From an uncultured Chloroflexia bacterium (GTDB lineage: Bacteria; Chloroflexota; Limnocylindria; QHBO01), in the NCBI GenBank assembly GCA_963822845.1, contig CAWGIY010000004.1, forward strand, positions 218,850 through 282,849: DNA of 64,000 nucleotides, in the 5' to 3' direction. Positions 1-64,000 of this stretch are shown in pieces; within the stretch, counting starts at the first letter, position 1, and every line of letters begins with the position of its first letter. The translations under genes and the position numbers were made by a program. The notes beneath the pieces were generated by a model. That model ran no database searches, was not told where the DNA came from, and was given only the letters and a program-made list of their open reading frames with translations.

Positions 1-2053
1 GGCGGCGACGATGCCGTTGTTCGTCGGGCCGTTGTTGTCCTGGATCTCCTCGAGCGAGATGAGGTCCGGAGCCTGGAGGTTGTTGACGATCATCGTCGCC
101 AGCTGCTGGAACTTGGCGTCGGGATCGCCCGGGTCGAGATTTTCGACGTTGAACGTCGCCACGGCGAGCTCATCGGGGTCGTCGGCGGCCTGCGTGACCT
201 CGCGCGTGATCGCGCTGGGCACGCCTGCGGGCACGCTCGTCGCGAGGATGCCGAAGTTGCCGAAGTTGTAATCCACTGACCCGACGATGGCGCCTGGGAT
301 CGTCGCTCCGACGTCGAAGGCCGGCATCATCCCAGGGATCAGCAGATCGTCGACCTTGACCCGCCCGGGATTGAAGTCGGCCTCCTCGATGATGATGCCG
401 CCGCGTGTCGTTCGGGTGGTCTGCCCCGCGCCGCCATCTGGCAGCACGAAGATCTCGCCAAACCCGATCGTTCGGCCCGACGACGACCGCGTTGTTGACC
501 TGGGCGCGCATTCCCTCGAGCGACTCGAAGAAGTCGATCCCATCGGTCGACGCATCGAAGCTGCCGGAGGTCTCGACGCTCCCGGTTGCATCGTCGTCGA
601 TGACGGTGGTGGGCGCGACGCGCCCGCCGGCACCGATGACGGTCGCGCTGGGCAGAGGATTGCCCGTCGAAAGGGTCACGATCGTCGGCCCGGTCAGCTC
701 GGTCGTGGTGAGGTTCGCGTTCGTCGCGCCACCTGGGCGGAACTCCGCGACGTTGCCGTCGACCTGGATGTGGTCTCCGACCGAGACGGTGGGCGCCGTG
801 CTCGTGAAGACGAAGATTCCCTTCGGACGTGGCTGGATCGGCGTCGACGGTCGCGTCGGGCTCCTGGATCCAGAAGCCATTGGAGGCATTGGCCGTCACG
901 ACTCCGCTCGTGGTAACCGCTGTGCCGACCAGCGGCGAGAGGTGCGCGGCGCCCTGGATCGTGTGGATGCGGGTGGTGCCACTGTCGTCGTCGACGATGG
1001 TGCCGGTGCCCTGGCCGTCGCCGACGGTCGCCCCGGTGACGTTCGTGACGTTCACGAAGAAGGTCTCGTCGGGCTCGACGGTGGCGTCACCGTTGACCGT
1101 GACATCGAACGTGTAGGTGGAATTGCCGGCCGTAATCGCCTGGCTTGTCAGGCTCTTCGTCACGTAGTCGTTGTCGGCCGTCGTCGCCGAGTCGTCATCG
1201 GTGGCGATGTCGAACGTCACGCCGCCGGCGGGCGCCGCCGCCGAGAGGCTGACCGTGAAGCTGAACGTCGTCGTTCCGGCGTTGCCCTCGTTCGCCGAAA
1301 CGTCGTTGATCGAGAGTTCGGGAGTCACCGGCCCACCTTGTCGGGTCAGCGAGAAGTCATCGACAGCGAGGCCGTCATCCGAGCCGGGAACAAGGTCGGC
1401 GTCGACCCAGCGCAGCCAGAACGCGGCGCCCGAGGCAATCGACAGCCCAGTCACGCGTGGATGAGACCGACGTCTGGTTTGGCGCGACGTTGCCGTTCAA
1501 CGCGGCGGCGGCGACCCCGGTCGCAACGGGACTGGCGAAATCGAGCGGGTCGAACTCAGTCCAGGTGCCCGTTGTGAGCGATGTCGCATCGGTGGAGATC
1601 GCGACGTTCAGCCGGTCGGGCACGACCGGCAGTGACCTGACCCAGCCGCCACTGCTCGCCGATGTAGGCGATGTCGAGCGACGTGATCGTCGCACCCGTG
1701 TCGTTCGTGAACGAAGCGCCGATCCTCGCGACACGGACCCCGATAGCAGAGTCCCGAAAGCCGATCGATCGCCGCGGCCGCGCCGAAGCTGTAGGTGTCA
1801 CCAGCGGTGTCGGCAGCCGGTTCCCACGGTATCCGTTGTTGACGTTGGCGCCGGACTCGAAGTCACCGTTCGGCCGACATCTGGTCGTCCCCGTGCGCAG
1901 CGCTCGTCTGAGTAGGACCCCGATAGCCGTCAGCGACACCGATCCAGCGGCGCGGACGACCGGAGCGGCACCGATCGGCAGGAGCCCGGAGAGGACGAAC
2001 AGGGAGCCGATGACGGCGACCAACGAGCGGGGGGCACGGCGAGACGGGTGCAC
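1..2053 (-). pseudogene. ExeM/NucH-family extracellular endonuclease, disrupted by ~4 frameshifts; N-terminal signal peptide at 2053, C-terminus runs off window start
   Basis: Minus-strand pieces 1556..2053 (signal peptide MHPSRRAPRSLVAVIGSLFVLSGLL), 1375..1734, 339..1454 (…IQGAAHLSPLVGTAVTTSGVVTANASNGFWIQEPD…) and 170..889 (…NNAVVVGPND) join in different frames. Manual revcomp of 1..480 gives the EEP nuclease core ELAVATFNVENLDPGDPDAKFQQLATMIVNNLQAPDLISLEEIQDNNG. Frame breaks near 470, 810, 1430 and 1600. Confidence 0.5.
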
Positions 2054-2215
2054 GGGGCGGTGACCTCCTCCTGGCGCACAAGTGCCTGTGCGATCGGGCC
2101 ATGGTAGTCGCGAGTCCGCCTCGCAACCTCCCGAACCTCACCCAAGCGGCACGGGATCACAGCGTGGGCGTTGCACATGAGCAACGCGTTAACGCGCGGT
2201 CAATCCTCGGTCGCG

Positions 2216-2959
2216 CTAGCCGCCGAACAGCCGGCTGAAGAGGCTGCGCTTCGCCGGCTGCCGGACGTAGAACGGGGCGGCGGTGGCGTCGTACTCCTCC
2301 CGGAGCGACGGCGCGCGCAGGTCGGTGACCGCGAGAGCTCGCCGCGAGCCGAGGTGCTCGGTTGCGACGGCATGCAGGCGGTTGCGGACCGCGTCGAAGT
2401 CGCCGAGCACGGCATCGGGGCCGAGCTGGATGCCGGCGGTCCAGGCGTCGCCGGCGCGCAGCAGCCACGCACGCTCGACCTGGTGCAGATCCTCCAACGC
2501 GGCGCGCAGTGCGGACCCGAACGGCTCGGGCACGTCGTCGGGGACGGCGAGCGCCGGCACGCCGCCGACGGGCCGACGGGCGCGCATCGCGTCCGGCCGG
2601 TTCGGGTCGATCCCCGCGGCGAGGAACGGCAGGACGCCGACCGCGATCGCGAGCTCGGTCGGTGCCCCGGGGTCGACCACCACGCGCTCGTTTGCGGACT
2701 CTGCGCGCTCGAAGAGCTCGCGGGCGGGCAAGCGGACGTGGTCGCTGCCCGGTGGCCCGAACTGCTCCAGCACCTCGGGCGAGGAGAACGCGGCGATGAA
2801 CCGCTCGCCGGACTGGTCCACGCCGTGGCGGTACGCATCGGGGCCGACGCGCTCCGGGTCAGCGACAGCACCCGAGGAGGAGCGGATCGGCACGAGCAGC
2901 TCCGCATCGAGGAGAGCGTCGAGCCGTGGCGCCTCCGAGCCCGGCGGTGGCTCAGTCAT
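2216..2959 (-). CDS. SseB-family protein (enhanced serine sensitivity protein-like)
   Basis: 247-aa ORF. ATGA overlap with the gltX stop at 2956-2959. Recognised by composition and motifs (AAFSSPEVLEQ…LAVPDDVPEPF…RAWLLRAGD). Confidence 0.5.
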   Translation of the reverse strand: MTEPPPGSEAPRLDALLDAELLVPIRSSSGAVADPERVGPDAYRHGVDQSGERFIAAFSSPEVLEQFGPPGSDHVRLPARELFERAESANERVVVDPGAPTELAIAVGVLPFLAAGIDPNRPDAMRARRPVGGVPALAVPDDVPEPFGSALRAALEDLHQVERAWLLRAGDAWTAGIQLGPDAVLGDFDAVRNRLHAVATEHLGSRRALAVTDLRAPSLREEYDATAAPFYVRQPAKRSLFSRLFGG

Positions 2960-4437
2960 GCGGCGGAACCCGCGGCCAGCTTGGCCAGCGCCACATCGAC
3001 GCGGGCGAGGGACCGGTCCCGGCCAAGGAGCTCCAGCGACGCGAACAGCGGCGGCGAGACCGTTCGCCCGGTCACCGCGACCCGCAACGGCGAGAAGAAG
3101 TCGCCGGCCTTCATTCCGCTCGCATCGGCCGCCTCTCGGAAGCGCTGCTCGAGCAGGTCGGCGCTGAAGTCGGCGTCGAGCACGTCGGTGAGCACCGAGC
3201 GGGCACCCGACAGCGCCTCAGCGGCATCGGCCGGCCGGCCCTTCTTGGGGATCAGGAGCTCCGGTGCGTACCACGAGGCGACGACCTCGTCGGGCTCCCA
3301 GGCGAAGCCGAGCAGCTCCACCACGTCGCCGAGCTTCACGAGGCGCTCCTTCACCAGGGGCACCATGCGCAGCAGACCCTCATCGGCCACGGCGTCAGGG
3401 ATCCACGGGCGCAGGCGCAGCGCCAGCTGCTCATCGGTCAATGCGCGGATGTACACGCCGTTGAGATGGTCGAGGCGGTCGCGGTCGAAGATGGCGCCAC
3501 CCTTGTGGACCTTCGACAGCTCGAAGCGCTGTGCCAGCTCGTCGAGGCTGAAGATCTCCTCCTCGGTGCCCGGCGACCACCCCAGGAAGGCGATGAAGTT
3601 CACGAACGCCTCGGGCAGATAGCCCTCCTCGCGGTAGGCGGTGATCGACGTCTGCGACTTGCGCTTGCTCATCTTCGACCGGTCCGAATTGAGGATGAGC
3701 GGGATGTGGCCGAAGCGCGGCTCGCGATAGCCAAGGGCGCGGATGAGCGCGATGTGCTTCGGCGTGTTCGAAAGGTGATCCTCGCCTCGGATGACGTGGG
3801 TGATCTCCATCGCCTCGTCGTCGACCACGACCACGAAGTGGTAGAGCGGCACGCCGTCGGTGCGGACGATCACGAAGTCGCCCAGCAGGGCGTTGTCGAA
3901 CTCGACCTCGCCGCGCACGAGGTCGTCGAAGCGCACCCTCTCCGGCTCGACCCTGAAGCGAATGACCGATGCCCGACCCTCCGCCTCGAAGGTGGCCCGG
4001 TCCGCATCGGTCAGGTTCAAGCAGCGCCCGTTGTAGCGCGGCGGCTGCTTGTCCGTTTCCTGCTGACGGCGAACCGCCTCGAGCTCCTCCGGGGTGCACC
4101 AGCACCGATACGCCGCGCCCGACTCCAACAGCCGATCCGCCTCGCGCGCGTAGAGCTCCATGCGCTGGCTCTGGCGGTAGGGCGCATGCGGACCGATATC
4201 CTCGCCGCCGGCCACCTGCGGCCCCTCGTCCCACGTGATCCCCAGCCAGTGCAGGTTGTCGATGATGTCGCGCTCGAAATCCTCGGTGCTGCGCGCGACA
4301 TCGGTGTCCTCGATGCGCAGGACGTACGTGCCGCCCTGGTGGCGCGCGGTCAGGTAGTTGTAGAGGCTCGTGCGCGCGGTTCCGATGTGCAGCGGCCCGG
4401 TTGGGCTGGGCGCCATCCGCACCCGCATCGCGGTCTC
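2956..4437 (-). CDS. gltX: glutamate--tRNA ligase
   Basis: ORF 2956..4467. HIGH-type motif APSPTGPLHIGTARTSLYNYL, KMSKRK (KMSKS) loop, and a C-terminal anticodon-binding region. The probable true start is the internal Met at 4428/4437 (MRVRMAPSPTG), not 4467. Confidence 0.93.
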   Translation of the reverse strand, partial: ETAMRVRMAPSPTGPLHIGTARTSLYNYLTARHQGGTYVLRIEDTDVARSTEDFERDIIDNLHWLGITWDEGPQVAGGEDIGPHAPYRQSQRMELYAREADRLLESGAAYRCWCTPEELEAVRRQQETDKQPPRYNGRCLNLTDADRATFEAEGRASVIRFRVEPERVRFDDLVRGEVEFDNALLGDFVIVRTDGVPLYHFVVVVDDEAMEITHVIRGEDHLSNTPKHIALIRALGYREPRFGHIPLILNSDRSKMSKRKSQTSITAYREEGYLPEAFVNFIAFLGWSPGTEEEIFSLDELAQRFELSKVHKGGAIFDRDRLDHLNGVYIRALTDEQLALRLRPWIPDAVADEGLLRMVPLVKERLVKLGDVVELLGFAWEPDEVVASWYAPELLIPKKGRPADAAEALSGARSVLTDVLDADFSADLLEQRFREAADASGMKAGDFFSPLRVAVTGRTVSPPLFASLELLGRDRSLARVDVALAKLAAGSAA

Positions 4438-4463
4438 CATGCGACCGATGCTAGCAGCGGCCC

Positions 4464-5147
4464 TCAATCTCGCAGCAGGTCCTCGACGACCAGGGCGATC
4501 GCATCGGTCCAGCGGCGGTACTGCTCGCCCGATGGGTGGAGGCCGTCGCCGGCGACGAGTCCCGGCTCGTCGGCTGCCTCGAGGCTGATGGCGTACGGCT
4601 CCGAGACGAAGGCGATCCCGTGGTCCTCGCAGACGGCGCGCAGCGTCGTGTTGGCCCGCTCGATGCCCGCTGCCCGCTGCTCCGGATCGCCGAACGCGGC
4701 GCCCTGCGGGGTCTTCGTGTAGTCCGGCGTCGCCACGCAGACGATCCGGTCGGCTGGCAGGCGCTCCAGCAGCGTCTCGACGATGCGGCGCACGTTCGCC
4801 GCGTACTGCTCCTCCGGCACGCCCTGCACGACGTCGTTGACACCGATGAGGAGGGTCACGAGCTCGGGTTCGTGCCGCTCGAGCGCAGGCAGCTCGTGCG
4901 CGATGAGATCGCCGGAGGTGAAGCCGTTCACGCCGAGGTTGGCGACGAGCTCGAGGCCAGGGACCCGCTCGACGAGCTGGTTTGGCCAGCGTTCCGCTTC
5001 GTCGACGCCGGTCCCGATCGTGTACGAGTCGCCAAGGGCAACGTAGCGCACGCCCGCGTCCTCCTCGACCTCCTCGGCTCCGCCGTTGCAGCCAGCCAGG
5101 GCCGTGACGACCAACGCGCCACCGATGAGCGTTCCGCGGAGAGCCAT
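4464..5147 (-). CDS. SGNH/GDSL-family hydrolase, lipoprotein
   Basis: The ORF 4464..5378 carries an Arg-rich artefactual N-terminus. The real start is MALRGTLIGGALVVTALAGC (lipobox LAGC). GDSYT(I)G and GVNDV motifs are present. Its stop overlaps the upstream end of the gltX ORF (ATGA). Confidence 0.8.
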   Translation of the reverse strand: MALRGTLIGGALVVTALAGCNGGAEEVEEDAGVRYVALGDSYTIGTGVDEAERWPNQLVERVPGLELVANLGVNGFTSGDLIAHELPALERHEPELVTLLIGVNDVVQGVPEEQYAANVRRIVETLLERLPADRIVCVATPDYTKTPQGAAFGDPEQRAAGIERANTTLRAVCEDHGIAFVSEPYAISLEAADEPGLVAGDGLHPSGEQYRRWTDAIALVVEDLLRD

Positions 5148-5168
5148 GCGGCCGATTACCCTACACCG

Positions 5169-6179
5169 ATGCTCCGCGCCGTCGCCCTGATCCTGGTCCT
5201 GGCGGCCTGCGCGTCGCCGGCGCCATCGGCGGCGCCGTCCGAGCCCGCCACGGGAACGGTCGAGCCGCAGCCCGCCGCGAGCACGGCGCCACTGACGCCG
5301 TCGGCAACCGCGGCGACAGCATGGGAGGTGCTGGACGACGCGCCGTTCGCACGTCTCGAGATGGCGGTCGCCGTGCACGATGGGCTCATCTGGCTGGCCG
5401 GCGGGTACTCACCGCTCGGCGAGGCTCTCACCGACGTCGAGATCTTCGACCCGGCCACGGGCGAGTGGTCCGAGGGCCCGTCGCTGCCGACCGGGGTCCA
5501 TCACGCGGCGCTCGTGTCGGACGGTGAGCGGCTGATCCTCATCGGTGGCTACATCGGCGCCGACTTCAGCCTGCCAACCGACATCGTGCTGGTGCTGACC
5601 GACGGAGCAGACGAGTGGGTCGCCGGCCCGTCACTGCCCGGCCCGCGTGCGGCCGGCGCTGCCGCATTCGACGGCACGCGCGTCGTGTACGCCGGGGGCT
5701 TCTCTCCCGATGACATCCACTCCGACGTCTTCGCGCTGGTTGGCGACACGTGGGAGCAGGTCGGGAACATGGCAAGCTCGCGCGATCACCTCGCGGCGAC
5801 GTCGGACGGCGAGGGAACCGTCTGGCTGATGGGCGGCCGAGTTGGCGGGCTCACGTCGAATCTTGCCGATGTCGTGACCGTCATCGGCGCCGAGATCGAG
5901 CACGTCACCGAGCTGCCGACCCCGCGCGGGGGCGTCGCCGCATTCCATGCCGACGAATACGGCGCATGCCTGACCGGAGGCGAGGCCCCGGACCAGGCCT
6001 ACACCACCGTCGAGTGCGTCGGAGACGACGGCGCGGTCACCTCGTTGCCGTCGCTCAACGAGCCGCACCACGGTCACGGCGCGGCCGTCGTGGACGGGAT
6101 CGTCTACGTCCTGCTCGGCGGACCGGAACCGACGCTGAGCGCCGGCTCGACCGTCGAGGCGTTCACCCTCAGACCGTGA
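5169..6179 (+). CDS. Kelch-repeat lipoprotein
   Basis: Internal start MLRAVALILVLAACASP (lipobox) in ORF 4536..6179; the upstream part of that ORF is antisense to the SGNH gene. Repeated W/GG/Y Kelch blades (LIWLAGGY, LILIGGY, VVYAGGF, VWLMGG). Confidence 0.75.
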   Translation: MLRAVALILVLAACASPAPSAAPSEPATGTVEPQPAASTAPLTPSATAATAWEVLDDAPFARLEMAVAVHDGLIWLAGGYSPLGEALTDVEIFDPATGEWSEGPSLPTGVHHAALVSDGERLILIGGYIGADFSLPTDIVLVLTDGADEWVAGPSLPGPRAAGAAAFDGTRVVYAGGFSPDDIHSDVFALVGDTWEQVGNMASSRDHLAATSDGEGTVWLMGGRVGGLTSNLADVVTVIGAEIEHVTELPTPRGGVAAFHADEYGACLTGGEAPDQAYTTVECVGDDGAVTSLPSLNEPHHGHGAAVVDGIVYVLLGGPEPTLSAGSTVEAFTLRP

Positions 6180-6186
6180 CGCGCCC

Positions 6187-6921
6187 ATGTTCCTGACCGG
6201 CACGATCCTCAACGTCATCACCGTGCTGCTCGGCACGGTGATCGGCGTGCTCATCGGCAGCCGCATGCCGCCACGAATCCAGGGCACCCTGACCGACGGG
6301 CTCGGCCTCTTCACGCTCGTGCTCGGGGTTGCCATGGGCCTGCGCGTCCTCACGGATCCGGCCGCGCTGCCCGGCGACGAGCTGGCCGTCCTCGCGGCGA
6401 TCCTGGCCGGCGGCGCCATCGGTGAGCTGATGCGACTCCAGGACGGATTGGAGGGACTTGGCGGCTGGTTCCAGCGGCGGCTGTCTCGTGACGGCGAGCC
6501 GAGCCGGATCGCCGAAGCGTTCATCACGGCATCGCTCGTCTTCTGCGTCGGCCCGCTCACGATCCTCGGCTCGATCGAGAACGGCCTGACCGGGGACATC
6601 CGCCTCCTGGCCGTGAAGTCGCTGCTCGACGGGGTTGCCAGCGTTGCCTTTGCCGCCGCCCTCGGCTGGGGCGTGGCGCTGTCGGCGATCACCGTGCTCG
6701 TCGTGCAGGGCGCCATCGCCGGTGGCGCCTTCCTCCTCCGCGACGTGATGGACGAGCGCACGATCCTGGTCGTGAGCGCGGCGGGCGGCATCATCCTGCT
6801 TGGCGTCGGGCTGCGGCTCCTCGACCTGCGTCAGGTCCGCGTCGCCAGCTTCCTACCGGCATTGATCCTGGCGCCGCTGTTCCTTCGCCTGGCCGATGCG
6901 GTCCGGGGCGCTCTGACCTGA
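6187..6921 (+). CDS. DUF554-family membrane protein
   Basis: 244 aa, polytopic and hydrophobic. The N-terminus MFLTGTILNVITVLLGTVIGVLIG is typical of the YdfK/DUF554 family. Confidence 0.75.
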   Translation: MFLTGTILNVITVLLGTVIGVLIGSRMPPRIQGTLTDGLGLFTLVLGVAMGLRVLTDPAALPGDELAVLAAILAGGAIGELMRLQDGLEGLGGWFQRRLSRDGEPSRIAEAFITASLVFCVGPLTILGSIENGLTGDIRLLAVKSLLDGVASVAFAAALGWGVALSAITVLVVQGAIAGGAFLLRDVMDERTILVVSAAGGIILLGVGLRLLDLRQVRVASFLPALILAPLFLRLADAVRGALT

Positions 6922-6976
6922 GTCGCGAGCCTTCCTCGGCGCGTAGCGCAGCCCGCGAACGGTGGCCTGTCCGCGC

Positions 6977-8062
6977 TCAGCTCAGCCTGAAGACGGCGCG
7001 GACGTCCCCCGAACGACCGCCGCGCGGATCGACGATGGGCGGCGCGGCGTAGTCGACCAGCGGGCCGGCGAGCGGATCGGTCACGAGACCGAGCTGTCGG
7101 AGGATGGCGATGCTCGCAGCGTCGCCGGCGCGCCGGGCGAGGTTGCCATCCTCGATCTTGGCGGCGATCCCCATCGGTCCATCACCGAAGACGGCGCTGG
7201 GGGGTAGGGCGCCCGGAGGCAGGGCCATGGCCTGCATGCCTTCCGCGCCGCCCTTGGAGACGATGCGCTTCGGGAAGGCGCGCATGATCGCGGTGTCGAT
7301 GCGACGCCGCTCGCCGGCGACGAGCTCGGGGTGCTCCATCATCGCGTCGCGGATCCGGGTCAGCGCTGAGCGCAGCGGCGGGTCGGCGACCGCCGACGGA
7401 TCGGCGAGACGGGCGTATGCCGTCGCCATGCCGCGCAGCGGCATCCCGAAGCAGACGACGCCACAGCCGTCGGTGGCCGTGGCGATCTCCTCGATCGGCA
7501 CGTCGGACAGCGCGGAGAGCGTCTCGAGCGCGAGGCGCTGGACGGGGTGGTCGGGATGCCAGTACGTATCGAGCGGCCAGCCCGAGGCCTTCGCGAACAG
7601 CACCATCCCGGCGTGCTTGCCCGAGCAGTTGCCACGCAGGGCGGTCGGCTTCTCGCCGTCACGGAGCAGGCGCTGCGCGGTCTCGGTGTCGTACGGCGCG
7701 TGGACCTGGTTCTGGAGGACGGCGCTCGTCAGGCCGCCACGTCGCAGGGTCTCCTGGACGAGCCGCACGTGGCGATCCTCGCCGGAATGGCTGGCGGCCA
7801 TGATCGCCAGCGCATCGGTCCCGAAGCCGTACTCGTCGAAGCGCCCGGATGCCACGAACGGCGCCAGCTGGAAGGGTTTGGCGCTTGACCGGGTGAAGGC
7901 GAACTGGTCGGGATCTCCGACCGATGCGACCGCGGACCCGTCAGGCGCGACGACCGCGACCGATCCGCGATGGACCGACTCGACGCGGCTGCCGCGCGTG
8001 ACCTCGACCAGCGCCGGCGGAGCCGAGGCCGACCGACGCGCCGATCGGCCGGTGGCAGGCAC
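6977..8062 (-). CDS. L-asparaginase II family protein
   Basis: 361 aa. The N-terminus [23 protein letters not shown] and the core (…[10 protein letters not shown]…ATDGCGV…) match the Asparaginase_II family. Confidence 0.8.
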
Positions 8063-8083
8063 CGCGGCCGGGATGCTCGGCGG

Positions 8084-8719
8084 CTACCCGCCGGTGCTCT
8101 GTCCGGCCGGCTGGCCCTCGCGCTGCTCGGCGGGCTGGGCCTCCGGCTGGCGATCGCCCTTGCTGAAGATGCTGCCGCCACCGCCTCCGGCGTTGCCACC
8201 CGAGCGGGCGGGCTGCTGCTGCGGCGACGGCGTGGGGGTAGTCGCAGTCGGTCGGGCGCCGGGCTCGCGGGTCATCGTGACGCCGCCCTCCCAGTGCGCG
8301 CCTTCCTTGACCACCAGCACCTGCGTCTTGATGCTGCCCTTGACGCGACCGGTGGAGCCGATCTCGAAGCGTCCACCGCAGTCGACGTCGCCCTCGTAGT
8401 CGCCGTTGACGATCACGTTGTGGGCCTTGATCGCGCTGCGGACACGTGCCTGCGGGCTGATGATCAGCGTTCCCTGGCACTCGATCTCGCCCTGCGCCTC
8501 GCCCTCGATGCGCAGGTCGCGGTCACTGACGTACTTACCGTTGAATCGCGCGTGCGGATCAATCACCGACTCGTTGCCGCGGTCCCCGCCGCGCGGGAAT
8601 TCGGTCGCTGGCTGTGCCACGTCTACCTCACTCGTCAGGCTATCCGGATACAGGTTCCCGACGACGTCCTCGCGCGAGAGGCTGTCCGGCTTGGTTTCTC
8701 GTTTCGATCCGAAGACCAT
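8084..8719 (-). CDS. bactofilin-family cytoskeletal protein
   Basis: 211 aa. The central beta-helix repeat pattern ([64 protein letters not shown]) is followed by a Pro/Gln/Gly-rich low-complexity tail. Confidence 0.8.
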
Positions 8720-8887
8720 GCGCTCCTAACCTCCTCAAGTACGGATCAGGCGACGGGCTGGGCACGGTCCGTGCGCAAGAACTGCGTTCAGGGACAGATA
8801 GCCTACCAGCACGACGCCAGAGGAGGTAGTTCCGGCTTTGGGCCTCGCATTCCGCGTACCAGCCAGAATCACCTAGAATCGGCCGCG

Positions 8888-9595
8888 ATGCCGGTCAAGG
8901 TCAGCCACCACCCGCTGGTCGCACACAAGCTCGCGATCCTGCGCGACCGGACGACCGAGCCCAAGCGCTTCCGTGAGCTCGTTCGTGAGCTGACCTGGCT
9001 GCTCGGCTACGAGGCAATGGCCGACCTCGCCACCCGCGAGCTGACGGTCGAGACGCCGCTCGAGCCCACGACCGGCGCCGAGGTCGAGCCGCGAATCGGG
9101 CTGGTGCCCGTGCTCCGGGCCGGACTGGGAATGGTCGACGCGATGCTCGAGCTGATCCCGACCGCCGAGGTGTGGCATATCGGCCTCTACCGCGACGAGC
9201 GAACCCTGAAGCCGGTCGAGTACTACAACAAGCTGCCCGACGCGGCGACCGTCCAGCTGTGCCTGATCCTTGATCCGATGCTGGCGACCGGCGGCTCGGC
9301 GGCCGCCACGGTCGACATCCTCAAGACCTGGGGCGCGGCGCGGGTCAAGCAGGTGTCGCTGATCGGCGCACCGGAGGGCGTCGCCACACTGGAGGGCGCG
9401 CACCCTGACGTCGACATTCACCTGGCGGCACTCGACACGCACCTCAACGAGCGCGGGTACATCGTCCCGGGCCTCGGGGACGCTGGTGACCGCCAGTTCG
9501 GCACCTTCGCCGGCCCTGCCTCGGAGCCCGGTCACGGGCCGTCAGACGAGACCGCGGAGGTCGTCCGCCGCCTGCAGCGTGACCTGCGGGAATGA
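8888..9595 (+). CDS. upp: uracil phosphoribosyltransferase
   Basis: ATG at 8888 in the frame of ORF 7970..9595, preceded by tagaatcggccgcg. Full-length UPRT: [32 protein letters not shown]. Confidence 0.9.
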
Positions 9596-9606
9596 GGACG
9601 CGAAAT

Positions 9607-9672
9607 GTCCCGAAGGAACCGCCGCCGGACCGTTGATGCAATCTCCGGTGCCGTTGGCTGCCCCTTCGGGAC
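9607..9672 (+). terminator. nested GC-rich stem-loop downstream of upp (terminator-like, or leader structure for arsC)
   Basis: gtcccgaagg (9607-9616) pairs with ccttcgggac (9663-9672), enclosing an inner CCGGA…TCCGG hairpin. No U-tract. Confidence 0.35.
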
Positions 9673-9823
9673 GACCAAAGAATAGGCAGCGCCAGGAAGA
9701 CGCGGCAATCCCCCTTGTCCACGAGCTTGGAGCGGCCCCGCGGAGTTATCCACAGGTTATGCACATCGGTGGACATTGACCGGCCTTGACACTGCCTTGA
9801 TCCGACGCTCGTACGATGGCGGC

Positions 9824-10300
9824 ATGCAAATGGCCGACGAGAGCCCGACCCGCGTCCTCTTCGTCTGCACCCACAACAGCGCACGGAGCCAGATGGCCGA
9901 GGGCATGGTCCGCGCCTGGGGTGGCGACCGCTTCGAGGCCTTCAGCGCCGGCACCGAGGCGACCCGGGTTCGACCCGAGGCGATCGAGGTCATGCGCGAG
10001 ATCGGCATCGACATCAGTGGACACAGCAGCAAGACGATCCTGCCGTTCATCGGCGAATCGTTCGGCTGGGTCATCACGGTATGCGACGCGGCGAAGGAGA
10101 CGTGCCCGGTCATCCCCGGAGCAGGGCAGCAGGCGCACTGGAGCATCGACGATCCGTCGGCGATCGAGGGCAGCGAGGAACAGCGCCTCGAGGCGTTTCG
10201 TGAGGCTCGCGACGTCATCCGCGACCGGGTCCACATCTTCCTGCTGGCTGCCGGACGCCAGGACCTGCCGCAGCCCGAGCCGACCCGCATCGGCGGCTGA
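9824..10300 (+). CDS. arsC: arsenate reductase / low-molecular-weight protein-tyrosine phosphatase family (ArsC, thioredoxin-coupled type)
   Basis: The ORF 9776..10300 includes the P-loop VLFVCTHNSARSQMAEG (CX5R). The likely start is MQMADE at 9824/9830. Confidence 0.8.
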   Translation: MQMADESPTRVLFVCTHNSARSQMAEGMVRAWGGDRFEAFSAGTEATRVRPEAIEVMREIGIDISGHSSKTILPFIGESFGWVITVCDAAKETCPVIPGAGQQAHWSIDDPSAIEGSEEQRLEAFREARDVIRDRVHIFLLAAGRQDLPQPEPTRIGG

Positions 10301-10327
10301 GCACGCCTCGGCTGCTACGCTCGCCGG

Positions 10328-10834
10328 GTGACACGAGCCGTCCCGGCCTGCCCCCGCTGTGCCACCGCCGACGAGCAGCCGCTGACCTGTGACCGATGTG
10401 GATGGCGCTGGTATTCGAACCCGAAGCCGGCGGCTGCGGTGCTCCTCGAACGCCGGGCCGATGGCGCGGCGGAGCCATCGGTCCTGCTCCTGAAGCGGGC
10501 GGTCGAGCCCGGATTCGGCGAGTGGGACCTGCCCGCGGGCTACCTCGACCCCGGCGAGTCGTTCGAGATGGCCGCCCGGCGCGAGACGCTCGAGGAGTCG
10601 GGCATCGACGTCGAGCTGGTGCAGCTGGCCGGCGTCTACCACTCGCCGCCCGCCAACGCGGTGACCGCCGTCTTCCGGGGGCGGGCCGTCGACGCGAGCA
10701 CACCGGTCCGGATCGATGCCGAGTCCAGCGAGCACGCCTGGGTGGCACGATCCGAGGTCGCGAGCTGGCTGCCGCGCATGGCGTTCGCCTCGATGGCGAG
10801 CGCCCTCGCCGACTGGAGCGGCCGCGCGGACTGA
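10328..10834 (+). CDS. NUDIX hydrolase with N-terminal zinc ribbon
   Basis: CPRC…CDRC zinc ribbon followed by a Nudix box ([29 protein letters not shown]). Confidence 0.8.
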
Positions 10835-10883
10835 CCTCGACGCTGCGCTACACTCGATTGCGATCCCTCACGACAGGAGACCG

Positions 10884-11881
10884 ATGCCCGACGCCACCGT
10901 TCGCGTCGCCGTCACCGGCGCCGCCGGCCAGATCGGCTACGCGCTCCTCTTCCGGATCGCATCGGGCCAGGCCTTCGGCCCGGACACCCGAGTGGCGCTC
11001 CAGCTCCTTGAGCTGGAAGCGGCCCTGCCGGGCCTGGAGGGCGTGCGGATGGAGCTCGAGGACTGCGCCTTCCCGCTGCTCGACGAGGTGGTGACGACCT
11101 CAGACACCGATACGGCCTTCCGCGGCGCCAACTGGGCGCTGCTGGTCGGCGCGGTGCCTCGCAAGGAAGGGATGGAGCGCAAGGACCTGCTGAGCATCAA
11201 CGGCGGGATCTTCACCGGCCAGGGCACGGCCATCGCCCGGACCGCCGCCGACGACTGCCGGGTCCTGGTGGTCGGCAACCCGTGCAACACGAACGCGCTG
11301 ATCGGCTCCACCGCTGCCGCCCGCGAGGGGATGCCGAAGCGACCGATGGTTCGCGATGACCATGCTCGACCAGAGCCGAGGCCGATCGCAGCTGGCGGCG
11401 AAGGCCGGCGTGCCGGTGCGCGAGGTCAGGGACGTCGCGATCTGGGGCAACCACTCCTCGACCCAGTTCCCCGACGCCTGGCACGCGACCATCGGCGGCC
11501 GTCCCGCGCCGGAGGTCATCGACGACGAGGGTTGGCTGAGGGGCGAGTTCATCGCCAACGTCCAGCAGCGCGGCGCCGCGATCATCAAGGCCCGCGGCCA
11601 GAGCTCCGCGGCAAGCGCCGCGAACGCGGTCATCGACACCGTCCGCGAGGTCGCGCGCCCGACGGGCGAGCAGTTCAGCGCCGCCATCTCGGCGCCGGCA
11701 GCGGGGCGGCTACGACGTCCCCGAGGGCCTCGTCTTTGGCTATCCGCTGCGCGCGACCGCGCCCGGAGCCGTCGAGATCGTGCAGGGCATCGAGCACGGC
11801 GAATTCGCGCGCGAGAAGATCGCGACGACGACCAACGAGCTGCTCGAGGAACGCGCCGCGGTCGAGGAGCTGCTGGCGTGA
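10884..11881 (+). pseudogene. mdh: malate dehydrogenase (NAD), reading frame broken by two +1 shifts (near 11340 and 11705)
   Basis: RBS aggaga then ATG 10884. Frame 0 gives [19 protein letters not shown]…[10 protein letters not shown]…MPK. Frame +1 gives [13 protein letters not shown]…[12 protein letters not shown]…AISAP. Frame +2 gives [17 protein letters not shown]…EELLA* with TGA at 11879-11881. Each junction needs one inserted base (aagCgac; a gggg run). Confidence 0.7.
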
Positions 11882-13185
11882 CGACCGGCTCGCCGGCGCG
11901 CACGGACGCGGCCAGCCTCCGCATCGGTGCGGAGGAGCTGGACCTTCCGATCGTCCGCGGCACCGAGGGCGACGACGCCGTCGACATCGGCAGGCTGCGG
12001 AGCGAGACCGGGCTGATCACGCTCGATCCGGGCTACGGCAACACCGGAGCCTGCACGAGCGCCATCACGTTCCTCGACGGCGAGGACGGGATCCTGCGCT
12101 ACCGGGGCTACCCGATCGAGCAGCTGGCCGAGCACTCGACCTTCCTGGAGGTCGCCTACCTGCTGATCTGGGGCGAGCTGCCGACGCGCGAGCAGCTGGA
12201 TCGGTTCGTCACCGAGGTGACGCACCACACCCTCATCCGTGAGGAGATGCGCCACTTCTTCGACTCCTTCCCGACCGACGCGCACCCGATGGCGGTGCTC
12301 GCCTCGGGCGTGGTCGGCATGAGCACCTTCTACCCCGACAGCCAGAACATCTTCGACGACGACGCGGTCGAGATCACGATCAACCGCCTCATCGCCAAGC
12401 TGCCGACCCTGGCGGCCTGGTCGTTCAAGAAGGCGATCGGCCAGCCGTACGTCTACCCGCGCAACGACCTCGGCTACTCGGCCAACCTGCTGCACATGAT
12501 GTTCGCGGTGCCGACCGAGGAATACGAGATCGACCCGAAGGTCGCGGAGGCACTGGATCTCCTGCTCATCCTCCATGCCGATCACGAGCAGAACGCCTCG
12601 ACGTCCACGGTCAGGTTGGTCGGCAGCACGCACGCCAACCTGTACGCATCCATCAGCGCCGGCATCAGCGCGCTGTGGGGACCGCTCCACGGAGGCGCCA
12701 ACGAGGCGGTCATCAACACCCTGGAGCGCATCGTCTCCGACGGCGGGAACGTCCAGAAGTGGGTCGATCGCGCCAAGGACCCGAACGACAGCTTCCGGCT
12801 CGCCGGCTTCGGGCATCGGGTCTACAAGAACTTCGACCCGCGGGCGGAGATCATCAAGAAGGCCGCGGATCGGGTGTTGAGCGCGACGGGCGCCGACGAC
12901 GCGCTGTTCGAGGTCGCCCAGCGGCTCGAGGAAGTCGCCCTGCGCGACGAGTACTTCGTCAGCCGCAGGCTGTACCCGAACGTCGACTTCTATTCCGGGC
13001 TCATCTACCGCGCCATCGGCTTCCCGAAGAATATGTTCACCAACTGCTTCGCCATCGGCCGCCTGCCAGGCTGGATCGCCCAGTGGCAGGAGATGATGGC
13101 CGCGGAGGAGACGAAGATCGGTCGCCCACGGCAGGTGTACATCGGCCCGCCGACGCGCGACTACACGCCGATCGACCGGCGGTGA
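11878..13185 (+). CDS. gltA: citrate synthase
   Basis: GTG start at 11878 overlaps the mdh TGA (GTGA). 436 aa. Motifs [40 protein letters not shown]…DPR. Confidence 0.9.
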
Positions 13186-13222
13186 CTCGGCTGCGCGAAT
13201 TCGTAGCCGCGCGGGTTACGAA

Positions 13223-13633
13223 TTGGTCGTGACCGATGCGGCCCTCACACCGGACGAGGTCAATGCCGCCTACGGGTGGGCCGGGTGGCCGCAGCGCGAG
13301 TCGTGGCGGTTGGAGGCAATCGCCCGGAGCAGCACCTGGCTCGCCGCCCGCGATCCGGACGGCTCACTGATCGGGGTGGCGCGCCTGCTCGACGACGGCG
13401 GGCTCCACGCAAGCCTGTGGGACGTCATCGTCCGCGTCGACCGGCGCCGACGGGGAATCGGCACCGCCCTGGTGCGTGCCGCCCTCGACCGATGCACCGA
13501 TCGGCGGCTCGTGGCACTGGTCAGCACGCCCGACGCCGTGCCATTCTTCGCGACCATGGGCTTCCTCGCCGAGTCGCACGGCCATGTCGCGATGTACCTG
13601 CGTCCTCCAGGCGACGCAGGGCACTCGCACTAG
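13223..13633 (+). CDS. GNAT-family N-acetyltransferase
   Basis: 136 aa with TTG start. Acetyl-CoA binding motif VRVDRRRRGIGTALV. Confidence 0.65.
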   Translation: MVVTDAALTPDEVNAAYGWAGWPQRESWRLEAIARSSTWLAARDPDGSLIGVARLLDDGGLHASLWDVIVRVDRRRRGIGTALVRAALDRCTDRRLVALVSTPDAVPFFATMGFLAESHGHVAMYLRPPGDAGHSH

Positions 13634-13636
13634 CCG

Positions 13637-14401
13637 ATGCGTCTCACGATCCTCGGCAGATCTCCGGCCTCGCCGAATCCGGGCGAGGCCTGCGCCGGCT
13701 ATCTCGTCGAGGGAGGCAGCGCCCGGGTGCTCGTCGACATCGGTCCCGGCGTGGTGGCTCAGCTCGTGCGCCGGCACCATCCCGACGAGCTCGATGCGGT
13801 GATCATCAGCCACATGCACGCGGACCACATGCTCGACCTCGTGACCCTGCGCTACGTCTACCCCTGGCGCGACCTGCCGGCCGACCAGCGCCTCCGCGTC
13901 TTCCTGCCACCGGGGTCCGCCGACCAGATGCTCGACCTGGCAAAGGGCGTCGGCAACGCGAAGCACTTCGAGGCCTGCTTCCGCCTCGCCGAGCACGACG
14001 GCACGTCGGCCCTCTCGTTCGACGGAATGACGCTGACGCCAGTGCCAACACAGCACTACATCCCGTGCTGGGGATTCCGCGCCGAGGCCGATGGTCGCCG
14101 CCTGGCGTACACCGCTGACACCGCTCCGTGCGGTGGCCTCACGGACCTCGCCGATGACGCCGACCTGCTGCTCTCGGAGGCGACCCTGCGATCACTGGAG
14201 GAGGACGCCTCGCCGCCCGAGCCGCGCGGGCACCTCACGCCCGCGGAGGCGGGCGAGGCGGCTCGCGACGGCGGGTCGCGGCGCCTGATGCTCACGCACA
14301 TGCCGGTGAACGGCGACGGATCCTGGGCCCGCACCACGGCTTCCGAGGCGTTCGAGTCCGAGGTCGAGATCGCCGAGCCATCGCAGACCTACGAGATCTG
14401 A
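13637..14401 (+). CDS. MBL-fold metallo-hydrolase
   Basis: 254 aa. The HMHADH motif lies in a beta-lactamase fold arrangement, with a C-terminal His (LTHMP). Confidence 0.8.
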   Translation: MRLTILGRSPASPNPGEACAGYLVEGGSARVLVDIGPGVVAQLVRRHHPDELDAVIISHMHADHMLDLVTLRYVYPWRDLPADQRLRVFLPPGSADQMLDLAKGVGNAKHFEACFRLAEHDGTSALSFDGMTLTPVPTQHYIPCWGFRAEADGRRLAYTADTAPCGGLTDLADDADLLLSEATLRSLEEDASPPEPRGHLTPAEAGEAARDGGSRRLMLTHMPVNGDGSWARTTASEAFESEVEIAEPSQTYEI

Positions 14402-14405
14402 CGGG

Positions 14406-14858
14406 TCACGCCTCGAGACGCGCTCGGGCGATCCATCGGTCTGCGGCCCAGGTGGCCAGGGCCCAGACCTGCGCCAGGATGACCGCACCGACGGCGAGCG
14501 CGGCGGCACCGAGCAGTGCGCCGGCGCCGGGGATCGCTCCCTCCATGACCAGCGCAACGCCGACGACGAACACGAGCACGAGTCCGATCATCACCAGCGC
14601 GATCTTGGCGGCGGTGAGCATGAACCAGCCGAGCGAGTGGCCCTGCGCGCGACCGGCCAGCCACAGCACGCACGGTCCGGCGGCGCCGGCGAGGGAGGTG
14701 TAGATCCCGAAGGGGCCGAGCAGCGCGTCGACGCCGAGCCGCTCCCCGCTGACGAACCACACGAACAGCCACGCCGCCAACAGGGTCGACAGCGCACCGA
14801 CACCGATGAGCCACACGAGCAGCAGCGTGGCCGTCCCGCCGGACAGCCGTTCGATCAT
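14406..14858 (-). CDS. hypothetical integral membrane protein
   Basis: The tail of ORF 14406..15641, starting at MIERLSGGTATLLLVWLIGV. Three to four predicted TM helices. The start could instead be a GTG near 14921, overlapping the upstream stop. Confidence 0.45.
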   Translation of the reverse strand: MIERLSGGTATLLLVWLIGVGALSTLLAAWLFVWFVSGERLGVDALLGPFGIYTSLAGAAGPCVLWLAGRAQGHSLGWFMLTAAKIALVMIGLVLVFVVGVALVMEGAIPGAGALLGAAALAVGAVILAQVWALATWAADRWIARARLEA

Positions 14859-14917
14859 CTCCCCCTGATCGGTCTCGACCACCTCGGTCGGGCCGTCCTC
14901 GCGCGGATGCTCCTCGG

Positions 14918-16069
14918 TCACTGGGCCGATGCGACGAATGCCTGCTCGAGGTCCGCTCGCAGGTCGTCGACGTTCTCGATCCCAACCGACAGCCGCACGA
15001 GCGCCGGCGGGACCGCCAGCGGCGAGCCGGCGACCGAGGCGTGCGTCATCGGTGCCGGAAGCTCGATCAGTGACTCGACCGCGCCGAGCGACTCGGCCAG
15101 CGTGAAGAGCCGCGTCGCGCCCACGAACCGACGCGCGCGCTCCTCGTCGCGTAGCTCGACCGAGAGCATCGCGCCGGGCAGGCGCATCTGGCGCTCCACG
15201 AGCGCCGCCGCGGGATGGTCCGGCAGCCCGGGGTAGTGGACGGTTTCGACCTCCGGCCGCTCGCACAGCCACAGGGCCAGCACCAGCGCATTGGCCGATG
15301 CGCGCTCCATGCGGAGCGCGAGCGTGCGCAGGCCGCGCATGACGAGGAAGCAGTCGAACGGGCTCGGGACCGCACCGGCCGCGTTCTGGTGGAACCGCAG
15401 CCGCTCGGCCAGCTCGTCCGAGCGCGTCGCGATCAGGCCGCCCACCACGTCGGAGTGCCCGCCGAGGTACTTCGTCGCGGAGTGCAGCACGAGGTCGGCG
15501 CCGAGCTCGAGCGGCCGCTGAAGGTACGGCGTGGCAAACGTGTTGTCGACGACCGTGAGCGCCCCCGCCACCGCCGCGAGGCGAGCAACCGCGCTGATGT
15601 CGATCACCTTCATGAGCGGGTTCGACGGCGTCTCGATCCACACCAGTCGTGGCGGCTTCTCCGCGTTGAACGCGGCCGCCACGGCGTCGAGGTCGCGGAG
15701 GTCGAGCGGATCGGTCTCGACGCCGTACCGGCGCCAGACCTTGTCGGCGAGCCGCCAGGTGCCGCCGTACACGTCGTCGCTCATCAGCAGCCGGTCGCCG
15801 GGGTCGAGGAGGTAGCCGACCGCCTGGGTCGCAGCCAGGCCGGAGGCGAATGCGAGCCCGTGGGTCCCGCTCTCGAGCGTCGCGATGGTCGATTCCAGGG
15901 CCGCGCGGGTCGGGTTGCCGGAGCGCCCGTACTCGAAGCCGCCGCGCAGCCCGCCGACGCCGTCCTGCTTGAAGGTCGTGCTCATCTGGATGGCCGGGAC
16001 GACCGCGCCGGTCTCCGGATCGGGCTCCGCACCGGCATGGACGGCCAGCGTCTCGAATCGGTCGGTCAT
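14918..16069 (-). CDS. metB: cystathionine gamma-synthase/gamma-lyase family PLP enzyme (trans-sulfuration)
   Basis: 383 aa. Cys/Met-metabolism PLP family: SGNPTR, …SATKYLGGHSDVVGG… (PLP-lysine region). Confidence 0.9.
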   Translation of the reverse strand: MTDRFETLAVHAGAEPDPETGAVVPAIQMSTTFKQDGVGGLRGGFEYGRSGNPTRAALESTIATLESGTHGLAFASGLAATQAVGYLLDPGDRLLMSDDVYGGTWRLADKVWRRYGVETDPLDLRDLDAVAAAFNAEKPPRLVWIETPSNPLMKVIDISAVARLAAVAGALTVVDNTFATPYLQRPLELGADLVLHSATKYLGGHSDVVGGLIATRSDELAERLRFHQNAAGAVPSPFDCFLVMRGLRTLALRMERASANALVLALWLCERPEVETVHYPGLPDHPAAALVERQMRLPGAMLSVELRDEERARRFVGATRLFTLAESLGAVESLIELPAPMTHASVAGSPLAVPPALVRLSVGIENVDDLRADLEQAFVASAQ

Positions 16070-16101
16070 GGGCGGCTCATTCTGTCATGTCGCGCGTGAC
16101 G

Positions 16102-16137
16102 GCAGGAGGCCCGCCGGCGGACCGGCGGGCCTCCTGC
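16102..16137 (-). terminator. perfect 16-bp stem / 4-nt loop hairpin between the S8 peptidase 3' end and the metB start
   Basis: GCAGGAGGCCCGCCGG-cgga-CCGGCGGGCCTCCTGC, read directly from the sequence. No U-tract (common in high-GC genomes). Confidence 0.5.
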
Positions 16138-16163
16138 ATCGGTCTTCGATTGTCGGCGTGCGC

Positions 16164-19100
16164 CTACGGCTCGACGGTCTCGATGATCACGTCGTTGCGA
16201 CCAACGAGGAAGCCGTCGCTCGTGCGAATCTCGACGTTCCCGTACAGGACGCGGCCGTCGGCCGGCTCAGCAAGCGCGGTGATGTCGGCCGGCACCGTCC
16301 AGGTGGCGCCGGTCGCACGGAGCTCGCTGGTATCGGTCACGTCGATCGTGCCCTGCGGCTGCGTGCCTCCGGCCCCGGTCGTGAAGACGTCGATGTACTC
16401 GTACGTCGTCGTTCCCGCCGGCACGTTGAAGCCGTCGACGACGACGACCCACACGCCCGGCCTCAGCTGCGCCGGGTTCACCGTCACCGACTCTTCCGAG
16501 TCGCCGTCGGCGCTCTGCCCGCGGTTGTTGCAGCCCGCGAGCGTGTCCGGATTGTCGGTCGGGTCCGCGCAGTCGAACACGAAGAGATCGAGGTCGGCTG
16601 CCGGATCACTCGGGCTCCCGATCGTCGCCCGGAACGAGTTGACCCCCGTCGGGAGTGTCACCGAGTTCTGCTGCACCTCGGTGTCGGCGATCGTCGGCGT
16701 GTCGAGCAGCGCGCTGCCGAGCGTGCTGTCCACCGCGCCACCGGTGAAGGCGGCGAAGTGGTTCGTGACCTCGTACTCGCGCTCGATCGCCAATCCGAGC
16801 GTCGCCGACGCGATCACGTCGGGATCCGGCTCAACCGTGGCGCCCAGGATCGTGGCCGTGATCGAGAACGGGACGTTGTCGGCGTCCGACGTTCGCCGCG
16901 CGTCGACCGAGACCTCCCACACGCCGGGCAGCGGGTCGAAGACCGTGCGGCTCGTCACCGACTCGCCGGTGGCACACGTGCCGGGGTTGTAGCAGTTCGA
17001 GACCGCGTTCGACTCGAACGGGAGGCCCCATGGTGTCCAGCGCAGGAACCTGATCTGCCCTGCACCCGCTGCGGACCCTCCGCCCGTCATGTCGACCCTG
17101 AAGGCCGGCGCGCCCTCGGGCACGCTGAAGAAGTAGTGCAGTGTCTGCGCCCGGTCGATCGTCCCGGACTTCGTCACCGTGAACCCGGTATCGGCCGTGA
17201 GCTGGTCCGCCGCGATGACGGTGTTCATCGCGAAGTAGTCGATCCCGACGGTGCCCGGATCGTCCAGGCGAAGGATCGCCGAGTGCGCTCCCACGCTGCC
17301 CGGGGTGACCGTCACCGGGAACGACACCATGCGGTTCTTCGGAAGCGCCACCGAGGCGGCCGACGAGAACGTCCCGTCGTTGCCGACCCAGCTGACGTTG
17401 TACGTCTTCATCCCGCTCGGACCGGTGGTCCGGCGGAACGAGTAGGTTCGGGGGTACGAACTGCCGACCTCGACCCCCTCGCGGTCATGGATGCCCTGGC
17501 CGACGTCGGGAGTGGCCAGGAAGTCTGACAGGGCGGTGTTCACCGCCACCGATCCGTTGATCGTGACGGTGCCGATGTTCTGGCGCAGGAGGTCCCACGC
17601 CGCGTTGACGTCGAGCAGGCCGACCCCCTGGTCGTATGCCTGGAACCGGGTACCGGTCTCCGGGTCGTCCTCGACCAGGAACTCCGCCGAGGACATCAGC
17701 GCCTGGCGGATCTGGGCGGGCTTGAACTGGACACCCGGCGTCTGCTTGGCCGCACTCACCAGGAGCGCACCGACGCCGGCGGCCTGCGGAGCGGCCATCG
17801 ACGTGCCGTTCGCCAGCGTGTAGCCCGGCGGCAGCGGCGGAACGTGCTGGATCCCGGGGACCTGCTGCCAGAGCGGAGTGGTGCTGATGGCGGCACCCGG
17901 CGCCACGGCGCTGGGCTTGAACCCGCCATCCTCGCGCGGCCCGCGCGAGCTGAAGTAGTGCAGGTTGTGCTGGAACGGCGTGTTCACGCCGTAGTCGGCG
18001 AACATCGTGTCGTCGGTCAGGTAGGCGCCCATGCCCATGACCGTCCCGCACAGGCCGGGATCGCCGGCGGTGTTCAGCCCCGGACCGCTGTTGCCGATGG
18101 ACATGAACATCTGAACCTTGCGATTCTCGATGAGCCGGTCGTACAGGACGCACCGAGTGTTGTTGCCGTCGTTGAGCGCCGGCAGCCCGCCGATGCTCAT
18201 GTTGATGACGTCGACCTTCTGCTTGGCGACGTAGATCATCCCCTCCATGAGCGCGTGAGTCGTGCACCCGGTAACGAAGAGGCAGGCGCGCGACGAGATG
18301 ATCTTTGCTCCCGGGGCGGCCCCGCTCATGTCTCCGCCGAACAGCGAATTCCCGGCGGCGATGCCGGCCACGTGCGAACCGTGGAACGCCGACACGATGC
18401 CGATGTTGACGAACTTGTTCGGGTTGTCGATCTGGACGACGAACGGCATCCGCTCGGCGATCGCCGTGGCGGGGTTATCGGTCCCGAAGTAGCCGACGTC
18501 GTGCCTGACCTTGTAGTTGGTCATGCGGGTCTGGTCGGCGAAGCTCTGGTTCTGGTTGGTGTCCACCCAGACGCGGTTGTTGTTCTCGCTCCACAGCACG
18601 GCGAAGATACCGCTGCTGCCGGCCGGGTTGCCGTCGCGGTTGACGTCGTTGCCGACCTCGCCCCCGAGCCGCGAATCGCGCTCGTTGAAGAGGCCGATGC
18701 GATACGAGCCCGAAGCCGGGGCCGTGTACGTCACCGACTGGAACGTGAACGTCGCGCCGCTCACCTGGGCCGACATGTTGACCCACGTCGGATCCGAATC
18801 CGTCAGCGGGTCGGTCCCGGTGACCCAGTCGATGATCTTGCGCTCGCCGGTGCTCGTCGTCGTCAGGCTCGGGTGATCGAGCGAGATGCCCGAGTCGACG
18901 ATGCCGATCGTCACGCCGCGGCCGTCCCACTCGGGATGCGCCGCCAGGAACGCGGCGGCGCCGGTGTCCTGGATCGGCATGTACGGGTTGGCGTTCGGGG
19001 TGGTTGCGTCGGGCGGCGGTCGGTTGGCGGCCGCGGCGGCGCCCTCCGGCGTCGGACTCGGAAGCGGCACGACCTCGTCGAGGTCGACGGCTTCGACGCT

Positions 19101-19427
19101 GGCGGCCGACGCGACGCCGAGGACCTTGCCGGTCGGAACGTCCGCGCGGATGTAGCCGAACTCGGCGTCGCGGTAGCGGACCTTCCCGCCGGCGGCCACG
19201 ATCGCGGCTTCGGCCTGCGCAATCGCGCCTCCCTTGGCGGCGACGAGGATCGTGACGGTCTTGCGGCCTTCGACCTCGGCCTTCGCCAGGAGCTGCTCGT
19301 CGTGGAGCCCCAACCGCGGTTCGGTTGGGTCCACGGCCAGCGCCATCGTCGGCAGCATGGCCGAGACGACGAGGACCACGATGAAGCCGAGCGCGAAGCC
19401 GCGCCCGGCGCGCCGGTGCTGGGACAT
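16164..19427 (-). CDS. S8-family (subtilisin-like) serine peptidase, large secreted multidomain
   Basis: 1087 aa. Signal/TM N-terminus. Catalytic triad motifs VDSGISLDHPSL (Asp), FHGSHVAGIAAG (His), ANGTSMAAPQAAGVGALL (Ser). Confidence 0.9.
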   Translation of the reverse strand: MSQHRRAGRGFALGFIVVLVVSAMLPTMALAVDPTEPRLGLHDEQLLAKAEVEGRKTVTILVAAKGGAIAQAEAAIVAAGGKVRYRDAEFGYIRADVPTGKVLGVASAASVEAVDLDEVVPLPSPTPEGAAAAANRPPPDATTPNANPYMPIQDTGAAAFLAAHPEWDGRGVTIGIVDSGISLDHPSLTTTSTGERKIIDWVTGTDPLTDSDPTWVNMSAQVSGATFTFQSVTYTAPASGSYRIGLFNERDSRLGGEVGNDVNRDGNPAGSSGIFAVLWSENNNRVWVDTNQNQSFADQTRMTNYKVRHDVGYFGTDNPATAIAERMPFVVQIDNPNKFVNIGIVSAFHGSHVAGIAAGNSLFGGDMSGAAPGAKIISSRACLFVTGCTTHALMEGMIYVAKQKVDVINMSIGGLPALNDGNNTRCVLYDRLIENRKVQMFMSIGNSGPGLNTAGDPGLCGTVMGMGAYLTDDTMFADYGVNTPFQHNLHYFSSRGPREDGGFKPSAVAPGAAISTTPLWQQVPGIQHVPPLPPGYTLANGTSMAAPQAAGVGALLVSAAKQTPGVQFKPAQIRQALMSSAEFLVEDDPETGTRFQAYDQGVGLLDVNAAWDLLRQNIGTVTINGSVAVNTALSDFLATPDVGQGIHDREGVEVGSSYPRTYSFRRTTGPSGMKTYNVSWVGNDGTFSSAASVALPKNRMVSFPVTVTPGSVGAHSAILRLDDPGTVGIDYFAMNTVIAADQLTADTGFTVTKSGTIDRAQTLHYFFSVPEGAPAFRVDMTGGGSAAGAGQIRFLRWTPWGLPFESNAVSNCYNPGTCATGESVTSRTVFDPLPGVWEVSVDARRTSDADNVPFSITATILGATVEPDPDVIASATLGLAIEREYEVTNHFAAFTGGAVDSTLGSALLDTPTIADTEVQQNSVTLPTGVNSFRATIGSPSDPAADLDLFVFDCADPTDNPDTLAGCNNRGQSADGDSEESVTVNPAQLRPGVWVVVVDGFNVPAGTTTYEYIDVFTTGAGGTQPQGTIDVTDTSELRATGATWTVPADITALAEPADGRVLYGNVEIRTSDGFLVGRNDVIIETVEP

Positions 19428-19644
19428 GGTGTCTCTCCCTCTCAGTTAGTGCTCGGAGGTTGCTCGGGCACATACCGGGTCCCTGGAGCGCTGCTCGGCG
19501 CGCCAGCGGGCACCACGACCGCAACTGTAGCGAATGTCAACCGCCGATTGACAGTCCCGCCGACCGCGCTGGTGCGGCGCCGCAACCCTTTCCGGCGGCC
19601 GGCGCAAGCGTCCACCGCGGCACCGAATCGGGCCAGCGGGTCAC

Positions 19645-20349
19645 ATGAAGGGGTCGCGGCTTGCGGCAGGTGGGATGATCCCGCTGATGCCCGAGCGCGC
19701 CGAAGCCCGCTTCGCGACCGGCCTGCTGCTGCTGGCCGATATCAGCGGCTATACGTCGTTCCTAGAGCGCGTGGCCGAGGCCCATCCCGACATCGCGGCC
19801 GGCGTCGTGCCGGTTCCGCCGGCCTATGACTTCATGATCACCCTGCTCGACGTCGTCGGTGACGGCCTACAACCGACGTTCCTGCCGATCCAGACGGAGG
19901 GAGACGCGGTGTTCGCGGTGGCCGATGCCGACGCGGTGACGAATCGCGGACACGAGGTGATCGCCACCATCGGCTCGACGTATGTCTCGTACCACACCCG
20001 GATCGCGGAGCAGCAGCGCATGCAATCCCACGAGTGCAGCGCCTGCGTCCTCCTTCCCACGCTCGAGCTGAAGTTCATCGTTCACGCCGGAACCTTCGTC
20101 GTTCAGCAGCTGCCGACGCGAACGCACCTGGCGGGACCGGCGGTGAACCTCGCACATCGGCTGTTGAAGAACCGCGTGACCGACGAGACCGGCATCCGCG
20201 GATACGCGCTGTTGACCGATGCGGCGCTCGAGCTCCTCGGGCTGGACCCGTCGGACGGCACGAGCCACTCGGAGACCTACGCCGACGCCGGCGCGGTCAG
20301 CGGCCGCGTCTTCGAACTGTCGAGGCCGGCGAGCCCGACCGCCGCGTGA
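19645..20349 (+). CDS. conserved hypothetical protein (DUF2652-like)
   Basis: 234 aa with no strong motif. Called on ORF integrity and position only. Confidence 0.4.
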   Translation: MKGSRLAAGGMIPLMPERAEARFATGLLLLADISGYTSFLERVAEAHPDIAAGVVPVPPAYDFMITLLDVVGDGLQPTFLPIQTEGDAVFAVADADAVTNRGHEVIATIGSTYVSYHTRIAEQQRMQSHECSACVLLPTLELKFIVHAGTFVVQQLPTRTHLAGPAVNLAHRLLKNRVTDETGIRGYALLTDAALELLGLDPSDGTSHSETYADAGAVSGRVFELSRPASPTAA

Positions 20350-20366
20350 CCGCCGCGTGACCGGCG

Positions 20367-20798
20367 TCAGCCGGTCACGCGCTCGGGATCAGCCGTCACG
20401 TCGCCAGCTGGCGTTCGGCTCGTCCGCCACAGCCGCATCGAGTCCAAGGCGACGATCGCCGCAGCGACCAGGAGGAGGAACCCGTTCACGGGGTGGAGCG
20501 CCGCCACCACGGGTGCCGAGTCACGCTGGAGGACGAGGATGGTCTGCAGGAACAGCAGCGCCAGCAGCCCGACGCCGGCGAGCGCGCGCCACCGTCCGTA
20601 ACCGGCGACGACGGCCGTCACGAGCAGGATGACCGGCAAGATCTCGAGGAGATGGCCGAAGTCACGATGCGTGGCGAACGAGCTCGCGTCGTCGAAGATG
20701 CCCATCCCCGCCAGGAAGACCTGCACGAGCAGGCCGACGACGAGCAGCCACGCGGCGATGAGGTGGATCAGTCCGGCGATGCGCTGGGCCATCGACAT
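20367..20798 (-). CDS. hypothetical membrane protein
   Basis: 143 aa, four hydrophobic segments. Confidence 0.5.
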   Translation of the reverse strand: MSMAQRIAGLIHLIAAWLLVVGLLVQVFLAGMGIFDDASSFATHRDFGHLLEILPVILLVTAVVAGYGRWRALAGVGLLALLFLQTILVLQRDSAPVVAALHPVNGFLLLVAAAIVALDSMRLWRTSRTPAGDVTADPERVTG

Positions 20799-20833
20799 CC
20801 TCCGTCAGGGATTGCGAGGGAGCATAGGCCACG

Positions 20834-22372
20834 TCAGCGAGTTCGCGGGAACCCGAGATCCACCGAGCTGGTGCCAGGATCAGGCCAACGGGCGGTGACG
20901 ACCTTGCCGCGCGTGTAGAACTGGATCCCCTCCGGTCCGTACATGTGCAGGTCGCCGAACAGCGATGCCTTCCAGCCGCCGAAGCTGTAGTAGGCGACCG
21001 GCACCGGGATTGGCACGTTGATGCCGACCATGCCGACATTGACGTCGAATTGGTACTGCCGCGCGGCGCCACCGTCGCGGGTGAAGATCGCCGTCCCGTT
21101 GCCGTACTGGTTGTCGTTCACGATCTCCAGGGCCGATGGGTAGTCCGGGGTACGCACGACCTCGAGCACCGGGCCAAAGATCTCGTTGCGGTAGCACTCC
21201 ATCTCGGGGGTGACGTTGTCGAGCAACGAGACCCCCAGGAAGAAGCCCTCCGACTCGTTGTAGAGCACGTGCTGGCGACCATCCGCGCGCAGGGTCGCGC
21301 CCTGGGACACTCCGCTCTCGAGGTAGGAGGCGACCTTGTCGCGATGCTCCTTCGTGATGAGGGGGCCCATCTCCGAGCCCTCCTCGTTGCCCGGGCCGAC
21401 CTGGATCTTCGGCAGGCGCTCCTCGATGGCCGAGACGAGCGGATCGGCGACGTCGCCCACCGCGACCACGACCGAGATCGCCATGCAGCGCTCGCCGGCG
21501 GAGCCGTAGGCGGCCGAGACGGCGGCATCGGCCGCCATCTCGATGTCCGCGTCGGGCAGCACGATCATGTGGTTCTTGGCGCCACCCAGGGCCTGCACCC
21601 GCTTGCCGTTCTTCGTTCCCGTCTCGTAGATGTGTCGCGCGACCGGCGTCGAGCCGACAAAGCTGACGGCGGCGATGTCAGGGTGCTCGAGGATCCGGTC
21701 GACGGCCACGCGGTCACCATGGATGACGTTGAAGACGCCGTCCGGCAGCCCGGCTTCCTTCAGCAGCTCTCCGAGATAGACCGATGCGGACGGGTCCTTC
21801 TCGGATGGCTTCAGGACAAAGGTGTTCCCGCAGGCGATGGCATTCGCAAACATCCACATCGGCACCATGGCCGGAAAGTTGAAGGGCGTGATCCCGGCTA
21901 CCACGCCGAGCGGCTGGCGGATCTGGTAGACGTCGATGCCGCTGCTGACCTGCTCGCTGAAGCCGCCCTTCAGCAGGTGCGGGATGCCCGTCGCGAACTC
22001 GAGGTTCTCCAGGCCACGCGCGACCTCGCCGAGCGCATCGGTCCTGACTTTGCCGTGCTCGCGCGTCAGGTGCGCCGCGATCTCCTCGCGATGCTGCTCC
22101 ACCAGGTTGCGGATGCGGAACAGGATCTCGGTGCGGCGGCTGATGCTCGTGGCACGCCAGCCCGGGAACGCCGCCTTCGCGATGGCGACCGCCGCGTCGA
22201 CCTCCTCGACCGAGGCGAAGTCGACCTCACGCGCCACCCTGCCGGTGGCCGGGTTGTAGACCGGGCCGCTGCGGCCGCTCGTGCCCGTCACCCGGGCGCC
22301 GTCGATCCAGTGGTTGACGCGATCGGTGCCTGCCGACTCTTGCTCGGACGTCGGCTGCGCAAGCTGTGTCAT
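20834..22372 (-). CDS. mmsA: methylmalonate-semialdehyde dehydrogenase (CoA-acylating)
   Basis: 512 aa aldehyde dehydrogenase (FVGSTPVARHIYE, catalytic Cys in GERCMA, ELGGKN-like region). The overall sequence is MmsA-type. Confidence 0.88.
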   Translation of the reverse strand: MTQLAQPTSEQESAGTDRVNHWIDGARVTGTSGRSGPVYNPATGRVAREVDFASVEEVDAAVAIAKAAFPGWRATSISRRTEILFRIRNLVEQHREEIAAHLTREHGKVRTDALGEVARGLENLEFATGIPHLLKGGFSEQVSSGIDVYQIRQPLGVVAGITPFNFPAMVPMWMFANAIACGNTFVLKPSEKDPSASVYLGELLKEAGLPDGVFNVIHGDRVAVDRILEHPDIAAVSFVGSTPVARHIYETGTKNGKRVQALGGAKNHMIVLPDADIEMAADAAVSAAYGSAGERCMAISVVVAVGDVADPLVSAIEERLPKIQVGPGNEEGSEMGPLITKEHRDKVASYLESGVSQGATLRADGRQHVLYNESEGFFLGVSLLDNVTPEMECYRNEIFGPVLEVVRTPDYPSALEIVNDNQYGNGTAIFTRDGGAARQYQFDVNVGMVGINVPIPVPVAYYSFGGWKASLFGDLHMYGPEGIQFYTRGKVVTARWPDPGTSSVDLGFPRTR

Positions 22373-22430
22373 GGCGGTGGGGCCTGCCTCCGTGGTGAGG
22401 CGCCCACTCTACTCCGCGCCCCTCGAGGCG

Positions 22431-23060
22431 TCAGCCGTGGCGCAGCCGCCGCACGGCCAGCGCGACCGCCCCGAGCACGTACGCCACGGTCAGCGCGACC
22501 ATCGCTGCGAGCATCCAGCTGTCGGCACCGATGCCGGCGAGCGCCCCGCCGACGTTGCCGGACGCGACGACCAGCGCGGTGCCGCCCAGGGCCAGGAGCA
22601 CGAGCATCGGTGGGCCGGCACTCCCCCGCGGCGCGATGAGCACCCCGAACAGCGCGACGGCCATCGGCACCAGCAGGAACGGCAGGATGGCGGTCGGTCC
22701 GATCGTGTCGGGGTCGTTGTAGCCGAAACGACCGACCGCCCAGTCCGACAGCGTGAGCTCGAGCGTGACGGCCAATGCGATGCCCGCCACGGGAGCCGCC
22801 AGGGTGTGGGATGAGACGGGCAGCCAGCGTCCGAACGCCAGGCGGCCGCCGACCAGCACGCCGGCGACCGAGAGTCCGCCCCAGGCGGCGAACCACAGCG
22901 CGAGGTCCAGGCGCGCGTCTCCATCCGGGCTTCCCAGCACTCCGGCGTAGGTGACGGCGATGCCGAAGGCGGCGAGGAAGCCGATGACCGCCCCAACGCC
23001 CGACAGGGCCGCCCATGCCCAGGGCAGCCACGGTCGCCACTCCGCCGTCGCGATCCTCAT
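22431..23060 (-). CDS. hypothetical polytopic membrane protein
   Basis: 209 aa, 5-6 TM segments. Confidence 0.45.
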   Translation of the reverse strand: MRIATAEWRPWLPWAWAALSGVGAVIGFLAAFGIAVTYAGVLGSPDGDARLDLALWFAAWGGLSVAGVLVGGRLAFGRWLPVSSHTLAAPVAGIALAVTLELTLSDWAVGRFGYNDPDTIGPTAILPFLLVPMAVALFGVLIAPRGSAGPPMLVLLALGGTALVVASGNVGGALAGIGADSWMLAAMVALTVAYVLGAVALAVRRLRHG

Positions 23061-23225
23061 CAGCGCACCTGACGATTGCCACGTACCGAATGTGCCATCA
23101 GGGCTCCGGCCAACGACATGGCACCGATGCTGTTCGACGAGATGTTCATGCCGTCGAAGAGCCGCATTGCACCCGGCGTCCGTGCACGCCCTGGCGCACA
23201 GGTCGCACGCGGCGTATCGTCAACC

Positions 23226-23394
23226 GATGACCACCAACGAGGTTCGAACCTGCGCCATCTGCGGCGATCCGATCGAGCCCGATCACGCCTGGATGACGTC
23301 CGACGACGGCCGCGTGGCCCACTCGGGGTGCGTCTATTCCGACGCCGACGTGGCCGGGCGCGACAGCTGGATGCCCCCCGACACCGTCGCCTGA
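23226..23394 (+). CDS. small zinc-ribbon-like protein (55 aa), speculative
   Basis: MTTNEVRTCAICGDPIEPDHAWMTSDDGRVAHSGCVYSD…: CxxC…H…C spacing. No clear RBS. Confidence 0.2.
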
Positions 23395-23516
23395 CGGAGA
23401 GTCCAGCTCCGCCCGCGAAGACGGCCAGCCACCACGTGTCGGCAATGCTGGCCAAGCTGGGCGTCGAGCGCCGATCGGCGGCGACCGCGATGGGGCGAGA
23501 GGACACGAAGGGCTAG
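23395..23516 (+). pseudogene. remnant of a LuxR-type HTH C-terminus
   Basis: Frame-0 reading …LTESPAPPAKTASHHVSAMLAKLGVERRSAATAMGRED* resembles the recognition helix of LuxR/NarL HTH domains (…TVKxHVSNILAKLGVxSRxEAAA). It has no intact upstream receiver or effector domain. Confidence 0.3.
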
Positions 23517-24601
23517 CCCGGCCTCGGGATCTCCTCGCCGCGTAGCACGACGTCGGGCCGCGTTGCGCGCCAGTCGTAGTCGGCGACGCGCTCGTCGGCG
23601 CCGAGCAGGCCCTGCGAGCGGAGCCAATCGTCGTTGTAGAGCTTGCCGACGTAGTTTCGTCCCGAGTCGGGCAGCAGGACCACGAACAGGGCGTCGGGAT
23701 CGTCGAGCGCGCGCGCGACCTGGAGCGCGGCCCACAGCACGGTCCCGCCGGACTCGCCGACCAGGATCCCCTCGCGCGCCGTTGCGGCGCGGGCGGTGAG
23801 CATCGAGTCGCGGTCGCCGACGCGCACGACCATGTCGCAGATGTCCGCGTCGTAGGTCGTCGGCCAGAAGTCCTCACCGATCCCCTCGGTCAGGTAGGCA
23901 TGCGGCGTGGCCCCGGAGTAGACCGAACCGGCCGGATCGGCCCCGACGATGACCATCGACGGCTGCCGTTCCTTCAGGAACTTCCCCGCCCCGGAGATCG
24001 TGCCGCCGGTGCCGAGCGCGACCACGAAGTGCGTGACACGCCCCCCGGTCGCATCCCAGATCTCCGGCCCCGTCGTCTCGTAGTGCGCCGACGGATTCGC
24101 GGGGTTCGAGTACTGGTCCGGCTTCCAGGCGCCCGGCGTCTCGCGCGCGAGCCGGTCGGAGACCCGGTAGTACGAGCGCTCGTCGTCCGGGTCGACGTCG
24201 GTCGGGCAGACCACGATTTCGGCGCCGTAGGCACGCAGCAGGGCCCGCTTCTCCTCCGACTGCTTGTCGGCCATGACGAAGATGCACCGATAGCCCTTGA
24301 CCGCGGCCGCCTGCGCCAGCCCAACGCCGGTGTTGCCCGAGGTCGGCTCGATGATCACGCCGCCGGGCTGGAGGAGCCCGGCCCGCTCGGCGGCCTCGAT
24401 CATCGGCAGCGCGATGCGGTCCTTGACCGATCCGCCCGGGTTCATGTGCTCGAGCTTGGCCACCAGTCGCGGCCGGACGTCGGCGCCCAGTCGATCGAGC
24501 GCGACGAGCGGCGTGTCACCCACGGCGGCGGTGACGTCGGGCAGGATGCCCGGCCGGTCAGCCAGCGGAGGGCTCCGCCTGCGCCTGCGGTGCGGGCGCA
24601 T
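23513..24601 (-). CDS. cysteine synthase / cystathionine beta-synthase family PLP enzyme
   Basis: 362 aa. GDTPLVAL, SVKDRIAL, EPTSGNTGVGLA, GTGGTISG motifs of the CysK/CysM/CBS fold. 44-nt overlap with the lgt C-terminal tail. Whether ATG 24601 is the true start is uncertain. Confidence 0.85.
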   Translation of the reverse strand: MRPHRRRRRSPPLADRPGILPDVTAAVGDTPLVALDRLGADVRPRLVAKLEHMNPGGSVKDRIALPMIEAAERAGLLQPGGVIIEPTSGNTGVGLAQAAAVKGYRCIFVMADKQSEEKRALLRAYGAEIVVCPTDVDPDDERSYYRVSDRLARETPGAWKPDQYSNPANPSAHYETTGPEIWDATGGRVTHFVVALGTGGTISGAGKFLKERQPSMVIVGADPAGSVYSGATPHAYLTEGIGEDFWPTTYDADICDMVVRVGDRDSMLTARAATAREGILVGESGGTVLWAALQVARALDDPDALFVVLLPDSGRNYVGKLYNDDWLRSQGLLGADERVADYDWRATRPDVVLRGEEIPRPG

Positions 24602-25457
24602 CGGTCTGGGGCTCGTCGGCGGGCCGGATCATCGGTGAGCCCCATCCACGGCGATGGCGAATGATCAGCCAGGCGAGTGCAAGCACGAAGCCGATGATGC
24701 CCAGCCACATCGCCGTGGGCAGCCCGAGGACCGTCCAGTTGTTGACGCGATAGGTCTCGAGCAGCGTGCGGACGGCTCCGTACCACATGATGTACATGAG
24801 CACCGCATCGCCGGCGAAGAGACGCGGGCCGTAGCGGCGGATGACGAACAGCAGGACCGCCATGCCGATGAGGTTGAGGATCGCCTCGTAGGCGAAGAGC
24901 GGCACGAAGGTGGTCGTCTCGACCGGATAGGTCAGCGCGTCCCAGCCCGTCTCGGCGCGGTGGAACTCGTCGATCTGGATGCCCAACGGCAGGCACGGCG
25001 GGAACTCGACGCCGCACAGCGTGGTTGGCGGACCATAGAGCTCCTGGTTCACGAAGTTGCCGAGGCGGCCGATCGCCTGCCCCAGCAGCAATGCCGGCGC
25101 CGCGATGTCCATCCAGCGCGCGGTGCTGAGACCGCGAGAGCGGGTGTAGACGAAGACGCCGAGCGCCCCTCCCGCGATGCCGCCGGGAATGCCGAGGCCG
25201 CCGTTCCAGATCTGGGGGATCTCGACCGGGCTCGTGGAGTAGTGGTCCCACAGGTGGACGACGTGGTAGAGCCGAGCGCCGATGATCGCGAAGATCATCA
25301 CGATCAGGAGCATGGACCACGCGTGGTCGGGGTCCTCGTTCAGCCACCGTGCCACGCGCGTGGCGAGCAGGGTGCCGGCCAGGGCCGCGGCGGCGATGAA
25401 GATCCCGTACCAGTGGACCTGGAGCGGCCCGATCTCGAGGGCGACAGGGTCGATCAC
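24558..25457 (-). CDS. lgt: prolipoprotein diacylglyceryl transferase
   Basis: Internal GTG start VIDPVALEIGPLQVHWYGIFIA within ORF 24558..26801. Lgt signature region GRLGNFVNQELYG. Pro/Ala/Gln-rich C-terminal tail. Confidence 0.85.
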   Translation of the reverse strand: MIDPVALEIGPLQVHWYGIFIAAAALAGTLLATRVARWLNEDPDHAWSMLLIVMIFAIIGARLYHVVHLWDHYSTSPVEIPQIWNGGLGIPGGIAGGALGVFVYTRSRGLSTARWMDIAAPALLLGQAIGRLGNFVNQELYGPPTTLCGVEFPPCLPLGIQIDEFHRAETGWDALTYPVETTTFVPLFAYEAILNLIGMAVLLFVIRRYGPRLFAGDAVLMYIMWYGAVRTLLETYRVNNWTVLGLPTAMWLGIIGFVLALAWLIIRHRRGWGSPMIRPADEPQTDAPAPQAQAEPSAG

Positions 25458-26728
25458 CCGGCCGATTCTAGCGCCGATGCCGCCCGCTCCGGCTCGGCGG
25501 CGTTCGGGAAGGTGTCGAGATCGCGCAGGACGGGGAAGAGGCGCATCCAGACGCCGGTCACCACCAGCGTCGCAACGCCCCCGACGACGACCGCCGGCAC
25601 CGTCCCCCACCACGACGCGGTCACGCCCGACTCGAATTCGCCGAGCTCGTTCGACGCACCGATGAAGACGCTGTTCACCGCGCTCACCCGGCCCCGGATC
25701 TCGTCGGGCGTCTCGAGCTGCACGAGCAGGTGCCGGATGTAGACGCTGACCATGTCCCCGGCGCCCATCACGAGCAGGGCGACGAGGCTGAGCGCGAGAC
25801 TCGTGGACAGCCCGAAGACGATGGTCGCGACGCCGAAGGCGGCGACGCCGCCGAACATCCAGCCACCGACCCGCCGGCGGATCGGCCAGACCACGACCGC
25901 GGCCGCGATCAGGCCGGCGCCGACCGCGGGCGCAGCCCGCATGACGCCAAGCCCCACCGGGCCGACGGCGAGGATCTCGCCGGCGTAGAACGGCAGCAGG
26001 GCGGTGGCACCGCCGAAGAGGACCGCGAACAGGTCGAGCGAGATCGAGCCGAGCACGATCGGGCGCGACCGGACGAAGTTCACGCCCGAGAGCAGCGTCG
26101 TCCACGAGACGGGCTCGGTCGCACGGTCGTCGCGTCCCCCGCCGCGCAGCCCCGCGACGAGCACGACGCCGGCCAGCAGGAGCACGAGCGACAGGGCGTA
26201 GGCGACCTCGATGCCGAACAGCACGAGCGCGCCGCCGATCGCCGGTCCCGCGATCGTCGCGATCTGCCACAGCGACGAGTTGACGGCCACCGCCCGGGGG
26301 AACAGCTCGATCGGCGCCAGGTTCGGCAGGAGCGCCTGTCCCGTCGGCTGGCCGAAGGCGCGGGCCACGCCGAACACGGCCATCACCGCGAAGATCGGCG
26401 CGAGGTCGGTGACCCCCGCCAGCGTCAGCGCGAGCAGCGCGAGCGAGCATGCCGCGAGCAGGACGTAGGTGGCGAGCTGGATGCGGCGGCGGTCGTATCG
26501 GTCCGCGACGTGGCCGGCGGGCAGGATCAGCAGGATGAACGGCAGGAACTGTGACAGCGCCACGAGGCCAAGGTCGAACGGGTCGCCGGTCGTCGTGAAG
26601 ACCTGCCAGCCGACCGCGACCGTCTGGACCTGGGTCGCCATGCCGACAACGAAGCGGGCAACCAGGTACCGGCGGATGTCGGGGTGGCGGAAGACCTCGC
26701 CGCGGCCATCTCTGTCGACGGTTGGCAT
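25454..26728 (-). CDS. MFS transporter
   Basis: The ORF 25454..26764 gives a 12-TM protein. The probable start is MPTVDRDG at 26728. Overlaps the lgt start by 4 nt. Confidence 0.8.
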   Translation of the reverse strand: MPTVDRDGRGEVFRHPDIRRYLVARFVVGMATQVQTVAVGWQVFTTTGDPFDLGLVALSQFLPFILLILPAGHVADRYDRRRIQLATYVLLAACSLALLALTLAGVTDLAPIFAVMAVFGVARAFGQPTGQALLPNLAPIELFPRAVAVNSSLWQIATIAGPAIGGALVLFGIEVAYALSLVLLLAGVVLVAGLRGGGRDDRATEPVSWTTLLSGVNFVRSRPIVLGSISLDLFAVLFGGATALLPFYAGEILAVGPVGLGVMRAAPAVGAGLIAAAVVVWPIRRRVGGWMFGGVAAFGVATIVFGLSTSLALSLVALLVMGAGDMVSVYIRHLLVQLETPDEIRGRVSAVNSVFIGASNELGEFESGVTASWWGTVPAVVVGGVATLVVTGVWMRLFPVLRDLDTFPNAAEPERAASALESAG

Positions 26729-26802
26729 CGGTGGCGGAGCGTAGCGGACCTGCCGTCCCCGCATTCGTCCCGCAGTCCCGACCGTGGATACTGTCGCGCA
26801 CG

Positions 26803-28140
26803 ATGACCGAGCCGCAGCATCAAGATCTCAAGCGCGCCCTTCCGCTCTGGCAGCTGGTGACCCTGTCGGTCTACTGGTTCGGGATCGTCATCATCTGGGG
26901 CGGGCTGAACAAGATCATCCTGCCGGCGATGATCGAGGACCAGCCCGGCGGGGCCGAGAACCTCGGCATCCTCCTGGCGATCCTCGTCACCGTGGGCGTG
27001 ATCGCACCGATCGTCATCCAGCCCACGGTCGGCATGATCAGCGACTACACGGTGACGCGCTGGGGTCGCCGCAAGCCGTACATCTTCGTCGGCGCACTGC
27101 TCGACGTCGTCTTCCTGTTCGGGATCGCCACCTCGCAGACGTACCTCGCGCTCGTCGCGTTCTACTTCCTGCTCCAGCTCAGCTCGAACTTTGCCCAGGG
27201 GCCGTTCCAGGGCTACGTGCCGGACCTCGTGCCGAAACGACAGGTCGGCCTGGCGAGCGGGCTGATGGGGACGATGATCGTCCTCGGCACGATCGCCGGC
27301 GTCGGCATCGCGACCTTCGGGGTCAACAGCGGCAACCTGTTCCTCGCCACGCTGGCGCTCGGCGTGGTCGAGGTGGTCACGATGCTCATCCTCGTCTCCA
27401 CCGTCCACGAGGGAACGGCGGCTCCGCGACGCACGCAATCGTGGCTCGGCGTCGCTCGGTCGGCGTGGGCCACCGACATCCTGCGCGAGTCGAGCGTGCT
27501 TTGGCTGCTCGTCGTGCGCCTCCTCTTCCTCGGCGCCTACGCCGCGACCTCGCTGGCACTGCCGTACTTCCAACGCGCGCATGGCATGAGCCGGGGGGAC
27601 GCGGCCGACACGGTCTTCATCGGCACCGCCATCGTCGGCGTGATGACCGCTCTCTCGGCAATCCCCGGTGCGAGGATCTCCGACCGCGTCGGGCGCAAGC
27701 CGGTGATCTGGGCCGCGGCCGTGATCGCTGGCATCGGCCTGCTCGGCGTGGCGCTGGCGCCGACCCCGGAGTTCGCGATCGCCTCGTTCGTGCCGTTCGG
27801 CATCGGGATGGGCGCCTTCCTGTCGGTCGACTGGGCGCTGATGACCGACGTCATTCCGAAGCACACGTCCGGGCGCTACATGGGCATCCTCAACGCCGGC
27901 ACCGCGATGGCCGAGCCGGTGTTCCTCATCATCGCCGGGCCGTTGGCGCTCGACCTCCTGGGCCGCGTGCTCGGCGGGCCGGCCGGCGCCCGCGCGACGA
28001 TGCTCGTCGCGGTCATCTTCCTCGTCGGGTCCGGCCTCGCGCTCCTGCGCGTCGACGCCCGTCGGCGCGAACTGGGGGAACCGGCCGGCGGCACCGACCC
28101 GGAGCCGGCCGTGGCCACGACGGCCCCGACGAGCGCCTGA
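26803..28140 (+). CDS. MFS transporter (divergent from the preceding MFS gene)
   Basis: Start MTEPQHQD inside ORF 26722..28140. About 12 TM segments. Confidence 0.8.
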   Translation: MTEPQHQDLKRALPLWQLVTLSVYWFGIVIIWGGLNKIILPAMIEDQPGGAENLGILLAILVTVGVIAPIVIQPTVGMISDYTVTRWGRRKPYIFVGALLDVVFLFGIATSQTYLALVAFYFLLQLSSNFAQGPFQGYVPDLVPKRQVGLASGLMGTMIVLGTIAGVGIATFGVNSGNLFLATLALGVVEVVTMLILVSTVHEGTAAPRRTQSWLGVARSAWATDILRESSVLWLLVVRLLFLGAYAATSLALPYFQRAHGMSRGDAADTVFIGTAIVGVMTALSAIPGARISDRVGRKPVIWAAAVIAGIGLLGVALAPTPEFAIASFVPFGIGMGAFLSVDWALMTDVIPKHTSGRYMGILNAGTAMAEPVFLIIAGPLALDLLGRVLGGPAGARATMLVAVIFLVGSGLALLRVDARRRELGEPAGGTDPEPAVATTAPTSA

Positions 28141-28889
28141 TGGACGCGGCGGGTGAGCGCGCGAAGCGCACGGGCCCGCGAGAGCTGAGCGTGGCGGTCA
28201 CGCCGCGGTATCGGTTCATGCTGGGCCTCAACCGTCTCATCGTCAGGCTCCTGTTCGACGTTCGCGCCACCGGTCTCGAGCACTGGCCGAACCCGCCGTT
28301 TCAGCTGGTCGCCAACCACCACAACGGCATCGACCCGCTGCTCGTCATGTCGGTCGCACCGGTCGAGCCGCGGATCACCTGGTTCGGTCCCCGCGAAGCG
28401 GACTTCAGCCGCGGCTTCAAGAACCGGTTGATGGCGTTCTTCGGCGGAGTCATCCCATACCACCCGGAGATGACGACGCTCACCTCGGCGGTCCGCGCCG
28501 TTCGACGCGTCTTCGAGGCCGACGGCGTCCTCGGCATCTTCGCCGAGGGGCGCATCGGCTTCCGCGAGAGCGAGCTGCTGCCATTCGAGGACGGCGCTGC
28601 CGCCTTCGCCGCCACCTCCGGCGTTCCGGTCGTGCCGTGCGCGATCGTCGGTAGCACCGATCTGTGGTTCCGCCGGCGCATCGAGGTCCGCTTCGGCGAA
28701 CCCATGGAGACCGATGCCGTCCGCGGACGCGAGGCCCGCGCCGCACTCGAGGCCCGCATCCGAGAGGCCATCGGCGCGATGCTCCCGGCCTCCGAGCCGC
28801 GCCTGCCTCGACGCCGGCCGCTCTCGTTCCTGACCGACCTGCTCAACGGCGCGGAGGACGTCGCGCGACGCAGCAGCGGCGGACGCTAG
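28140..28889 (+). CDS. lysophospholipid (1-acyl-sn-glycerol-3-phosphate) acyltransferase, PlsC family
   Basis: ATG 28140 overlaps the MFS stop (ATGA). HXXXXD-type motif NHHNGIDP. FAEGRIG (EGTR-like) block. Confidence 0.8.
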   Translation: MDAAGERAKRTGPRELSVAVTPRYRFMLGLNRLIVRLLFDVRATGLEHWPNPPFQLVANHHNGIDPLLVMSVAPVEPRITWFGPREADFSRGFKNRLMAFFGGVIPYHPEMTTLTSAVRAVRRVFEADGVLGIFAEGRIGFRESELLPFEDGAAAFAATSGVPVVPCAIVGSTDLWFRRRIEVRFGEPMETDAVRGREARAALEARIREAIGAMLPASEPRLPRRRPLSFLTDLLNGAEDVARRSSGGR

Positions 28890-28901
28890 CATCGGCCTCG
28901 C

Positions 28902-29174
28902 ATGCTCCCGTTCGTCTGGACCCTGTTCGTCGTGTTCGCCGTGGGCGGCTTTCTGATGATCGCGGCCTACTGGCTCGACGTGCAGGACCGGCCTGACCTC
29001 GGCGCACGCGCCAGGATCGCGTGGTCAGCGGCCGTGGTCGTCTTCCCGATCTCGATCCCGATCTACGCCTTCGCGGGCGGTCCGAACTGGCCGCTGGCGC
29101 TCCGCATCGGCAGTCTCGTGCCGGGTGTCGCGCTTGTCCTCTTCGCCGGCTTCGTGGTCGGCGTCTTCACCTGA
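28902..29174 (+). CDS. small two-TM membrane protein (PLD-nuclease N-terminal-domain-like)
   Basis: 90 aa. Two hydrophobic helices flanking a W-rich loop (YWLDVQDRPDLGARARIAWS). Confidence 0.55.
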   Translation: MLPFVWTLFVVFAVGGFLMIAAYWLDVQDRPDLGARARIAWSAAVVVFPISIPIYAFAGGPNWPLALRIGSLVPGVALVLFAGFVVGVFT

Positions 29175-29727
29175 GGCCGTCGCGGCGAAAGGCGAGCATG
29201 CCCACCGCGCCGATGAGCAGCGCCGCCGCCAGCACGCCGATCACCGGCGCCGGCACGTCGAGCGTGAACCCCGAATCGTCGGCGACGGCGATCGAGTCGT
29301 TGAGCGGCAGCGCCAGCTTGATGCGATTGAGCTCGCCCGGATCGACGTCGTTGGTGAGCGTCGTGCCGGTACAGAGGTCGGTACTGAGGCGACCCTCCCA
29401 CGCCGAGGCGATCACCAGCCACTCCTCACCGATGGACATGTCGAGGCCGCAGCTCGCGCCGCCGCCGGATGCCACGTCGAGCACGAACGGGCTCGCCATC
29501 GACTCCTTGGAGTGCGAGACCTCGAAGGCGGTCCGCGCGGTCGGGAACTGCTCCAGCTCGATGACTTGCTCCCCCTCCTCCGCCACCACGGTGCCGATAA
29601 ACGCGACGTCGGCGGCCGCGATCGCCTCCTCGTAGCCGAAGAACGCGCACGAGCATGCGAAGGCGGTGGTCGCGGGCAACGCGGTCGTTCCGACCGCAAG
29701 CGCGAATGCCGCCAGAACCCTGCTCAT
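29167..29727 (-). CDS. secreted, membrane-tethered TIMP-like (N-TIMP/NTR-fold) protein
   Basis: The start MSRVLAAFALAVGTTALPATTAFA (SPase I site AFA|C) lies within ORF 29167..29886. The mature protein begins CSCAFFGYEEAIAAADVAFIGTVV…, with Cys at mature positions 1, 3, 69 and 95, and the motif GEEWLVIAS. It has a C-terminal TM helix (VIGVLAAALLIGAVGMLAF) and a basic stop-transfer (RRDGLR). Confidence 0.6.
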   Translation of the reverse strand: MSRVLAAFALAVGTTALPATTAFACSCAFFGYEEAIAAADVAFIGTVVAEEGEQVIELEQFPTARTAFEVSHSKESMASPFVLDVASGGGASCGLDMSIGEEWLVIASAWEGRLSTDLCTGTTLTNDVDPGELNRIKLALPLNDSIAVADDSGFTLDVPAPVIGVLAAALLIGAVGMLAFRRDGLR

Positions 29728-29798
29728 CGGTCGCATGCTGGCGGGACGCCGAAGGGTTGCCACAGGTTGCATCGTTCCGATCCCCCTATCATCGGCCA

Positions 29799-31232
29799 AT
29801 GACGAGCCAGACCGATACCGACCTCTCCGCCGCCGCCGAGGTGGCCGTCGAGTACCTCCGCGAGCACGACGCCGAGCATCTCGCACAGCTCGACGAGTTC
29901 CTCTCGATCCAGAGCGTCAGCGCCGATCCCGAACGCGCCGGCGAGGTCCGGCGCACGGCGCAATGGATCGTCGACGAGCTGACGAGGCTGGGCATCGAAC
30001 GCGCGACTGTCCACGAGACGACCCACCACCCGATCGTCACCGCCGAGTGGATGAAGGCCGGGGCCGACGCGCCGACGGTGCTCGTCTACTGCCACTACGA
30101 CGTCCAGCCGACCGACCCGCTCGACGAGTGGATCCGCCCGCCGTTCGAGCCGCGCCACGAGGACGATCGGGTCTACGCCCGCGGCGCGGGTGACGACAAG
30201 GGCCAGCTGTTCATGCACCTCAAGGCGGTCGAGGCCTGGATGGCCGCGGCCGGCCGTCTGCCGCTCAACCTGCGCTTCTTCTTCGAGGGCGACGAGGAGG
30301 TCGGCTCGGAGCCGGTCGAGGCGTTCATCGATGAGCACGGCGACCTGCTGAAGGCCGACGTCTGCGTCGTGTCCGACGGCGACACGTTCGACGACGATGG
30401 CACGCCCGCCATCGGCTACGGCCTGCGAGGGATCGCCTACTGGGAGGTCCGCGTCCACGGCCCGCGCCAGGACGTGCACTCCGGCCAGTACGGCGGCGGC
30501 GTCGACAACCCGATCAACGTGCTCGTCCGCATGCTCGCCTCATTGACCGATGCCGACGGCCGCTTCACCGTCCCGGGCTTCTACGATCGCGTCCGCGACC
30601 TGACCGATGAGGAGCATGCCGCCTACGCCGCCCTGCCGTTCGACGAGGGCGCATGGCGCATGGAGACCGACGTCCCCGCCGCGATGGGCGGTGAGCCGGG
30701 GTACACGCTGAAGGAGCGCCTCTCCGCCCGCCCGACCTTCGACATCAACGGAATCTGGGGCGGGTACACGGGCGAGGGCGCCAAGACGATCATCCCCGCA
30801 TGGGCCGCCGCGAAGATCTCGACGCGCCTCGTTCCCGAGCAGGACTACCGCGAGATCGAGCGGTCGGTGCAGGCACACCTCGAGGCGATCGCACCTCCCA
30901 CCGTCGCCGTCGAGGTCCGGATCATCCATGGCGGGGCCCCGGTCATCACCCCGCTCGACCATCCGGGCATCGCTCCGGCCGCACGTGCCCTCGAGGCTGG
31001 CTTCGGAACGGCGCCGCTGTTCCAGCGCTCGGGTGGCTCGGTACCGGTGGTCGCAGCGCTCGACGCGCACCTCGGCCTCAAGACGCTGATGGTCGGCTTC
31101 GCGAACCCGACCGGCAACTTCCATGCTCCCAACGAGTGGATGAGCCTGCGCAACCTGCGCGACGGGATGGCGTCGATCGTCCACCTCTGGGCCGAGCTGG
31201 GCGCGATGCGCGCCGAGGACCTGCGCGGCTAG
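29799..31232 (+). CDS. M20-family dipeptidase/peptidase (Dug1/PepV-like)
   Basis: Start MTSQTDTD inside ORF 29655..31232. Metal-binding blocks: HYDVQP, ARGAGDDKGQ, FFFEGDEEVGS, HAPNE. Confidence 0.85.
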   Translation: MTSQTDTDLSAAAEVAVEYLREHDAEHLAQLDEFLSIQSVSADPERAGEVRRTAQWIVDELTRLGIERATVHETTHHPIVTAEWMKAGADAPTVLVYCHYDVQPTDPLDEWIRPPFEPRHEDDRVYARGAGDDKGQLFMHLKAVEAWMAAAGRLPLNLRFFFEGDEEVGSEPVEAFIDEHGDLLKADVCVVSDGDTFDDDGTPAIGYGLRGIAYWEVRVHGPRQDVHSGQYGGGVDNPINVLVRMLASLTDADGRFTVPGFYDRVRDLTDEEHAAYAALPFDEGAWRMETDVPAAMGGEPGYTLKERLSARPTFDINGIWGGYTGEGAKTIIPAWAAAKISTRLVPEQDYREIERSVQAHLEAIAPPTVAVEVRIIHGGAPVITPLDHPGIAPAARALEAGFGTAPLFQRSGGSVPVVAALDAHLGLKTLMVGFANPTGNFHAPNEWMSLRNLRDGMASIVHLWAELGAMRAEDLRG

Positions 31233-31242
31233 CGTTCGATTC

Positions 31243-31893
31243 GTGCCACAACATCCCCCGTCCGATCCCGACGATCCGTGGCTGGCGCTCGGCGCGGCCT
31301 CGCGCCTCGTCGGCGTCGGGCCGGACACCCTGCGCCGCTGGGCGGACACCGGCAAGGTCCAGAGCTACCAGACGCCGGGCGGGCATCGACGCTTCCTGCG
31401 GTCCAGCCTCGAGTCGATGATCAACGCGCCTCGAAGGCCGAGGTACGGCGTCGAGCGGCTGCCGGACTCGACCCAGACGATGGCCGGCGAGCTCCATCGT
31501 CGCGTGTCGCGGACCGGGTACGCCGGCCAGCCGTGGCAGGCCCGGCTGTCCGCCGAGCAGCGCGACGACTTCCGCCGCTGGGGCCAGCGCACCTTCTCGC
31601 TGGTCGTCGAGTACGTGGCGGCCTCGAAGCGGGCCGAACGGCGGCTGCTGCTCGAGGAGGCCGAGAAGATGGGAGGCCTCTACGGCGCCGAGGCGTCGAA
31701 GGCCGGGCTGTCGCTGGCCGAGACGGTCGAGGCCTTCCTCTTCTTCCGCTCACCGGTGCTCGACGCCATCGTCGGCCAGCTCCGTCGCCGATCCGCTGAC
31801 GTGTCGGAGGTCACCGCCGCCTTCCACGAGGCCAACGCCGCGATCGACGAGGTCCTCACCGCCTTGGTCAGCTCCCACCGCGACGGCCGTTGA
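31243..31893 (+). CDS. MerR/excisionase-type HTH DNA-binding protein
   Basis: N-terminal HTH WLALGAASRLVGVGPDTLRRWADTGKV. 216 aa. Confidence 0.55.
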   Translation: MPQHPPSDPDDPWLALGAASRLVGVGPDTLRRWADTGKVQSYQTPGGHRRFLRSSLESMINAPRRPRYGVERLPDSTQTMAGELHRRVSRTGYAGQPWQARLSAEQRDDFRRWGQRTFSLVVEYVAASKRAERRLLLEEAEKMGGLYGAEASKAGLSLAETVEAFLFFRSPVLDAIVGQLRRRSADVSEVTAAFHEANAAIDEVLTALVSSHRDGR

Positions 31894-32082
31894 CGGCATT
31901 GCGGATCCATCGGCGAATCTTCACGCGAGCCCCGATCCGCGCTGCGTTTCGCCGATACGTCGGCGGTGGGTCAGCATGAGGTGCACGCTCGCGCGCAGCT
32001 CGTGCGTCGTGGGCGTCGATCTACCGCCGAAACCGCACGCAGAAGCGCTGTCGCGTGCCAAACCGCCGATACATCGGCACAT

Positions 32083-33219
32083 CTACTCGACGAGGTAGAG
32101 CTCCGTCGAGGCCGTGTTCAGCCGCTCGCCGCCGTCATCGGTGCAGATCACGATGTCCTCGATCCGCGCACCCCACGTGTCGCGAACGTAGATCCCCGGC
32201 TCGACGCTGAAGGCGTTGCCCGCCACCAGCGGCTCCGGGTTGGAGGCGACGATGTATGGCTCCTCGTGGGTTTCCATACCGATGCCGTGGCCGGTCCGAT
32301 GGAGGAACTCCTCCCCGTAGCCGGCGTCGGTGATGATGTCGCGCGCGACGGCGTCGATCTCGGCGGCCGGGACGCCGGGGCGCACCGCCTCGCAGGCCGC
32401 GGCCTGGGCCTCGCGCAGCACGGCGAAGAGGCCGGCGAAGTCGGCAGGCGGCTCGCCCACGAACGCCGTGCGCGACGTGTCGCTGGCGTAGCCGGCCTTC
32501 GTCCCGCCGATGTCGAGGACGATCGCGTCCCCGGCACCGATCGTGCGGGACCCCGCCTCGTGATGCGGGCTGGCCGAGTTGGGTCCGGAGGCGACGATGG
32601 CGAAGCCCGCATCGTCGTGCCCCTCGCCGATGAGCAGCTCGCGGATGTGGCGACTGACCTCGCCCTCGGTGCGTCCCGAGAGGCGCTCACCGGTGATCGC
32701 GACCATCGCCCGATCCGCCGCCGCCGCCGCGGATCGCAGGCGCTCGATCTCGTCGGCGTCCTTCACCCGTCGCAGCTCCGCCATCGTCGAGCCGGCCGGG
32801 ACGAGCTCGGCGGGATCCAGGGCGGCGCGCAGCCGGAGCGCGAAGCGGGCCCACATCTGGTCCTGGACGGCGACCCGACGCGCGGGTCCCACGAGTGCCT
32901 GGACGGCGCGAATGGGGTCATCGGTCTCGTCCCACGCCACCATCTCGACATCGTCTACGAGCTCGCCGAGCGCGTGACGCGCCAGCGGCTCCTCGAGCCG
33001 CGGCAGGACGAGCACGGGCTCGCCGTCGACCGGGATGAAGAGGCAGGTCAACCGCTCGAGCGCCGGGGCAGCGTACCCGAGGAGGTACGCGTAGTCGGGT
33101 GATGGCGTGATGAGCAGTGCATCGATCCCACCGTCCGCGGCCGCGGCGGCTGCCCGTCGCAGGCGTGCGCGATGCGTCGATGCGGCGAACAGGCCCGCCG
33201 CCGGCGCTCCGGTGGTCAT
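32083..33219 (-). CDS. pepP: M24-family Xaa-Pro aminopeptidase/dipeptidase
   Basis: 378 aa. Pita-bread fold metal ligands: DIGGTKAGYASD, HGIGMETHE, VEPGIY. Confidence 0.85.
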   Translation of the reverse strand: MTTGAPAAGLFAASTHRARLRRAAAAAADGGIDALLITPSPDYAYLLGYAAPALERLTCLFIPVDGEPVLVLPRLEEPLARHALGELVDDVEMVAWDETDDPIRAVQALVGPARRVAVQDQMWARFALRLRAALDPAELVPAGSTMAELRRVKDADEIERLRSAAAAADRAMVAITGERLSGRTEGEVSRHIRELLIGEGHDDAGFAIVASGPNSASPHHEAGSRTIGAGDAIVLDIGGTKAGYASDTSRTAFVGEPPADFAGLFAVLREAQAAACEAVRPGVPAAEIDAVARDIITDAGYGEEFLHRTGHGIGMETHEEPYIVASNPEPLVAGNAFSVEPGIYVRDTWGARIEDIVICTDDGGERLNTASTELYLVE

Positions 33220-33294
33220 GCGGCAAGCCTACACCGATGGCCCATTGACCCGGCCCGGCCGCGTGCCAACATGGAGGCTCAACGGCGTGTGACA

Positions 33295-35862
33295 ATGTCA
33301 TACGTGCCAACCTCTGGACGAGGCAAGGTGGTGGCAGCCAGGCGAGCACCAGCACGCGTAGGGGTGGCGACGTCCATCGCCGTCCTGCTCCTGGCCGGGC
33401 TGCTGCCAGCTCCGGCGGTCCTCGCCGCCGACCCGATCACCTCGGCGCGGCAGGAGCTGAGCCGTCGCGTGGGCGGCAGCCCCAACGACTTCCAGCTGGT
33501 CGGCGAATCCGCCATCACCGCTGGTCCCGGCGTCACGGCCGATCCCGGCGTCACGGCCGCGGCGGGCATGTCGGCGGCCAAGTTCATCGACGCGCGCACC
33601 GGCGCGATCCATAGCTCGTACCGGCGCTCCGATGGCACCACCGGATCGGTCGCGCTGCTCGACGATGCCCGAGCGGCGGCCCTGGCCGCCCTGCCCGTCC
33701 TCGAGCGCAAGGCCGATGCGCCGCTCGTCGCCGCCGTGCACGCGCCGGCGCCGGCCAGGGTCCTGCGGGTGGCGGTCTGGCTGGACGTCGACCCCACCGC
33801 GGCCGAGGCCGCGGTCGAGCAGGCGCACCCGGAGGTCGAATGGCTGGCCGGCCGGCCGATCCCGACGACGCTCGAGCAGGCCCGCGCACTGCGCGCCGAG
33901 CTCTGGGAAGCGCGACGTGCGGTCTACGCGGATGCGGCCGACGCCGTCGAGGCCGAGGTCACCGCCCTCGGCGGCACGGTGGCGTACGTCAGCACGTCGG
34001 CGCCGCTCGTGTTCGTCGACGTGCCCGCCGCCGGCGTAGCAGGGCTGGCCGAACGGCCCGAGGTCCTCAGCCTCGGCCTGGAGCAGGAATGGCGAACGTT
34101 CATGTCCTCCGCCGGCTCGACGGTCGGTGCGAACTGGACGACCGGCAGCGGCGACCAGGGCAACGGCGTGCGGGTGGCGGTCGTCGAGTACCACAACACC
34201 TCGAACACCGGCGACCTCGCGGGGCAGGTCGTCGCCCGACGGAGCACCACCGGCACGATCGCCAGCCACATCCATCCGACCTGGGTGGCCGGCGCGATCG
34301 CCAGCCGCAGCTCGACCTGGCGCGGGGTCGCCCCGGGTGCGGACATCGTCAGCTCGAGCACGGGCGGCTACACGCCCGGGCTCTCGACCGATCGTGCCGT
34401 CATCGCGGCAGCGGATTGGGCCGTCTCACCCAGCGGCGGTGACGCGGACATCGTCAATGCCAGCTTCGGCCAGGACACCGCGACGGGAGCCGAGGAGGCG
34501 CGCCGCTACTTCGACTCCATCGGCTGGCAGGACGGAAGGCTGGTCGTGGCAGCGAGCGGGAACTTCGGGACCTTCGGCCACTGGAACGTCGTGTCGCCGG
34601 CGACCGGCTACAACGTCCTCGCCGTGGGCGGCGTCAACGACCGCAACTCAGGTGGCACCGGCGACGACGTCCTGTGGTACGGCTCGAATGGCGCCAGCTA
34701 CCGCGACCCAGGTGGGACGTCCTGGAACCCGCACGGTGACTTCAACAAGCCGAACCTGTCGGCCCCCGCGGTGAGCGTTCGCACCGCCAACGGCACCATT
34801 GGCGACGGCACGAGTATCGCGAGCCCGATCGTGGCCGGCATCGCCGCGCAGCTGCTGGCTCGTGCGCCGAGCCTCGCGACGTGGCCGGAGGGGGCGCGTG
34901 CCGTCATCATGGCCGGCGCGAACCGCCGGACGCCGATGCCCGGCGGTGGCGTCAGCGCCGATCACGAGGGCGTCGGGACCGCGTCGGCACGGTGGTCGAA
35001 CCGGGTCCTCGACAACGGCGCCTGGGGCGGCTGGACCATCGGCTCGATGACCGAAGGACAGGTCGTGACCCGCAACATCTCGGTGGTGAAGGGTCAGCGG
35101 ATCCGGGTGGCGCTGGCGTGGAGCAGCCACACCTCGGGAGCGTCGAACCTCGGCAAGACCGACATCCTGCGATCGGACCTCGACCTGGTCGTGCGGCAGC
35201 CGAACGGCGCAACGACAGGGTCGTTCTCGTTCGACAACTCGTACGAGTCGGTCGGCGTCACCGCCTCGGGCTCGGGCACGATGCGGATCGAGGTCCGCCA
35301 CGACCGCTTCGACACCACGTCGGAGCCCTATGGCCTGGCGTGGTCGCTGACGAGCCCATACGCCGACGTCGGCCCGTCGAGCTTCTACGACGACATCCTG
35401 TTCATCGCCGGTCGCGGGATCACCACCGGCTGCGGCGCCGGCCGCTTCTGCCCCACCGACTCGGTGACCAGGGCGCAGATGGCCACCTTCCTCACCCGCG
35501 CGCTGAATCTCCCGCCCGCCGGCGGCGACTTCTTCGACGACGACGAGAACAGCTCTCACGAGAGCAGCATCAACCGCATCGCCGCCGCCGGCATCACGAC
35601 CGGCTGCCACGGCGACAACTTCTGCCCCGATGGACTGGTGCGCCGCGGCCACATGGCGACGTTCCTGGCCCGCGCGCTGAACCTGCCACCCGCGACCCGG
35701 GACTACTTCACCGACGACAACCGCAGTGAGCACGAGGACAGCATCAACCGCATCCGCGCCGCGGGCATCACGACCGGCTGCGGCGGCACCAGCTTCTGCC
35801 CCGGTAACCGGGTCACCCGCCAGCAGATGGCCGCATTCCTCCATCGGGCGCTGACACCCTGA
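33295..35862 (+). CDS. S8-family serine peptidase with three C-terminal SLH-like cell-surface repeats
   Basis: The start is MSYVPTSG (or MEAQ at 33271) inside ORF 33172..35862. Signal peptide. Triad motifs AVVEYHN…D, HPTWVAGAIA, GDGTSIASPIVAGIAA. The C-terminus carries three ~55-aa repeats: F(Y/F)DD…GITTGCxxxxFCP…VTRxQMATFLxRAL. Confidence 0.85.
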   Translation: MSYVPTSGRGKVVAARRAPARVGVATSIAVLLLAGLLPAPAVLAADPITSARQELSRRVGGSPNDFQLVGESAITAGPGVTADPGVTAAAGMSAAKFIDARTGAIHSSYRRSDGTTGSVALLDDARAAALAALPVLERKADAPLVAAVHAPAPARVLRVAVWLDVDPTAAEAAVEQAHPEVEWLAGRPIPTTLEQARALRAELWEARRAVYADAADAVEAEVTALGGTVAYVSTSAPLVFVDVPAAGVAGLAERPEVLSLGLEQEWRTFMSSAGSTVGANWTTGSGDQGNGVRVAVVEYHNTSNTGDLAGQVVARRSTTGTIASHIHPTWVAGAIASRSSTWRGVAPGADIVSSSTGGYTPGLSTDRAVIAAADWAVSPSGGDADIVNASFGQDTATGAEEARRYFDSIGWQDGRLVVAASGNFGTFGHWNVVSPATGYNVLAVGGVNDRNSGGTGDDVLWYGSNGASYRDPGGTSWNPHGDFNKPNLSAPAVSVRTANGTIGDGTSIASPIVAGIAAQLLARAPSLATWPEGARAVIMAGANRRTPMPGGGVSADHEGVGTASARWSNRVLDNGAWGGWTIGSMTEGQVVTRNISVVKGQRIRVALAWSSHTSGASNLGKTDILRSDLDLVVRQPNGATTGSFSFDNSYESVGVTASGSGTMRIEVRHDRFDTTSEPYGLAWSLTSPYADVGPSSFYDDILFIAGRGITTGCGAGRFCPTDSVTRAQMATFLTRALNLPPAGGDFFDDDENSSHESSINRIAAAGITTGCHGDNFCPDGLVRRGHMATFLARALNLPPATRDYFTDDNRSEHEDSINRIRAAGITTGCGGTSFCPGNRVTRQQMAAFLHRALTP

Positions 35863-35892
35863 GCGTGCCGATGGCGAGCGCCTCCCGGCGAC

Positions 35893-36318
35893 TCATGGCT
35901 CGATCGTGAGAGAAGCCTCGCGCGCGGCGGCCGCCTCGATGGTCCAGGCCCGCATCATCGGCTCGGCGTCGCCAAGGCTCGCCACGAGGTGGACCACCGG
36001 ATAGCGCGCCTCGCGAACGTCGGTCCGCGATGGCACCGCTGGAGACCGCGGATGGGAGTGGAAGATCGCGACGAGGGCATCGCCGCTCGCCTCGAGCTGG
36101 TGGATGATGCGGACGAGGTCGAGCGGCTCGACGTCGTAGCGGTACGGGCTCGCAAGCCGGTTGCGGGCCGGATGGACGCTGGTGACCTGACCGCGGACCG
36201 GATCACCGCCGAGCAACGCGCACGACTCGTTGGGCAGCTCCCCTCTGGCGTGCTCGAGCAGCTGCGTGGCGAGGTCCGCCGGCAGGCGAAGGCCGGCCGC
36301 CTCAGGACGCCGAGGCAT
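35893..36318 (-). CDS. JAMM/MPN+ (Mov34, Mec+-like) metalloprotease
   Basis: Full JAMM motif: E…HSHPRSPAVPSRTD (H-x-H-x7-S-x2-D). The likely start is MPRRPEAAGLRLP at 36318. Confidence 0.75.
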   Translation of the reverse strand: MPRRPEAAGLRLPADLATQLLEHARGELPNESCALLGGDPVRGQVTSVHPARNRLASPYRYDVEPLDLVRIIHQLEASGDALVAIFHSHPRSPAVPSRTDVREARYPVVHLVASLGDAEPMMRAWTIEAAAAREASLTIEP

Positions 36319-36387
36319 GCCCCGACTGACCGATCGAGGTGGCTGCGGGCGTGCCACAGGCGGCGCAGGCAGGATCGCGGGACGCCG

Positions 36388-36756
36388 TCACCTCCTCGAA
36401 ACGGGTCTCGGCGCCGATGCGGGGGTGAGGTCCTTCGCCGGCTCCTCCCAGGCGCCGCCGCGTGCGGGCCAATCGGCGATCAGTGCGTTGAGGTTGACGA
36501 CGTCGGCATAGCCGTTGGCCACCAGGAACTCCGCGGCCCGCCCGGAGCGCGCGCCGGAGCGGCAGTAGAGCAGGAGCGGAGAGGATCGGTCGGGCAGGTC
36601 GGTCGCCATCCGCGTCGGCAGCTCGGCGAGCGGGATGTGCAGCGCGCCCGCGACGTGGCCGGCGTCCCACTCGAACGGCTCGCGCACATCGACGACGGTG
36701 CTGCCCGCGTCGCGAAGCCGGATCCCCTCGTCGACGTCCACCTGGCGGAGGCTCAC
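36388..36756 (-). CDS. single-domain rhodanese (sulfurtransferase)
   Basis: GTG start overlaps the sufU stop (GTGA). Active-site loop LYCRSGARSG. 122 aa. Confidence 0.75.
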   Translation of the reverse strand: MSLRQVDVDEGIRLRDAGSTVVDVREPFEWDAGHVAGALHIPLAELPTRMATDLPDRSSPLLLYCRSGARSGRAAEFLVANGYADVVNLNALIADWPARGGAWEEPAKDLTPASAPRPVSRR

Positions 36757-37187
36757 GGCGCCGATCCGCCGCTGCCGGCCTCGGCGAGCACGTCGGCCTC
36801 GTCCGGCCAATTGGCGGCCGCCCCGGTGACGGCGCCCTGGAGCACCTTGTAGCCGAGCAGCGCGCACTTCAGGCGAGCCGGACCGATCGGCACCCCGAGC
36901 GCACCGACCACCTCGCGCGGGTCCATGCCGCGCACCTCGTCGAGGCTCATCCCGCGCAGCTCGTCGGTCATGATCGAGGCCGATGCCTGGCTGATCGCGC
37001 AGCCGCGACCGTCGAACGCGACGTCGTCGATCCGCTCCGCCGCGGGGTCGAGCCGGAGCGTCATGCTCAGCTCGTCGCCGCAGGTCGGGTTCGAATCGGC
37101 GAAGCGCAGGTCGTGCGGGTCGAGGACGCCGCGGTTGTGGGGCTCGCGGTAGTGCTCGAGGATGAAGTCCCGGTACAGGTTGTCCAT
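36753..37187 (-). CDS. sufU: SUF-system Fe-S scaffold/sulfur acceptor SufU (NifU-like)
   Basis: MDNLYRDFILEHYREPHNRG…NPTCGDE…GRGCAISQASAS: canonical SufU Cys/Asp ligands. Confidence 0.9.
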   Translation of the reverse strand: MDNLYRDFILEHYREPHNRGVLDPHDLRFADSNPTCGDELSMTLRLDPAAERIDDVAFDGRGCAISQASASIMTDELRGMSLDEVRGMDPREVVGALGVPIGPARLKCALLGYKVLQGAVTGAAANWPDEADVLAEAGSGGSAP

Positions 37188-37188
37188 C

Positions 37189-38448
37189 TCAGGCCGTGCC
37201 GAAGATGCGCTGCGCGGCGCGGATGGCATCGGTCAGGCGGTCGACGTCGTCGAGGTCGTTGTAGACGCTGAAGCTGGCGCGGGTCGTGGCCGGCACGTCG
37301 TAGCGCTGCATGACCGGCTGGGCGCAGTGGTGGCCGGCGCGGACGGCGATGCCGTGGCGATCGAGGATCTCGGCCAGGTCGTGCGGGTGGATGCCGTCGA
37401 CGACGAAGCTGATGACGCCGGCGTGCTCGTCGGCCGAGCCCGGGCCGAGCCTGCGCAGGCCGTCGATCTCGCCGAGCGCGCGCCAGGCGGACTCGAAGAG
37501 CACCCGCTCGTGCGCCCGCACGTTGGCCATGCCGATCCGCTCCAGGTAGTCGACGGCCGCCCCGAGCCCGATCGCCTCCGCGATGGCCGGCGTCCCGGCC
37601 TCGAACTTCCATGGCACCTCGTTCCACTCGGCGGTCTCGAGGGTGACGCGGGTGATCATGCTGCCGCCGGTCAGGAACGGTGGCATGTCGTCGAGGAGCT
37701 CGCGGCGACCCCACAGCGCGCCGATCCCGCTTGGGCCGAGCATCTTGTGGCCCGACAGCGCCGCGAAGTCGACGCCCAGGCTGGCGACGTCGACCGGCAT
37801 GTGCGGCACGCTCTGTGCCGCGTCCAGGACCACGAGTGCGCCGGCGGCGTGGGCGCGCGCCACGATCTCGGCGACCGGGTTGATCGTGCCGAGCGAGTTG
37901 CTCACCTGCGACAGCGTCAGCAGCTTCGGCGCGCGAGCAAGGTGCTTCTCGAGGTCCTCGAGGTCGAGCCTGCCGTCGTCCGTGATCGCGACGTGGGCGA
38001 GGGTCGAGCCCGTCGCGGCGGCGAGCTGCTGCCACGGCACGAGGTTGGCGTGGTGCTCCATGCCGGTGCTGACGACGAGGTCGCCCGGACCGATGTTCGC
38101 GCGGCCCCAGCTGTAGGCGACGAGGTTCAGCGCCTCGGTGGCATTGCGCACGAAGACGACCTCGCGGGCGCTCGGCGCACCGATGAAGGCGGCGAGGGCC
38201 TTGCGCGCGCCCTCGAAGCGCGCGTCGGCGTCGGCGCTCAGCTCGTAGATCCCGCGATGGACGTTGGCGTAGTGGTGGGCATAGGCGTCGGCGATCGCAT
38301 CGATGACCGATCGCGGCTTCTGCGCCGAGGAGGCCGAGTCGAGGTAAGAGAGCGGCTCGCCCGAGCGGGTCGCGCGCTCGAAGGCTGGGAAGTCGGCGCG
38401 CAGCGCCGCCCCATCCAGGATCCGGGTGCCTGCCGGCTCGACGGCCAT
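37189..38448 (-). CDS. sufS: cysteine desulfurase SufS
   Basis: 419 aa class-V aminotransferase. SGHKMLGPSGIG (PLP-Lys). Active-site Cys region RAGHHCAQP. Confidence 0.9.
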   Translation of the reverse strand: MAVEPAGTRILDGAALRADFPAFERATRSGEPLSYLDSASSAQKPRSVIDAIADAYAHHYANVHRGIYELSADADARFEGARKALAAFIGAPSAREVVFVRNATEALNLVAYSWGRANIGPGDLVVSTGMEHHANLVPWQQLAAATGSTLAHVAITDDGRLDLEDLEKHLARAPKLLTLSQVSNSLGTINPVAEIVARAHAAGALVVLDAAQSVPHMPVDVASLGVDFAALSGHKMLGPSGIGALWGRRELLDDMPPFLTGGSMITRVTLETAEWNEVPWKFEAGTPAIAEAIGLGAAVDYLERIGMANVRAHERVLFESAWRALGEIDGLRRLGPGSADEHAGVISFVVDGIHPHDLAEILDRHGIAVRAGHHCAQPVMQRYDVPATTRASFSVYNDLDDVDRLTDAIRAAQRIFGTA

Positions 38449-38457
38449 GGGGCCTGG

Positions 38458-39318
38458 CTAGTGGGCCTCGACCGGCTCCGGCGCGGAAGCCTCGTCGCCG
38501 ACGCCGGCCGGCAGGCCGACCTGCTCGCGGACCCAGTCGTAGCCGTTGGCCTCGAGCTGGTGGCTCAGCTCCTCGCCGCCGCTCATCACGATGCGGCCGT
38601 CCAGCAGGACGTGCACGAACTGCGGCTTCACGTAATTCAGCATCCGCTGGTAGTGGGTGATCATCAGCACCCCCATCTCGGGCGAGATGGTGGCGTTGAT
38701 GCCCTCGGCGACCGTGCGCAGCGCGTCGATGTCGAGGCCCGAATCGGTCTCGTCCAGGATGGCCATCGACGGGCTGAGGACCGCCATCTGGAGCATCTCG
38801 AGCCGCTTCTTCTCACCGCCCGAGAAGCCCTCGTTGACGTAGCGGGCGGCGAAGCCCGGATCCATGCGGAGGAGCGCCATTTTCTCCTCCATCAGCTTGC
38901 GGAACTTCGCCAGCGGGATGCCGGTGTACTTGATCGAGGTCTCGCCGGTCTCGTCGGCCTGCTTCGGGTGGTGGATGGCGTTGTAGATGTTGCGCAGGAA
39001 GCTCGCGACGGTTACGCCGGGGATCGCGCTGGGATACTGGAAGGCCAGGAAGAGCCCCAGCCGGGCACGCTTGTCGGGTGACAGGCCGAGGGGGGTCGGG
39101 CCGTTCAGGAGATCGTGGCCGGCCCAGGTGATGCTTCCGGCATCGACGACGTAGTCGGGATGGCCCATCAGGGCGTAGGCCAGGCTCGTCTTGCCCGATC
39201 CGTTCGGGCCCATCAGGGCATGGACCTCGCCCTTGCTGACGGTCAGGTCGAGCCCCTTGAGGATCTTCTTGCCACCGATGCTCACCTCGAGCCCGGTGAT
39301 GACGAGTTGATCGGTCAT
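38458..39318 (-). CDS. sufC: Fe-S cluster assembly ATPase SufC
   Basis: The start MTDQLVITGLEV lies within ORF 38458..39738. Walker A GPNGSGKTS, ABC signature FSGGEKKR, Walker B ILDETDSGLD. Confidence 0.9.
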   Translation of the reverse strand: MTDQLVITGLEVSIGGKKILKGLDLTVSKGEVHALMGPNGSGKTSLAYALMGHPDYVVDAGSITWAGHDLLNGPTPLGLSPDKRARLGLFLAFQYPSAIPGVTVASFLRNIYNAIHHPKQADETGETSIKYTGIPLAKFRKLMEEKMALLRMDPGFAARYVNEGFSGGEKKRLEMLQMAVLSPSMAILDETDSGLDIDALRTVAEGINATISPEMGVLMITHYQRMLNYVKPQFVHVLLDGRIVMSGGEELSHQLEANGYDWVREQVGLPAGVGDEASAPEPVEAH

Positions 39319-39812
39319 GCGGTTGGCGTGTCCTGCGTGCTGCGTTGGGAGTTCATGGCGATGCGCCGGCGGCGCACCTCGATCGGATATGGCGGACCGC
39401 CCGCGGAGGCGAGCACCTCGGCCAGGCTCGTCGCGCCCAGTGATAGCGACAGCGTCTCGTAGACGCGCTGGAAGACCTCGTGCACGCTGCATGGCTGTGG
39501 CCGATCGCAGTGCTCGAGGTCGCCGACACCCGCGCACGGCATCTCGAGGATCGGGCCCTCGAGGGCGCGGATCGCATCGGCCATCGCGATCTGTGCGGCC
39601 GGGCGTGCCAGGCGGTAGCCGCCGGACTGGCCTCGGGTCGCGGTCACCAGCCCGGCCCGGCGCAGGTCGCCGGCGAGCTGCTCGAGGTAGGCGTGTGGCA
39701 GCTTCTCGCGCCTGGCGATCTCGGCCAGCGAGAGGCATCGGTCCTCGCCCTCGCTGCGGGCCAGCGTGACGAGGATGCGGACGCCGTACTCGGTGCGGGT
39801 GCTGATTCTCAT
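39315..39812 (-). CDS. Rrf2-family transcriptional regulator with IscR-like Cys3-His cluster ligands
   Basis: The start MRISTRTEYGVRILVTLA (wHTH) lies within ORF 39315..40046. C-x8-C-x5-C-x2-H in EMPCAGVGDLEHCDRPQPCSVH. ATGA overlaps with the Rieske stop and the sufC start. Confidence 0.8.
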   Translation of the reverse strand: MRISTRTEYGVRILVTLARSEGEDRCLSLAEIARREKLPHAYLEQLAGDLRRAGLVTATRGQSGGYRLARPAAQIAMADAIRALEGPILEMPCAGVGDLEHCDRPQPCSVHEVFQRVYETLSLSLGATSLAEVLASAGGPPYPIEVRRRRIAMNSQRSTQDTPTA

Positions 39813-40147
39813 CGGTCGTCGAGCCTCACGCGGACCTCGTCGCCGATCAGCTCGGTCGGGTAGGCCCGAACCGGTCGAACCGGCGGAAGGGCGAGGACGC
39901 GCCCGGTGAAGAGGTCGAAGCGGCCGCCGTGGCGCGGGCACTCGACCGCGGTGTCGTCCAGCTCGCCCTCGCCGAGTGTGCCGCCATCGTGGGTGCAGAC
40001 GTTGTCGATGGCGCCCCACTCGCCGTCCTCGGTGTGGCCCACGCACAGCGATCGGCCGTCGAGCTCGACCACGCGGACGGTGCCCGGCTCGACGTCACCG
40101 ACGCGAGCGACGGTCACGAACCCCGAGGCCTGTTCCAGTGCCGTCAT
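39809..40147 (-). CDS. Rieske [2Fe-2S] domain protein within the suf operon
   Basis: CTHDGGTLGEG…ECPRHGGRF (CxH…CxxH). 112 aa. Confidence 0.8.
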   Translation of the reverse strand: MTALEQASGFVTVARVGDVEPGTVRVVELDGRSLCVGHTEDGEWGAIDNVCTHDGGTLGEGELDDTAVECPRHGGRFDLFTGRVLALPPVRPVRAYPTELIGDEVRVRLDDR

Positions 40148-41388
40148 GCCGCGTCGAGCTCCTCGCTCCCGATCCGGGTCGCGAGCGCCGCAAGCACGTG
40201 CTCACGAATCGTCTCGTCGCCGATCTGCCGCACGACCTGCTCGAAGAAGCCGCGCACGATCATCCGCTCGGCCTCGACCGGGTCCAGCCCGCGCGACTGG
40301 GCGTAGAACAGCTGGATCGGGTCGATCGCACCGGCCGTCGCGCCGTGGCCGCAGCGGAGGATGTCGTTGGCCTTGATCTCTAGCACCGGGATCGGCTCGG
40401 CGCCGGCCTCCGGGCTGAGCAGGAGGTTGCGGCACTCCTGGTACGAGCTCGTCTGCTTCGTCCCGTGCTCGACGCGCGTCACGCCGTAGAAGGCGGCACG
40501 CGAGCGGTCGTAAAGTGCCGACAGGTAGAGCAGGTCGCTGGTCGTGTAGTCCGCGGCCAGCACCTGGTGCGCGTTGATGTCGATGTGCTGATCGTCGCCG
40601 GCGGCCAGCAGGCCGAGCAGCTTCGACGTGCCACCCTTGCCGGACATCGCCACGTCGAGGCCGACCTTCGTCACCTTCGAGCCGATCTCGGCGTTCAGCG
40701 TCGTGACCTCGGCGTCGGGGCCGACCTCGACGCGTTGGGCGCCGATGTTCCACGCCGCACTCCCAAGCTGCTGGAGATTGGCGTAGCGGACGGTCGACGC
40801 GCGGCCGGCCACGACCTCGACGATCCCGCCATACCAGCCCGGCTCGCCGTCGGGTGAGAGGGTCTGCTCGAGGAGCGTGACGCTGCTGTCCTCCTCGGCG
40901 ACGACCAGGCTGACCGGCAGGTACGTGCCGCCGGCCTCGGGAAGGGTCGTGCGCGCGACGAGGGTGCCGTCGACGACGACGCCGCGCGGGACGTGGCAGA
41001 AGAGCCCACCGGTCCATGCCGCGTGGGCGAGTGCCCAGTAGTGCGCGTGCGAGTCCGGCCCGTCGAGCTGCCCCAGGGCGCGGCGGACGAGCTCGGGATG
41101 CTCGCGCACGGCGTCACGCAGGTCGGCGAGGATGACGCCGGCTTCGGCCGCGCCGGGCGGCAGGGTGATCTCGAGGCGGGGGACGTCCACCAGCAGGCGG
41201 CCGTCTCGCGGAAGCGCGGCCAGGTCCGTCCGGCGCCACTCCTCCTCCTGACCGGTCGGCGGCGGAGTGGCCTCCGCACGCTCCCACCAGCTCGCGCGCG
41301 ACGCGCGCAGCCAGTCTGGCTCGTCGAGGTGCTCGCCGATGCGCCCGATCGCGTCTGCGTCGAGCGCCTCCGCGGTCGCCGTCGTCAT
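40144..41388 (-). CDS. sufD: Fe-S cluster assembly protein SufD
   Basis: 414 aa. SufB/D beta-helix core. Stop overlaps the Rieske start. Confidence 0.88.
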   Translation of the reverse strand: MTTATAEALDADAIGRIGEHLDEPDWLRASRASWWERAEATPPPTGQEEEWRRTDLAALPRDGRLLVDVPRLEITLPPGAAEAGVILADLRDAVREHPELVRRALGQLDGPDSHAHYWALAHAAWTGGLFCHVPRGVVVDGTLVARTTLPEAGGTYLPVSLVVAEEDSSVTLLEQTLSPDGEPGWYGGIVEVVAGRASTVRYANLQQLGSAAWNIGAQRVEVGPDAEVTTLNAEIGSKVTKVGLDVAMSGKGGTSKLLGLLAAGDDQHIDINAHQVLAADYTTSDLLYLSALYDRSRAAFYGVTRVEHGTKQTSSYQECRNLLLSPEAGAEPIPVLEIKANDILRCGHGATAGAIDPIQLFYAQSRGLDPVEAERMIVRGFFEQVVRQIGDETIREHVLAALATRIGSEELDAA

Positions 41389-41392
41389 CGGC

Positions 41393-42802
41393 TCAGCCGA
41401 CCGCGCCTTCCATCTGGAGCTGGATGAGGCGGTTCATCTCGACGGCGTACTCCATCGGCAGCTCCTTGACGATCGGCTCGATGAAGCCATTCACGATCAT
41501 CGCGCTCGCCTCCGCCTCGGACAGGCCGCGGCTCATGAGGTAGAAGAGCTGCTCGCTGCCGACCTTGGAGACCGTCGCCTCGTGACCGATGGTGACGTCC
41601 TCCTCGTCGATCTCCATGTACGGGTACGTGTCCGAGCGCGCCTCCTCGTCGAGAATGAGGGCATCGCAGCGGACCGTCGACTTCGCCTTCTCGCAACCGG
41701 GATAGACCTTCACGAGGCCGCGGTAGCTCGTCCGGCCTGTGCCCTTGGAGATCGACTTCGAGGTGATGAGCGACGTCGTGTTCGGCGCGGCGTGGATGAC
41801 CTTGCCGCCGGCGTCCTGGTGCTGCCCATCGCCGGCGAAGGCGATGCTGAGCACCTCGCCGTGGGCTCGCTCGCCGAGCAGGTAGATGCTGGGGTACTTC
41901 ATCGTCACGCGCGAGCCGAGGTTGCCGTCGACCCACTCCATCACGGCGTCCTCGTAGGCCACGGCACGCTTGGTGACGAGGTTGTAGACGTTGTGGCTCC
42001 AGTTCTGGATCGTCGTGTAGCGGACGCGCGCGCCCTTCTTGACGATGATCTCGACGACGGCGCTGTGCAGGGACGCGGTCGAGTACGTCGGCGCCGTGCA
42101 GCCCTCGACGTAATGGACCGATGACCCTTCGTCGGCGATGATCAGCGTCCGCTCGAACTGGCCCATGTTCTCGGTGTTGATCCGGAAGTAGGCCTGCAGC
42201 GGCAGCTCGACGTGGACGCCCTTCGGCACGTAGATGAACGAGCCGCCGCTCCACACGGCCGTGTTGAGCGCTGCGAGCTTGTTGTCGTTGGCCGGGATGA
42301 CCGTGCCGTAGTACTCGCGGAACAGCTCCGGGTGAGTCTTGAGCGCCTCATCGGTCCCGAGGAAGATGACGCCCTGCTTCTCGAGGTCCTCGCGGATGTT
42401 GTGGTAGACGACCTCGGAGTCGTACTGGCCGCCGACGCCCGCGAGGTACTTCTTCTCCGCCTCGGGGATGCCGAGCTTGTCGTACGTGCGGCGGATGTAG
42501 TCGGGCACGTCGTCCCATGACTGCATCGCCTTGTCGGTCCCGGTGACGTAGTAGTAGATGTCCTGGAAGTCGATCGGGTCGAGGTCCGCGCCCCACTTCG
42601 GCATCGGGCGCGCTTCGAAGTGCCGATACGCCTTCAGACGCATCTTCGTCATCCACTCCGGCTCGGCCTTGATGCGGCTGATCTCCGCCACGACCTCGGC
42701 GCTGATGCCCTTGGCGAAGGTCGTGCGGGGCTGCTCGGGGTCGTTCCAGCCATACCGGTAGCCGCCGGGGACCTGGGTCAGGGCGGGATTCGGAAGGGCC
42801 AT
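41393..42802 (-). CDS. sufB: Fe-S cluster assembly protein SufB
   Basis: 469 aa, highly conserved SufB (…GPREDGGFKP…, …[23 protein letters not shown]…). Confidence 0.95.
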
Positions 42803-42827
42803 CGTTCCTCGCTTGGGTTGCGTGCGG

Positions 42828-42852
42828 AATCCCGACCGATTTAGTCGGGGTT
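42828..42852 (-). promoter_or_regulatory. palindromic candidate operator upstream of sufB (IscR type-1-like)
   Basis: aaTCCCGACcgatttaGTCGGGGtt. CCGACCGATTTAGTCGG matches 16 of 17 positions of the IscR type-1 core YYGACTRwwwYAGTCRR. It lies 26-50 nt upstream of the sufB start codon. Confidence 0.4.
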
Positions 42853-42981
42853 GCGTTCATTGTCCTGCAGCGCGTGAGCCGGGTCAACCGAGGGTACGGG
42901 GTGGGTTCCCTTTGCGGCGGCAGGAAAGCATGGCTACGATCGGCTGGCGTGCCCCGCAGGATGACCCAGGAGGACGATCCC

Positions 42982-44598
42982 ATGGTATTCCTTCGGCGCA
43001 GACCATCGAGAGCTGCTGTCATCGGTGCGATATTCGCGATGCTGATCGGCGCCATGCCGGTCGCGGCAGCCAAACCGACGCCGGGGTGCGACAACCGCAC
43101 GAACAACACGTACGCCAAGCTTCTCGAATGCGTGACCCTGGAGGGCGTCCGGGAGCACCAGAATGCCTTCCAGCAGATCGCCAACGCGAACGGCGGCACG
43201 CGCCATGCCGGCGAGAGCGGATACGCCGCGAGCGCTCAATACGTCTACGACCGTCTGCAGCAGGCGGGCTGGACGGTCTCGCTCCACGAATTCCCGTTTA
43301 TCTACACCCCACCGCCTCGGCTCCAACAGCTGACGCCCACCGCCGCGACGTACGAGACCGGGGCATTCACCGGGTCGGGCTTCGGTGAGGTCTCTGCCGC
43401 CGTGACGCCGATCGACGTGAACTTCGTGGCCCCCGCGACCACAACCAGCGGTTGCCAGGGCGACTTCACCGAGGCGGCGGTCGGTGCGCCCATCGTGCCC
43501 GATCCAGACGGTCCCGACGACTTCGCCGACTTCACCGGCGGCATCGCCCTCGTCCAGCGAGGCGCGTGCAGCTTCGCCCTGAAGGCCACCAACGCCATGT
43601 CGGCGGGGGCCGCGGCGCTCATCATCTTCAACCAGGGCAGCGACCCGACACGTATGGACCTGATCATCGGCACCCTGGCGCCGGTCGCCGCCACCATTCC
43701 GGTCGTGGGCGCTTCGTATGCCAATGGGCAGGCACTCGCGCAGGCCGGATCGACGGCACTCGTCGACGTCGATCCCCCCGAGAGCCGGCCGCAGGTCAAC
43801 GTGATCGCCGAACGGCGCGGGAAGAACAACGCCAACGTTGTCATGGCGGGAGCCCACCTCGACTCGGTCCAGCGTGGCCCCGGGATCCAGGACAACGGAA
43901 GCGGATCCGCGGCGCTCCTGGAAGTTGCCGAGCAGATCGGCAAGCTGAAGCCGGAGAACACCCTGCGCTTCGCGTGGTGGGGCGCCGAAGAGTCCGGTCT
44001 CATCGGTTCGACGCAGTATGTCAACGGGCTGAGCCAGACCGAGCAGGATCGGATCGCGCTCTACCTGAACTTCGACATGATCGGTTCGCCCAACTACATG
44101 TTCATGGTGTACGACGGCGACGAATCCGGGTTCCCGGCTCCTCCGGGGGTGCCGATCCCTGCCGGATCGATCCAGATCGAGGACCTGTTCGAGTCGTTCT
44201 TCACGTTGCGCGGTGAGCCGTATGACGACGCCCAGTTCAGCGGGCGGAGCGACTACCAGGCGTTCATCAACAACGACATACCCGCCGGTGGGCTCTTCAC
44301 CGGCGCGGAAGTGCCGAAGACCGCCGAGCAGGCCGCGATCTGGGGCGGCACAGTCGGTGCGCAGTACGACCCGTGCTACCACCTGGCCTGCGACACGTTC
44401 GCGAACGTGTCCCTGCATGCGCTCGACGTGAACAGCGACGCGGTCGCGTTCGCGGTCCTCACGTACGCGTACTCCACCCAATCGGTGAACGGCGTGCCCG
44501 GAAAGACGGTCCCGGGTGGCCTCGTGATCCCGCCACCCGCCGGTCCGGAGGGAACGGTCGGCAGCGGAAGCGGCGCCGAGCACGCGCCGCTCGACTGA
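42982..44598 (+). CDS. M28-family aminopeptidase with PA domain, secreted
   Basis: Start MVFLRRRPSRAAVIGAIFAML, with RBS aggagg upstream, inside ORF 42874..44598. M28 ligand blocks HLDSV, DNGSGSAALLE, GAEESGLIGS, NFDMIGS, CYHLACD. Confidence 0.85.
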   Translation: MVFLRRRPSRAAVIGAIFAMLIGAMPVAAAKPTPGCDNRTNNTYAKLLECVTLEGVREHQNAFQQIANANGGTRHAGESGYAASAQYVYDRLQQAGWTVSLHEFPFIYTPPPRLQQLTPTAATYETGAFTGSGFGEVSAAVTPIDVNFVAPATTTSGCQGDFTEAAVGAPIVPDPDGPDDFADFTGGIALVQRGACSFALKATNAMSAGAAALIIFNQGSDPTRMDLIIGTLAPVAATIPVVGASYANGQALAQAGSTALVDVDPPESRPQVNVIAERRGKNNANVVMAGAHLDSVQRGPGIQDNGSGSAALLEVAEQIGKLKPENTLRFAWWGAEESGLIGSTQYVNGLSQTEQDRIALYLNFDMIGSPNYMFMVYDGDESGFPAPPGVPIPAGSIQIEDLFESFFTLRGEPYDDAQFSGRSDYQAFINNDIPAGGLFTGAEVPKTAEQAAIWGGTVGAQYDPCYHLACDTFANVSLHALDVNSDAVAFAVLTYAYSTQSVNGVPGKTVPGGLVIPPPAGPEGTVGSGSGAEHAPLD

Positions 44599-44636
44599 CG
44601 ATGCGCGCTGAGCTCGCGCGCTGATTCGCACCGATG

Positions 44637-44666
44637 CCACGGCCGGGGTTCCGACCCCGGCCGTGG
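44637..44666. terminator. bidirectional intrinsic-terminator-like hairpin between convergent genes
   Basis: CCACGGCCGGGG-ttccga-CCCCGGCCGTGG, a perfect 12-bp stem followed by gtttcctatt. Confidence 0.5.
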
Positions 44667-44673
44667 CCGTTTC

Positions 44674-45840
44674 CTATTCCAGCTCGAGCAGCTCGCGGCG
44701 ACGCGGCTGCCGCTCGACGAACGCCCTGGCGTCCTCGACCGGGATCGCGCCGTTGACGACCGCGAGCTGGACGACACGGTCCTCGACGAGGTAGGCCACC
44801 CAGAACCGATCGCCCTCACCGCGCTTGATGGTCTCCTCCCAGGTCGGCGCCCAGCCGACGACATCGATGAGGTCGCCGGCCACCTCGCTGAAGACCCACG
44901 GCGCGCGGGGCGGTGCCAACGGCTTGCCGAGCATCGATAGGGCGGCGCGCTCACCGCCCTCGCGCGCGGCGTGCCAGTGCTCGATCCGGCGCCCATCGAT
45001 CCGCGCGGCATCACCGGCAGCCCAGACCGATGGATGGCTCGTGTGGAGGTCCGCATCGGTCTCGATGCCGTCGTCAACGGCCAGGCCGGCTGCCTCGGCC
45101 AGCTCCGTCCGCGGGGTGACCCCGATGCCGGCGATGCTGAACGCGTGGACATGGCGCTCATCGCCGACCCGGGCGGCCCCGTCGGTGAGCCGTGTCACTG
45201 CCGCGCCGGATTGGACCTCTACGCCCGCCGACTCCAGGCGCCCTCGCGCCCATCGATCGAGCTCGTCTCCCAGCGAACCGGCCCAAAGGCGCTCGGCCAT
45301 CTCGAGGATCGTCGGCCTAAGTCCGAGTGTGGCGAGGCCCGACGCGACTTCGACGCCGATGAAGCCGCCGCCGATGACCGTCACCCGAGCACCCGCGCCC
45401 GCCTCGGTGGCCTTCGCGCGGAGCCGGCGCGCATCGGTCAGAGTTCGAAGGAGCAGCGCGTGCTCGCCACCGTCGACTGGAAGCTCGCGCGGCCGGGCGC
45501 CGGTGGCCAGGAGGCAGCGCTCGAAGTTGATGATGGTGCCCTCGTCGAGGGTCGCCTCGCCCGCATCGGGGTCGAGCGCGGTGACGCGGTGCGCGGGCAG
45601 CAGCTCGACGCTCCGGCGCTCGTACCAGCGCGCAGGCTCGGCCAGGACAAGCTCGTCGGGCAGGTCGTCCCTGAGCAGCTCCTTGCTCAGCGGCGGCCGG
45701 TTGTATGGCAGCGCAGCCTCATCGCCGACGAGGAGGATCCGCCCGTCGAACCCCTCGCGGCGTAACGTTCGCGCGCACCGAACCGATGCGACGCCACCGC
45801 CGATGAGGAGCACATCGGTCGTCTCGGTCCTCGCTGCCAC
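44674..45840 (-). CDS. FAD/NAD(P)-dependent oxidoreductase (ferredoxin/rubredoxin reductase family)
   Basis: Two Rossmann GxGxxG/A sites (LLIGGGVASV; VTVIGGGFIGVE) and a C-terminal dimerisation domain. Confidence 0.8.
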   Translation of the reverse strand: MAARTETTDVLLIGGGVASVRCARTLRREGFDGRILLVGDEAALPYNRPPLSKELLRDDLPDELVLAEPARWYERRSVELLPAHRVTALDPDAGEATLDEGTIINFERCLLATGARPRELPVDGGEHALLLRTLTDARRLRAKATEAGAGARVTVIGGGFIGVEVASGLATLGLRPTILEMAERLWAGSLGDELDRWARGRLESAGVEVQSGAAVTRLTDGAARVGDERHVHAFSIAGIGVTPRTELAEAAGLAVDDGIETDADLHTSHPSVWAAGDAARIDGRRIEHWHAAREGGERAALSMLGKPLAPPRAPWVFSEVAGDLIDVVGWAPTWEETIKRGEGDRFWVAYLVEDRVVQLAVVNGAIPVEDARAFVERQPRRRELLELE

Positions 45841-45870
45841 CGCGCCATGCTAGCGGTGGCGTCGCGCCGG

Positions 45871-47820
45871 TCAGGAGCAGCCTGGCTGGCCCTCGAGCCA
45901 CTCGACGGCAGCGTCGATCGCAGGGTCGTCACCATCGGGGCCGGCGATGACGGCGACGGTCTGGTCCGGCGCGAGGTTGGACTCGTAGGTCGCGCCATCA
46001 CGATCCACGACCGTCGAGACCGGGAGCCGCAGCCGCGCCCCGTCGACCATCACGAGCGACATCTGCCCATGCGGGCTGCCGGCGGTGACGCCGCCGATGA
46101 TGCGCGTGGCCGGGCGCCCGCGGAAGCCAACGACCAGCTGCTCACCGGCGGCGGCGGTCACGTTCGAGGTCAGCACGACCACCGGGGCATCGCGGTTGGC
46201 AGGCAGGTGTGCCGCCTCGCTCGCCAGCATGGCGTCGAATTCCTCTTCCTGCCGCTCGTCATCCGCCGTCGCGGCGGCCACGGCCGGCGAGTCGAGGATC
46301 TCGGCGGTGCGCTCATCGCCGTCGACGAGCACCGTCCCATCGTCGTTCACCTCGACCCACCAGTTGCCCAGGGCGGAGTCGAACGTGATGACGCGACCCT
46401 CGCCGAGCAGGCCGGCGACGACCCCAAAGAGCGGCGGGTACGCGCCGAAGGCCGTCTCCCGGACGTCGACGATCCAGCCGCATGCGGGCGCCGTCGACTC
46501 GACCGACTCCATCGCCGTCCGCCCGTCCAACAGATATTGACGGATGTCGTCGGGCCCACCGGCGTCCAACGCGGGCAGGTCGAGATAGCCAACCTCGCCG
46601 AACCGATCCCCGCGCGGCCCGGTCACCGACCCCGGGCTCTCTCCGCCGGCGGGCACGTCCTCGGGCCGGATGAAGACGGTTCCGGAGAAGTCGAAGGTCG
46701 CGATGGCGTCCTGGATGCGCCGCCAGGCCTCACCGGCCGTCGGATCCTCGGGCAAGCCGTCGAGTGCCGCCGCCCGCGCGGCAGTCCAGTCGATGGCCTC
46801 CGTGTTCCAGTGGTACGCCTCCATGGCTTCGAGCGCCGTCTCGATGTAGGCGACGTAGTCGACGTCGGTGGACGAACCTGGCTGCCCCAGTGGGAAGTCC
46901 GGCGGCAGCCCGAGGGAGGCAGGGTCAGGCGGCTGATCGGTGTCCGGCGGCTCGATCGGCGCGGGATCGGTCATTGGCGCGAACTCGGTGACGTGCGAGG
47001 TGATGAACGGCGCATCCTCCACCGTCGGGGTCACGCCGACCAGATCTGTCGACCACGTCCGCAGTCCACCATCGGGCGCGATGCCCCACTCCGCGGTCGC
47101 CATGCCGTCGCGATAGGGAGCGGTCAGGACCCACGTCGCACCACCGTCCGCACCGCGCGTCACGGTCACGTCACCATCGCCGATGGCGAAGGCATCCGCG
47201 GCAGCGACTTCGCCGTCGAGCATCCCGGTCTGGAGCGTCACGACCGGAGGGGCATCGTCGCGCGACCCCGCGACCCAGGCCTCGGCATCGGTCACATACG
47301 ACTCATCGCCGACCAGGACGTGGATGGACGTGGTGACGTTCTCTCCACGAGCCGGAGGCTGGCCGTCCGGATCCAGCCACCAGCCGGTCTCGGCGACATC
47401 GACGTCCGTTCGCATGATCACGATCTGGTCGCCGCTTGGCCTCCAGCTGAACCATGTTGCCGAGCTCAGCTCGTCGAGGACTGACGACGTGGATACGCCC
47501 TCGACGCCCGGGGCATCACGAAGTGCATCGACCGCGGAATCGAGCGCGGCGCGCAGCTCCTCGACGCTGGCCGGCGATGGCTGCGCCTCGGTCGAGTCGG
47601 TCGGGGCCGGACCCACGTTGGGTTCCTGGCCGAGGATCAGCGCGACGATGGCGACCACGGCGACCACACCGATTGCGACCGCGGCCGGGAGGAACGCGGC
47701 GAACGGCGAGCGGCTCAGCGGTGCGGTGTCGACCGTGGCCATGATCCGCGGGACGAGGTCGGTCGGTGGCTGCGCCTGTCCGCGGGACCGCAGGAACTCG
47801 ATGACTCGCTCGTCGCTCAT
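45871..47820 (-). CDS. membrane anti-sigma factor with large extracytoplasmic S41-peptidase-like (CtpA/Prc-fold) domain
   Basis: ATGA-coupled to the upstream ECF sigma. Short cytoplasmic N-terminus and one TM helix (FLPAAVAIGVVAVVAIVALILG). The C-terminal region aligns by eye to S41 blocks: GWIVDVRETAFG (~LILDLRNNPGG), PVVVLTSNVTAAAGEQLV (~PLVVLVNRGSASASEIFA), RIIGGVTAGSPHGQ (~TLVGETTFGKGLVQ). The expected Ser and Lys appear replaced by Thr and Ser. Confidence 0.65.
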   Translation of the reverse strand: MSDERVIEFLRSRGQAQPPTDLVPRIMATVDTAPLSRSPFAAFLPAAVAIGVVAVVAIVALILGQEPNVGPAPTDSTEAQPSPASVEELRAALDSAVDALRDAPGVEGVSTSSVLDELSSATWFSWRPSGDQIVIMRTDVDVAETGWWLDPDGQPPARGENVTTSIHVLVGDESYVTDAEAWVAGSRDDAPPVVTLQTGMLDGEVAAADAFAIGDGDVTVTRGADGGATWVLTAPYRDGMATAEWGIAPDGGLRTWSTDLVGVTPTVEDAPFITSHVTEFAPMTDPAPIEPPDTDQPPDPASLGLPPDFPLGQPGSSTDVDYVAYIETALEAMEAYHWNTEAIDWTAARAAALDGLPEDPTAGEAWRRIQDAIATFDFSGTVFIRPEDVPAGGESPGSVTGPRGDRFGEVGYLDLPALDAGGPDDIRQYLLDGRTAMESVESTAPACGWIVDVRETAFGAYPPLFGVVAGLLGEGRVITFDSALGNWWVEVNDDGTVLVDGDERTAEILDSPAVAAATADDERQEEEFDAMLASEAAHLPANRDAPVVVLTSNVTAAAGEQLVVGFRGRPATRIIGGVTAGSPHGQMSLVMVDGARLRLPVSTVVDRDGATYESNLAPDQTVAVIAGPDGDDPAIDAAVEWLEGQPGCS

Positions 47821-48365
47821 GTCATCACCTCCGTCTCGACGTCGCGCCGCGGATCATTCAGCTCACGTCGCAGGACCGCCAGCCCGGCGCTCAGCCGCGA
47901 CTTCGCCGTCCCGACCCGGATGCCGAGCATGTCGGCGGCCTCGGAGATCGAGAGGCCGATCGAGTAGTGCAGGGCGAGCACGGCTCGCTGGTCGACGGTC
48001 AGGCTCTCGAACGCCGGCTCGAGGATCGCCCGCGCTTCGGCATCGGCGCGAAAGTCGGGCCGCGGGTCCGTGATGACCACCTCATCGCCGAGATCCAGCG
48101 CAGCGCGAGGACGCCGGCCGCGACTCCGCAGCCAGTTCCGCGATCGATTGACGCAGATCCGCCGCAGCCATGGGTCGAAGGCGCCGGCGTCCCGAAGCCG
48201 CGGGAGCTGCTGCCACGCCGAGACGAACGTCTCCTGGGTCACGTCGGCGGCATCGGCCACGCCGACGATCGCCGCGGCGAGCCGAAACGTCTCGGTCGCG
48301 TGCTTCCCGACGAGCATCTCGAATGCCTCCCGATCGCGGGCCTTGGCACGGCTGACGAGGTCCAG
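47817..48365 (-). CDS. ECF-family RNA polymerase sigma factor; probable CTG start at 48365
   Basis: The ORF from ATG 48317 lacks region 2.1. In-frame upstream codons encode LDLVSRAKARDREAFE. RBS AAGGAGG lies 8 nt before CTG 48365, and an in-frame TGA is at 48387. Region 4 HTH LSISEAADMLGIRVGTAKSRL. Confidence 0.75.
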   Translation of the reverse strand: MDLVSRAKARDREAFEMLVGKHATETFRLAAAIVGVADAADVTQETFVSAWQQLPRLRDAGAFDPWLRRICVNRSRNWLRSRGRRPRAALDLGDEVVITDPRPDFRADAEARAILEPAFESLTVDQRAVLALHYSIGLSISEAADMLGIRVGTAKSRLSAGLAVLRRELNDPRRDVETEVMT

Positions 48366-48461
48366 CGCTGTTCCCTCCTTGGGCCTTCACACACTAGACA
48401 CCGGCCCGCGTCAGAGTGTTCGGCGGCTCGTGCGGATCGGCTTCGATAGACTCCGCACCGC

Positions 48462-49325
48462 ATGACCCTGCCTACCGACCTGCACATGAGAGAAGCGGCC
48501 ATCAGCGACATGCCCGCCATCGCCGCGATGCGCGCGGCGACCGGTTGGGCGGTGCACGAGTGGGCGCTGCGCGCCGTGATCGCTCAGCCCCATGCCCGCT
48601 GTGTCGTCGTGACCGATCCCGAAGGACGGCTCGCCGGGGTCGGCTCCGGCATCGCGTACGCGCCGCTCGGGTTCGTCGGCAACATGATCGTCGCCGACCA
48701 GCACCGGCGCCGAGGAGTCGGCACTGCCATCCTCGACGACGTCGCCGGCTGGCTGGCGCAGGCTGGCTGCAGCCGCCTCGAGCTCAACGCGACCGATGAA
48801 GGGGAGCACCTGTACGCCACCCGTGGGTTCGCCAGTCGCGGCCGCAGCGCGGTCGCCCGGGTGCCACGCTCGACACCGCTCGGAGGCGACCCGGCCGTGC
48901 GGACTCGTCCCGCAACGCCCGCCGATCTCGATCGCCTCGCCGAATACGACCGCCCGCGCTTCGGTGGCGACCGGCGGCCGGTCCTCGCATTGCTCCTCGA
49001 CGACCCGTCGTGTCGGACCGCGGTCGCGGAGCGCGAGCTCGTGCTGGTCGGGTTCGCGGTCGCCCGTCTCGACGAACCCCGGCTAGGACCGATGGTCGCC
49101 GACACGCCGGGGGTCGCGGCCTCAATGCTGCGCTGGGCCTTCGCCGCCTCCCCCGCCACCGACGAGATGCGGCTCAACCTGCCGCCGGACAACGACGTCG
49201 GTGCCGCGTGGCTGCGCGAGCTGGGCGTGCCCGCCGAACCGTGGGAGGGCCGCATGGCGCGCGGACCGGACGTTCCGCGCCGCGATGACACGATCTACCA
49301 GATGACGGTGGGCCCCCTGGGTTGA
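48462..49325 (+). CDS. two-domain GNAT-family acetyltransferase
   Basis: 287 aa. The N-terminal half carries an acetyl-CoA motif (QHRRRGVGTAILD). Confidence 0.65.
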   Translation: MTLPTDLHMREAAISDMPAIAAMRAATGWAVHEWALRAVIAQPHARCVVVTDPEGRLAGVGSGIAYAPLGFVGNMIVADQHRRRGVGTAILDDVAGWLAQAGCSRLELNATDEGEHLYATRGFASRGRSAVARVPRSTPLGGDPAVRTRPATPADLDRLAEYDRPRFGGDRRPVLALLLDDPSCRTAVAERELVLVGFAVARLDEPRLGPMVADTPGVAASMLRWAFAASPATDEMRLNLPPDNDVGAAWLRELGVPAEPWEGRMARGPDVPRRDDTIYQMTVGPLG

Positions 49326-50248
49326 CGACGACGCACGGCCTCGTCCTCAGCGCGCGCTCGGGCTTCTACACGATCGCCACCGACGAGGGAGACCTCGTCG
49401 AGTCGCATCTGCGTGGCCGCGTGAAGCGCGAGCGGCAGTCCTCGGACCTCGCCGTCATCGGCGACAGGGTGGAGCTCGAGCGCCTGCCCGACGGGACCGG
49501 CGCGATCGTCGGCGTCGAGCCACGCGGGCGACGCTTCAGCCGCCGGCAGCCCGGCCCGCGCGGCACGTGGCGCGAGGACGTGATGGTCGCCAACCCGGAC
49601 CTCGTGGCGATCGTCTTCGCCTGCGACCGGCCCCCGCCGAATCCCCGGCTGATCGACCGCTTCCTCGTCGTCGCGGAGTACAACGAGGTGCCGCCGGTCC
49701 TCGTCGCCAACAAGGTCGACCTGGTCGGGACCGATGCGGCGAGCGACCGCTTCGGCGGTTACGAGCGCATCGGCTACGACGTGATCTACACCAGCGCCAG
49801 GGGCAAGATCGGCCTCGAGGAGTTCCGCGCACGGCTTGCCGGGCGGCTGTCGATCGTCACGGGCCCCTCAGGCGTCGGCAAGTCGACGCTGCTCAACGCG
49901 CTGCAGCCGGGACTGCGAATCGAGACCGGCGAGGTCAGCGAGATCATGGAAGGGCGCGGGAAGCACACGACCCGCCACGCCGAGCTGCACCCGCTCGACG
50001 GACCCGAGGGTGGCTACGTCGCCGACACGCCCGGGATCAGGGAGCTCGGCCTCTTCCAGATCCCACAGAGCGAGCTCGCATGGTGCTTCCCCGAGTTTCG
50101 CGAGCACCTCGGGCAGTGCGCCTTCAACGACTGCACCCACCTGCACGAGCCGCGCTGCGGCCTCCGGGCGGCCGTCGAGGCCGGCGCTATCTCGGAGGAC
50201 CGATACGACTCGTACCGACGCCTGGCGACCGGTGACCAGCCTTCCTAG
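49322..50248 (+). CDS. rsgA: ribosome small-subunit-dependent GTPase A
   Basis: Circularly permuted GTPase: NKVDL (G4), GPSGVGKSTL (G1). C-terminal zinc site CxHxxEPxC (CAFNDCTHLHEPRC). Confidence 0.9.
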   Translation: MTTTHGLVLSARSGFYTIATDEGDLVESHLRGRVKRERQSSDLAVIGDRVELERLPDGTGAIVGVEPRGRRFSRRQPGPRGTWREDVMVANPDLVAIVFACDRPPPNPRLIDRFLVVAEYNEVPPVLVANKVDLVGTDAASDRFGGYERIGYDVIYTSARGKIGLEEFRARLAGRLSIVTGPSGVGKSTLLNALQPGLRIETGEVSEIMEGRGKHTTRHAELHPLDGPEGGYVADTPGIRELGLFQIPQSELAWCFPEFREHLGQCAFNDCTHLHEPRCGLRAAVEAGAISEDRYDSYRRLATGDQPS

Positions 50249-51618
50249 TCGCTGATCAGGCCGAGCGCCACCGCGAGCGTCGCGTCGGCGAAGAGGGCCG
50301 CGCGCTCGACATCCACGTTGTCGATGTCGTCGCAGGCGAGGTGATAGCACGCGTCGGCCGGCTCGCCGCCCGCGCCGGACGCAGATGGCGCGGCGGCCCC
50401 GCCCGTCTCGGTGGCGCCCGCGAACAGGCCACCGGTCGGAACGCCGGCTTCGTTGAAGGAGCCGTGGTCGCTTCCCCCGCCGAGGTCGGCAGGCTCGACG
50501 TGCAGGCCACGGTCGGTGAACCACTCGACGTACACCTGCGTGATCTCGGCGGATCCCTCGGCCACGGCGATCTCGTCGTAGACGAGGTTCGCGCCGTTCG
50601 GAGAGCCGGTCATGTCGAGGTTGACGTAGGCGACGAGCTCGTCTTCGAGATCCTCGACATACGCGCGCGAGCCGACCAGGCCCAGCTCCTCCCCGCCCCA
50701 CAGGCCGATGCGAACGGCGGTCCCATCCGGCACGCCGGCCTCGGCCACGCCGCGCGCGATCTCGAGCACCGAGGCCACCCCACTGCCGTTGTCGTTGATG
50801 CCTGGACCCTCGAGCACCGAGTCCAGGTGCGCCCCGACCATGACCACGCTCGGGCCGTCGCCGAGCTGGGCAATGACGTTGCGCAGCACAGCGCGCTCGC
50901 GTTCGGTCTCGACGCGCAGCTGCACCGGCTCGTCGCCCGTGCCCTCGAGCGCGCGGATGGCGTCATCGGTGACCGACACGACGGGGATCTCGATGCCGGC
51001 CGGGTCGATGAGCGTCGGGCGGAAGATCTCGCCTGGCCCGCGGCCGGGGTACCCGACGAGCAGGGCCGCGGCGCCGGCCTCGACCGCGTTGATGGCCTGC
51101 TGGCGCCGGAAGCAGCCGCCCTCCACGGTCAGCACGATGCTCCCCGGCTCCACGCCTTCGAAGTCGCCGGCGGCGCAGCCGCTGCCGTCGAGGATCTCGA
51201 CCCGGGCCGTCACCTCGCCGCTGGCCGAGTAGATGAGCGCCCGCAGCTCGTCCGGCCCGGCGAACGTCGAGGAGCCGACCACGAGCTCGGTCCCGGGAAG
51301 CTCGGCGAAGCCGGTGAACTCGACGTCCGGCGTGTCGACGTCGAAGCCGAGCTCGATGAGCTCATCGACCGCCCAGTCGACCGACGCCTCGTAGCCGCTC
51401 GTCCCGGCGAAGCGGTTGCCGCCGTGCTCGTCGGCGATGGCCTGGAGGGCGGCGAGATGGTCGGCGATCCGCTCGCCGTCGGCGGCAAACGCAGGGAGCG
51501 GCGCGTCAGTTGTGCCGGGGGAGGGCGCTGGCGAGGAGGTCGGGATCGGGCCTTCTGCCCCACAGGCGCCAACGAGCGCGACGAGCACGGCGGCCAGGAG
51601 CCAGCGACATCGGTCCAT
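50245..51618 (-). CDS. M28-family peptidase lipoprotein with PA domain
   Basis: Lipobox LVGACGA. Blocks HLDSV, DNGSGVASVLE, GGEELGLVGS, NLDMTGS, CYHLACD. Paralogous to 42982..44598. Confidence 0.85.
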   Translation of the reverse strand: MDRCRWLLAAVLVALVGACGAEGPIPTSSPAPSPGTTDAPLPAFAADGERIADHLAALQAIADEHGGNRFAGTSGYEASVDWAVDELIELGFDVDTPDVEFTGFAELPGTELVVGSSTFAGPDELRALIYSASGEVTARVEILDGSGCAAGDFEGVEPGSIVLTVEGGCFRRQQAINAVEAGAAALLVGYPGRGPGEIFRPTLIDPAGIEIPVVSVTDDAIRALEGTGDEPVQLRVETERERAVLRNVIAQLGDGPSVVMVGAHLDSVLEGPGINDNGSGVASVLEIARGVAEAGVPDGTAVRIGLWGGEELGLVGSRAYVEDLEDELVAYVNLDMTGSPNGANLVYDEIAVAEGSAEITQVYVEWFTDRGLHVEPADLGGGSDHGSFNEAGVPTGGLFAGATETGGAAAPSASGAGGEPADACYHLACDDIDNVDVERAALFADATLAVALGLISD

Positions 51619-51717
51619 CTGCAGACCGATACCCCGCGGAGGTCTCCTCGGTTCAGGCCAGTCGACCGGCGGATGGACCCTGCAGGCGGCCCGGTTGTAT
51701 CATCGCCGTCGCCGCGA

Positions 51718-51793
51718 GCGGGAGTAGCTCAGCTGGCAGAGCACAACCTTCCCAAGGTTGGGGTCGCGGGTTCGATCCCCGTCTCCCGCTCCA
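51718..51793 (+). tRNA. tRNA-Gly (anticodon CCC)
   Basis: Folded by hand. Acceptor GCGGGAG/CTCCCGC, D-arm GCTC…GAGC, anticodon stem CAACC/GGTTG with loop TTCCCAA, T-arm GCGGG-TTCGATC-CCCGT, discriminator T, encoded CCA. Confidence 0.85.
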
Positions 51794-51830
51794 TTTTCTT
51801 GCCCGCGGCGCCGCCCGTATCCTCTCTGGC

Positions 51831-52259
51831 ATGACCGATGGATCACCGCCCGTCGACCCGTGGCGCTACACCGTCCGCGTGCCGGTCCGCCAGTACGAGC
51901 TCGACCAGAACGGCCATGTCAACAACGCGGTCTACCTGAACTGGGCCGAGCAGGTGGCGATCGATCACGTCGAGGCGATGGGCTACGGTCGCGACTGGGC
52001 GCGACAGCATGGCGGCGGCTGGGTCGTCCGAGAGCACCACGTCATCTACCACCGACCGGTGCTGTACGGCGAAGCCGTCCTCGTCACCACCCTGCCGCAG
52101 AAGCTGGCCGGCGTGCGCGGCACGCGTCGCACGGAGATCCATCGCGAATCGGACGGCGTGCTGGTGACCGAGGCGATGACCGAGTGGATCTGGGTCCGCG
52201 CCGACGGCCGGCCGGCGCGCGTGCCGGCCGAGCTGCTCGAGCGCTGGGCGCCCGGCTAG
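51831..52259 (+). CDS. acyl-CoA thioesterase (hotdog fold, 4HBT/YbgC-like)
   Basis: 142 aa in the frame of ORF 51510..52259. YELDQNGHVNNAVYLNW motif. Confidence 0.8.
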   Translation: MTDGSPPVDPWRYTVRVPVRQYELDQNGHVNNAVYLNWAEQVAIDHVEAMGYGRDWARQHGGGWVVREHHVIYHRPVLYGEAVLVTTLPQKLAGVRGTRRTEIHRESDGVLVTEAMTEWIWVRADGRPARVPAELLERWAPG

Positions 52260-52339
52260 GAATCGGTCGAGATCGTCCCGAGCAGCACGATCCACACGAC
52301 GAGCGCCACGATCAGGGAGATGAGCTCGGGGTTCGGCAT
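52256..52339 (-). CDS. putative 27-aa hydrophobic micropeptide (speculative)
   Basis: atg…tag encoding MPNPELISLIVALVVWIVLLGTISTDS. AAGG lies 4 nt upstream. The stop overlaps the thioesterase stop. This is the low-GC end of an otherwise antisense ORF. Confidence 0.2.
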   Translation of the reverse strand: MPNPELISLIVALVVWIVLLGTISTDS

Positions 52340-52438
52340 GCCGCCTTGACGCCGCGGGACGCGGATCGGATCCGTGTCGAAGACGCGAGCCTTCGATCGT
52401 CGTACTCTCGTAGACCCCCATCCGTGAGGAGATTTCTC

Positions 52439-52813
52439 ATGAAGCAAGGCGACCTCACCCACTTCGAGATTCCCGCTGACGACCCCGATCGCGCCAAGTC
52501 CTTCTACTCCGGCCTCTTCGGCTGGAGCTTCGGCGATCCGATCCCCGGCTTCGAGGGCTATCACCTGTTCACGACGCCGGTCGGGCAGGAGGGCATGGGC
52601 GGCGCCATCGGCAAGCGCGGCGTGAGCGCACCGGAGAAGCTGCGCAACTACGTCCAGGTCGACTCGGTCGACGCCGCGCTTCAGAAGGTGACGGAGCTCG
52701 GCGGGTCGGTGGTCGAGCCGAAGGCCGAGGTTCCCGGCCAGGGCTGGTTCGGCGTCTTCCGCGACCCCGAGGGCAACGAGCTGGCGGTCTGGGAGTCCCT
52801 GCCGAGCAGCTGA
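52439..52813 (+). CDS. VOC-family (glyoxalase/bleomycin-resistance fold) protein
   Basis: 124 aa. RBS gtgaggag upstream. HFEIP…GWFGVFRDPEGNELAVWE. Confidence 0.8.
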   Translation: MKQGDLTHFEIPADDPDRAKSFYSGLFGWSFGDPIPGFEGYHLFTTPVGQEGMGGAIGKRGVSAPEKLRNYVQVDSVDAALQKVTELGGSVVEPKAEVPGQGWFGVFRDPEGNELAVWESLPSS

Positions 52814-52904
52814 CCCTGGGCGGTCGCGGCAACGTCGCCCGCACCCGCGCATGCGCCTCAGCGCACAACGTGGCCCAAGCCAGATGCGCGTATCCTTCGC
52901 ACCG

Positions 52905-54002
52905 ATGACGGCTCGGGCCGCGTTCGCGCTGGCGCTCGTGCTCGCCGGCTGCAGCGCGACGCCCTCCACCTCCGGTTCGCCGGGGACGAGCACGTCCGTG
53001 GCTGCCACGGATCCCGCGTCCCCGTCGGCGGCGCCATCGAGCGCTGCCACGTCGCCGTCGGCGACTCCGGAGCCGGAGCCGCTGGCATGGGCGCGCCTCG
53101 ACGCGTCGGGACCGCCGGCGCGCGAGGATCACACCTGGACCGTGGCCGGCGAGGGCCGAACCGCGCTCCTCTTCGGCGGCCGCGACGGGCCAACCGTCTT
53201 CGGTGACCTGTGGGCGTACGACCTCGATGCCGACGCGTGGACGGAGCTCTCACCCGGTCCGGGGCCCGTCCCCCGCTTCGGCCACGAGGCGGCGTGGGTC
53301 GATGGCGTCGGCCTCGTCGTCTTCGCCGGCCAGGCCGGACCCAACTTCTTCAACGACCTGTGGGCCTACGACCCCGCCGCGAACGCCTGGACCGAGCTCC
53401 CCGGCAGCGGCGACGTGCCGGTCTCGCGCTACGGTTCCTGTGCCGCGGTCGGCCCCGATGGGCGGCTCTGGATCAGCCACGGCTTCACCTCCGACGGAGC
53501 ACGCTTCTCCGACACGCGCGCCTACGACTTCGACGCGGGCACCTGGTCTGACGAGACGCCCGACGGCACTCGCCCGGTCGAACGCTGCCTCCACGGCTGC
53601 TGGTGGACCGATGACGGCGCCCTGGCGCTGTACGGCGGGCAGACGACCGGCACCCTGGCCCTCGGCGACCGCTGGGCCCTCGCCGATGGCGCGTGGTCGG
53701 AGATCGGTGGGACCGCACCGCCCGAGCGAAACCTCTACGCCCGGGCCCGCCTCGACGGCGCGACGCTCGTGTTCGGCGGACAGGCGCTGGATGGGTCGTA
53801 CCGAGCTGACCTGTGGATGCTCCCTGATGCTGGCGACGACGCCGTCGAGCTGGAGCCGGCCGGCGAGAGTCCACCGGGACGCGCGGGGGCCGAGATGGTG
53901 ACCGATACCGATGCGGGTCGGGTGCTGCTGTTCGGCGGACGCGACGCGAACGGCGGCCTGGCCGACCTCTGGGCCCTGACAGGGGCAGGTGGGGGAGGAT
54001 GA
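52905..54002 (+). CDS. Kelch-repeat lipoprotein (paralog of 5169..6179)
   Basis: Start MTARAAFALALVLAGCSA (lipobox), then a Ser/Pro/Thr linker and repeated LWAYD / LFGG / VFAG Kelch blades. Confidence 0.75.
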   Translation: MTARAAFALALVLAGCSATPSTSGSPGTSTSVAATDPASPSAAPSSAATSPSATPEPEPLAWARLDASGPPAREDHTWTVAGEGRTALLFGGRDGPTVFGDLWAYDLDADAWTELSPGPGPVPRFGHEAAWVDGVGLVVFAGQAGPNFFNDLWAYDPAANAWTELPGSGDVPVSRYGSCAAVGPDGRLWISHGFTSDGARFSDTRAYDFDAGTWSDETPDGTRPVERCLHGCWWTDDGALALYGGQTTGTLALGDRWALADGAWSEIGGTAPPERNLYARARLDGATLVFGGQALDGSYRADLWMLPDAGDDAVELEPAGESPPGRAGAEMVTDTDAGRVLLFGGRDANGGLADLWALTGAGGGG

Positions 54003-54613
54003 GCAGCGAGGGACCGATGGCGCGCAACGTGCTGGGAGCCCGTGGGATGACGACATCCACGTTCGAAGAGGTCGCGGCGCCCGCCTGGACGATCAGGCCG
54101 GAGCAGCCGCTGGACCTCGACCAGATCCACGACCTCCATCGCGAAGCCTTCGGCCGGCGCGACGAGGCCGAGCTCGTCGACGCCATCCGCAGCGGACCCG
54201 ACTTCATCCCTGAGCTGTCGCTCGTGGCCGCTGCGGCGGATGGAAGCGTGCTCGGACACGTCCTCATGAGCCGCATCGGCTTCGAAGAGGAGGCGTACGC
54301 GATCCGTGGCGACGTCCTCTCGCTGGCGCCGCTCGCAGTCCTGCCGCCGTACACCGGACGCGGGATCGCGTCGGCGCTCACCGCCCAGGCGCTCGCCGAG
54401 GCCGACAGGCGCGACGAGCCGTTCGTCTTCGTGCTCGGCTCGCCGGCGTTCTACGCGCGCTTCGGCTTCGTGGCGGCAGTCGACTACGACATCGAGAGCC
54501 CGTACGGCGGAGCGGGTCGTGCCTTTCAGGTCCGGTCGAGGCGCAATGGCCCGTCACCGGTGGCCGGGACGGTGTTCTACCCGCGCATGTTCGAGCAGCT
54601 CGGGGCCGGCTGA
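53999..54613 (+). CDS. GNAT-family N-acetyltransferase
   Basis: 204 aa. LPPYTGRGIASAL acetyl-CoA site. Confidence 0.7.
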   Translation: MSSEGPMARNVLGARGMTTSTFEEVAAPAWTIRPEQPLDLDQIHDLHREAFGRRDEAELVDAIRSGPDFIPELSLVAAAADGSVLGHVLMSRIGFEEEAYAIRGDVLSLAPLAVLPPYTGRGIASALTAQALAEADRRDEPFVFVLGSPAFYARFGFVAAVDYDIESPYGGAGRAFQVRSRRNGPSPVAGTVFYPRMFEQLGAG

Positions 54614-54616
54614 CCG

Positions 54617-55228
54617 CTAGCCGCCGCCACCCGGGCCGCTGTTGTCACCGCCGTCGCCCCCACCTCCGCCGGGGCCGCTGTTGTCGCCGCCGCCGCCGCC
54701 AGGGCCGCTGTTGTCCGACTCCGAGGGCTCCGGCGTCTCGAACTCGTCATCGTCGTCGGTGGCGGACGGCGCCGGGGTCGCCGGGCGAGGGCTGTCGCTT
54801 GGCGAGACGGATGGCGACGGGCTCGGTGAGGGTGACGGCCTCGGAGACAGGGTCGGTGTCGGGCTCGGGGTCGGGCTCGGGCTGACGATGACCGACGGAC
54901 TCGGCGTCGTGCCCGGCGAGATGGGTCCGCGGATGAGATCGGCAATATCGCCCACGACCAGCGCCGCGACCACGGCCGCCGCCACCACGGCCGCCGCCGC
55001 GAACCCGCGAGCCGGGGTGGCCCATGGCGCCATCGAGCCGGTGAAGCGGGCCCACCATCCGATGGCCGGGTCTGGCGCGGCATCGACCGCCGCATGGATG
55101 CGTGCCGCGAGGTCGACCGGCGGGCCGGAGCGCTGGCCGGAGGCGAATGCCTGGAGCTGCTCGGCGATGCCGTCCAGCACCGCGTCCCGGCGGTCGAGCT
55201 CGTCCGGCCCGTACGGGTGGCGGATCAT
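54617..55228 (-). CDS. membrane anti-sigma factor with Pro/Ser linker and C-terminal (D)NSGPGGGG repeats
   Basis: ATGA-coupled to the sigma gene at 55225. One TM helix (AAAVVAAAVVAALVV). Extracytoplasmic SPSPTPSPTP linker, ending DNSGPGGGGGDNSGPGGGGGDGGDNSGPGGGG*. Confidence 0.6.
   Translation of the reverse strand: MIRHPYGPDELDRRDAVLDGIAEQLQAFASGQRSGPPVDLAARIHAAVDAAPDPAIGWWARFTGSMAPWATPARGFAAAAVVAAAVVAALVVGDIADLIRGPISPGTTPSPSVIVSPSPTPSPTPTLSPRPSPSPSPSPSVSPSDSPRPATPAPSATDDDDEFETPEPSESDNSGPGGGGGDNSGPGGGGGDGGDNSGPGGGG
54630..54715 (-). repeat. about 2.5 copies of a 33-39-nt tandem repeat encoding NSGPGGG units
   Basis: gggccgctgttgtc(a/g)ccgcc… units are visible in the sequence. Confidence 0.6.
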
Positions 55229-55809
55229 CGCTCGATCTCCGGTGCGAGCGCCGGCCGCAGGCGATCGAGACCGCGACGCAGGTGGGTCTTCACGGTGTTG
55301 ATCGGACGGCCGGTCGTCTCGGCGATCTCGGCGAGCGACAGCTCCCCGAAGAAGCGCAACGCGACCGTCTCGCGGTAGGGATCGGGCAGCGCCGCCACCG
55401 CGTCACGGATCTCGCCTCGATGCTCGGCGGTCACGACGACCCGGGTCGGGTCGGCGCTCGTGTCGGCCAGCATCGGCTCTCCGACCGCATCAAGATCGGT
55501 CGTCGGACGACGCTGAGCGAGCCGCCGGAAGGCCTGGCGGGTCGCGATCCGCATCAGCCAGCCACGGACCGATCCCTCGCCACGGAACCCGCCAATCGAG
55601 CGGAAGGCCGCCAGGAACGCCTCCTGTGCGACGTCCTCCGCGTCATGCGGCCGGCCGAGAATGCGGAGGCACGCGCGATAGATCATCGGGGTCTCCTGGT
55701 CGACCAGCACACCGAAGGCATGCCGGTCGCCCGCCCGCAGGGCAGCGACGAGGGCGTGGTCATCCACGCCCCCATCCTGCCACGCGGCGCTCGCCATCCC
55801 CTCGGGCAA
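55225..55809 (-). CDS. ECF-family RNA polymerase sigma factor
   Basis: Region 2 (DAEDVAQEAFLAAFRSIGGF). Region 4 HTH (LSLAEIAETTGRPINTVKTHLRRG). Confidence 0.85.
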   Translation of the reverse strand: MPEGMASAAWQDGGVDDHALVAALRAGDRHAFGVLVDQETPMIYRACLRILGRPHDAEDVAQEAFLAAFRSIGGFRGEGSVRGWLMRIATRQAFRRLAQRRPTTDLDAVGEPMLADTSADPTRVVVTAEHRGEIRDAVAALPDPYRETVALRFFGELSLAEIAETTGRPINTVKTHLRRGLDRLRPALAPEIER

Positions 55810-55817
55810 CGCGGGCC

Positions 55818-56369
55818 TCAGTGACCGCCGCCCGGCCCGGAGTTGTCGTCGTCATCGCCGTCACCGTTGCCGGGGCCGGAGTTGTCGTCGTCATCGCCGT
55901 CACCGTTGCCGGGGCCGGAGTTGTCGTCGTCATCGTCACCGTTGCCCGGTCCGGAGTTGTCGTCGTCCCCGTCACCGTTGCCGGGACCCGAATTGCTGTT
56001 GTCCTCGTCGTCGTCCGTCGGGCTCGGCTCGGCGGTCGCGCTGGCGCTGGCGCTCGGCGCGGCGGTCGCGCTGGTGCTGGCGTTCGGCTCGGCGGTCGCG
56101 CTGGTGCTCGGCTCTGCGCTCGCGCTGGCGCTCGACTCGGCGCTCGCAGCCGCCTCGGGGCTCGCCGACGGCGACGGCTCGGCGGAGGTGCTCGGCTCCG
56201 GTGTCAAGGTGGCCGACAGCACACTGCCGCCGGGAGTCGCCTCAGGCGACACAGATGCGCTGGCCGTGCCATCGGCGACGCCTCCGTTGGCGAGAACGAC
56301 GCCGGCCATGATCAGCAGCCCGCCCACGGCCAGGGCGGCGCCGCGAAATGAAGTCCTGTAGTTCACCAT
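55818..56369 (-). CDS. secreted low-complexity protein ending in five DNSGPGNG-Asp-rich repeats
   Basis: Signal peptide MVNYRTSFRGAALAVGGLLIMAGVVLA. An Ala/Ser/Glu/Pro-rich middle region. The C-terminus is DDDEDNSNSGPGNGDGDDDNSGPGNGDDDDDNSGPGNG…NSGPGGGH*. Confidence 0.55.
   Translation of the reverse strand: MVNYRTSFRGAALAVGGLLIMAGVVLANGGVADGTASASVSPEATPGGSVLSATLTPEPSTSAEPSPSASPEAAASAESSASASAEPSTSATAEPNASTSATAAPSASASATAEPSPTDDDEDNSNSGPGNGDGDDDNSGPGNGDDDDDNSGPGNGDGDDDDNSGPGNGDGDDDDNSGPGGGH
55837..55990 (-). repeat. four copies of a 36-39-nt tandem repeat (ccggagttgtcgtcgtcatcgccgtcaccgttgccgggg)
   Basis: Direct tandem copies are visible at 55837, 55876, 55915 and 55951. Confidence 0.7.
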
Positions 56370-56469
56370 GATCGGCTCCTGATCGGTCTGGGTTGGTCAA
56401 TGCGCGCGTTCGGTGCGCATACCCACATCGAGCCGATCGAGGGCCGAGAAGTTTCAACCCCGAGGGAAG

Positions 56470-56922
56470 CTAGGCGTGCTCCTCCTCGAGGGTCGCGCTG
56501 ACGGCCATCTCCACGTTGCCGGCCAGCGCGCGCGAGATCGGGCAGTTGTCCTTGGTCTGCTCGGCGATGGCGTCGAAGTCGGCCGAGCTGATGCCGGGCA
56601 CGGTGCCGACGACGTCGAGCTCGGAGCGCGTGACCGTCCAGGCCTCGCCGACCTTGTCGAATGTCACCGTCGCCGAGACGTGGACGTGATCCGGCGGTGT
56701 CCCGGCACGCCCGAGGGCGCCGGAGAGGGCCATCGCGAAGCACGATGCGTGCGCGGCGGCAAGCAGCTCCTCCGGCGAGGTGCGGCCCTCGGGTGCCTCG
56801 GTGCGCGAGGCCCATGAGACGGGCAGATCGGCGAACGTCCCGCTCGAGCCCGCGGTGACCGTGCCGTCACCCTCGGCGAGCGTGCCGCTCCAGGTGAGGG
56901 TGGCCGTTCTGGTGGCAGCCAT
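56470..56922 (-). CDS. OsmC/Ohr-family peroxiredoxin
   Basis: Start MAATRTATLTW (RBS ggagatacgcc) inside ORF 56470..57153. OsmC-fold core with the two conserved Cys (HASCFA…DNCPIS). Confidence 0.8.
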   Translation of the reverse strand: MAATRTATLTWSGTLAEGDGTVTAGSSGTFADLPVSWASRTEAPEGRTSPEELLAAAHASCFAMALSGALGRAGTPPDHVHVSATVTFDKVGEAWTVTRSELDVVGTVPGISSADFDAIAEQTKDNCPISRALAGNVEMAVSATLEEEHA

Positions 56923-56953
56923 CGGCGTATCTCCTTCACGTAGACTCGGGCCA

Positions 56954-57538
56954 ATGGGCAGCGTACCGGAACGCAGGCCGATCATCCGCGGCGAGCTCGT
57001 GTACCTGCGGGCCCCCGAGCGGAGCGACATCGGTGACTTCGTCCGCTGGTTCAACGATGCGGACGTGGTCCACAACCTGACGATGTACGCGCCGATGAGC
57101 GCGGCGGCCGAGACCGTCTGGTTCGATCGGATGCTCGAACGCCAGGGCACCACGGACTATCACTTCGTCATCTGCCTCCTCGCCGACGACCGGGCCATCG
57201 GGACCGCCGGCCTGCACGGCGTCGACCAGGTCAACGGCAGCGCCGAGTTCGGGATCGCCATCGGCGAGACATCCGAATGGGACAAGGGCTACGGGACCGA
57301 TGCGCTGCGCGCCATCTGCGACTTCGGCTTCGGATCGCTCCGCCTGGAGCGCATCGGTCTGCTGGTCTACGAGGGCAATCCCAGGGGCCGGCGTGCCTAC
57401 GAGAAGGCTGGTTTCACGATGGAGGGGACGTTGCGGCGCGCCCACTATGCTCACGGCCGCCTCGAGGACGCCCACGTCATGAGCCTGCTGCGCGACGAGT
57501 GGCAGGCGCTCCCCCCACGCGGTCCGGAGCTCGGCTGA
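56954..57538 (+). CDS. GNAT acetyltransferase, RimJ/RimL-like
   Basis: Start MGSVPERRPIIRGELVYLRAPE inside ORF 56780..57538, only 31 nt from the divergent OsmC start. IGLLVYEGNPRGRRAYEKAGF. Confidence 0.8.
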   Translation: MGSVPERRPIIRGELVYLRAPERSDIGDFVRWFNDADVVHNLTMYAPMSAAAETVWFDRMLERQGTTDYHFVICLLADDRAIGTAGLHGVDQVNGSAEFGIAIGETSEWDKGYGTDALRAICDFGFGSLRLERIGLLVYEGNPRGRRAYEKAGFTMEGTLRRAHYAHGRLEDAHVMSLLRDEWQALPPRGPELG

Positions 57539-57654
57539 CGGGCCTCCTCGAGCTGCCCTCGATCGTCGACCGCCTCGATGGCGGAGCGCGCGAGCGCGCC
57601 GAGCGACTCCTGGATGTGCAGGTCGTGCGAGGGCGCACCGATCCGCCGCCGGAG

Positions 57655-58620
57655 ATGGCGGGCTGGCTGGAGCGGACGTTCGGTTCGGTCGAGGCGGTAC
57701 GTGAGCAAACGGTGGTGAAGGTCACGAACCTGGCGACCCAGGAGGCGACGATCTTCGCACCGCTGCGAGCCCGACGCCCGTTCGACCTCGCCGCGACGAG
57801 CGCCGATCTGGCGGCCGAGATCACGGCCACCGAGGGCGGCCCGTTCTGTCGGCCAGAGACCGACACGCCGGCCAACACGTTCGGGCGGGTGCGCGGCGCG
57901 CGTGTCGTCACCGGCGCCAACGCCGCGCTTGCCGATGCCCACCACGGTGTCATCGTCTTCGACCGGCACGACCCCCTCGACTTCGACGCCGAGCTCGTCG
58001 CCGACGTCCTGGCAACCGGCCGCACATGGGCCGACCGCGCGCGCCGGGACGATTCGATCGCGGGCAACTACTTCCTGTTGTGGAACTGCCTATGGCGGGC
58101 GGGCGGCTCGGTCGTGCACGGCCACGCGCAGGTGCTGCTCGGCAGAGGGCTGCACGTCGCGCGCCTCGAGCGGCTGCGACGAGACGTCGAGCGCTACCGT
58201 GCAGGGGCGGGAGCGGACCTCATCGCCGACATCGTCTCGCTCCACCGTGACCTCGGCCTCGTGCGCGACCTGGGCGACGTCGCACTGGTGGCCCACCTGA
58301 CGCCGGCCAAGGAGCGCGAGCTGCTGGTCGTGGGACCCGCAGGCAGCGACGAGCGCGAACCGTCGTTCGTCGACGCCGTGGCACGCACGCTCGCGGCCTA
58401 CCGCGATCGCGTCGGCGTGCGTTCGTTCAACCTTGCCCTCTGGCGACCGCCGCTCGGCGACGGCGCAGCGGCGTGGGCCTGGCTTCCGCCGATCGTCCAC
58501 ATCGTCGACCGTGGCGACCTGTCGCAGCGCTCGAGCGACATCGGCGCCATGGAGCTGTACGGCACCCCGATCGTGGCGAGCGACCCGTATGAGCTCCTCG
58601 CGTCGCTCGGCGGACCGTGA
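57655..58620 (+). CDS. galactose-1-phosphate uridylyltransferase-like HIT-superfamily protein (paralog 1)
   Basis: FAPLRARRPFD (cf. GalT SPHRAKRPW). HGHAQVL (HxHxQ). The N-terminus is uncertain: in-frame sequence continues upstream to a CTG at ~57535 or a GTG at 57619. Confidence 0.55.
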   Translation: MAGWLERTFGSVEAVREQTVVKVTNLATQEATIFAPLRARRPFDLAATSADLAAEITATEGGPFCRPETDTPANTFGRVRGARVVTGANAALADAHHGVIVFDRHDPLDFDAELVADVLATGRTWADRARRDDSIAGNYFLLWNCLWRAGGSVVHGHAQVLLGRGLHVARLERLRRDVERYRAGAGADLIADIVSLHRDLGLVRDLGDVALVAHLTPAKERELLVVGPAGSDEREPSFVDAVARTLAAYRDRVGVRSFNLALWRPPLGDGAAAWAWLPPIVHIVDRGDLSQRSSDIGAMELYGTPIVASDPYELLASLGGP

Positions 58621-58644
58621 TGACCCATCGGCTACGATGCCGCG

Positions 58645-59628
58645 GTGTTCGAGCTGCGGCGTGACCCGGTCACCGGCTGGTGGTCGGCGATCGTGGCCGA
58701 TCGGGCATTCCAGCGTGATGCGTTCGTCGTCGAGGCAAATCCGGTCGAGGGCACGCACTGCCGGCACTGCGACGAGGGTGGCGAGAACGATCCGCCACAC
58801 CTCGTCCGGCGCGTCGCGCTCCGCTCCCAGGCCTTCCACCGCATCGACTCGACCAAGGCAAGCGCGGCCCAGCTCAGCCTGAGCGAGGTCGAGCGGGCGA
58901 CGGGGGCGTGGGAGATCCTGGTCGGTCCACGGGAACACCACGAGCGATTGGCCGATGCCAGCCCGCAGCTGGCGGGGTCGCTGCTCCGCGCCGCCCGCGA
59001 CGCGATGCGTGACCTCGGAGCGCAGCCGCGGCCGAACGACGCCGAGGGGCGTCCGGAACCGCTCTATGTCCAGGTCGTCCAGAGCTACGGCATGCAGGCC
59101 GGGTCGCGCAGCTCGCACCTCAACCTCGAGCTCTACGCCATCCCGCAGGTCCCGCACTGGGTGGCCGAGGAGATCGGCGGCGGCGCGCGGCAGATGATCA
59201 AGAACCGCCGCTGCGTGTGGTGCGCGCTGGCCGAGGCCGAGGAGGAGCGCGGCGAGCGACTGATCCTGGCCGATCACCACGCCGTCGTCTTCTCGCCGGC
59301 CGCCAGCCGCTCGCCGTTCGAGATGATGGTCGTGCCCCGCCAGCACGGGTCGGACTTCACCGTCCTCGACGACGACGCCATTACCGATGCCGCCGCCACG
59401 CTCCAACGAACGCTCCACGCGCTGGACGCGCTCGGCGACCCACCCTATAACCTCTTCCTGCATACCGCACCCTCCGGCGAACGGCTCGACCAGACCTTCC
59501 ACTGGCACTGGGAGGTCCACCCGCGGCTGCGGGTGATCGCCGGGCTCGAGCGCGCCACCGCACTGGCGGTGAACCCCGCGACGCCCGAGTACGCTGCCGA
59601 GATTCTGCGCGAGCAGGTGCATCGGTAA
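58645..59628 (+). CDS. galactose-1-phosphate uridylyltransferase-like HIT-superfamily protein (paralog 2)
   Basis: GTG start. FELRRDPVTGWW, CRHCDEGGE (zinc/CxxC region), SHLNLE and FHWHWEVHP His motifs. Confidence 0.6.
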   Translation: MFELRRDPVTGWWSAIVADRAFQRDAFVVEANPVEGTHCRHCDEGGENDPPHLVRRVALRSQAFHRIDSTKASAAQLSLSEVERATGAWEILVGPREHHERLADASPQLAGSLLRAARDAMRDLGAQPRPNDAEGRPEPLYVQVVQSYGMQAGSRSSHLNLELYAIPQVPHWVAEEIGGGARQMIKNRRCVWCALAEAEEERGERLILADHHAVVFSPAASRSPFEMMVVPRQHGSDFTVLDDDAITDAAATLQRTLHALDALGDPPYNLFLHTAPSGERLDQTFHWHWEVHPRLRVIAGLERATALAVNPATPEYAAEILREQVHR

Positions 59629-59738
59629 CAGATGGGCGGCGGGGAGCGTCAGAGACCAGATTGCGGGGGCACGCGAATGCGGAGGACGAGGCGTTGTCGA
59701 TGGCCGTGCCCGACGGGCTTCCGTGGGGTGCCACCGAA

Positions 59739-60271
59739 ATGACCCGCCAGCCGTACGACGCCCGCGAGGCGGAGTTCGCGGCCATCTTCGAGGAGTTCTC
59801 GAGCCCGATCTACAACTACGTGCTGCGCATGGTCAACGACCACGACCGCGCCGCCGACATCACCCAGGACACGTTCATCAAGGCCTACCGCAAGCTCGAC
59901 ACCCTCAGCGAGACGACCTCCGTCCGATCGTGGCTCTACCGCATCGCCACGAACACCGCGATCGACGACATGCGTCGCCGTCGCAACGTGACCACCATGA
60001 GCGACGACCAACCCACCTTCGCGAACCGAGCCGACGCCCGCCCGGGCCCCGAGGCCCAGGTCATGGCCGCAACCCTCGACGAGCGGGTGCAGCGGGCGCT
60101 CATGAGCCTGCGCCCGAACCACCGCCAGTGCCTGCTGCTCAGCGACCTCGAGGACATGAGCGCGCAGCAGATCGGTGAGGTGATGGGCATGTCGTACGGC
60201 GCGGTGCGCACGCTCCTGTGCCGCGCCCGCGGTGAGATGCGTCGCGCCCTGGCGGCCGAGGGCTTCGCCCG

Positions 60272-60275
<4 letters not shown>
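59739..60275 (+). CDS. ECF-family RNA polymerase sigma factor
   Basis: The ORF starts at 59661; the likely start is MTRQPYDAREAEFAAIFEEF at 59739. Region 2 DITQDTFIKAYRKL. Region 4 MSAQQIGEVMGMSYGAVRTLL. Confidence 0.85.
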
Positions 60276-63630
<3,355 letters not shown>

Positions 63631-63634
<4 letters not shown>

Positions 63635-64000
63635 GCTTCGGGCTCCTGACCGATGCACCCGCCTCGTTCACCGTGGTCGGCGCCCGGGTGATCGACCCGT
63701 CGGACGGGACCGATGCGGTCCGAGACGTTGCCGTGGTTGACGGGCGCATCTCCGCCGAGGCGGACCCGGCCGCCGAGCGGCTCGACGGGCGCGGCCTCGT
63801 GCTCGCGCCGGGCCTGTGTGACCTGCACACCCACCTTCGCGAGCCCGGCGGCGAGACCGCCGAGACGGTCGCCAGCGGCACGCGCGCCGCGGCGCGCGGC
63901 GGCTTCACCACTGTCTGCGCGATGCCGAACACCGATCCGCCGCTCGACTCACCCGCATCGGTGGCCTCCGCCGCTTCCGTGGATGGTGCATGCCGGGTGC
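63631..64000 (+). CDS. pyrC: dihydroorotase (5' part; continues beyond the window end)
   Basis: ATGA overlap with pyr[17 protein letters not shown] metal-binding HxH motif. No stop before 64000. Confidence 0.8.

Follow-up and report, generated by a model that had tools for sequence, protein, structure and literature searches.

According to reviews, TIMPs arose in Metazoa in connection with the extracellular matrix (PMC9409782, PMC4860685, PMC10755359), and the locus analyzed here raises the question of whether a bacterium can encode, export and display a protein of the same kind. The original prediction, made for a 64-kb window (the whole stretch of DNA analyzed, 64,000 nucleotides), proposed that a small membrane-tethered protein with a Cys-Ser-Cys mature N-terminus is a TIMP-like metalloprotease inhibitor. 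Homology of this protein to TIMPs, together with the corresponding fold, is very likely. The whole explanation, that of a membrane-displayed prokaryotic N-TIMP homolog likely to inhibit an extracellular zinc metallopeptidase, is given slightly better than even chances.

Gene and architecture of the protein

The TIMP-like ORF lies on the minus strand and ends at position 29167, the stop codon being counted in. Candidate starts are found at 29772 (ATG, 201 aa), 29736 (189 aa) and 29727, the last being the coordinate of the original prediction; the 201-aa product of the ATG at 29772 is identical to database protein P0001. Third-position GC reaches 0.91 in this frame versus 0.66 and 0.82 in the overlapping plus-strand ORFs (window GC 70.3%), indicating that the minus-strand frame is the coding frame. 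The gene is monocistronic, diverging from an M20 peptidase gene and converging with the gene for a 90-aa membrane protein (28902-29174, plus strand), which its 3' end overlaps tail to tail by 8 nt. In positions 28800-30000, a scan for promoters and terminators turned up nothing resembling a sigma-70 site; its one weak terminator-like hairpin falls within the neighboring gene. The host is described here as a soil bacterium, and the 70% GC of the window and its protease with an SLH domain make an origin in the Limnocylindria-like lineage most likely. The features of the locus are as follows.

29167..29772, minus strand: whole CDS of the TIMP-like protein, taken from the ORF list and the sequence (GC3 0.91)
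29781..29786, minus strand: putative Shine-Dalgarno-like GGGGGA, read from the sequence, 8 nt ahead of the start codon ATG at 29772
29656..29772, minus strand: Sec signal peptide, with a basic n-region, the hydrophobic core VLAAFALAVGTTAL and the c-region PATTAFA, Ala standing at -3 and -1
29647..29655, minus strand: mature N-terminus Cys1-Ser2-Cys3, the TIMP reactive-edge motif; C-x-C is kept in the family and aligned to TIMP-2 Cys1-Ser2-Cys3
29281..29655, minus strand: domain of predicted OB fold, N-TIMP/NTR-like, covering mature residues 1 to about 125
29446..29457, minus strand: Ala-Ser-Cys69-Gly segment, equivalent of the TIMP C-D connector (AVCG in TIMP-2, SVCG in TIMP-1); C-G is invariant in the family and aligned to TIMP-2 Cys72-Gly73
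29371..29373, minus strand: Cys95, invariant, counterpart of TIMP-1 Cys99 and TIMP-2 Cys101, to the latter of which it is profile-aligned
29251..29280, minus strand: linker between domain and membrane helix, ending in a VPAP motif ([VI]PxP is kept before the helix); pLDDT 58 over model residues 161-170
29188..29250, minus strand: C-terminal transmembrane helix APVIGVLAAALLIGAVGMLAF, mean hydropathy 2.63 over 17 residues, helix 175-199 of the model
29167..29187, minus strand: basic cytoplasmic tail RRDGLR and stop codon; AFRR is nearly invariant among 34 relatives

The signal peptide closes with the letters LPATTAFA, and the mature protein starts with CSCAFFGYEEAIAAADVAFIG. Its only cysteines occupy mature positions 1, 3, 69 and 95, the block GEEWLVIAS begins at residue 76 and the transmembrane helix sets in near residue 136, so every detail that the original prediction had read from the sequence (the Cys1-Ser2-Cys3 start, Cys69 and Cys95, GEEWLVIAS and the membrane anchor) is present. 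Cys69 is the probable disulfide partner of Cys1, and Cys95 that of Cys3, judging from the alignment with TIMPs. A type I membrane topology is predicted, with the wedge-forming domain on the outer side of the cytoplasmic membrane; a C-terminal transmembrane-like segment also occurs in 167 of 179 family members.

The C-terminal tail is unusually conserved, consisting of [VI]-P-x-P, about 20 hydrophobic residues and A-F-R-R, and it loosely resembles exosortase-type sorting signals. No NCBIfam match to a curated sorting-signal model (LPXTG, PEP-CTERM and relatives) was obtained for the protein, Gram_pos_anchor gave weak matches in two of the 34 relatives, and a second PxP-TM-AFRR tail was found in no other ORF of the 64-kb window.

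Relationship to TIMPs and distribution of the family

Searched as a single sequence, the protein has no match in Pfam even at E<=10, falling below the TIMP gathering threshold of 23.1 bits, and no meaningful match in the PDB; weak single-sequence matches to OmpW, Rv0910 and MSMEG_5634 in the Pfam, NCBIfam and PDB searches were judged to be noise. Profiles were made of the close family (A1), of 37 diverse members (A2) and of mature domains only, without hydrophobic segments (A4). Against PDB sequences, A1 recovered the TIMP-2 N-domain (E 7.3e-5), A2 recovered TIMP-2 (8.6e-10) and TIMP-3 (4.3e-6), and A4 recovered TIMP-2 (2.7e-10), TIMP-3 (4.7e-9) and TIMP-1 (4.6e-4), the 15 best matches of A4 all being TIMPs and the next one standing at E 0.096. 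The profile alignments start at the mature Cys1 of both proteins and run co-linearly for about 105 residues with all four cysteines matched. Aligned pairs between the bacterial family and TIMP-2 include C-S-C with C-S-C, ADVAF with ADVVI, A-S-C-G with A-V-C-G (Cys72), ERWLV-A with KEYLI-G and L-C-S-G with L-C-D-F (Cys101).

Profile-profile comparison by hhalign with the four human N-TIMPs, whose sequences agree in their TIMP-2 part with the PDB alignment, gave a probability of 91.7% for A1 and of 97.1% for A4 (E 5.4e-11). The Pfam TIMP model matches 6 of the 34 close members and 17 of the 37 diverse ones (E<=1), and the distant relatives P0179 (31.3 bits), P0178 (27.2) and P0113 (27.0) score above its gathering value of 23.1 bits; Pfam NTR (PF01759), by comparison, matches one of the 37, weakly (E 0.13). 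Also, the TIMP-like module is N-terminal in nearly all members, while an internal or C-terminal position is usual for NTR modules. In pairwise comparison, identity with TIMPs amounts to 13-20%. The searches thus place the protein with the N-TIMPs, as had been proposed, and not in an unrelated family.

Structure prediction with AlphaFold2 on alignment A1, performed without templates, produced a model with a mean pLDDT of 82.7, comprising a five-strand core, a post-barrel helix, a low-confidence linker and a long C-terminal helix. The top 20 Foldseek matches of this model in the PDB are TIMP-1, TIMP-2, TIMP-3 and the NTR domain of PCOLCE, with a best E of 7.3e-5 and TM-scores, normalized to the bacterial protein, of 0.68 for N-TIMP-3 and N-TIMP-1. 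The modeled protein would therefore have the five-stranded OB/NTR fold of a TIMP N-domain, in agreement with the original prediction.

A word-indexed search recovered 34 close relatives of 30-76% identity, in which A-C-x-C, both later cysteines (in C-G and L-C-x-G contexts), the transmembrane segment and the AFRR tail are kept. The retention of these motifs in 34 homologs, combined with TIMP profile E values down to 2.7e-10, indicates that the resemblance is not due to chance. When 1.84 billion cluster representatives were searched exhaustively by HMM, 9,505 matched at E<=1e-3, of which 1,637 reached E<=1e-10 and 66 reached E<=1e-30; since the query (A1) contains the signal peptide and the transmembrane helix, hydrophobic parts that may inflate the loosest count, the figure relied on here is 1,637. 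Cys-x-Cys occurs within the first 80 residues of 179 of 186 family sequences, so that the expectation that homologs would keep the C-x-C N-terminus is borne out, and the mature part holds exactly four cysteines in 170 of these 179 members. Invariant residues cluster on the reactive ridge, and variation is seen in the counterpart of the AB loop.

Members of the family come from several phyla, Chloroflexota and Actinomycetota among them. The GTDB genomes with relatives are MAGs that bear the labels Chloroflexota, Candidatus Limnocylindria or 'uncultured Chloroflexia', and weaker matches come from Binatia, Steroidobacteraceae and Rhodospirillales MAGs and also from the cultured actinomycete Catellatospora (sp. 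NPDC049111, protein P0204). All family members to which a source assigns a name are entered as 'hypothetical protein'. Automated PF00965 labels are already attached to part of the family (3 of 54 in one set, with 'weak' matches elsewhere). One genome carries two tandem paralogs, with Cys-Thr-Cys and Cys-Asp-Cys respectively, meaning that residue 2 has diversified between them.

Proposed mechanism and gene neighborhood

In TIMPs, the amine and carbonyl of Cys1 sit on the catalytic zinc and residue 2 enters the S1' pocket (PMC9409782), so that exposure of a free Cys1 is central to the proposal. The -3/-1 rule and the conservation of the family suggest that signal peptidase I would cleave after Ala-Phe-Ala and leave Cys1 as residue 1 with a free amine, as the original prediction held. 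Position -1 is Ala in all 179 members with the motif, which implies precise cleavage, and position -3 is Val or Ala in 169 of them. At position +2, 152 members carry Ser, 12 Asp and six Thr, Ser or Thr thus accounting for 158 of the 179.

According to the proposed mechanism, the protein would be exported by the Sec pathway and cut by signal peptidase I after Ala-Phe-Ala, after which Cys1 would bear a free alpha-amino group. The Cys1-Cys69 and Cys3-Cys95 disulfides would then tie the N-terminal strand to the Ala-Ser-Cys-Gly connector, forming a wedge of the TIMP type, and a linker of about 30 residues plus one transmembrane helix, with the basic tail inside, would hold this wedge at the cell surface. 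Its most likely activity would be tight, non-covalent inhibition of an extracellular zinc metallopeptidase, in which coordination of the catalytic zinc by the amine and carbonyl of Cys1, with Ser2 lodged in the S1' pocket, would follow the pattern of TIMP-MMP complexes. Such an inhibitor may protect the envelope proteins of its producer from metalloproteases secreted by that cell itself or by competitors; to judge by the membrane tether, what it shields would be the surface of the producer, a logic known from the potempins of Tannerella.

Whether the protein would inhibit by the TIMP mechanism is, from what its sequence offers, an even question. Beyond homology, the invariant Ala at -1, Ser or Thr at residue 2, the conserved ridge and the paralogs diversified at residue 2 were counted in favor, and the lack of a partner gene among those found, the missing third N-TIMP disulfide and C-domain, the score of the protein below the Pfam TIMP threshold and the existence of many NTR-fold proteins that are not inhibitors were counted against.

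The original prediction had also pointed to a protease-dense neighborhood. Peptidase genes indeed number seven in the window (two S8, two M28-PA, S41, M20 and M24), the M20 and M24 enzymes being without signal peptides. However, no HEXXH zincin occurs among the ORFs of the 64-kb window, and the metzincin motif HExxHxx[GN]xx[HD] is absent from the window and from 25 related loci, so that the density of proteases holds as an observation and names no partner enzyme.

Gene order in the Limnocylindria-like lineage runs from an S8-SLH protease through M24, an HTH_17/MerR regulator and M20 to the divergent TIMP-like gene, and continues with convergent genes, which encode the 90-aa membrane protein, an acyltransferase and an MFS transporter. 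This order is kept down to 34% identity and, being confined to that lineage, is read as lineage synteny and not as an operon. No conserved neighbor is common to the gene contexts of six distant members, which comprise a histidine kinase with acetyltransferases, PrsW with an aldehyde dehydrogenase, ClpP with ACBP, AllG/AllH, a tRNA synthetase with an aminotransferase and a nearby CbiMQ transporter, and dciA with gyrB at oriC.

Alternative readings and relation to known inhibitors

A free Cys1 would be lost if the protein were a lipoprotein, on which Lgt and signal peptidase II would act at a lipobox, leaving Cys1 lipid-modified and unusable for a TIMP-like function. This is a very improbable reading, despite the Cys immediately after the signal peptide, the presence of lgt at a distance of about 4 kb (24558-25457) and the V-[AST]-A-C sequence of a minority of homologs, which fits a lipobox loosely. 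Position -2 is variable across the 179 members (A, L, V, S, N, D and K, together with F in 17, H in 15, Y in 13, Q in 11 and R in eight), often carrying H, Y, Q, R, F, N, D or K, and position -3 is Ala in about half (84 of 179), which is incompatible with [LVI][ASTVI][GAS]C and fits the (A/V)-x-A rule of signal peptidase I; on these statistics lipoprotein processing was rejected, and the protein itself has A-F-A-C. It has a long, Pro-containing c-region, which distinguishes it from the genuine lipobox signal MDRCRWLLAAVLVALVGAC of an M28 aminopeptidase in the same window (50245-51699), where a short h-region leads straight into the lipobox. Furthermore, Cys1 is part of the four-Cys set that aligns with two TIMP disulfides, and anchoring at both ends would be unusual. 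A more radical objection is that a small beta protein with cysteines came to resemble TIMPs by chance or by convergence, for which one could cite the identity of 13-20% and the failure of the single sequence to match Pfam or the PDB. This is extremely improbable in view of the profile E of 2.7e-10, the hhalign result (5.4e-11, 97% probability), the co-linear alignments of about 105 residues from residue 1 with all cysteines matched, the three family members above the curated Pfam TIMP threshold and the independent agreement of the template-free structure prediction.

Even if homology is accepted, the domain need not be an inhibitor. Many animal proteins of the NTR/TIMP fold do not inhibit proteases, among them agrin NtA, netrin C-domains and hookworm NTR proteins, and by this precedent the bacterial protein could be a tethered OB domain that binds an envelope, S-layer or environmental ligand, its Cys pattern being conserved purely for stability. 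Such a role is unlikely, though it carries real weight. NTR modules of this sort are usually internal or C-terminal and have no need of a free N-terminal Cys, whereas the module here always directly follows the signal peptide, with Ala(-1) invariant; at the surface-exposed position 2, 158 of 179 members have Ser or Thr; and the similarity is specific to TIMPs (17 of 37 for Pfam TIMP, one of 37 for Pfam NTR). It is quite improbable that Cys-x-Cys and the amine instead bind Cu, Zn, Co or Ni, or form a redox thiol pair, in an extracytoplasmic metal chaperone or sensor. An N-terminal amine beside a Cys is a plausible set of metal ligands, and among distant members one has a CbiM/CbiQ ECF transporter within a few kb and another has a P-type ATPase nearby, both weak indications, but neither context is repeated in other loci, the four cysteines align one-to-one with two structural TIMP disulfides, the presence of exactly four in 170 of 179 members suits paired disulfides better than free thiols, and His- or Met-rich motifs are not conserved.

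Returning to the proposed inhibitor, its closest counterparts are the vertebrate N-TIMPs (N-TIMP-1, -2 and -3; PF00965, MEROPS I35), whose Cys72 and Cys101 (TIMP-2) align with Cys69 and Cys95. The bacterial protein differs from them in lacking the Cys13-Cys124 disulfide, with Ala at the Cys13 position, and in having, after about residue 125, a linker, a transmembrane helix and a basic tail in place of the C-domain with its three further disulfides; the C-terminal anchor, the AFRR tail and the prokaryotic host set it apart as well. Among bacterial inhibitors, APRin of Pseudomonas and Inh of Serratia and Erwinia (MEROPS I38) inhibit serralysins by inserting their N-terminal residues into the metzincin active site, where the amine contacts the zinc; they are eight-stranded beta-barrels, periplasmic, soluble and encoded beside their protease. 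Their mechanism is TIMP-like, but their fold is unrelated to that of the protein described here.

Single-domain invertebrate TIMPs also lack the vertebrate C-domain, and the cnidarian AvTIMP has been reported with a transmembrane segment (PMC4860685). Like these, the bacterial protein is a TIMP/NTR module without a C-domain, and it shares the transmembrane segment with AvTIMP; the invertebrate proteins, however, are metazoan and several lack Cys-x-Cys, which the bacterial family keeps almost throughout. In Listeria monocytogenes, Tim (LMRG_00714) is a membrane-associated partner of the metzincin Mtz that has been proposed to be TIMP-like; it is a lipoprotein with the lipobox LTAC, cleavage frees its TIMP-like part, which sets in after some 50 residues, its gene is always paired with an adjacent metzincin gene, and its authors report no earlier bacterial record of a TIMP-like protein (PMC8235301). 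Tim and the present protein have in common that they are bacterial, membrane-associated and proposed to be TIMP-like, but the family described here is distinguished by homology at the sequence level, a Cys1 N-terminus, a C-terminal anchor and the lack of an adjacent metzincin. The TIMP-like protein has no PHROGs match and a viral-contig scan found no relative, so that these searches give no sign of a phage origin such as Tim has. The potempins of Tannerella forsythia are surface-anchored inhibitors that guard their producer from its own secreted peptidases, and are outer-membrane lipoproteins each encoded immediately upstream of its target peptidase gene (PMC9890683). They match the biological logic proposed here and are unrelated in sequence.

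Full-text literature searches found no description of a bacterial TIMP with the canonical N-terminus, and no other bacterial TIMP-like case besides Listeria Tim; the papers and reviews found on TIMP evolution confine themselves to Metazoa. A prokaryotic, two-disulfide, single-domain, membrane-tethered TIMP is thus real and uncharacterized, yet visible from Pfam taxonomy, and the canonical reactive edge (a predicted free Cys1, Ser/Thr2, Cys3 and the x-C-G connector) is kept in a prokaryotic family of at least about 1,600 clusters from several phyla. As a tentative proposal, somewhat short of even odds, animal TIMPs may be a small branch of a larger, mostly prokaryotic family of zinc-protease inhibitors with an N-terminal Cys, the bacterial members of which would serve as membrane-tethered shields acting through Cys1 chelation. 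If so, the TIMP fold and mechanism either predate Metazoa or passed between bacteria and early animals. More speculatively, the disulfide-locked free N-terminus could mimic the N-terminus of a substrate and target di-zinc M28 aminopeptidases; the window has genes for two such enzymes (42874-44598 and 50245-51699). Should the bacterial family inhibit metalloproteases, accounts of how TIMPs originated would have to be revised, bacteria would be seen to possess a new class of cell-surface factors for self-protection or competition, and small two-disulfide TIMP scaffolds would become available for the engineering of MMP/ADAM inhibitors. The inhibitor hypothesis is directly testable, since the cultured actinomycete Catellatospora has a homolog.

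Peptidase genes of the window and the borders of the TIMP-like gene

Seven peptidase genes are encoded in the 64-kb window, none of which is a HEXXH zincin.

Peptidase genes and the small membrane-protein gene (window coordinates, strand, product)
16164-19427, minus, S8 peptidase with PPC domain (S8+PPC)
28902-29174, plus, 90-aa two-helix membrane protein
29799-31232, plus, M20 peptidase
32083-33219, minus, M24 peptidase
33172-35862, plus, S8 peptidase with SLH repeats
42874-44598, plus, M28+PA peptidase with a Sec signal
45871-47853, minus, S41 peptidase
50245-51699, minus, M28+PA peptidase with a lipobox (LVGAC)

The start codons of the TIMP-like gene and the divergent M20 gene are separated by just 26 nt (29773-29798), leaving hardly any space for two promoters; the transcripts may be leaderless. 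At its other end, the TIMP-like gene overlaps the convergent gene of the 90-aa membrane protein tail to tail by 8 nt (29167-29174), and synteny between these two genes extends across the whole lineage of Limnocylindria-like relatives. The small membrane protein has no Pfam match, and its pattern W-x-x-D...P-x-x-x-P-x-x-Y, as judged by eye, resembles the small membrane domain found at the N-terminus of PLD (PLDc_N).

Tail and architecture of the family

Family C-termini (29188-29262 in the window) share [VI]-P-x-P, about 20 hydrophobic residues and A-F-R-R-[DE]-R, a conservation that exceeds the needs of a plain anchor. The tail bears a loose likeness to exosortase-type sorting signals, yet none of the curated sorting models fits it, and no second tail of this type was found elsewhere within the window.

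Some members carry two or three TIMP-like modules in tandem, or a long C-terminal extension that no Pfam model matches (P0113, 301 aa; P0131, 462 aa; P0203, 684 aa; P0171, 406 aa). In P0131 the internal repeats open with CxxC, not CxC. A related metagenomic contig (L014) encodes a tandem pair of paralogs (7442-7999 and 8001-8558), with mature N-termini Cys-Thr-Cys in one and Cys-Asp-Cys in the other, and with differing variable loops. Also, a member occurs in a cultured actinomycete, Catellatospora sp. NPDC049111 (L026, JBEZEB010000003.1, 7001-7609), flanked by dciA (DUF721) and gyrB in the replication-origin region; this strain offers an experimentally tractable host for the family.

Other genes in the window

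A complete SUF Fe-S assembly cluster (35893-42802, minus) encodes SufB, SufD, a SufC-like ABC ATPase, SufS and a NifU/SufU-like protein, with a Prok-JAB gene coming after it. Next to the JAB gene, related loci carry a ThiF-rhodanese gene, a pairing that suggests a sulfur-carrier system. In the product of the ORF at 11302-13185 (plus), residues 20-130 match the C-terminal domain of lactate/malate dehydrogenase and residues 244-610 a full citrate synthase domain, which points either to an unusual fusion or to an ORF called too long. The prolipoprotein diacylglyceryl transferase gene lgt (24558-25457, minus) overlaps both the upstream MFS_3 and the downstream PALP genes, an arrangement seen again in related contigs.

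Follow-up and report, generated by a model that had tools for sequence, protein, structure and literature searches.

The window, which is the whole 64,000-nucleotide stretch of DNA that was analysed, carries on its minus strand an open reading frame at 45871-47820 encoding 649 amino acids, just where the first-pass annotation had placed an anti-sigma factor gene. The features of this gene and of its neighbors are listed below in order of position.

44674..45840, minus strand: FAD-dependent pyridine nucleotide-disulphide oxidoreductase gene (Pfam Pyr_redox_2, E 3e-60)
45871..47820, minus strand: whole gene of the putative anti-sigma factor, a 649-aa single-pass membrane protein
45874..46623, minus strand: S41 cap and core, aa 400-649, with an insert at 501-545 (PF03572 and PDB matches)
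46141..46158, minus strand: block TAAAGE, aa 555-560, aligned to TASSAE of NSR
46672..46692, minus strand: block DFSGTVF, aa 377-383, aligned to GDGHSxF of active relatives
46693..46863, minus strand: N-terminal helical bundle of the S41 module, NSR-like, aa 320-376 (AF2 and Foldseek)
46864..46950, minus strand: Pro-rich linker with a conserved GLPPDFPL motif, aa 291-319; short orthologs stop just past this linker
46951..47580, minus strand: LolA/LprG/LprF-like beta half-barrel domain, aa 81-290 (AF2 and Foldseek)
47629..47706, minus strand: transmembrane helix, aa 39-64, N-in/C-out (hydrophobic stretch PFAAFLPAAVAIGVVAVVAIVALILG, a helix in the model)
47707..47820, minus strand: putative sigma-binding cytoplasmic N-module, aa 1-38, which recurs with unrelated ectodomains
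47817..47820, minus strand: ATGA overlap of the anti-sigma start codon with the sigma stop codon (translational coupling)
47817..48365, minus strand: ECF sigma factor gene, 182 aa if started at CTG (Pfam and NCBIfam models)
48397..48421, minus strand: ECF-type promoter-like block GAACAC-N13-GGTGTC, about 35 nt upstream of the sigma start

The sigma gene encodes regions sigma-2 and sigma-4 only (Pfam Sigma70_r2, E 3e-12; Sigma70_r4_2, E 2e-9) and scored 72 bits against NCBIfam TIGR02937, for which the cutoff is 42.9; it is thus an ECF (group 4) sigma factor. Open reading frame tools started the gene at ATG 48317, giving a product of 166 aa. The candidate start is a CTG at 48365-48363 with a Shine-Dalgarno sequence, AAGGAGGG, located 6 nt upstream. 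An in-frame TGA lies 7 codons upstream of this CTG with no ATG, GTG or TTG between the two, and across loci the codon at this position was CTG in 16 and TTG in 5. The core of the promoter-like element sits within a 26-nt block, CGAACAC-YT-TGAC-N7-GGTGTC, that was kept in the window and in the orthologous loci L001-L004 despite amino acid identities of only 46-60%. When the whole window was searched for regulon members with GAAC-N15-17-GTGTC, the only match was the block upstream of the sigma gene itself. The block is a candidate autoregulated promoter of the sigma gene.

The coupling of the anti-sigma gene to the upstream ECF sigma gene was confirmed at 47817-47820, and the 4-nt ATGA overlap was present in all 10 orthologous loci (L001-L004 and L093-L098). 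On the other side, the oxidoreductase gene begins 30 bp past the anti-sigma stop codon, a position that was kept in L002, L004 and L093-L096; given the 30-bp gap, this gene is possibly co-transcribed with the anti-sigma gene. The short cytoplasmic segment and single transmembrane helix described in the first-pass annotation were also found, as an Arg-rich N-terminus of 38 residues followed by a hydrophobic helix at 39-64. In the sequence, five Arg precede this helix and an acidic, Pro-rich linker follows it.

The N-terminal module and its sigma gene partners

The N-module is predicted to consist of two short helices (residues 3-13 and 22-31) and has conserved residues Y9, L10, R11, R13, P19 and M27. 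A Pfam scan of residues 1-70 returned no match even at E values up to 10, and no class I domain (zf-HC2, RskA or RseA_N) was found there. The top PDB match of the module was the anti-sigma factor RsiW, at a non-significant E of 0.16, and the module is shorter than class I anti-sigma domains.

An exhaustive HMM search located the N-module in proteins whose ectodomains are unrelated and whose lengths span 240-764 aa. An ECF sigma gene lay directly upstream of the N-module gene in 17/17 testable loci, which were those with upstream DNA, and the paralogous sigma/N-module pairs overlapped by ATGA or GTGA in 16 of 17. Sigma coupling, for which comparative genomics had been proposed as a check, was present at every homologous locus examined. 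Proteins that share the ectodomain and have no N-module had no sigma gene nearby in the fetched loci. Linkage to a sigma gene therefore follows the N-module and not the ectodomain, as is expected of a sigma-binding module, and this supports an anti-sigma role. All of the sigma-coupled examples came from one lineage, Limnocylindria-like metagenomes; the N-module paralogs are related by descent and so are not fully independent observations. From the strict genomic association with sigma genes, we infer that the N-module and the transmembrane helix are the putative sigma-sequestering part. The protein most likely holds the upstream ECF sigma factor in check as a putative anti-sigma factor. In this lineage, the short and hitherto unannotated N-module that is defined here serves as a predictor of anti-sigma function.

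A half-barrel and an S41 module outside the membrane

The first-pass annotation had recognized an extracytoplasmic part of about 550 aa, but within it missed a separate LolA/LprG-like domain at residues 81-290. This domain had no Pfam match and no detectable sequence similarity to LprG, LprF, LppX or LolA; it was modelled by AF2 with pLDDT values above 90. In a Foldseek search its best match was LprF (4qa8; E 5.2e-6, probability 1.0), with further matches to LprG (3mh9 and 3mha), LolA (4ki3) and, at E 0.02, RseB (2p4b). Target TM-scores against solved LolA/LprG members were approximately 0.5, and the half-barrel is unclosed as in those members. The domain was kept by every ortholog, in all length variants; it is this domain, not the S41 module, that forms the constant part of the ectodomain. 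Typical ligands of the LolA/LprG fold are lipids or the acyl chains of lipoproteins.

The presence of an S41 domain, for which a profile search and structural modelling had been suggested as checks, was supported by both. Peptidase_S41 (PF03572) matched residues 410-621 with an E of 2.3e-11 and 44 bits against a gathering score of 24, and the AF2 model of the protein had a pLDDT of 82.5. Foldseek aligned residues 320-649 best to NSR (4Y68; E 2.2e-16, target TM-score 0.76-0.79), followed by 4L8K, 8VCB, IRBP and CtpA. The alignment to NSR extended over 326 columns and covered both bundle and core. NSR is built of an N-terminal helical bundle, a cap and a core (PMC4698656), and the same architecture was found here. 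The three conserved blocks that had been noted earlier were all recovered, as DVRETAFG (452-459), TAAAGE (555-560) and TAGSPHGQ (579-586).

Assignment of the domain to the CtpA/Prc type, on the other hand, did not hold, as the protein scored 10.7 bits against a cutoff of 218.6 for TIGR00225 (prc) and a Pfam scan found no PDZ domain in it. Against NF045589, a further model of the prc/CtpB families, it reached 10 bits, compared to 633. The S41 module belongs instead to the NSR/IRBP branch. The NSR hallmarks TASSAEM and the strictly conserved His98 were absent, with TAAAGEQ keeping only the T and the E.

The catalytic dyad of NSR is Ser236/His98, with His98 at the end of the helical bundle (PMC4698656). 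The column of the nucleophile Ser, aligned to NSR Ser236, is Ala557 in this protein, and that of the general-base His, aligned to NSR His98, is Gly380. Among the 36 members of the family, the nucleophile column held S in 15, A in 10, T in 7, V in 2, R in 1 and G in 1, and the His column held N in 21, G in 9, S in 3, T in 2, A in 1 and His in none; T555, G559 and E560 were invariant. Both His and Ser were kept by 38 of 47 stand-alone relatives. The earlier reading of a substituted catalytic dyad was thus right in that the dyad is absent, but it had misassigned both the residues and the subfamily. The Thr that it had put at the nucleophile position is Thr555, two residues upstream of the actual column, and a counterpart of this Thr also occurs in active enzymes (TASSAEM in NSR and TASSGE in the stand-alone relatives). 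The Ser that it had read in place of the general-base Lys does stand, as Ser582, at the Prc Lys column; this substitution is uninformative because active relatives of the NSR/IRBP branch have no Lys there either. As judged from the aligned residues, the S41 module lacks both catalytic residues and is not a protease. With the base His in 0/36 and the Ser kept in just 15/36, the suggested signalling by autoproteolysis of the S41 domain, akin to regulated intramembrane proteolysis, was not borne out. Autoproteolysis by the module is very unlikely; given the members with Ser, residual or unconventional chemistry may occur in some of the family.

Selection was assessed by dN/dS, which was 0.26 for the S41 module versus 0.24 for the N-terminal half at a dS of about 0.45 (unsaturated). 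Segments of the S41 cap and core ranged from 0.15 to 0.25, with 0.17 for residues 546-649. Mean pairwise identity in the family was 70% in the helical bundle, the most conserved segment, and 55-60% in the core. About 50 residues were left invariant in the family, and the pair Cys447/Cys648 was found in 36/36 family members and in 44-46 of the 47 stand-alone relatives. No frameshifts or stops were present in the 36 full-length members, which span 44-80% identity. Because the S41 module is under purifying selection, the idea of a substrate-mimic or sensor, also raised in the first-pass annotation, is compatible with these data.

In Candidatus Limnocylindria (Chloroflexota), orthologs at this one syntenic locus differed in their C-terminal part: some had the S41-like module or a deletion remnant of it, others an unknown domain or a second LolA-like domain, and others ended without any such part. 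The S41 module is therefore optional, and it looks like a sensing add-on rather than an enzyme. Since close relatives are repeatedly without it, the core function does not depend on the module, whose contribution might be small. The idea that short orthologs had arisen by a split, with a separate S41 gene following, was rejected: L093 and L094 have no S41 gene, and a gap of 56-115 bp separates the short anti-sigma gene from the start of the Pyr_redox gene. Orthologs of 490-513 aa carry an extension of about 190 aa, which was rejected both as a diverged S41 remnant and as a second LolA-like domain (hhalign probability <=1.5% in each case). The extension is an unknown domain that is also found in class-D proteins, and the class-D C-terminal domain was the query of the metagenome scan. 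In protein P0010 the S41 half was much closer to the query than the N-terminal half; such mosaicism indicates that the S41 module has also been exchanged by recombination and qualifies a story of independent losses only. A broad profile search with the S41 module, limited by its word index, returned 18 proteins, none of which had an anti-sigma domain. A literature search for S41 domains in anti-sigma factors found nothing relevant; "S41" in ECF papers came from DOI strings (s41586).

Proposed mechanism, alternatives and known systems

We consider it probable that the protein is a putative single-pass anti-sigma factor of the coupled ECF sigma factor, with a constant LolA-like ectodomain and a dead, non-catalytic S41 accessory in a swappable slot. 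The two-helix N-module and the transmembrane helix would sequester the sigma factor encoded immediately upstream, and outside the cell the LolA/LprG-like half-barrel would be the constant and probably the primary sensing domain. Past the LPxDFPL linker, the NSR/IRBP-type S41 module (aa 320-649) would serve as a non-catalytic accessory that is maintained by purifying selection. It would most likely bind a peptide, a hydrophobic ligand or a protein, and this binding would modify the response or the stability of the anti-sigma factor; a ligand- or protein-binding role of the module is plausible. The position after the linker would act as the slot, which is empty in some orthologs and in others holds S41, the unknown domain, a second LolA-like domain or what a deletion has left. 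On the basis of general knowledge of ECF systems, release of the sigma factor would require either a conformational signal or cleavage by other enzymes, namely a separate site-1 activity plus a site-2 protease, and regulated proteolysis, by analogy with the RseA and RsiV systems, is likely to be the way of release.

A more specific role for the dead S41 module is possible, and we put it forward tentatively. The module could be a pseudoprotease receptor that keeps the NSR tunnel and gates site-1 access as an RseB-like protector in cis, with the modules of the slot serving as alternative inputs. Candidate occupants of the tunnel would then be a peptide tail, lipopeptides or molecules resembling lantibiotics, and the LPxDFPL linker of the protein itself, and the C-terminal "input cartridges" would retune one sigma/anti-sigma pair to different envelope signals. 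If real, such a receptor would mean that ECF signalling has a pseudoprotease sensor, the first to be described.

Other explanations of the locus concern one or the other end of the protein. At the C-terminus, the S41 module could be a functionless relic, that is, a fused protease that was once active and is now in the course of decay and deletion. None of the 36 members has the dyad, and its Ser column varies freely. Beside S41-bearing sisters stand short forms, forms with in-frame deletions and forms with a replacement, in at least 8 places of the N-half tree, and the core is deleted in P0011, the nearest neighbor of the query. However, decay is difficult to reconcile with a dN/dS that, at unsaturated dS, equals or falls below that of the rest of the protein, with the set of invariant residues and the bundle as the protein's most conserved segment, or with full-length members free of frameshifts and stops, and we regard a relic as unlikely. 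At the N-terminus, the protein might not be an anti-sigma factor at all but an envelope scaffold for lipid or peptide binding, merely co-transcribed with and regulated by the ECF sigma factor. The lack of a Pfam anti-sigma domain, a cytoplasmic part of just 38 residues and the insignificance of the RsiW similarity would all suit such a scaffold. This explanation is quite unlikely, as the 4-nt start/stop overlap is kept in orthologs and paralogs alike and the sigma gene is linked to the N-module in every testable case and to the ectodomain alone in none. Moreover, anti-sigma segments of two short helices do exist, as in class II CnrY. A CnrY-like class is mentioned in PMC7826278.

It could also be argued that the S41 module is still an active protease that performs autoproteolytic or other cleavage by means of unconventional residues, for example Thr555 or, where it is retained, the Ser together with another base. 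The fold and the substrate-groove blocks (DxR, T-x-x-x-G-E and T-x-G) are kept, a Ser occupies the nucleophile column in the 15 members noted above, and autoproteolytic anti-sigma factors have precedents in other folds, such as RsgI (PMC10328401). Activity is nevertheless extremely improbable. The query has Ala and Gly in the two catalytic columns and no member has the base His, no alternative His or Lys is conserved among the invariant residues, and active relatives, whose nucleophile is a different residue, conserve Thr555 to the same degree. In NSR, mutation of either residue (Ser236Ala or His98Ala) lowered activity to approximately 14%, a residue of activity that the authors ascribed to nisin binding (PMC4698656).

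Among bacterial signalling systems, ECF sigma/anti-sigma pairs form a major class, in which only a minority of anti-sigma factors have a characterised input domain. The putative anti-sigma factor with a non-catalytic accessory would add to this class a variant in which an S41 module is optional. It would also offer a natural experiment, in that a single conserved pair, from an uncultured class of Chloroflexota, combines a constant LolA/LprG-like ectodomain with a varying slot; because the slot variants already exist in nature, the contribution of the accessory domain is directly testable. In addition, the module would show that bacteria, too, can retain an S41 fold for something other than catalysis, of which vertebrate IRBP is the best-known case.

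Among known systems, NSR of S. agalactiae (PDB 4Y68, MEROPS S41) was the best match of the S41 module by both sequence and fold, at an identity of just ~18%. The two share the bundle/cap/core layout, membrane anchoring and an extracytoplasmic location, and the T-A-x-x-x-E helix and T-x-G block of NSR are kept. NSR cleaves nisin as an active peptidase with a Ser236/His98 dyad (PMC4698656). The module, in contrast, has Ala557 and Gly380 at these positions and forms part of a larger protein, in which a LolA-like domain separates it from the sigma-coupled N-terminal module. The S41 module also matched IRBP/RBP3 (PDB 7JTI, 1J7X and 9FRX) by sequence profile and fold. IRBP is a non-catalytic binder of hydrophobic ligands with the S41 fold and thus a precedent for a non-catalytic S41 homolog; its nucleophile column is Thr (RTATAAEE), as in 7/36 of the family here. 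In contrast to the query, IRBP is eukaryotic and secreted, has tandem repeats and has no link to transcription, and the kinship is at the level of the S41 superfamily only.

S41 enzymes are tied to extracytoplasmic sigma control in other bacteria, with Prc acting in cell-surface signalling and CtpB in the pro-sigma-K pathway. These are active Ser/Lys enzymes that have PDZ domains and act in trans, whereas the module described here, an NSR-type one that lacks a PDZ domain, is predicted to be catalytically dead and is fused in cis.

Likewise, the protein resembles RseA of the RseA/RseB-DegS-RseP system (E. coli sigma-E) and RsiV in being a single-pass, putative anti-sigma factor co-transcribed with an ECF sigma factor, although its N-terminal domain is far shorter than the class I domain of RseA and RsiW and matches no Pfam family. 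The resemblance extends to RseB, a protein of LolA-like fold that contributes to envelope sensing and was among the matches of residues 81-290. RseB is a separate polypeptide that binds RseA in E. coli, but here the LolA/LprG-like domain is within the putative anti-sigma factor itself. Finally, the mycobacterial lipoproteins LprG, LprF and LppX, together with LolA, represent the best fold matches of this domain; they are free lipoproteins or carriers, whereas the domain at 81-290 sits in a sigma-linked membrane protein.

Sigma coupling and the case for an anti-sigma factor

The 649-aa protein is encoded by an ORF at 45871-47820 on the minus strand of the window, the G+C content of which is about 70%. 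Soil and freshwater metagenomes are the source of its closest relatives, of which the named ones belong to Candidatus Limnocylindria, a class of Chloroflexota. The first-pass annotation had described ATGA coupling to an ECF sigma gene, and this was borne out: its ATG and the TGA of the ORF before it overlap at 47817-47820, and that preceding ORF matched Sigma70_r2 (E 3e-12) and Sigma70_r4_2 (E 2e-9) of Pfam and TIGR02937 (72 bits, cutoff 42.9). The coupling likewise held in homologous loci, with the sigma gene and the 4-nt overlap kept in 10 of 10 orthologous loci (L001-L004, L093-L098). These loci are syntenic (divergent GNAT and RsgA upstream; Pyr_redox, often SufBD, downstream) and therefore count as one conserved arrangement. 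Two more sigma-70-family ORFs are present in the window, at 55228-55851 (-) and 59451-60272 (+) (phmmer against the sigma, E 4e-17 and 2e-9), and no gene with the N-terminal module (residues 1-38; N-module) follows either. The locus is flanked by two paralogous secreted PA-domain/M28 aminopeptidase-like genes, 42874-44598 (+) and 50245-51618 (-), identified from the Pfam annotation of their equivalents in L094 and L095; such genes recur close to the sigma/anti-sigma pair in related genomes.

A CTG is the apparent start codon of the sigma gene (region 48363-48385, minus strand). A strong Shine-Dalgarno sequence (AAGGAGGG) lies 6 nt upstream of this codon and an in-frame TGA 7 codons upstream; the first ATG, GTG or TTG is found only 16 conserved codons downstream. 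The homologous codon is CTG in 16 loci and TTG in 5 (among L001-L005 and L054-L098), and at least 10 of the CTG loci have no canonical start from the upstream stop to the CTG. Judged from these sequences, gene callers place the sigma start 16 codons too late. A weak sigma start together with a coupled ATG or GTG start could keep the anti-sigma in excess. The 96-bp gap between the sigma gene and the divergent GNAT acetyltransferase gene (48462-49325, +) contains a block some 35 nt ahead of the sigma gene:

48397-48421, minus strand: ECF-type promoter-like block CGAACAC-YT-TGAC-N7-GGTGTC, 26 nt, from conservation across orthologs

The block is conserved among orthologs at 46-60% identity and fits an autoregulated ECF-type promoter. 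No second copy was found across the window; hence, no regulon member can be named.

Layout of the protein in an AlphaFold2 model from 36 family sequences (mean pLDDT 82.5)
Residues 3-13 and 22-31: two short helices within the 38-residue, Arg-rich cytoplasmic segment
Residues 39-64: single transmembrane helix
Between the transmembrane helix and the beta-rich domain: Pro/Ser-rich linker
Residues 81-290: beta-rich domain, LolA/LprG/LprF-type fold, pLDDT above 90
Residues 291-319: Pro-rich linker with GLPPDFPL
Residues 320-376: three-helix bundle
Residues 400-649: alpha/beta core

The model agrees with the short cytoplasmic segment and single transmembrane helix first read from the sequence. The extracytoplasmic part does end in an S41 domain, as had been claimed, but the stretch before it is not a mere run-up; residues 81-290 form a separate domain of LolA/LprG/LprF-type fold. 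Foldseek with the model of residues 1-300 returned M. bovis LprF (4qa8; E 5e-6, probability 1.0), then LprG and LolA, with E. coli RseB a weaker match (E 0.02). Pfam searches of the N-terminal segment and of domain 81-290 gave no match.

Pfam detected no known anti-sigma domain in the protein, so the case for an anti-sigma role rests on context. More weight falls on an exhaustive search with a profile of residues 1-300, which returned many proteins of 240-764 aa that matched residues 1-85 only (N-module and transmembrane helix) and carried unrelated ectodomains. Loci of class-D proteins, which are N-module carriers with another C-terminal domain, were retrieved through that conserved domain. 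An ECF sigma gene was directly upstream of all 17 N-module genes for which the contig included upstream DNA, with an ATGA or GTGA overlap in 16 of the 17, and none was near the genes in the fetched loci that had the class-D domain without the N-module. Sigma linkage thus tracks the N-module, as expected if the N-module binds sigma. When the cytoplasmic segment alone was searched against the PDB, the anti-sigma RsiW ranked first of 177,635 sequences (E 0.16), with residues 10-29 aligned to RsiW 51-70 (VRSTSHVEAPADFTANVMAK); this similarity is only a lead. Taken together, these data make it quite likely that the protein is an anti-sigma factor.

An S41 module without the catalytic dyad

The S41 fold, for which profile searching and modelling had been proposed as checks, was upheld by Pfam (Peptidase_S41, residues 410-621; E 2.3e-11, 44 bits against a threshold of 24), the AlphaFold2 model and Foldseek. 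PDB searches ranked the nisin resistance protein NSR (4Y68) first (E 5e-8 with the single sequence, 1e-11 with the profile), followed by the putative peptidase 4L8K and IRBP, and reached CtpA and CtpB only at E above 0.3. Foldseek also aligned 4Y68 (E 2.2e-16, target TM-score 0.76-0.79) over 326 columns covering bundle and core alike. Scores with the family models were about 10 bits for both prc (cutoff 218) and CtpB (cutoff 633), and Pfam found no PDZ domain in the protein. These results place the module in the NSR/IRBP branch and not, as first assigned, with CtpA/Prc.

NSR has a Ser236/His98 active-site dyad, and mutation of either residue leaves approximately 14% residual activity (PMC4698656). 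TAAAGEQ of the query aligns with TASSAEM of NSR, which puts Ala557 in the nucleophile column and makes Thr555 the conserved T two residues upstream. The first-pass annotation had reported a substituted dyad with Thr and Ser at the Ser and Lys positions. The substitution of the dyad holds on the alignments, but the Ser column had been misread (Ala557, not Thr) and the Prc Lys column is irrelevant to this branch. Lys is absent there in active branch members too, so Ser582 at that column is uninformative.

We fetched 47 distant stand-alone relatives (24-34% identity, matching residues ~313-649 only) from Streptomyces, Kitasatospora, Gemmatimonadota, Gammaproteobacteria, Acidimicrobiia and Chloroflexales. 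Aligned jointly with the query, they read GDGHSxF and T-[AG]-S-[SA]-G-E, against DFSGTVF and TAAAGE in the query; His and Ser were both kept in 38 of the 47. Across the sigma-linked family (n = 36), the His column held N 21, G 9, S 3, T 2 and A 1, with no His, and the Ser column S 15, A 10, T 7, V 2, R 1 and G 1, beside invariant T555, G559 and E560. The GG of the oxyanion region is also degraded in this family (F458 in the query). The module is an S41 superfamily homolog closest to NSR that fails both defining catalytic features, and is therefore best filed as a non-peptidase homolog. A distinct NSR-like stand-alone subgroup from Chloroflexales and Anaerolineales genomes (L019, L024, L030, L031, L037, L048) carries an insert at a PDZ-like position behind the His block, and its active site is degenerate (GDRNA for GDGHS; T-[AV]-Q-A-G-E or TMAAGE for TASSGE). 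This looks like an independent catalytic loss within the subfamily.

Turnover of the C-terminal slot and selection on the module

A profile search with the N-terminal half (the part before the S41 module) gave many proteins of 315-335 aa, up to 77% identical to that half and ending just past an LPxDFP[LM] motif, and also a 490-513-aa class. Context look-ups placed both forms in the syntenic slot of the query. The distance from stop to next gene start was 56-115 bp in short-form loci, so the S41-coding DNA is physically missing; a separate S41 gene behind the short forms was excluded by the same spacing, no such gene being present.

C-terminal states at the query locus, from domain mapping
State 1: full S41 module
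State 2: no extension
State 3: in-frame deletions in P0011 and P0220 (different clades), with only the bundle start and the last nine residues, WLEGQPGCS, kept
State 4: duplicated LolA-like domain (P0189)
State 5: class-D domain of unknown type, …C-x-x-P-S-G-x-Y-x-V-x-L-P-D-G-W-W-T-N…N-K-A-x-L-D-x-I-M

Compared with 45874-46800 of the window, P0011 and P0220 (L098) have independently lost ~270 S41-module residues in frame, and the retained WLEGQPGCS includes the conserved Cys. The two short sequences flanking the P0220 junction, ALD and AID-AAVEW, resemble each other, which suggests microhomology-mediated deletion. The class-D domain (sampled from L053-L092; P0094, P0097, P0110, P0112, P0121 and P0127; and the 490-513-aa orthologs P0209-P0229) is an extracytoplasmic domain of ~160 aa with no Pfam match and the motifs C-T-N-P..G-Y-T-V.Y-P-D-S-W-Y-T-N…P-A-C-S-W-F…L-N-K-A-V-L-D-R-I-M-A-S-L. 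It is found by itself, as tandem copies or following the same anti-sigma N-module, and is able to replace the S41 module at the query locus.

In a neighbor-joining tree of the shared N-terminal half, S41-bearing forms were scattered throughout, with short or replaced forms adjoining them at 8 or more places. The nearest neighbor of the query was a core-deleted form, and that of P0001, the closest relative with DNA available, was a class-D-domain carrier with a frameshifted gene. The spread of S41 forms indicates that the module is ancestral to the ortholog family; the His had probably gone from it already, because no family member holds one. By these comparisons, the module has been lost or replaced many times since. 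A related protein, P0010, differed from the query by a dN of 0.15 in the S41 half and 0.51 in the N-terminal half, a mosaicism that points to recombinational exchange besides deletion.

Against P0001 (80% identity, dS ~0.45), the S41 module had a dN/dS of 0.26, the N-terminal half 0.24 and the last 104 residues 0.17. Mean pairwise identity across the family was highest in the helical bundle (70%), with 55-60% in the core and 49% in the LolA-like domain. Every family member had Cys447 and Cys648, and 44-46 of the 47 stand-alone relatives kept them, which fits a structural disulfide of an extracytoplasmic protein. The low dN/dS and the conserved segments and Cys pair show that selection maintains the S41 module where it is present.

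Proposed working and comparison with known systems

Sigma coupling, topology, the LolA/LprG-like and S41 folds, dyad absence, purifying selection and dispensability among orthologs were directly tested. In the working that we propose, the N-module would hold sigma at the membrane, the LolA/LprG-like domain would serve as the constant sensor and probably detect a lipidic molecule of the envelope, and the S41 module would be a non-catalytic binding module tuning input specificity or stability. Sigma release would need other proteases or a conformational signal. Autoproteolytic signaling by the S41 module, an initial suggestion, is very unlikely, as the dyad is absent.

Unusual ectodomains are common among anti-sigma factors. 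We found no description of one bearing an S41 domain in the searchable literature, and a broad profile search with the S41 module, limited by its word index, turned up no further protein in which S41 is combined with an anti-sigma domain. This single locus brings together an S41 module that is dead yet under selection, a LolA-like domain in the same protein and C-terminal turnover resembling cassette exchange, a tidy and testable combination. In operation the system would resemble classical ECF sigma/anti-sigma pairs. Its S41 module lacks both residues of the active dyad of NSR, its closest relative; IRBP, in which an S41 fold binds ligand, is a precedent for a non-catalytic binder, and RseB sets one for the protection of an anti-sigma.
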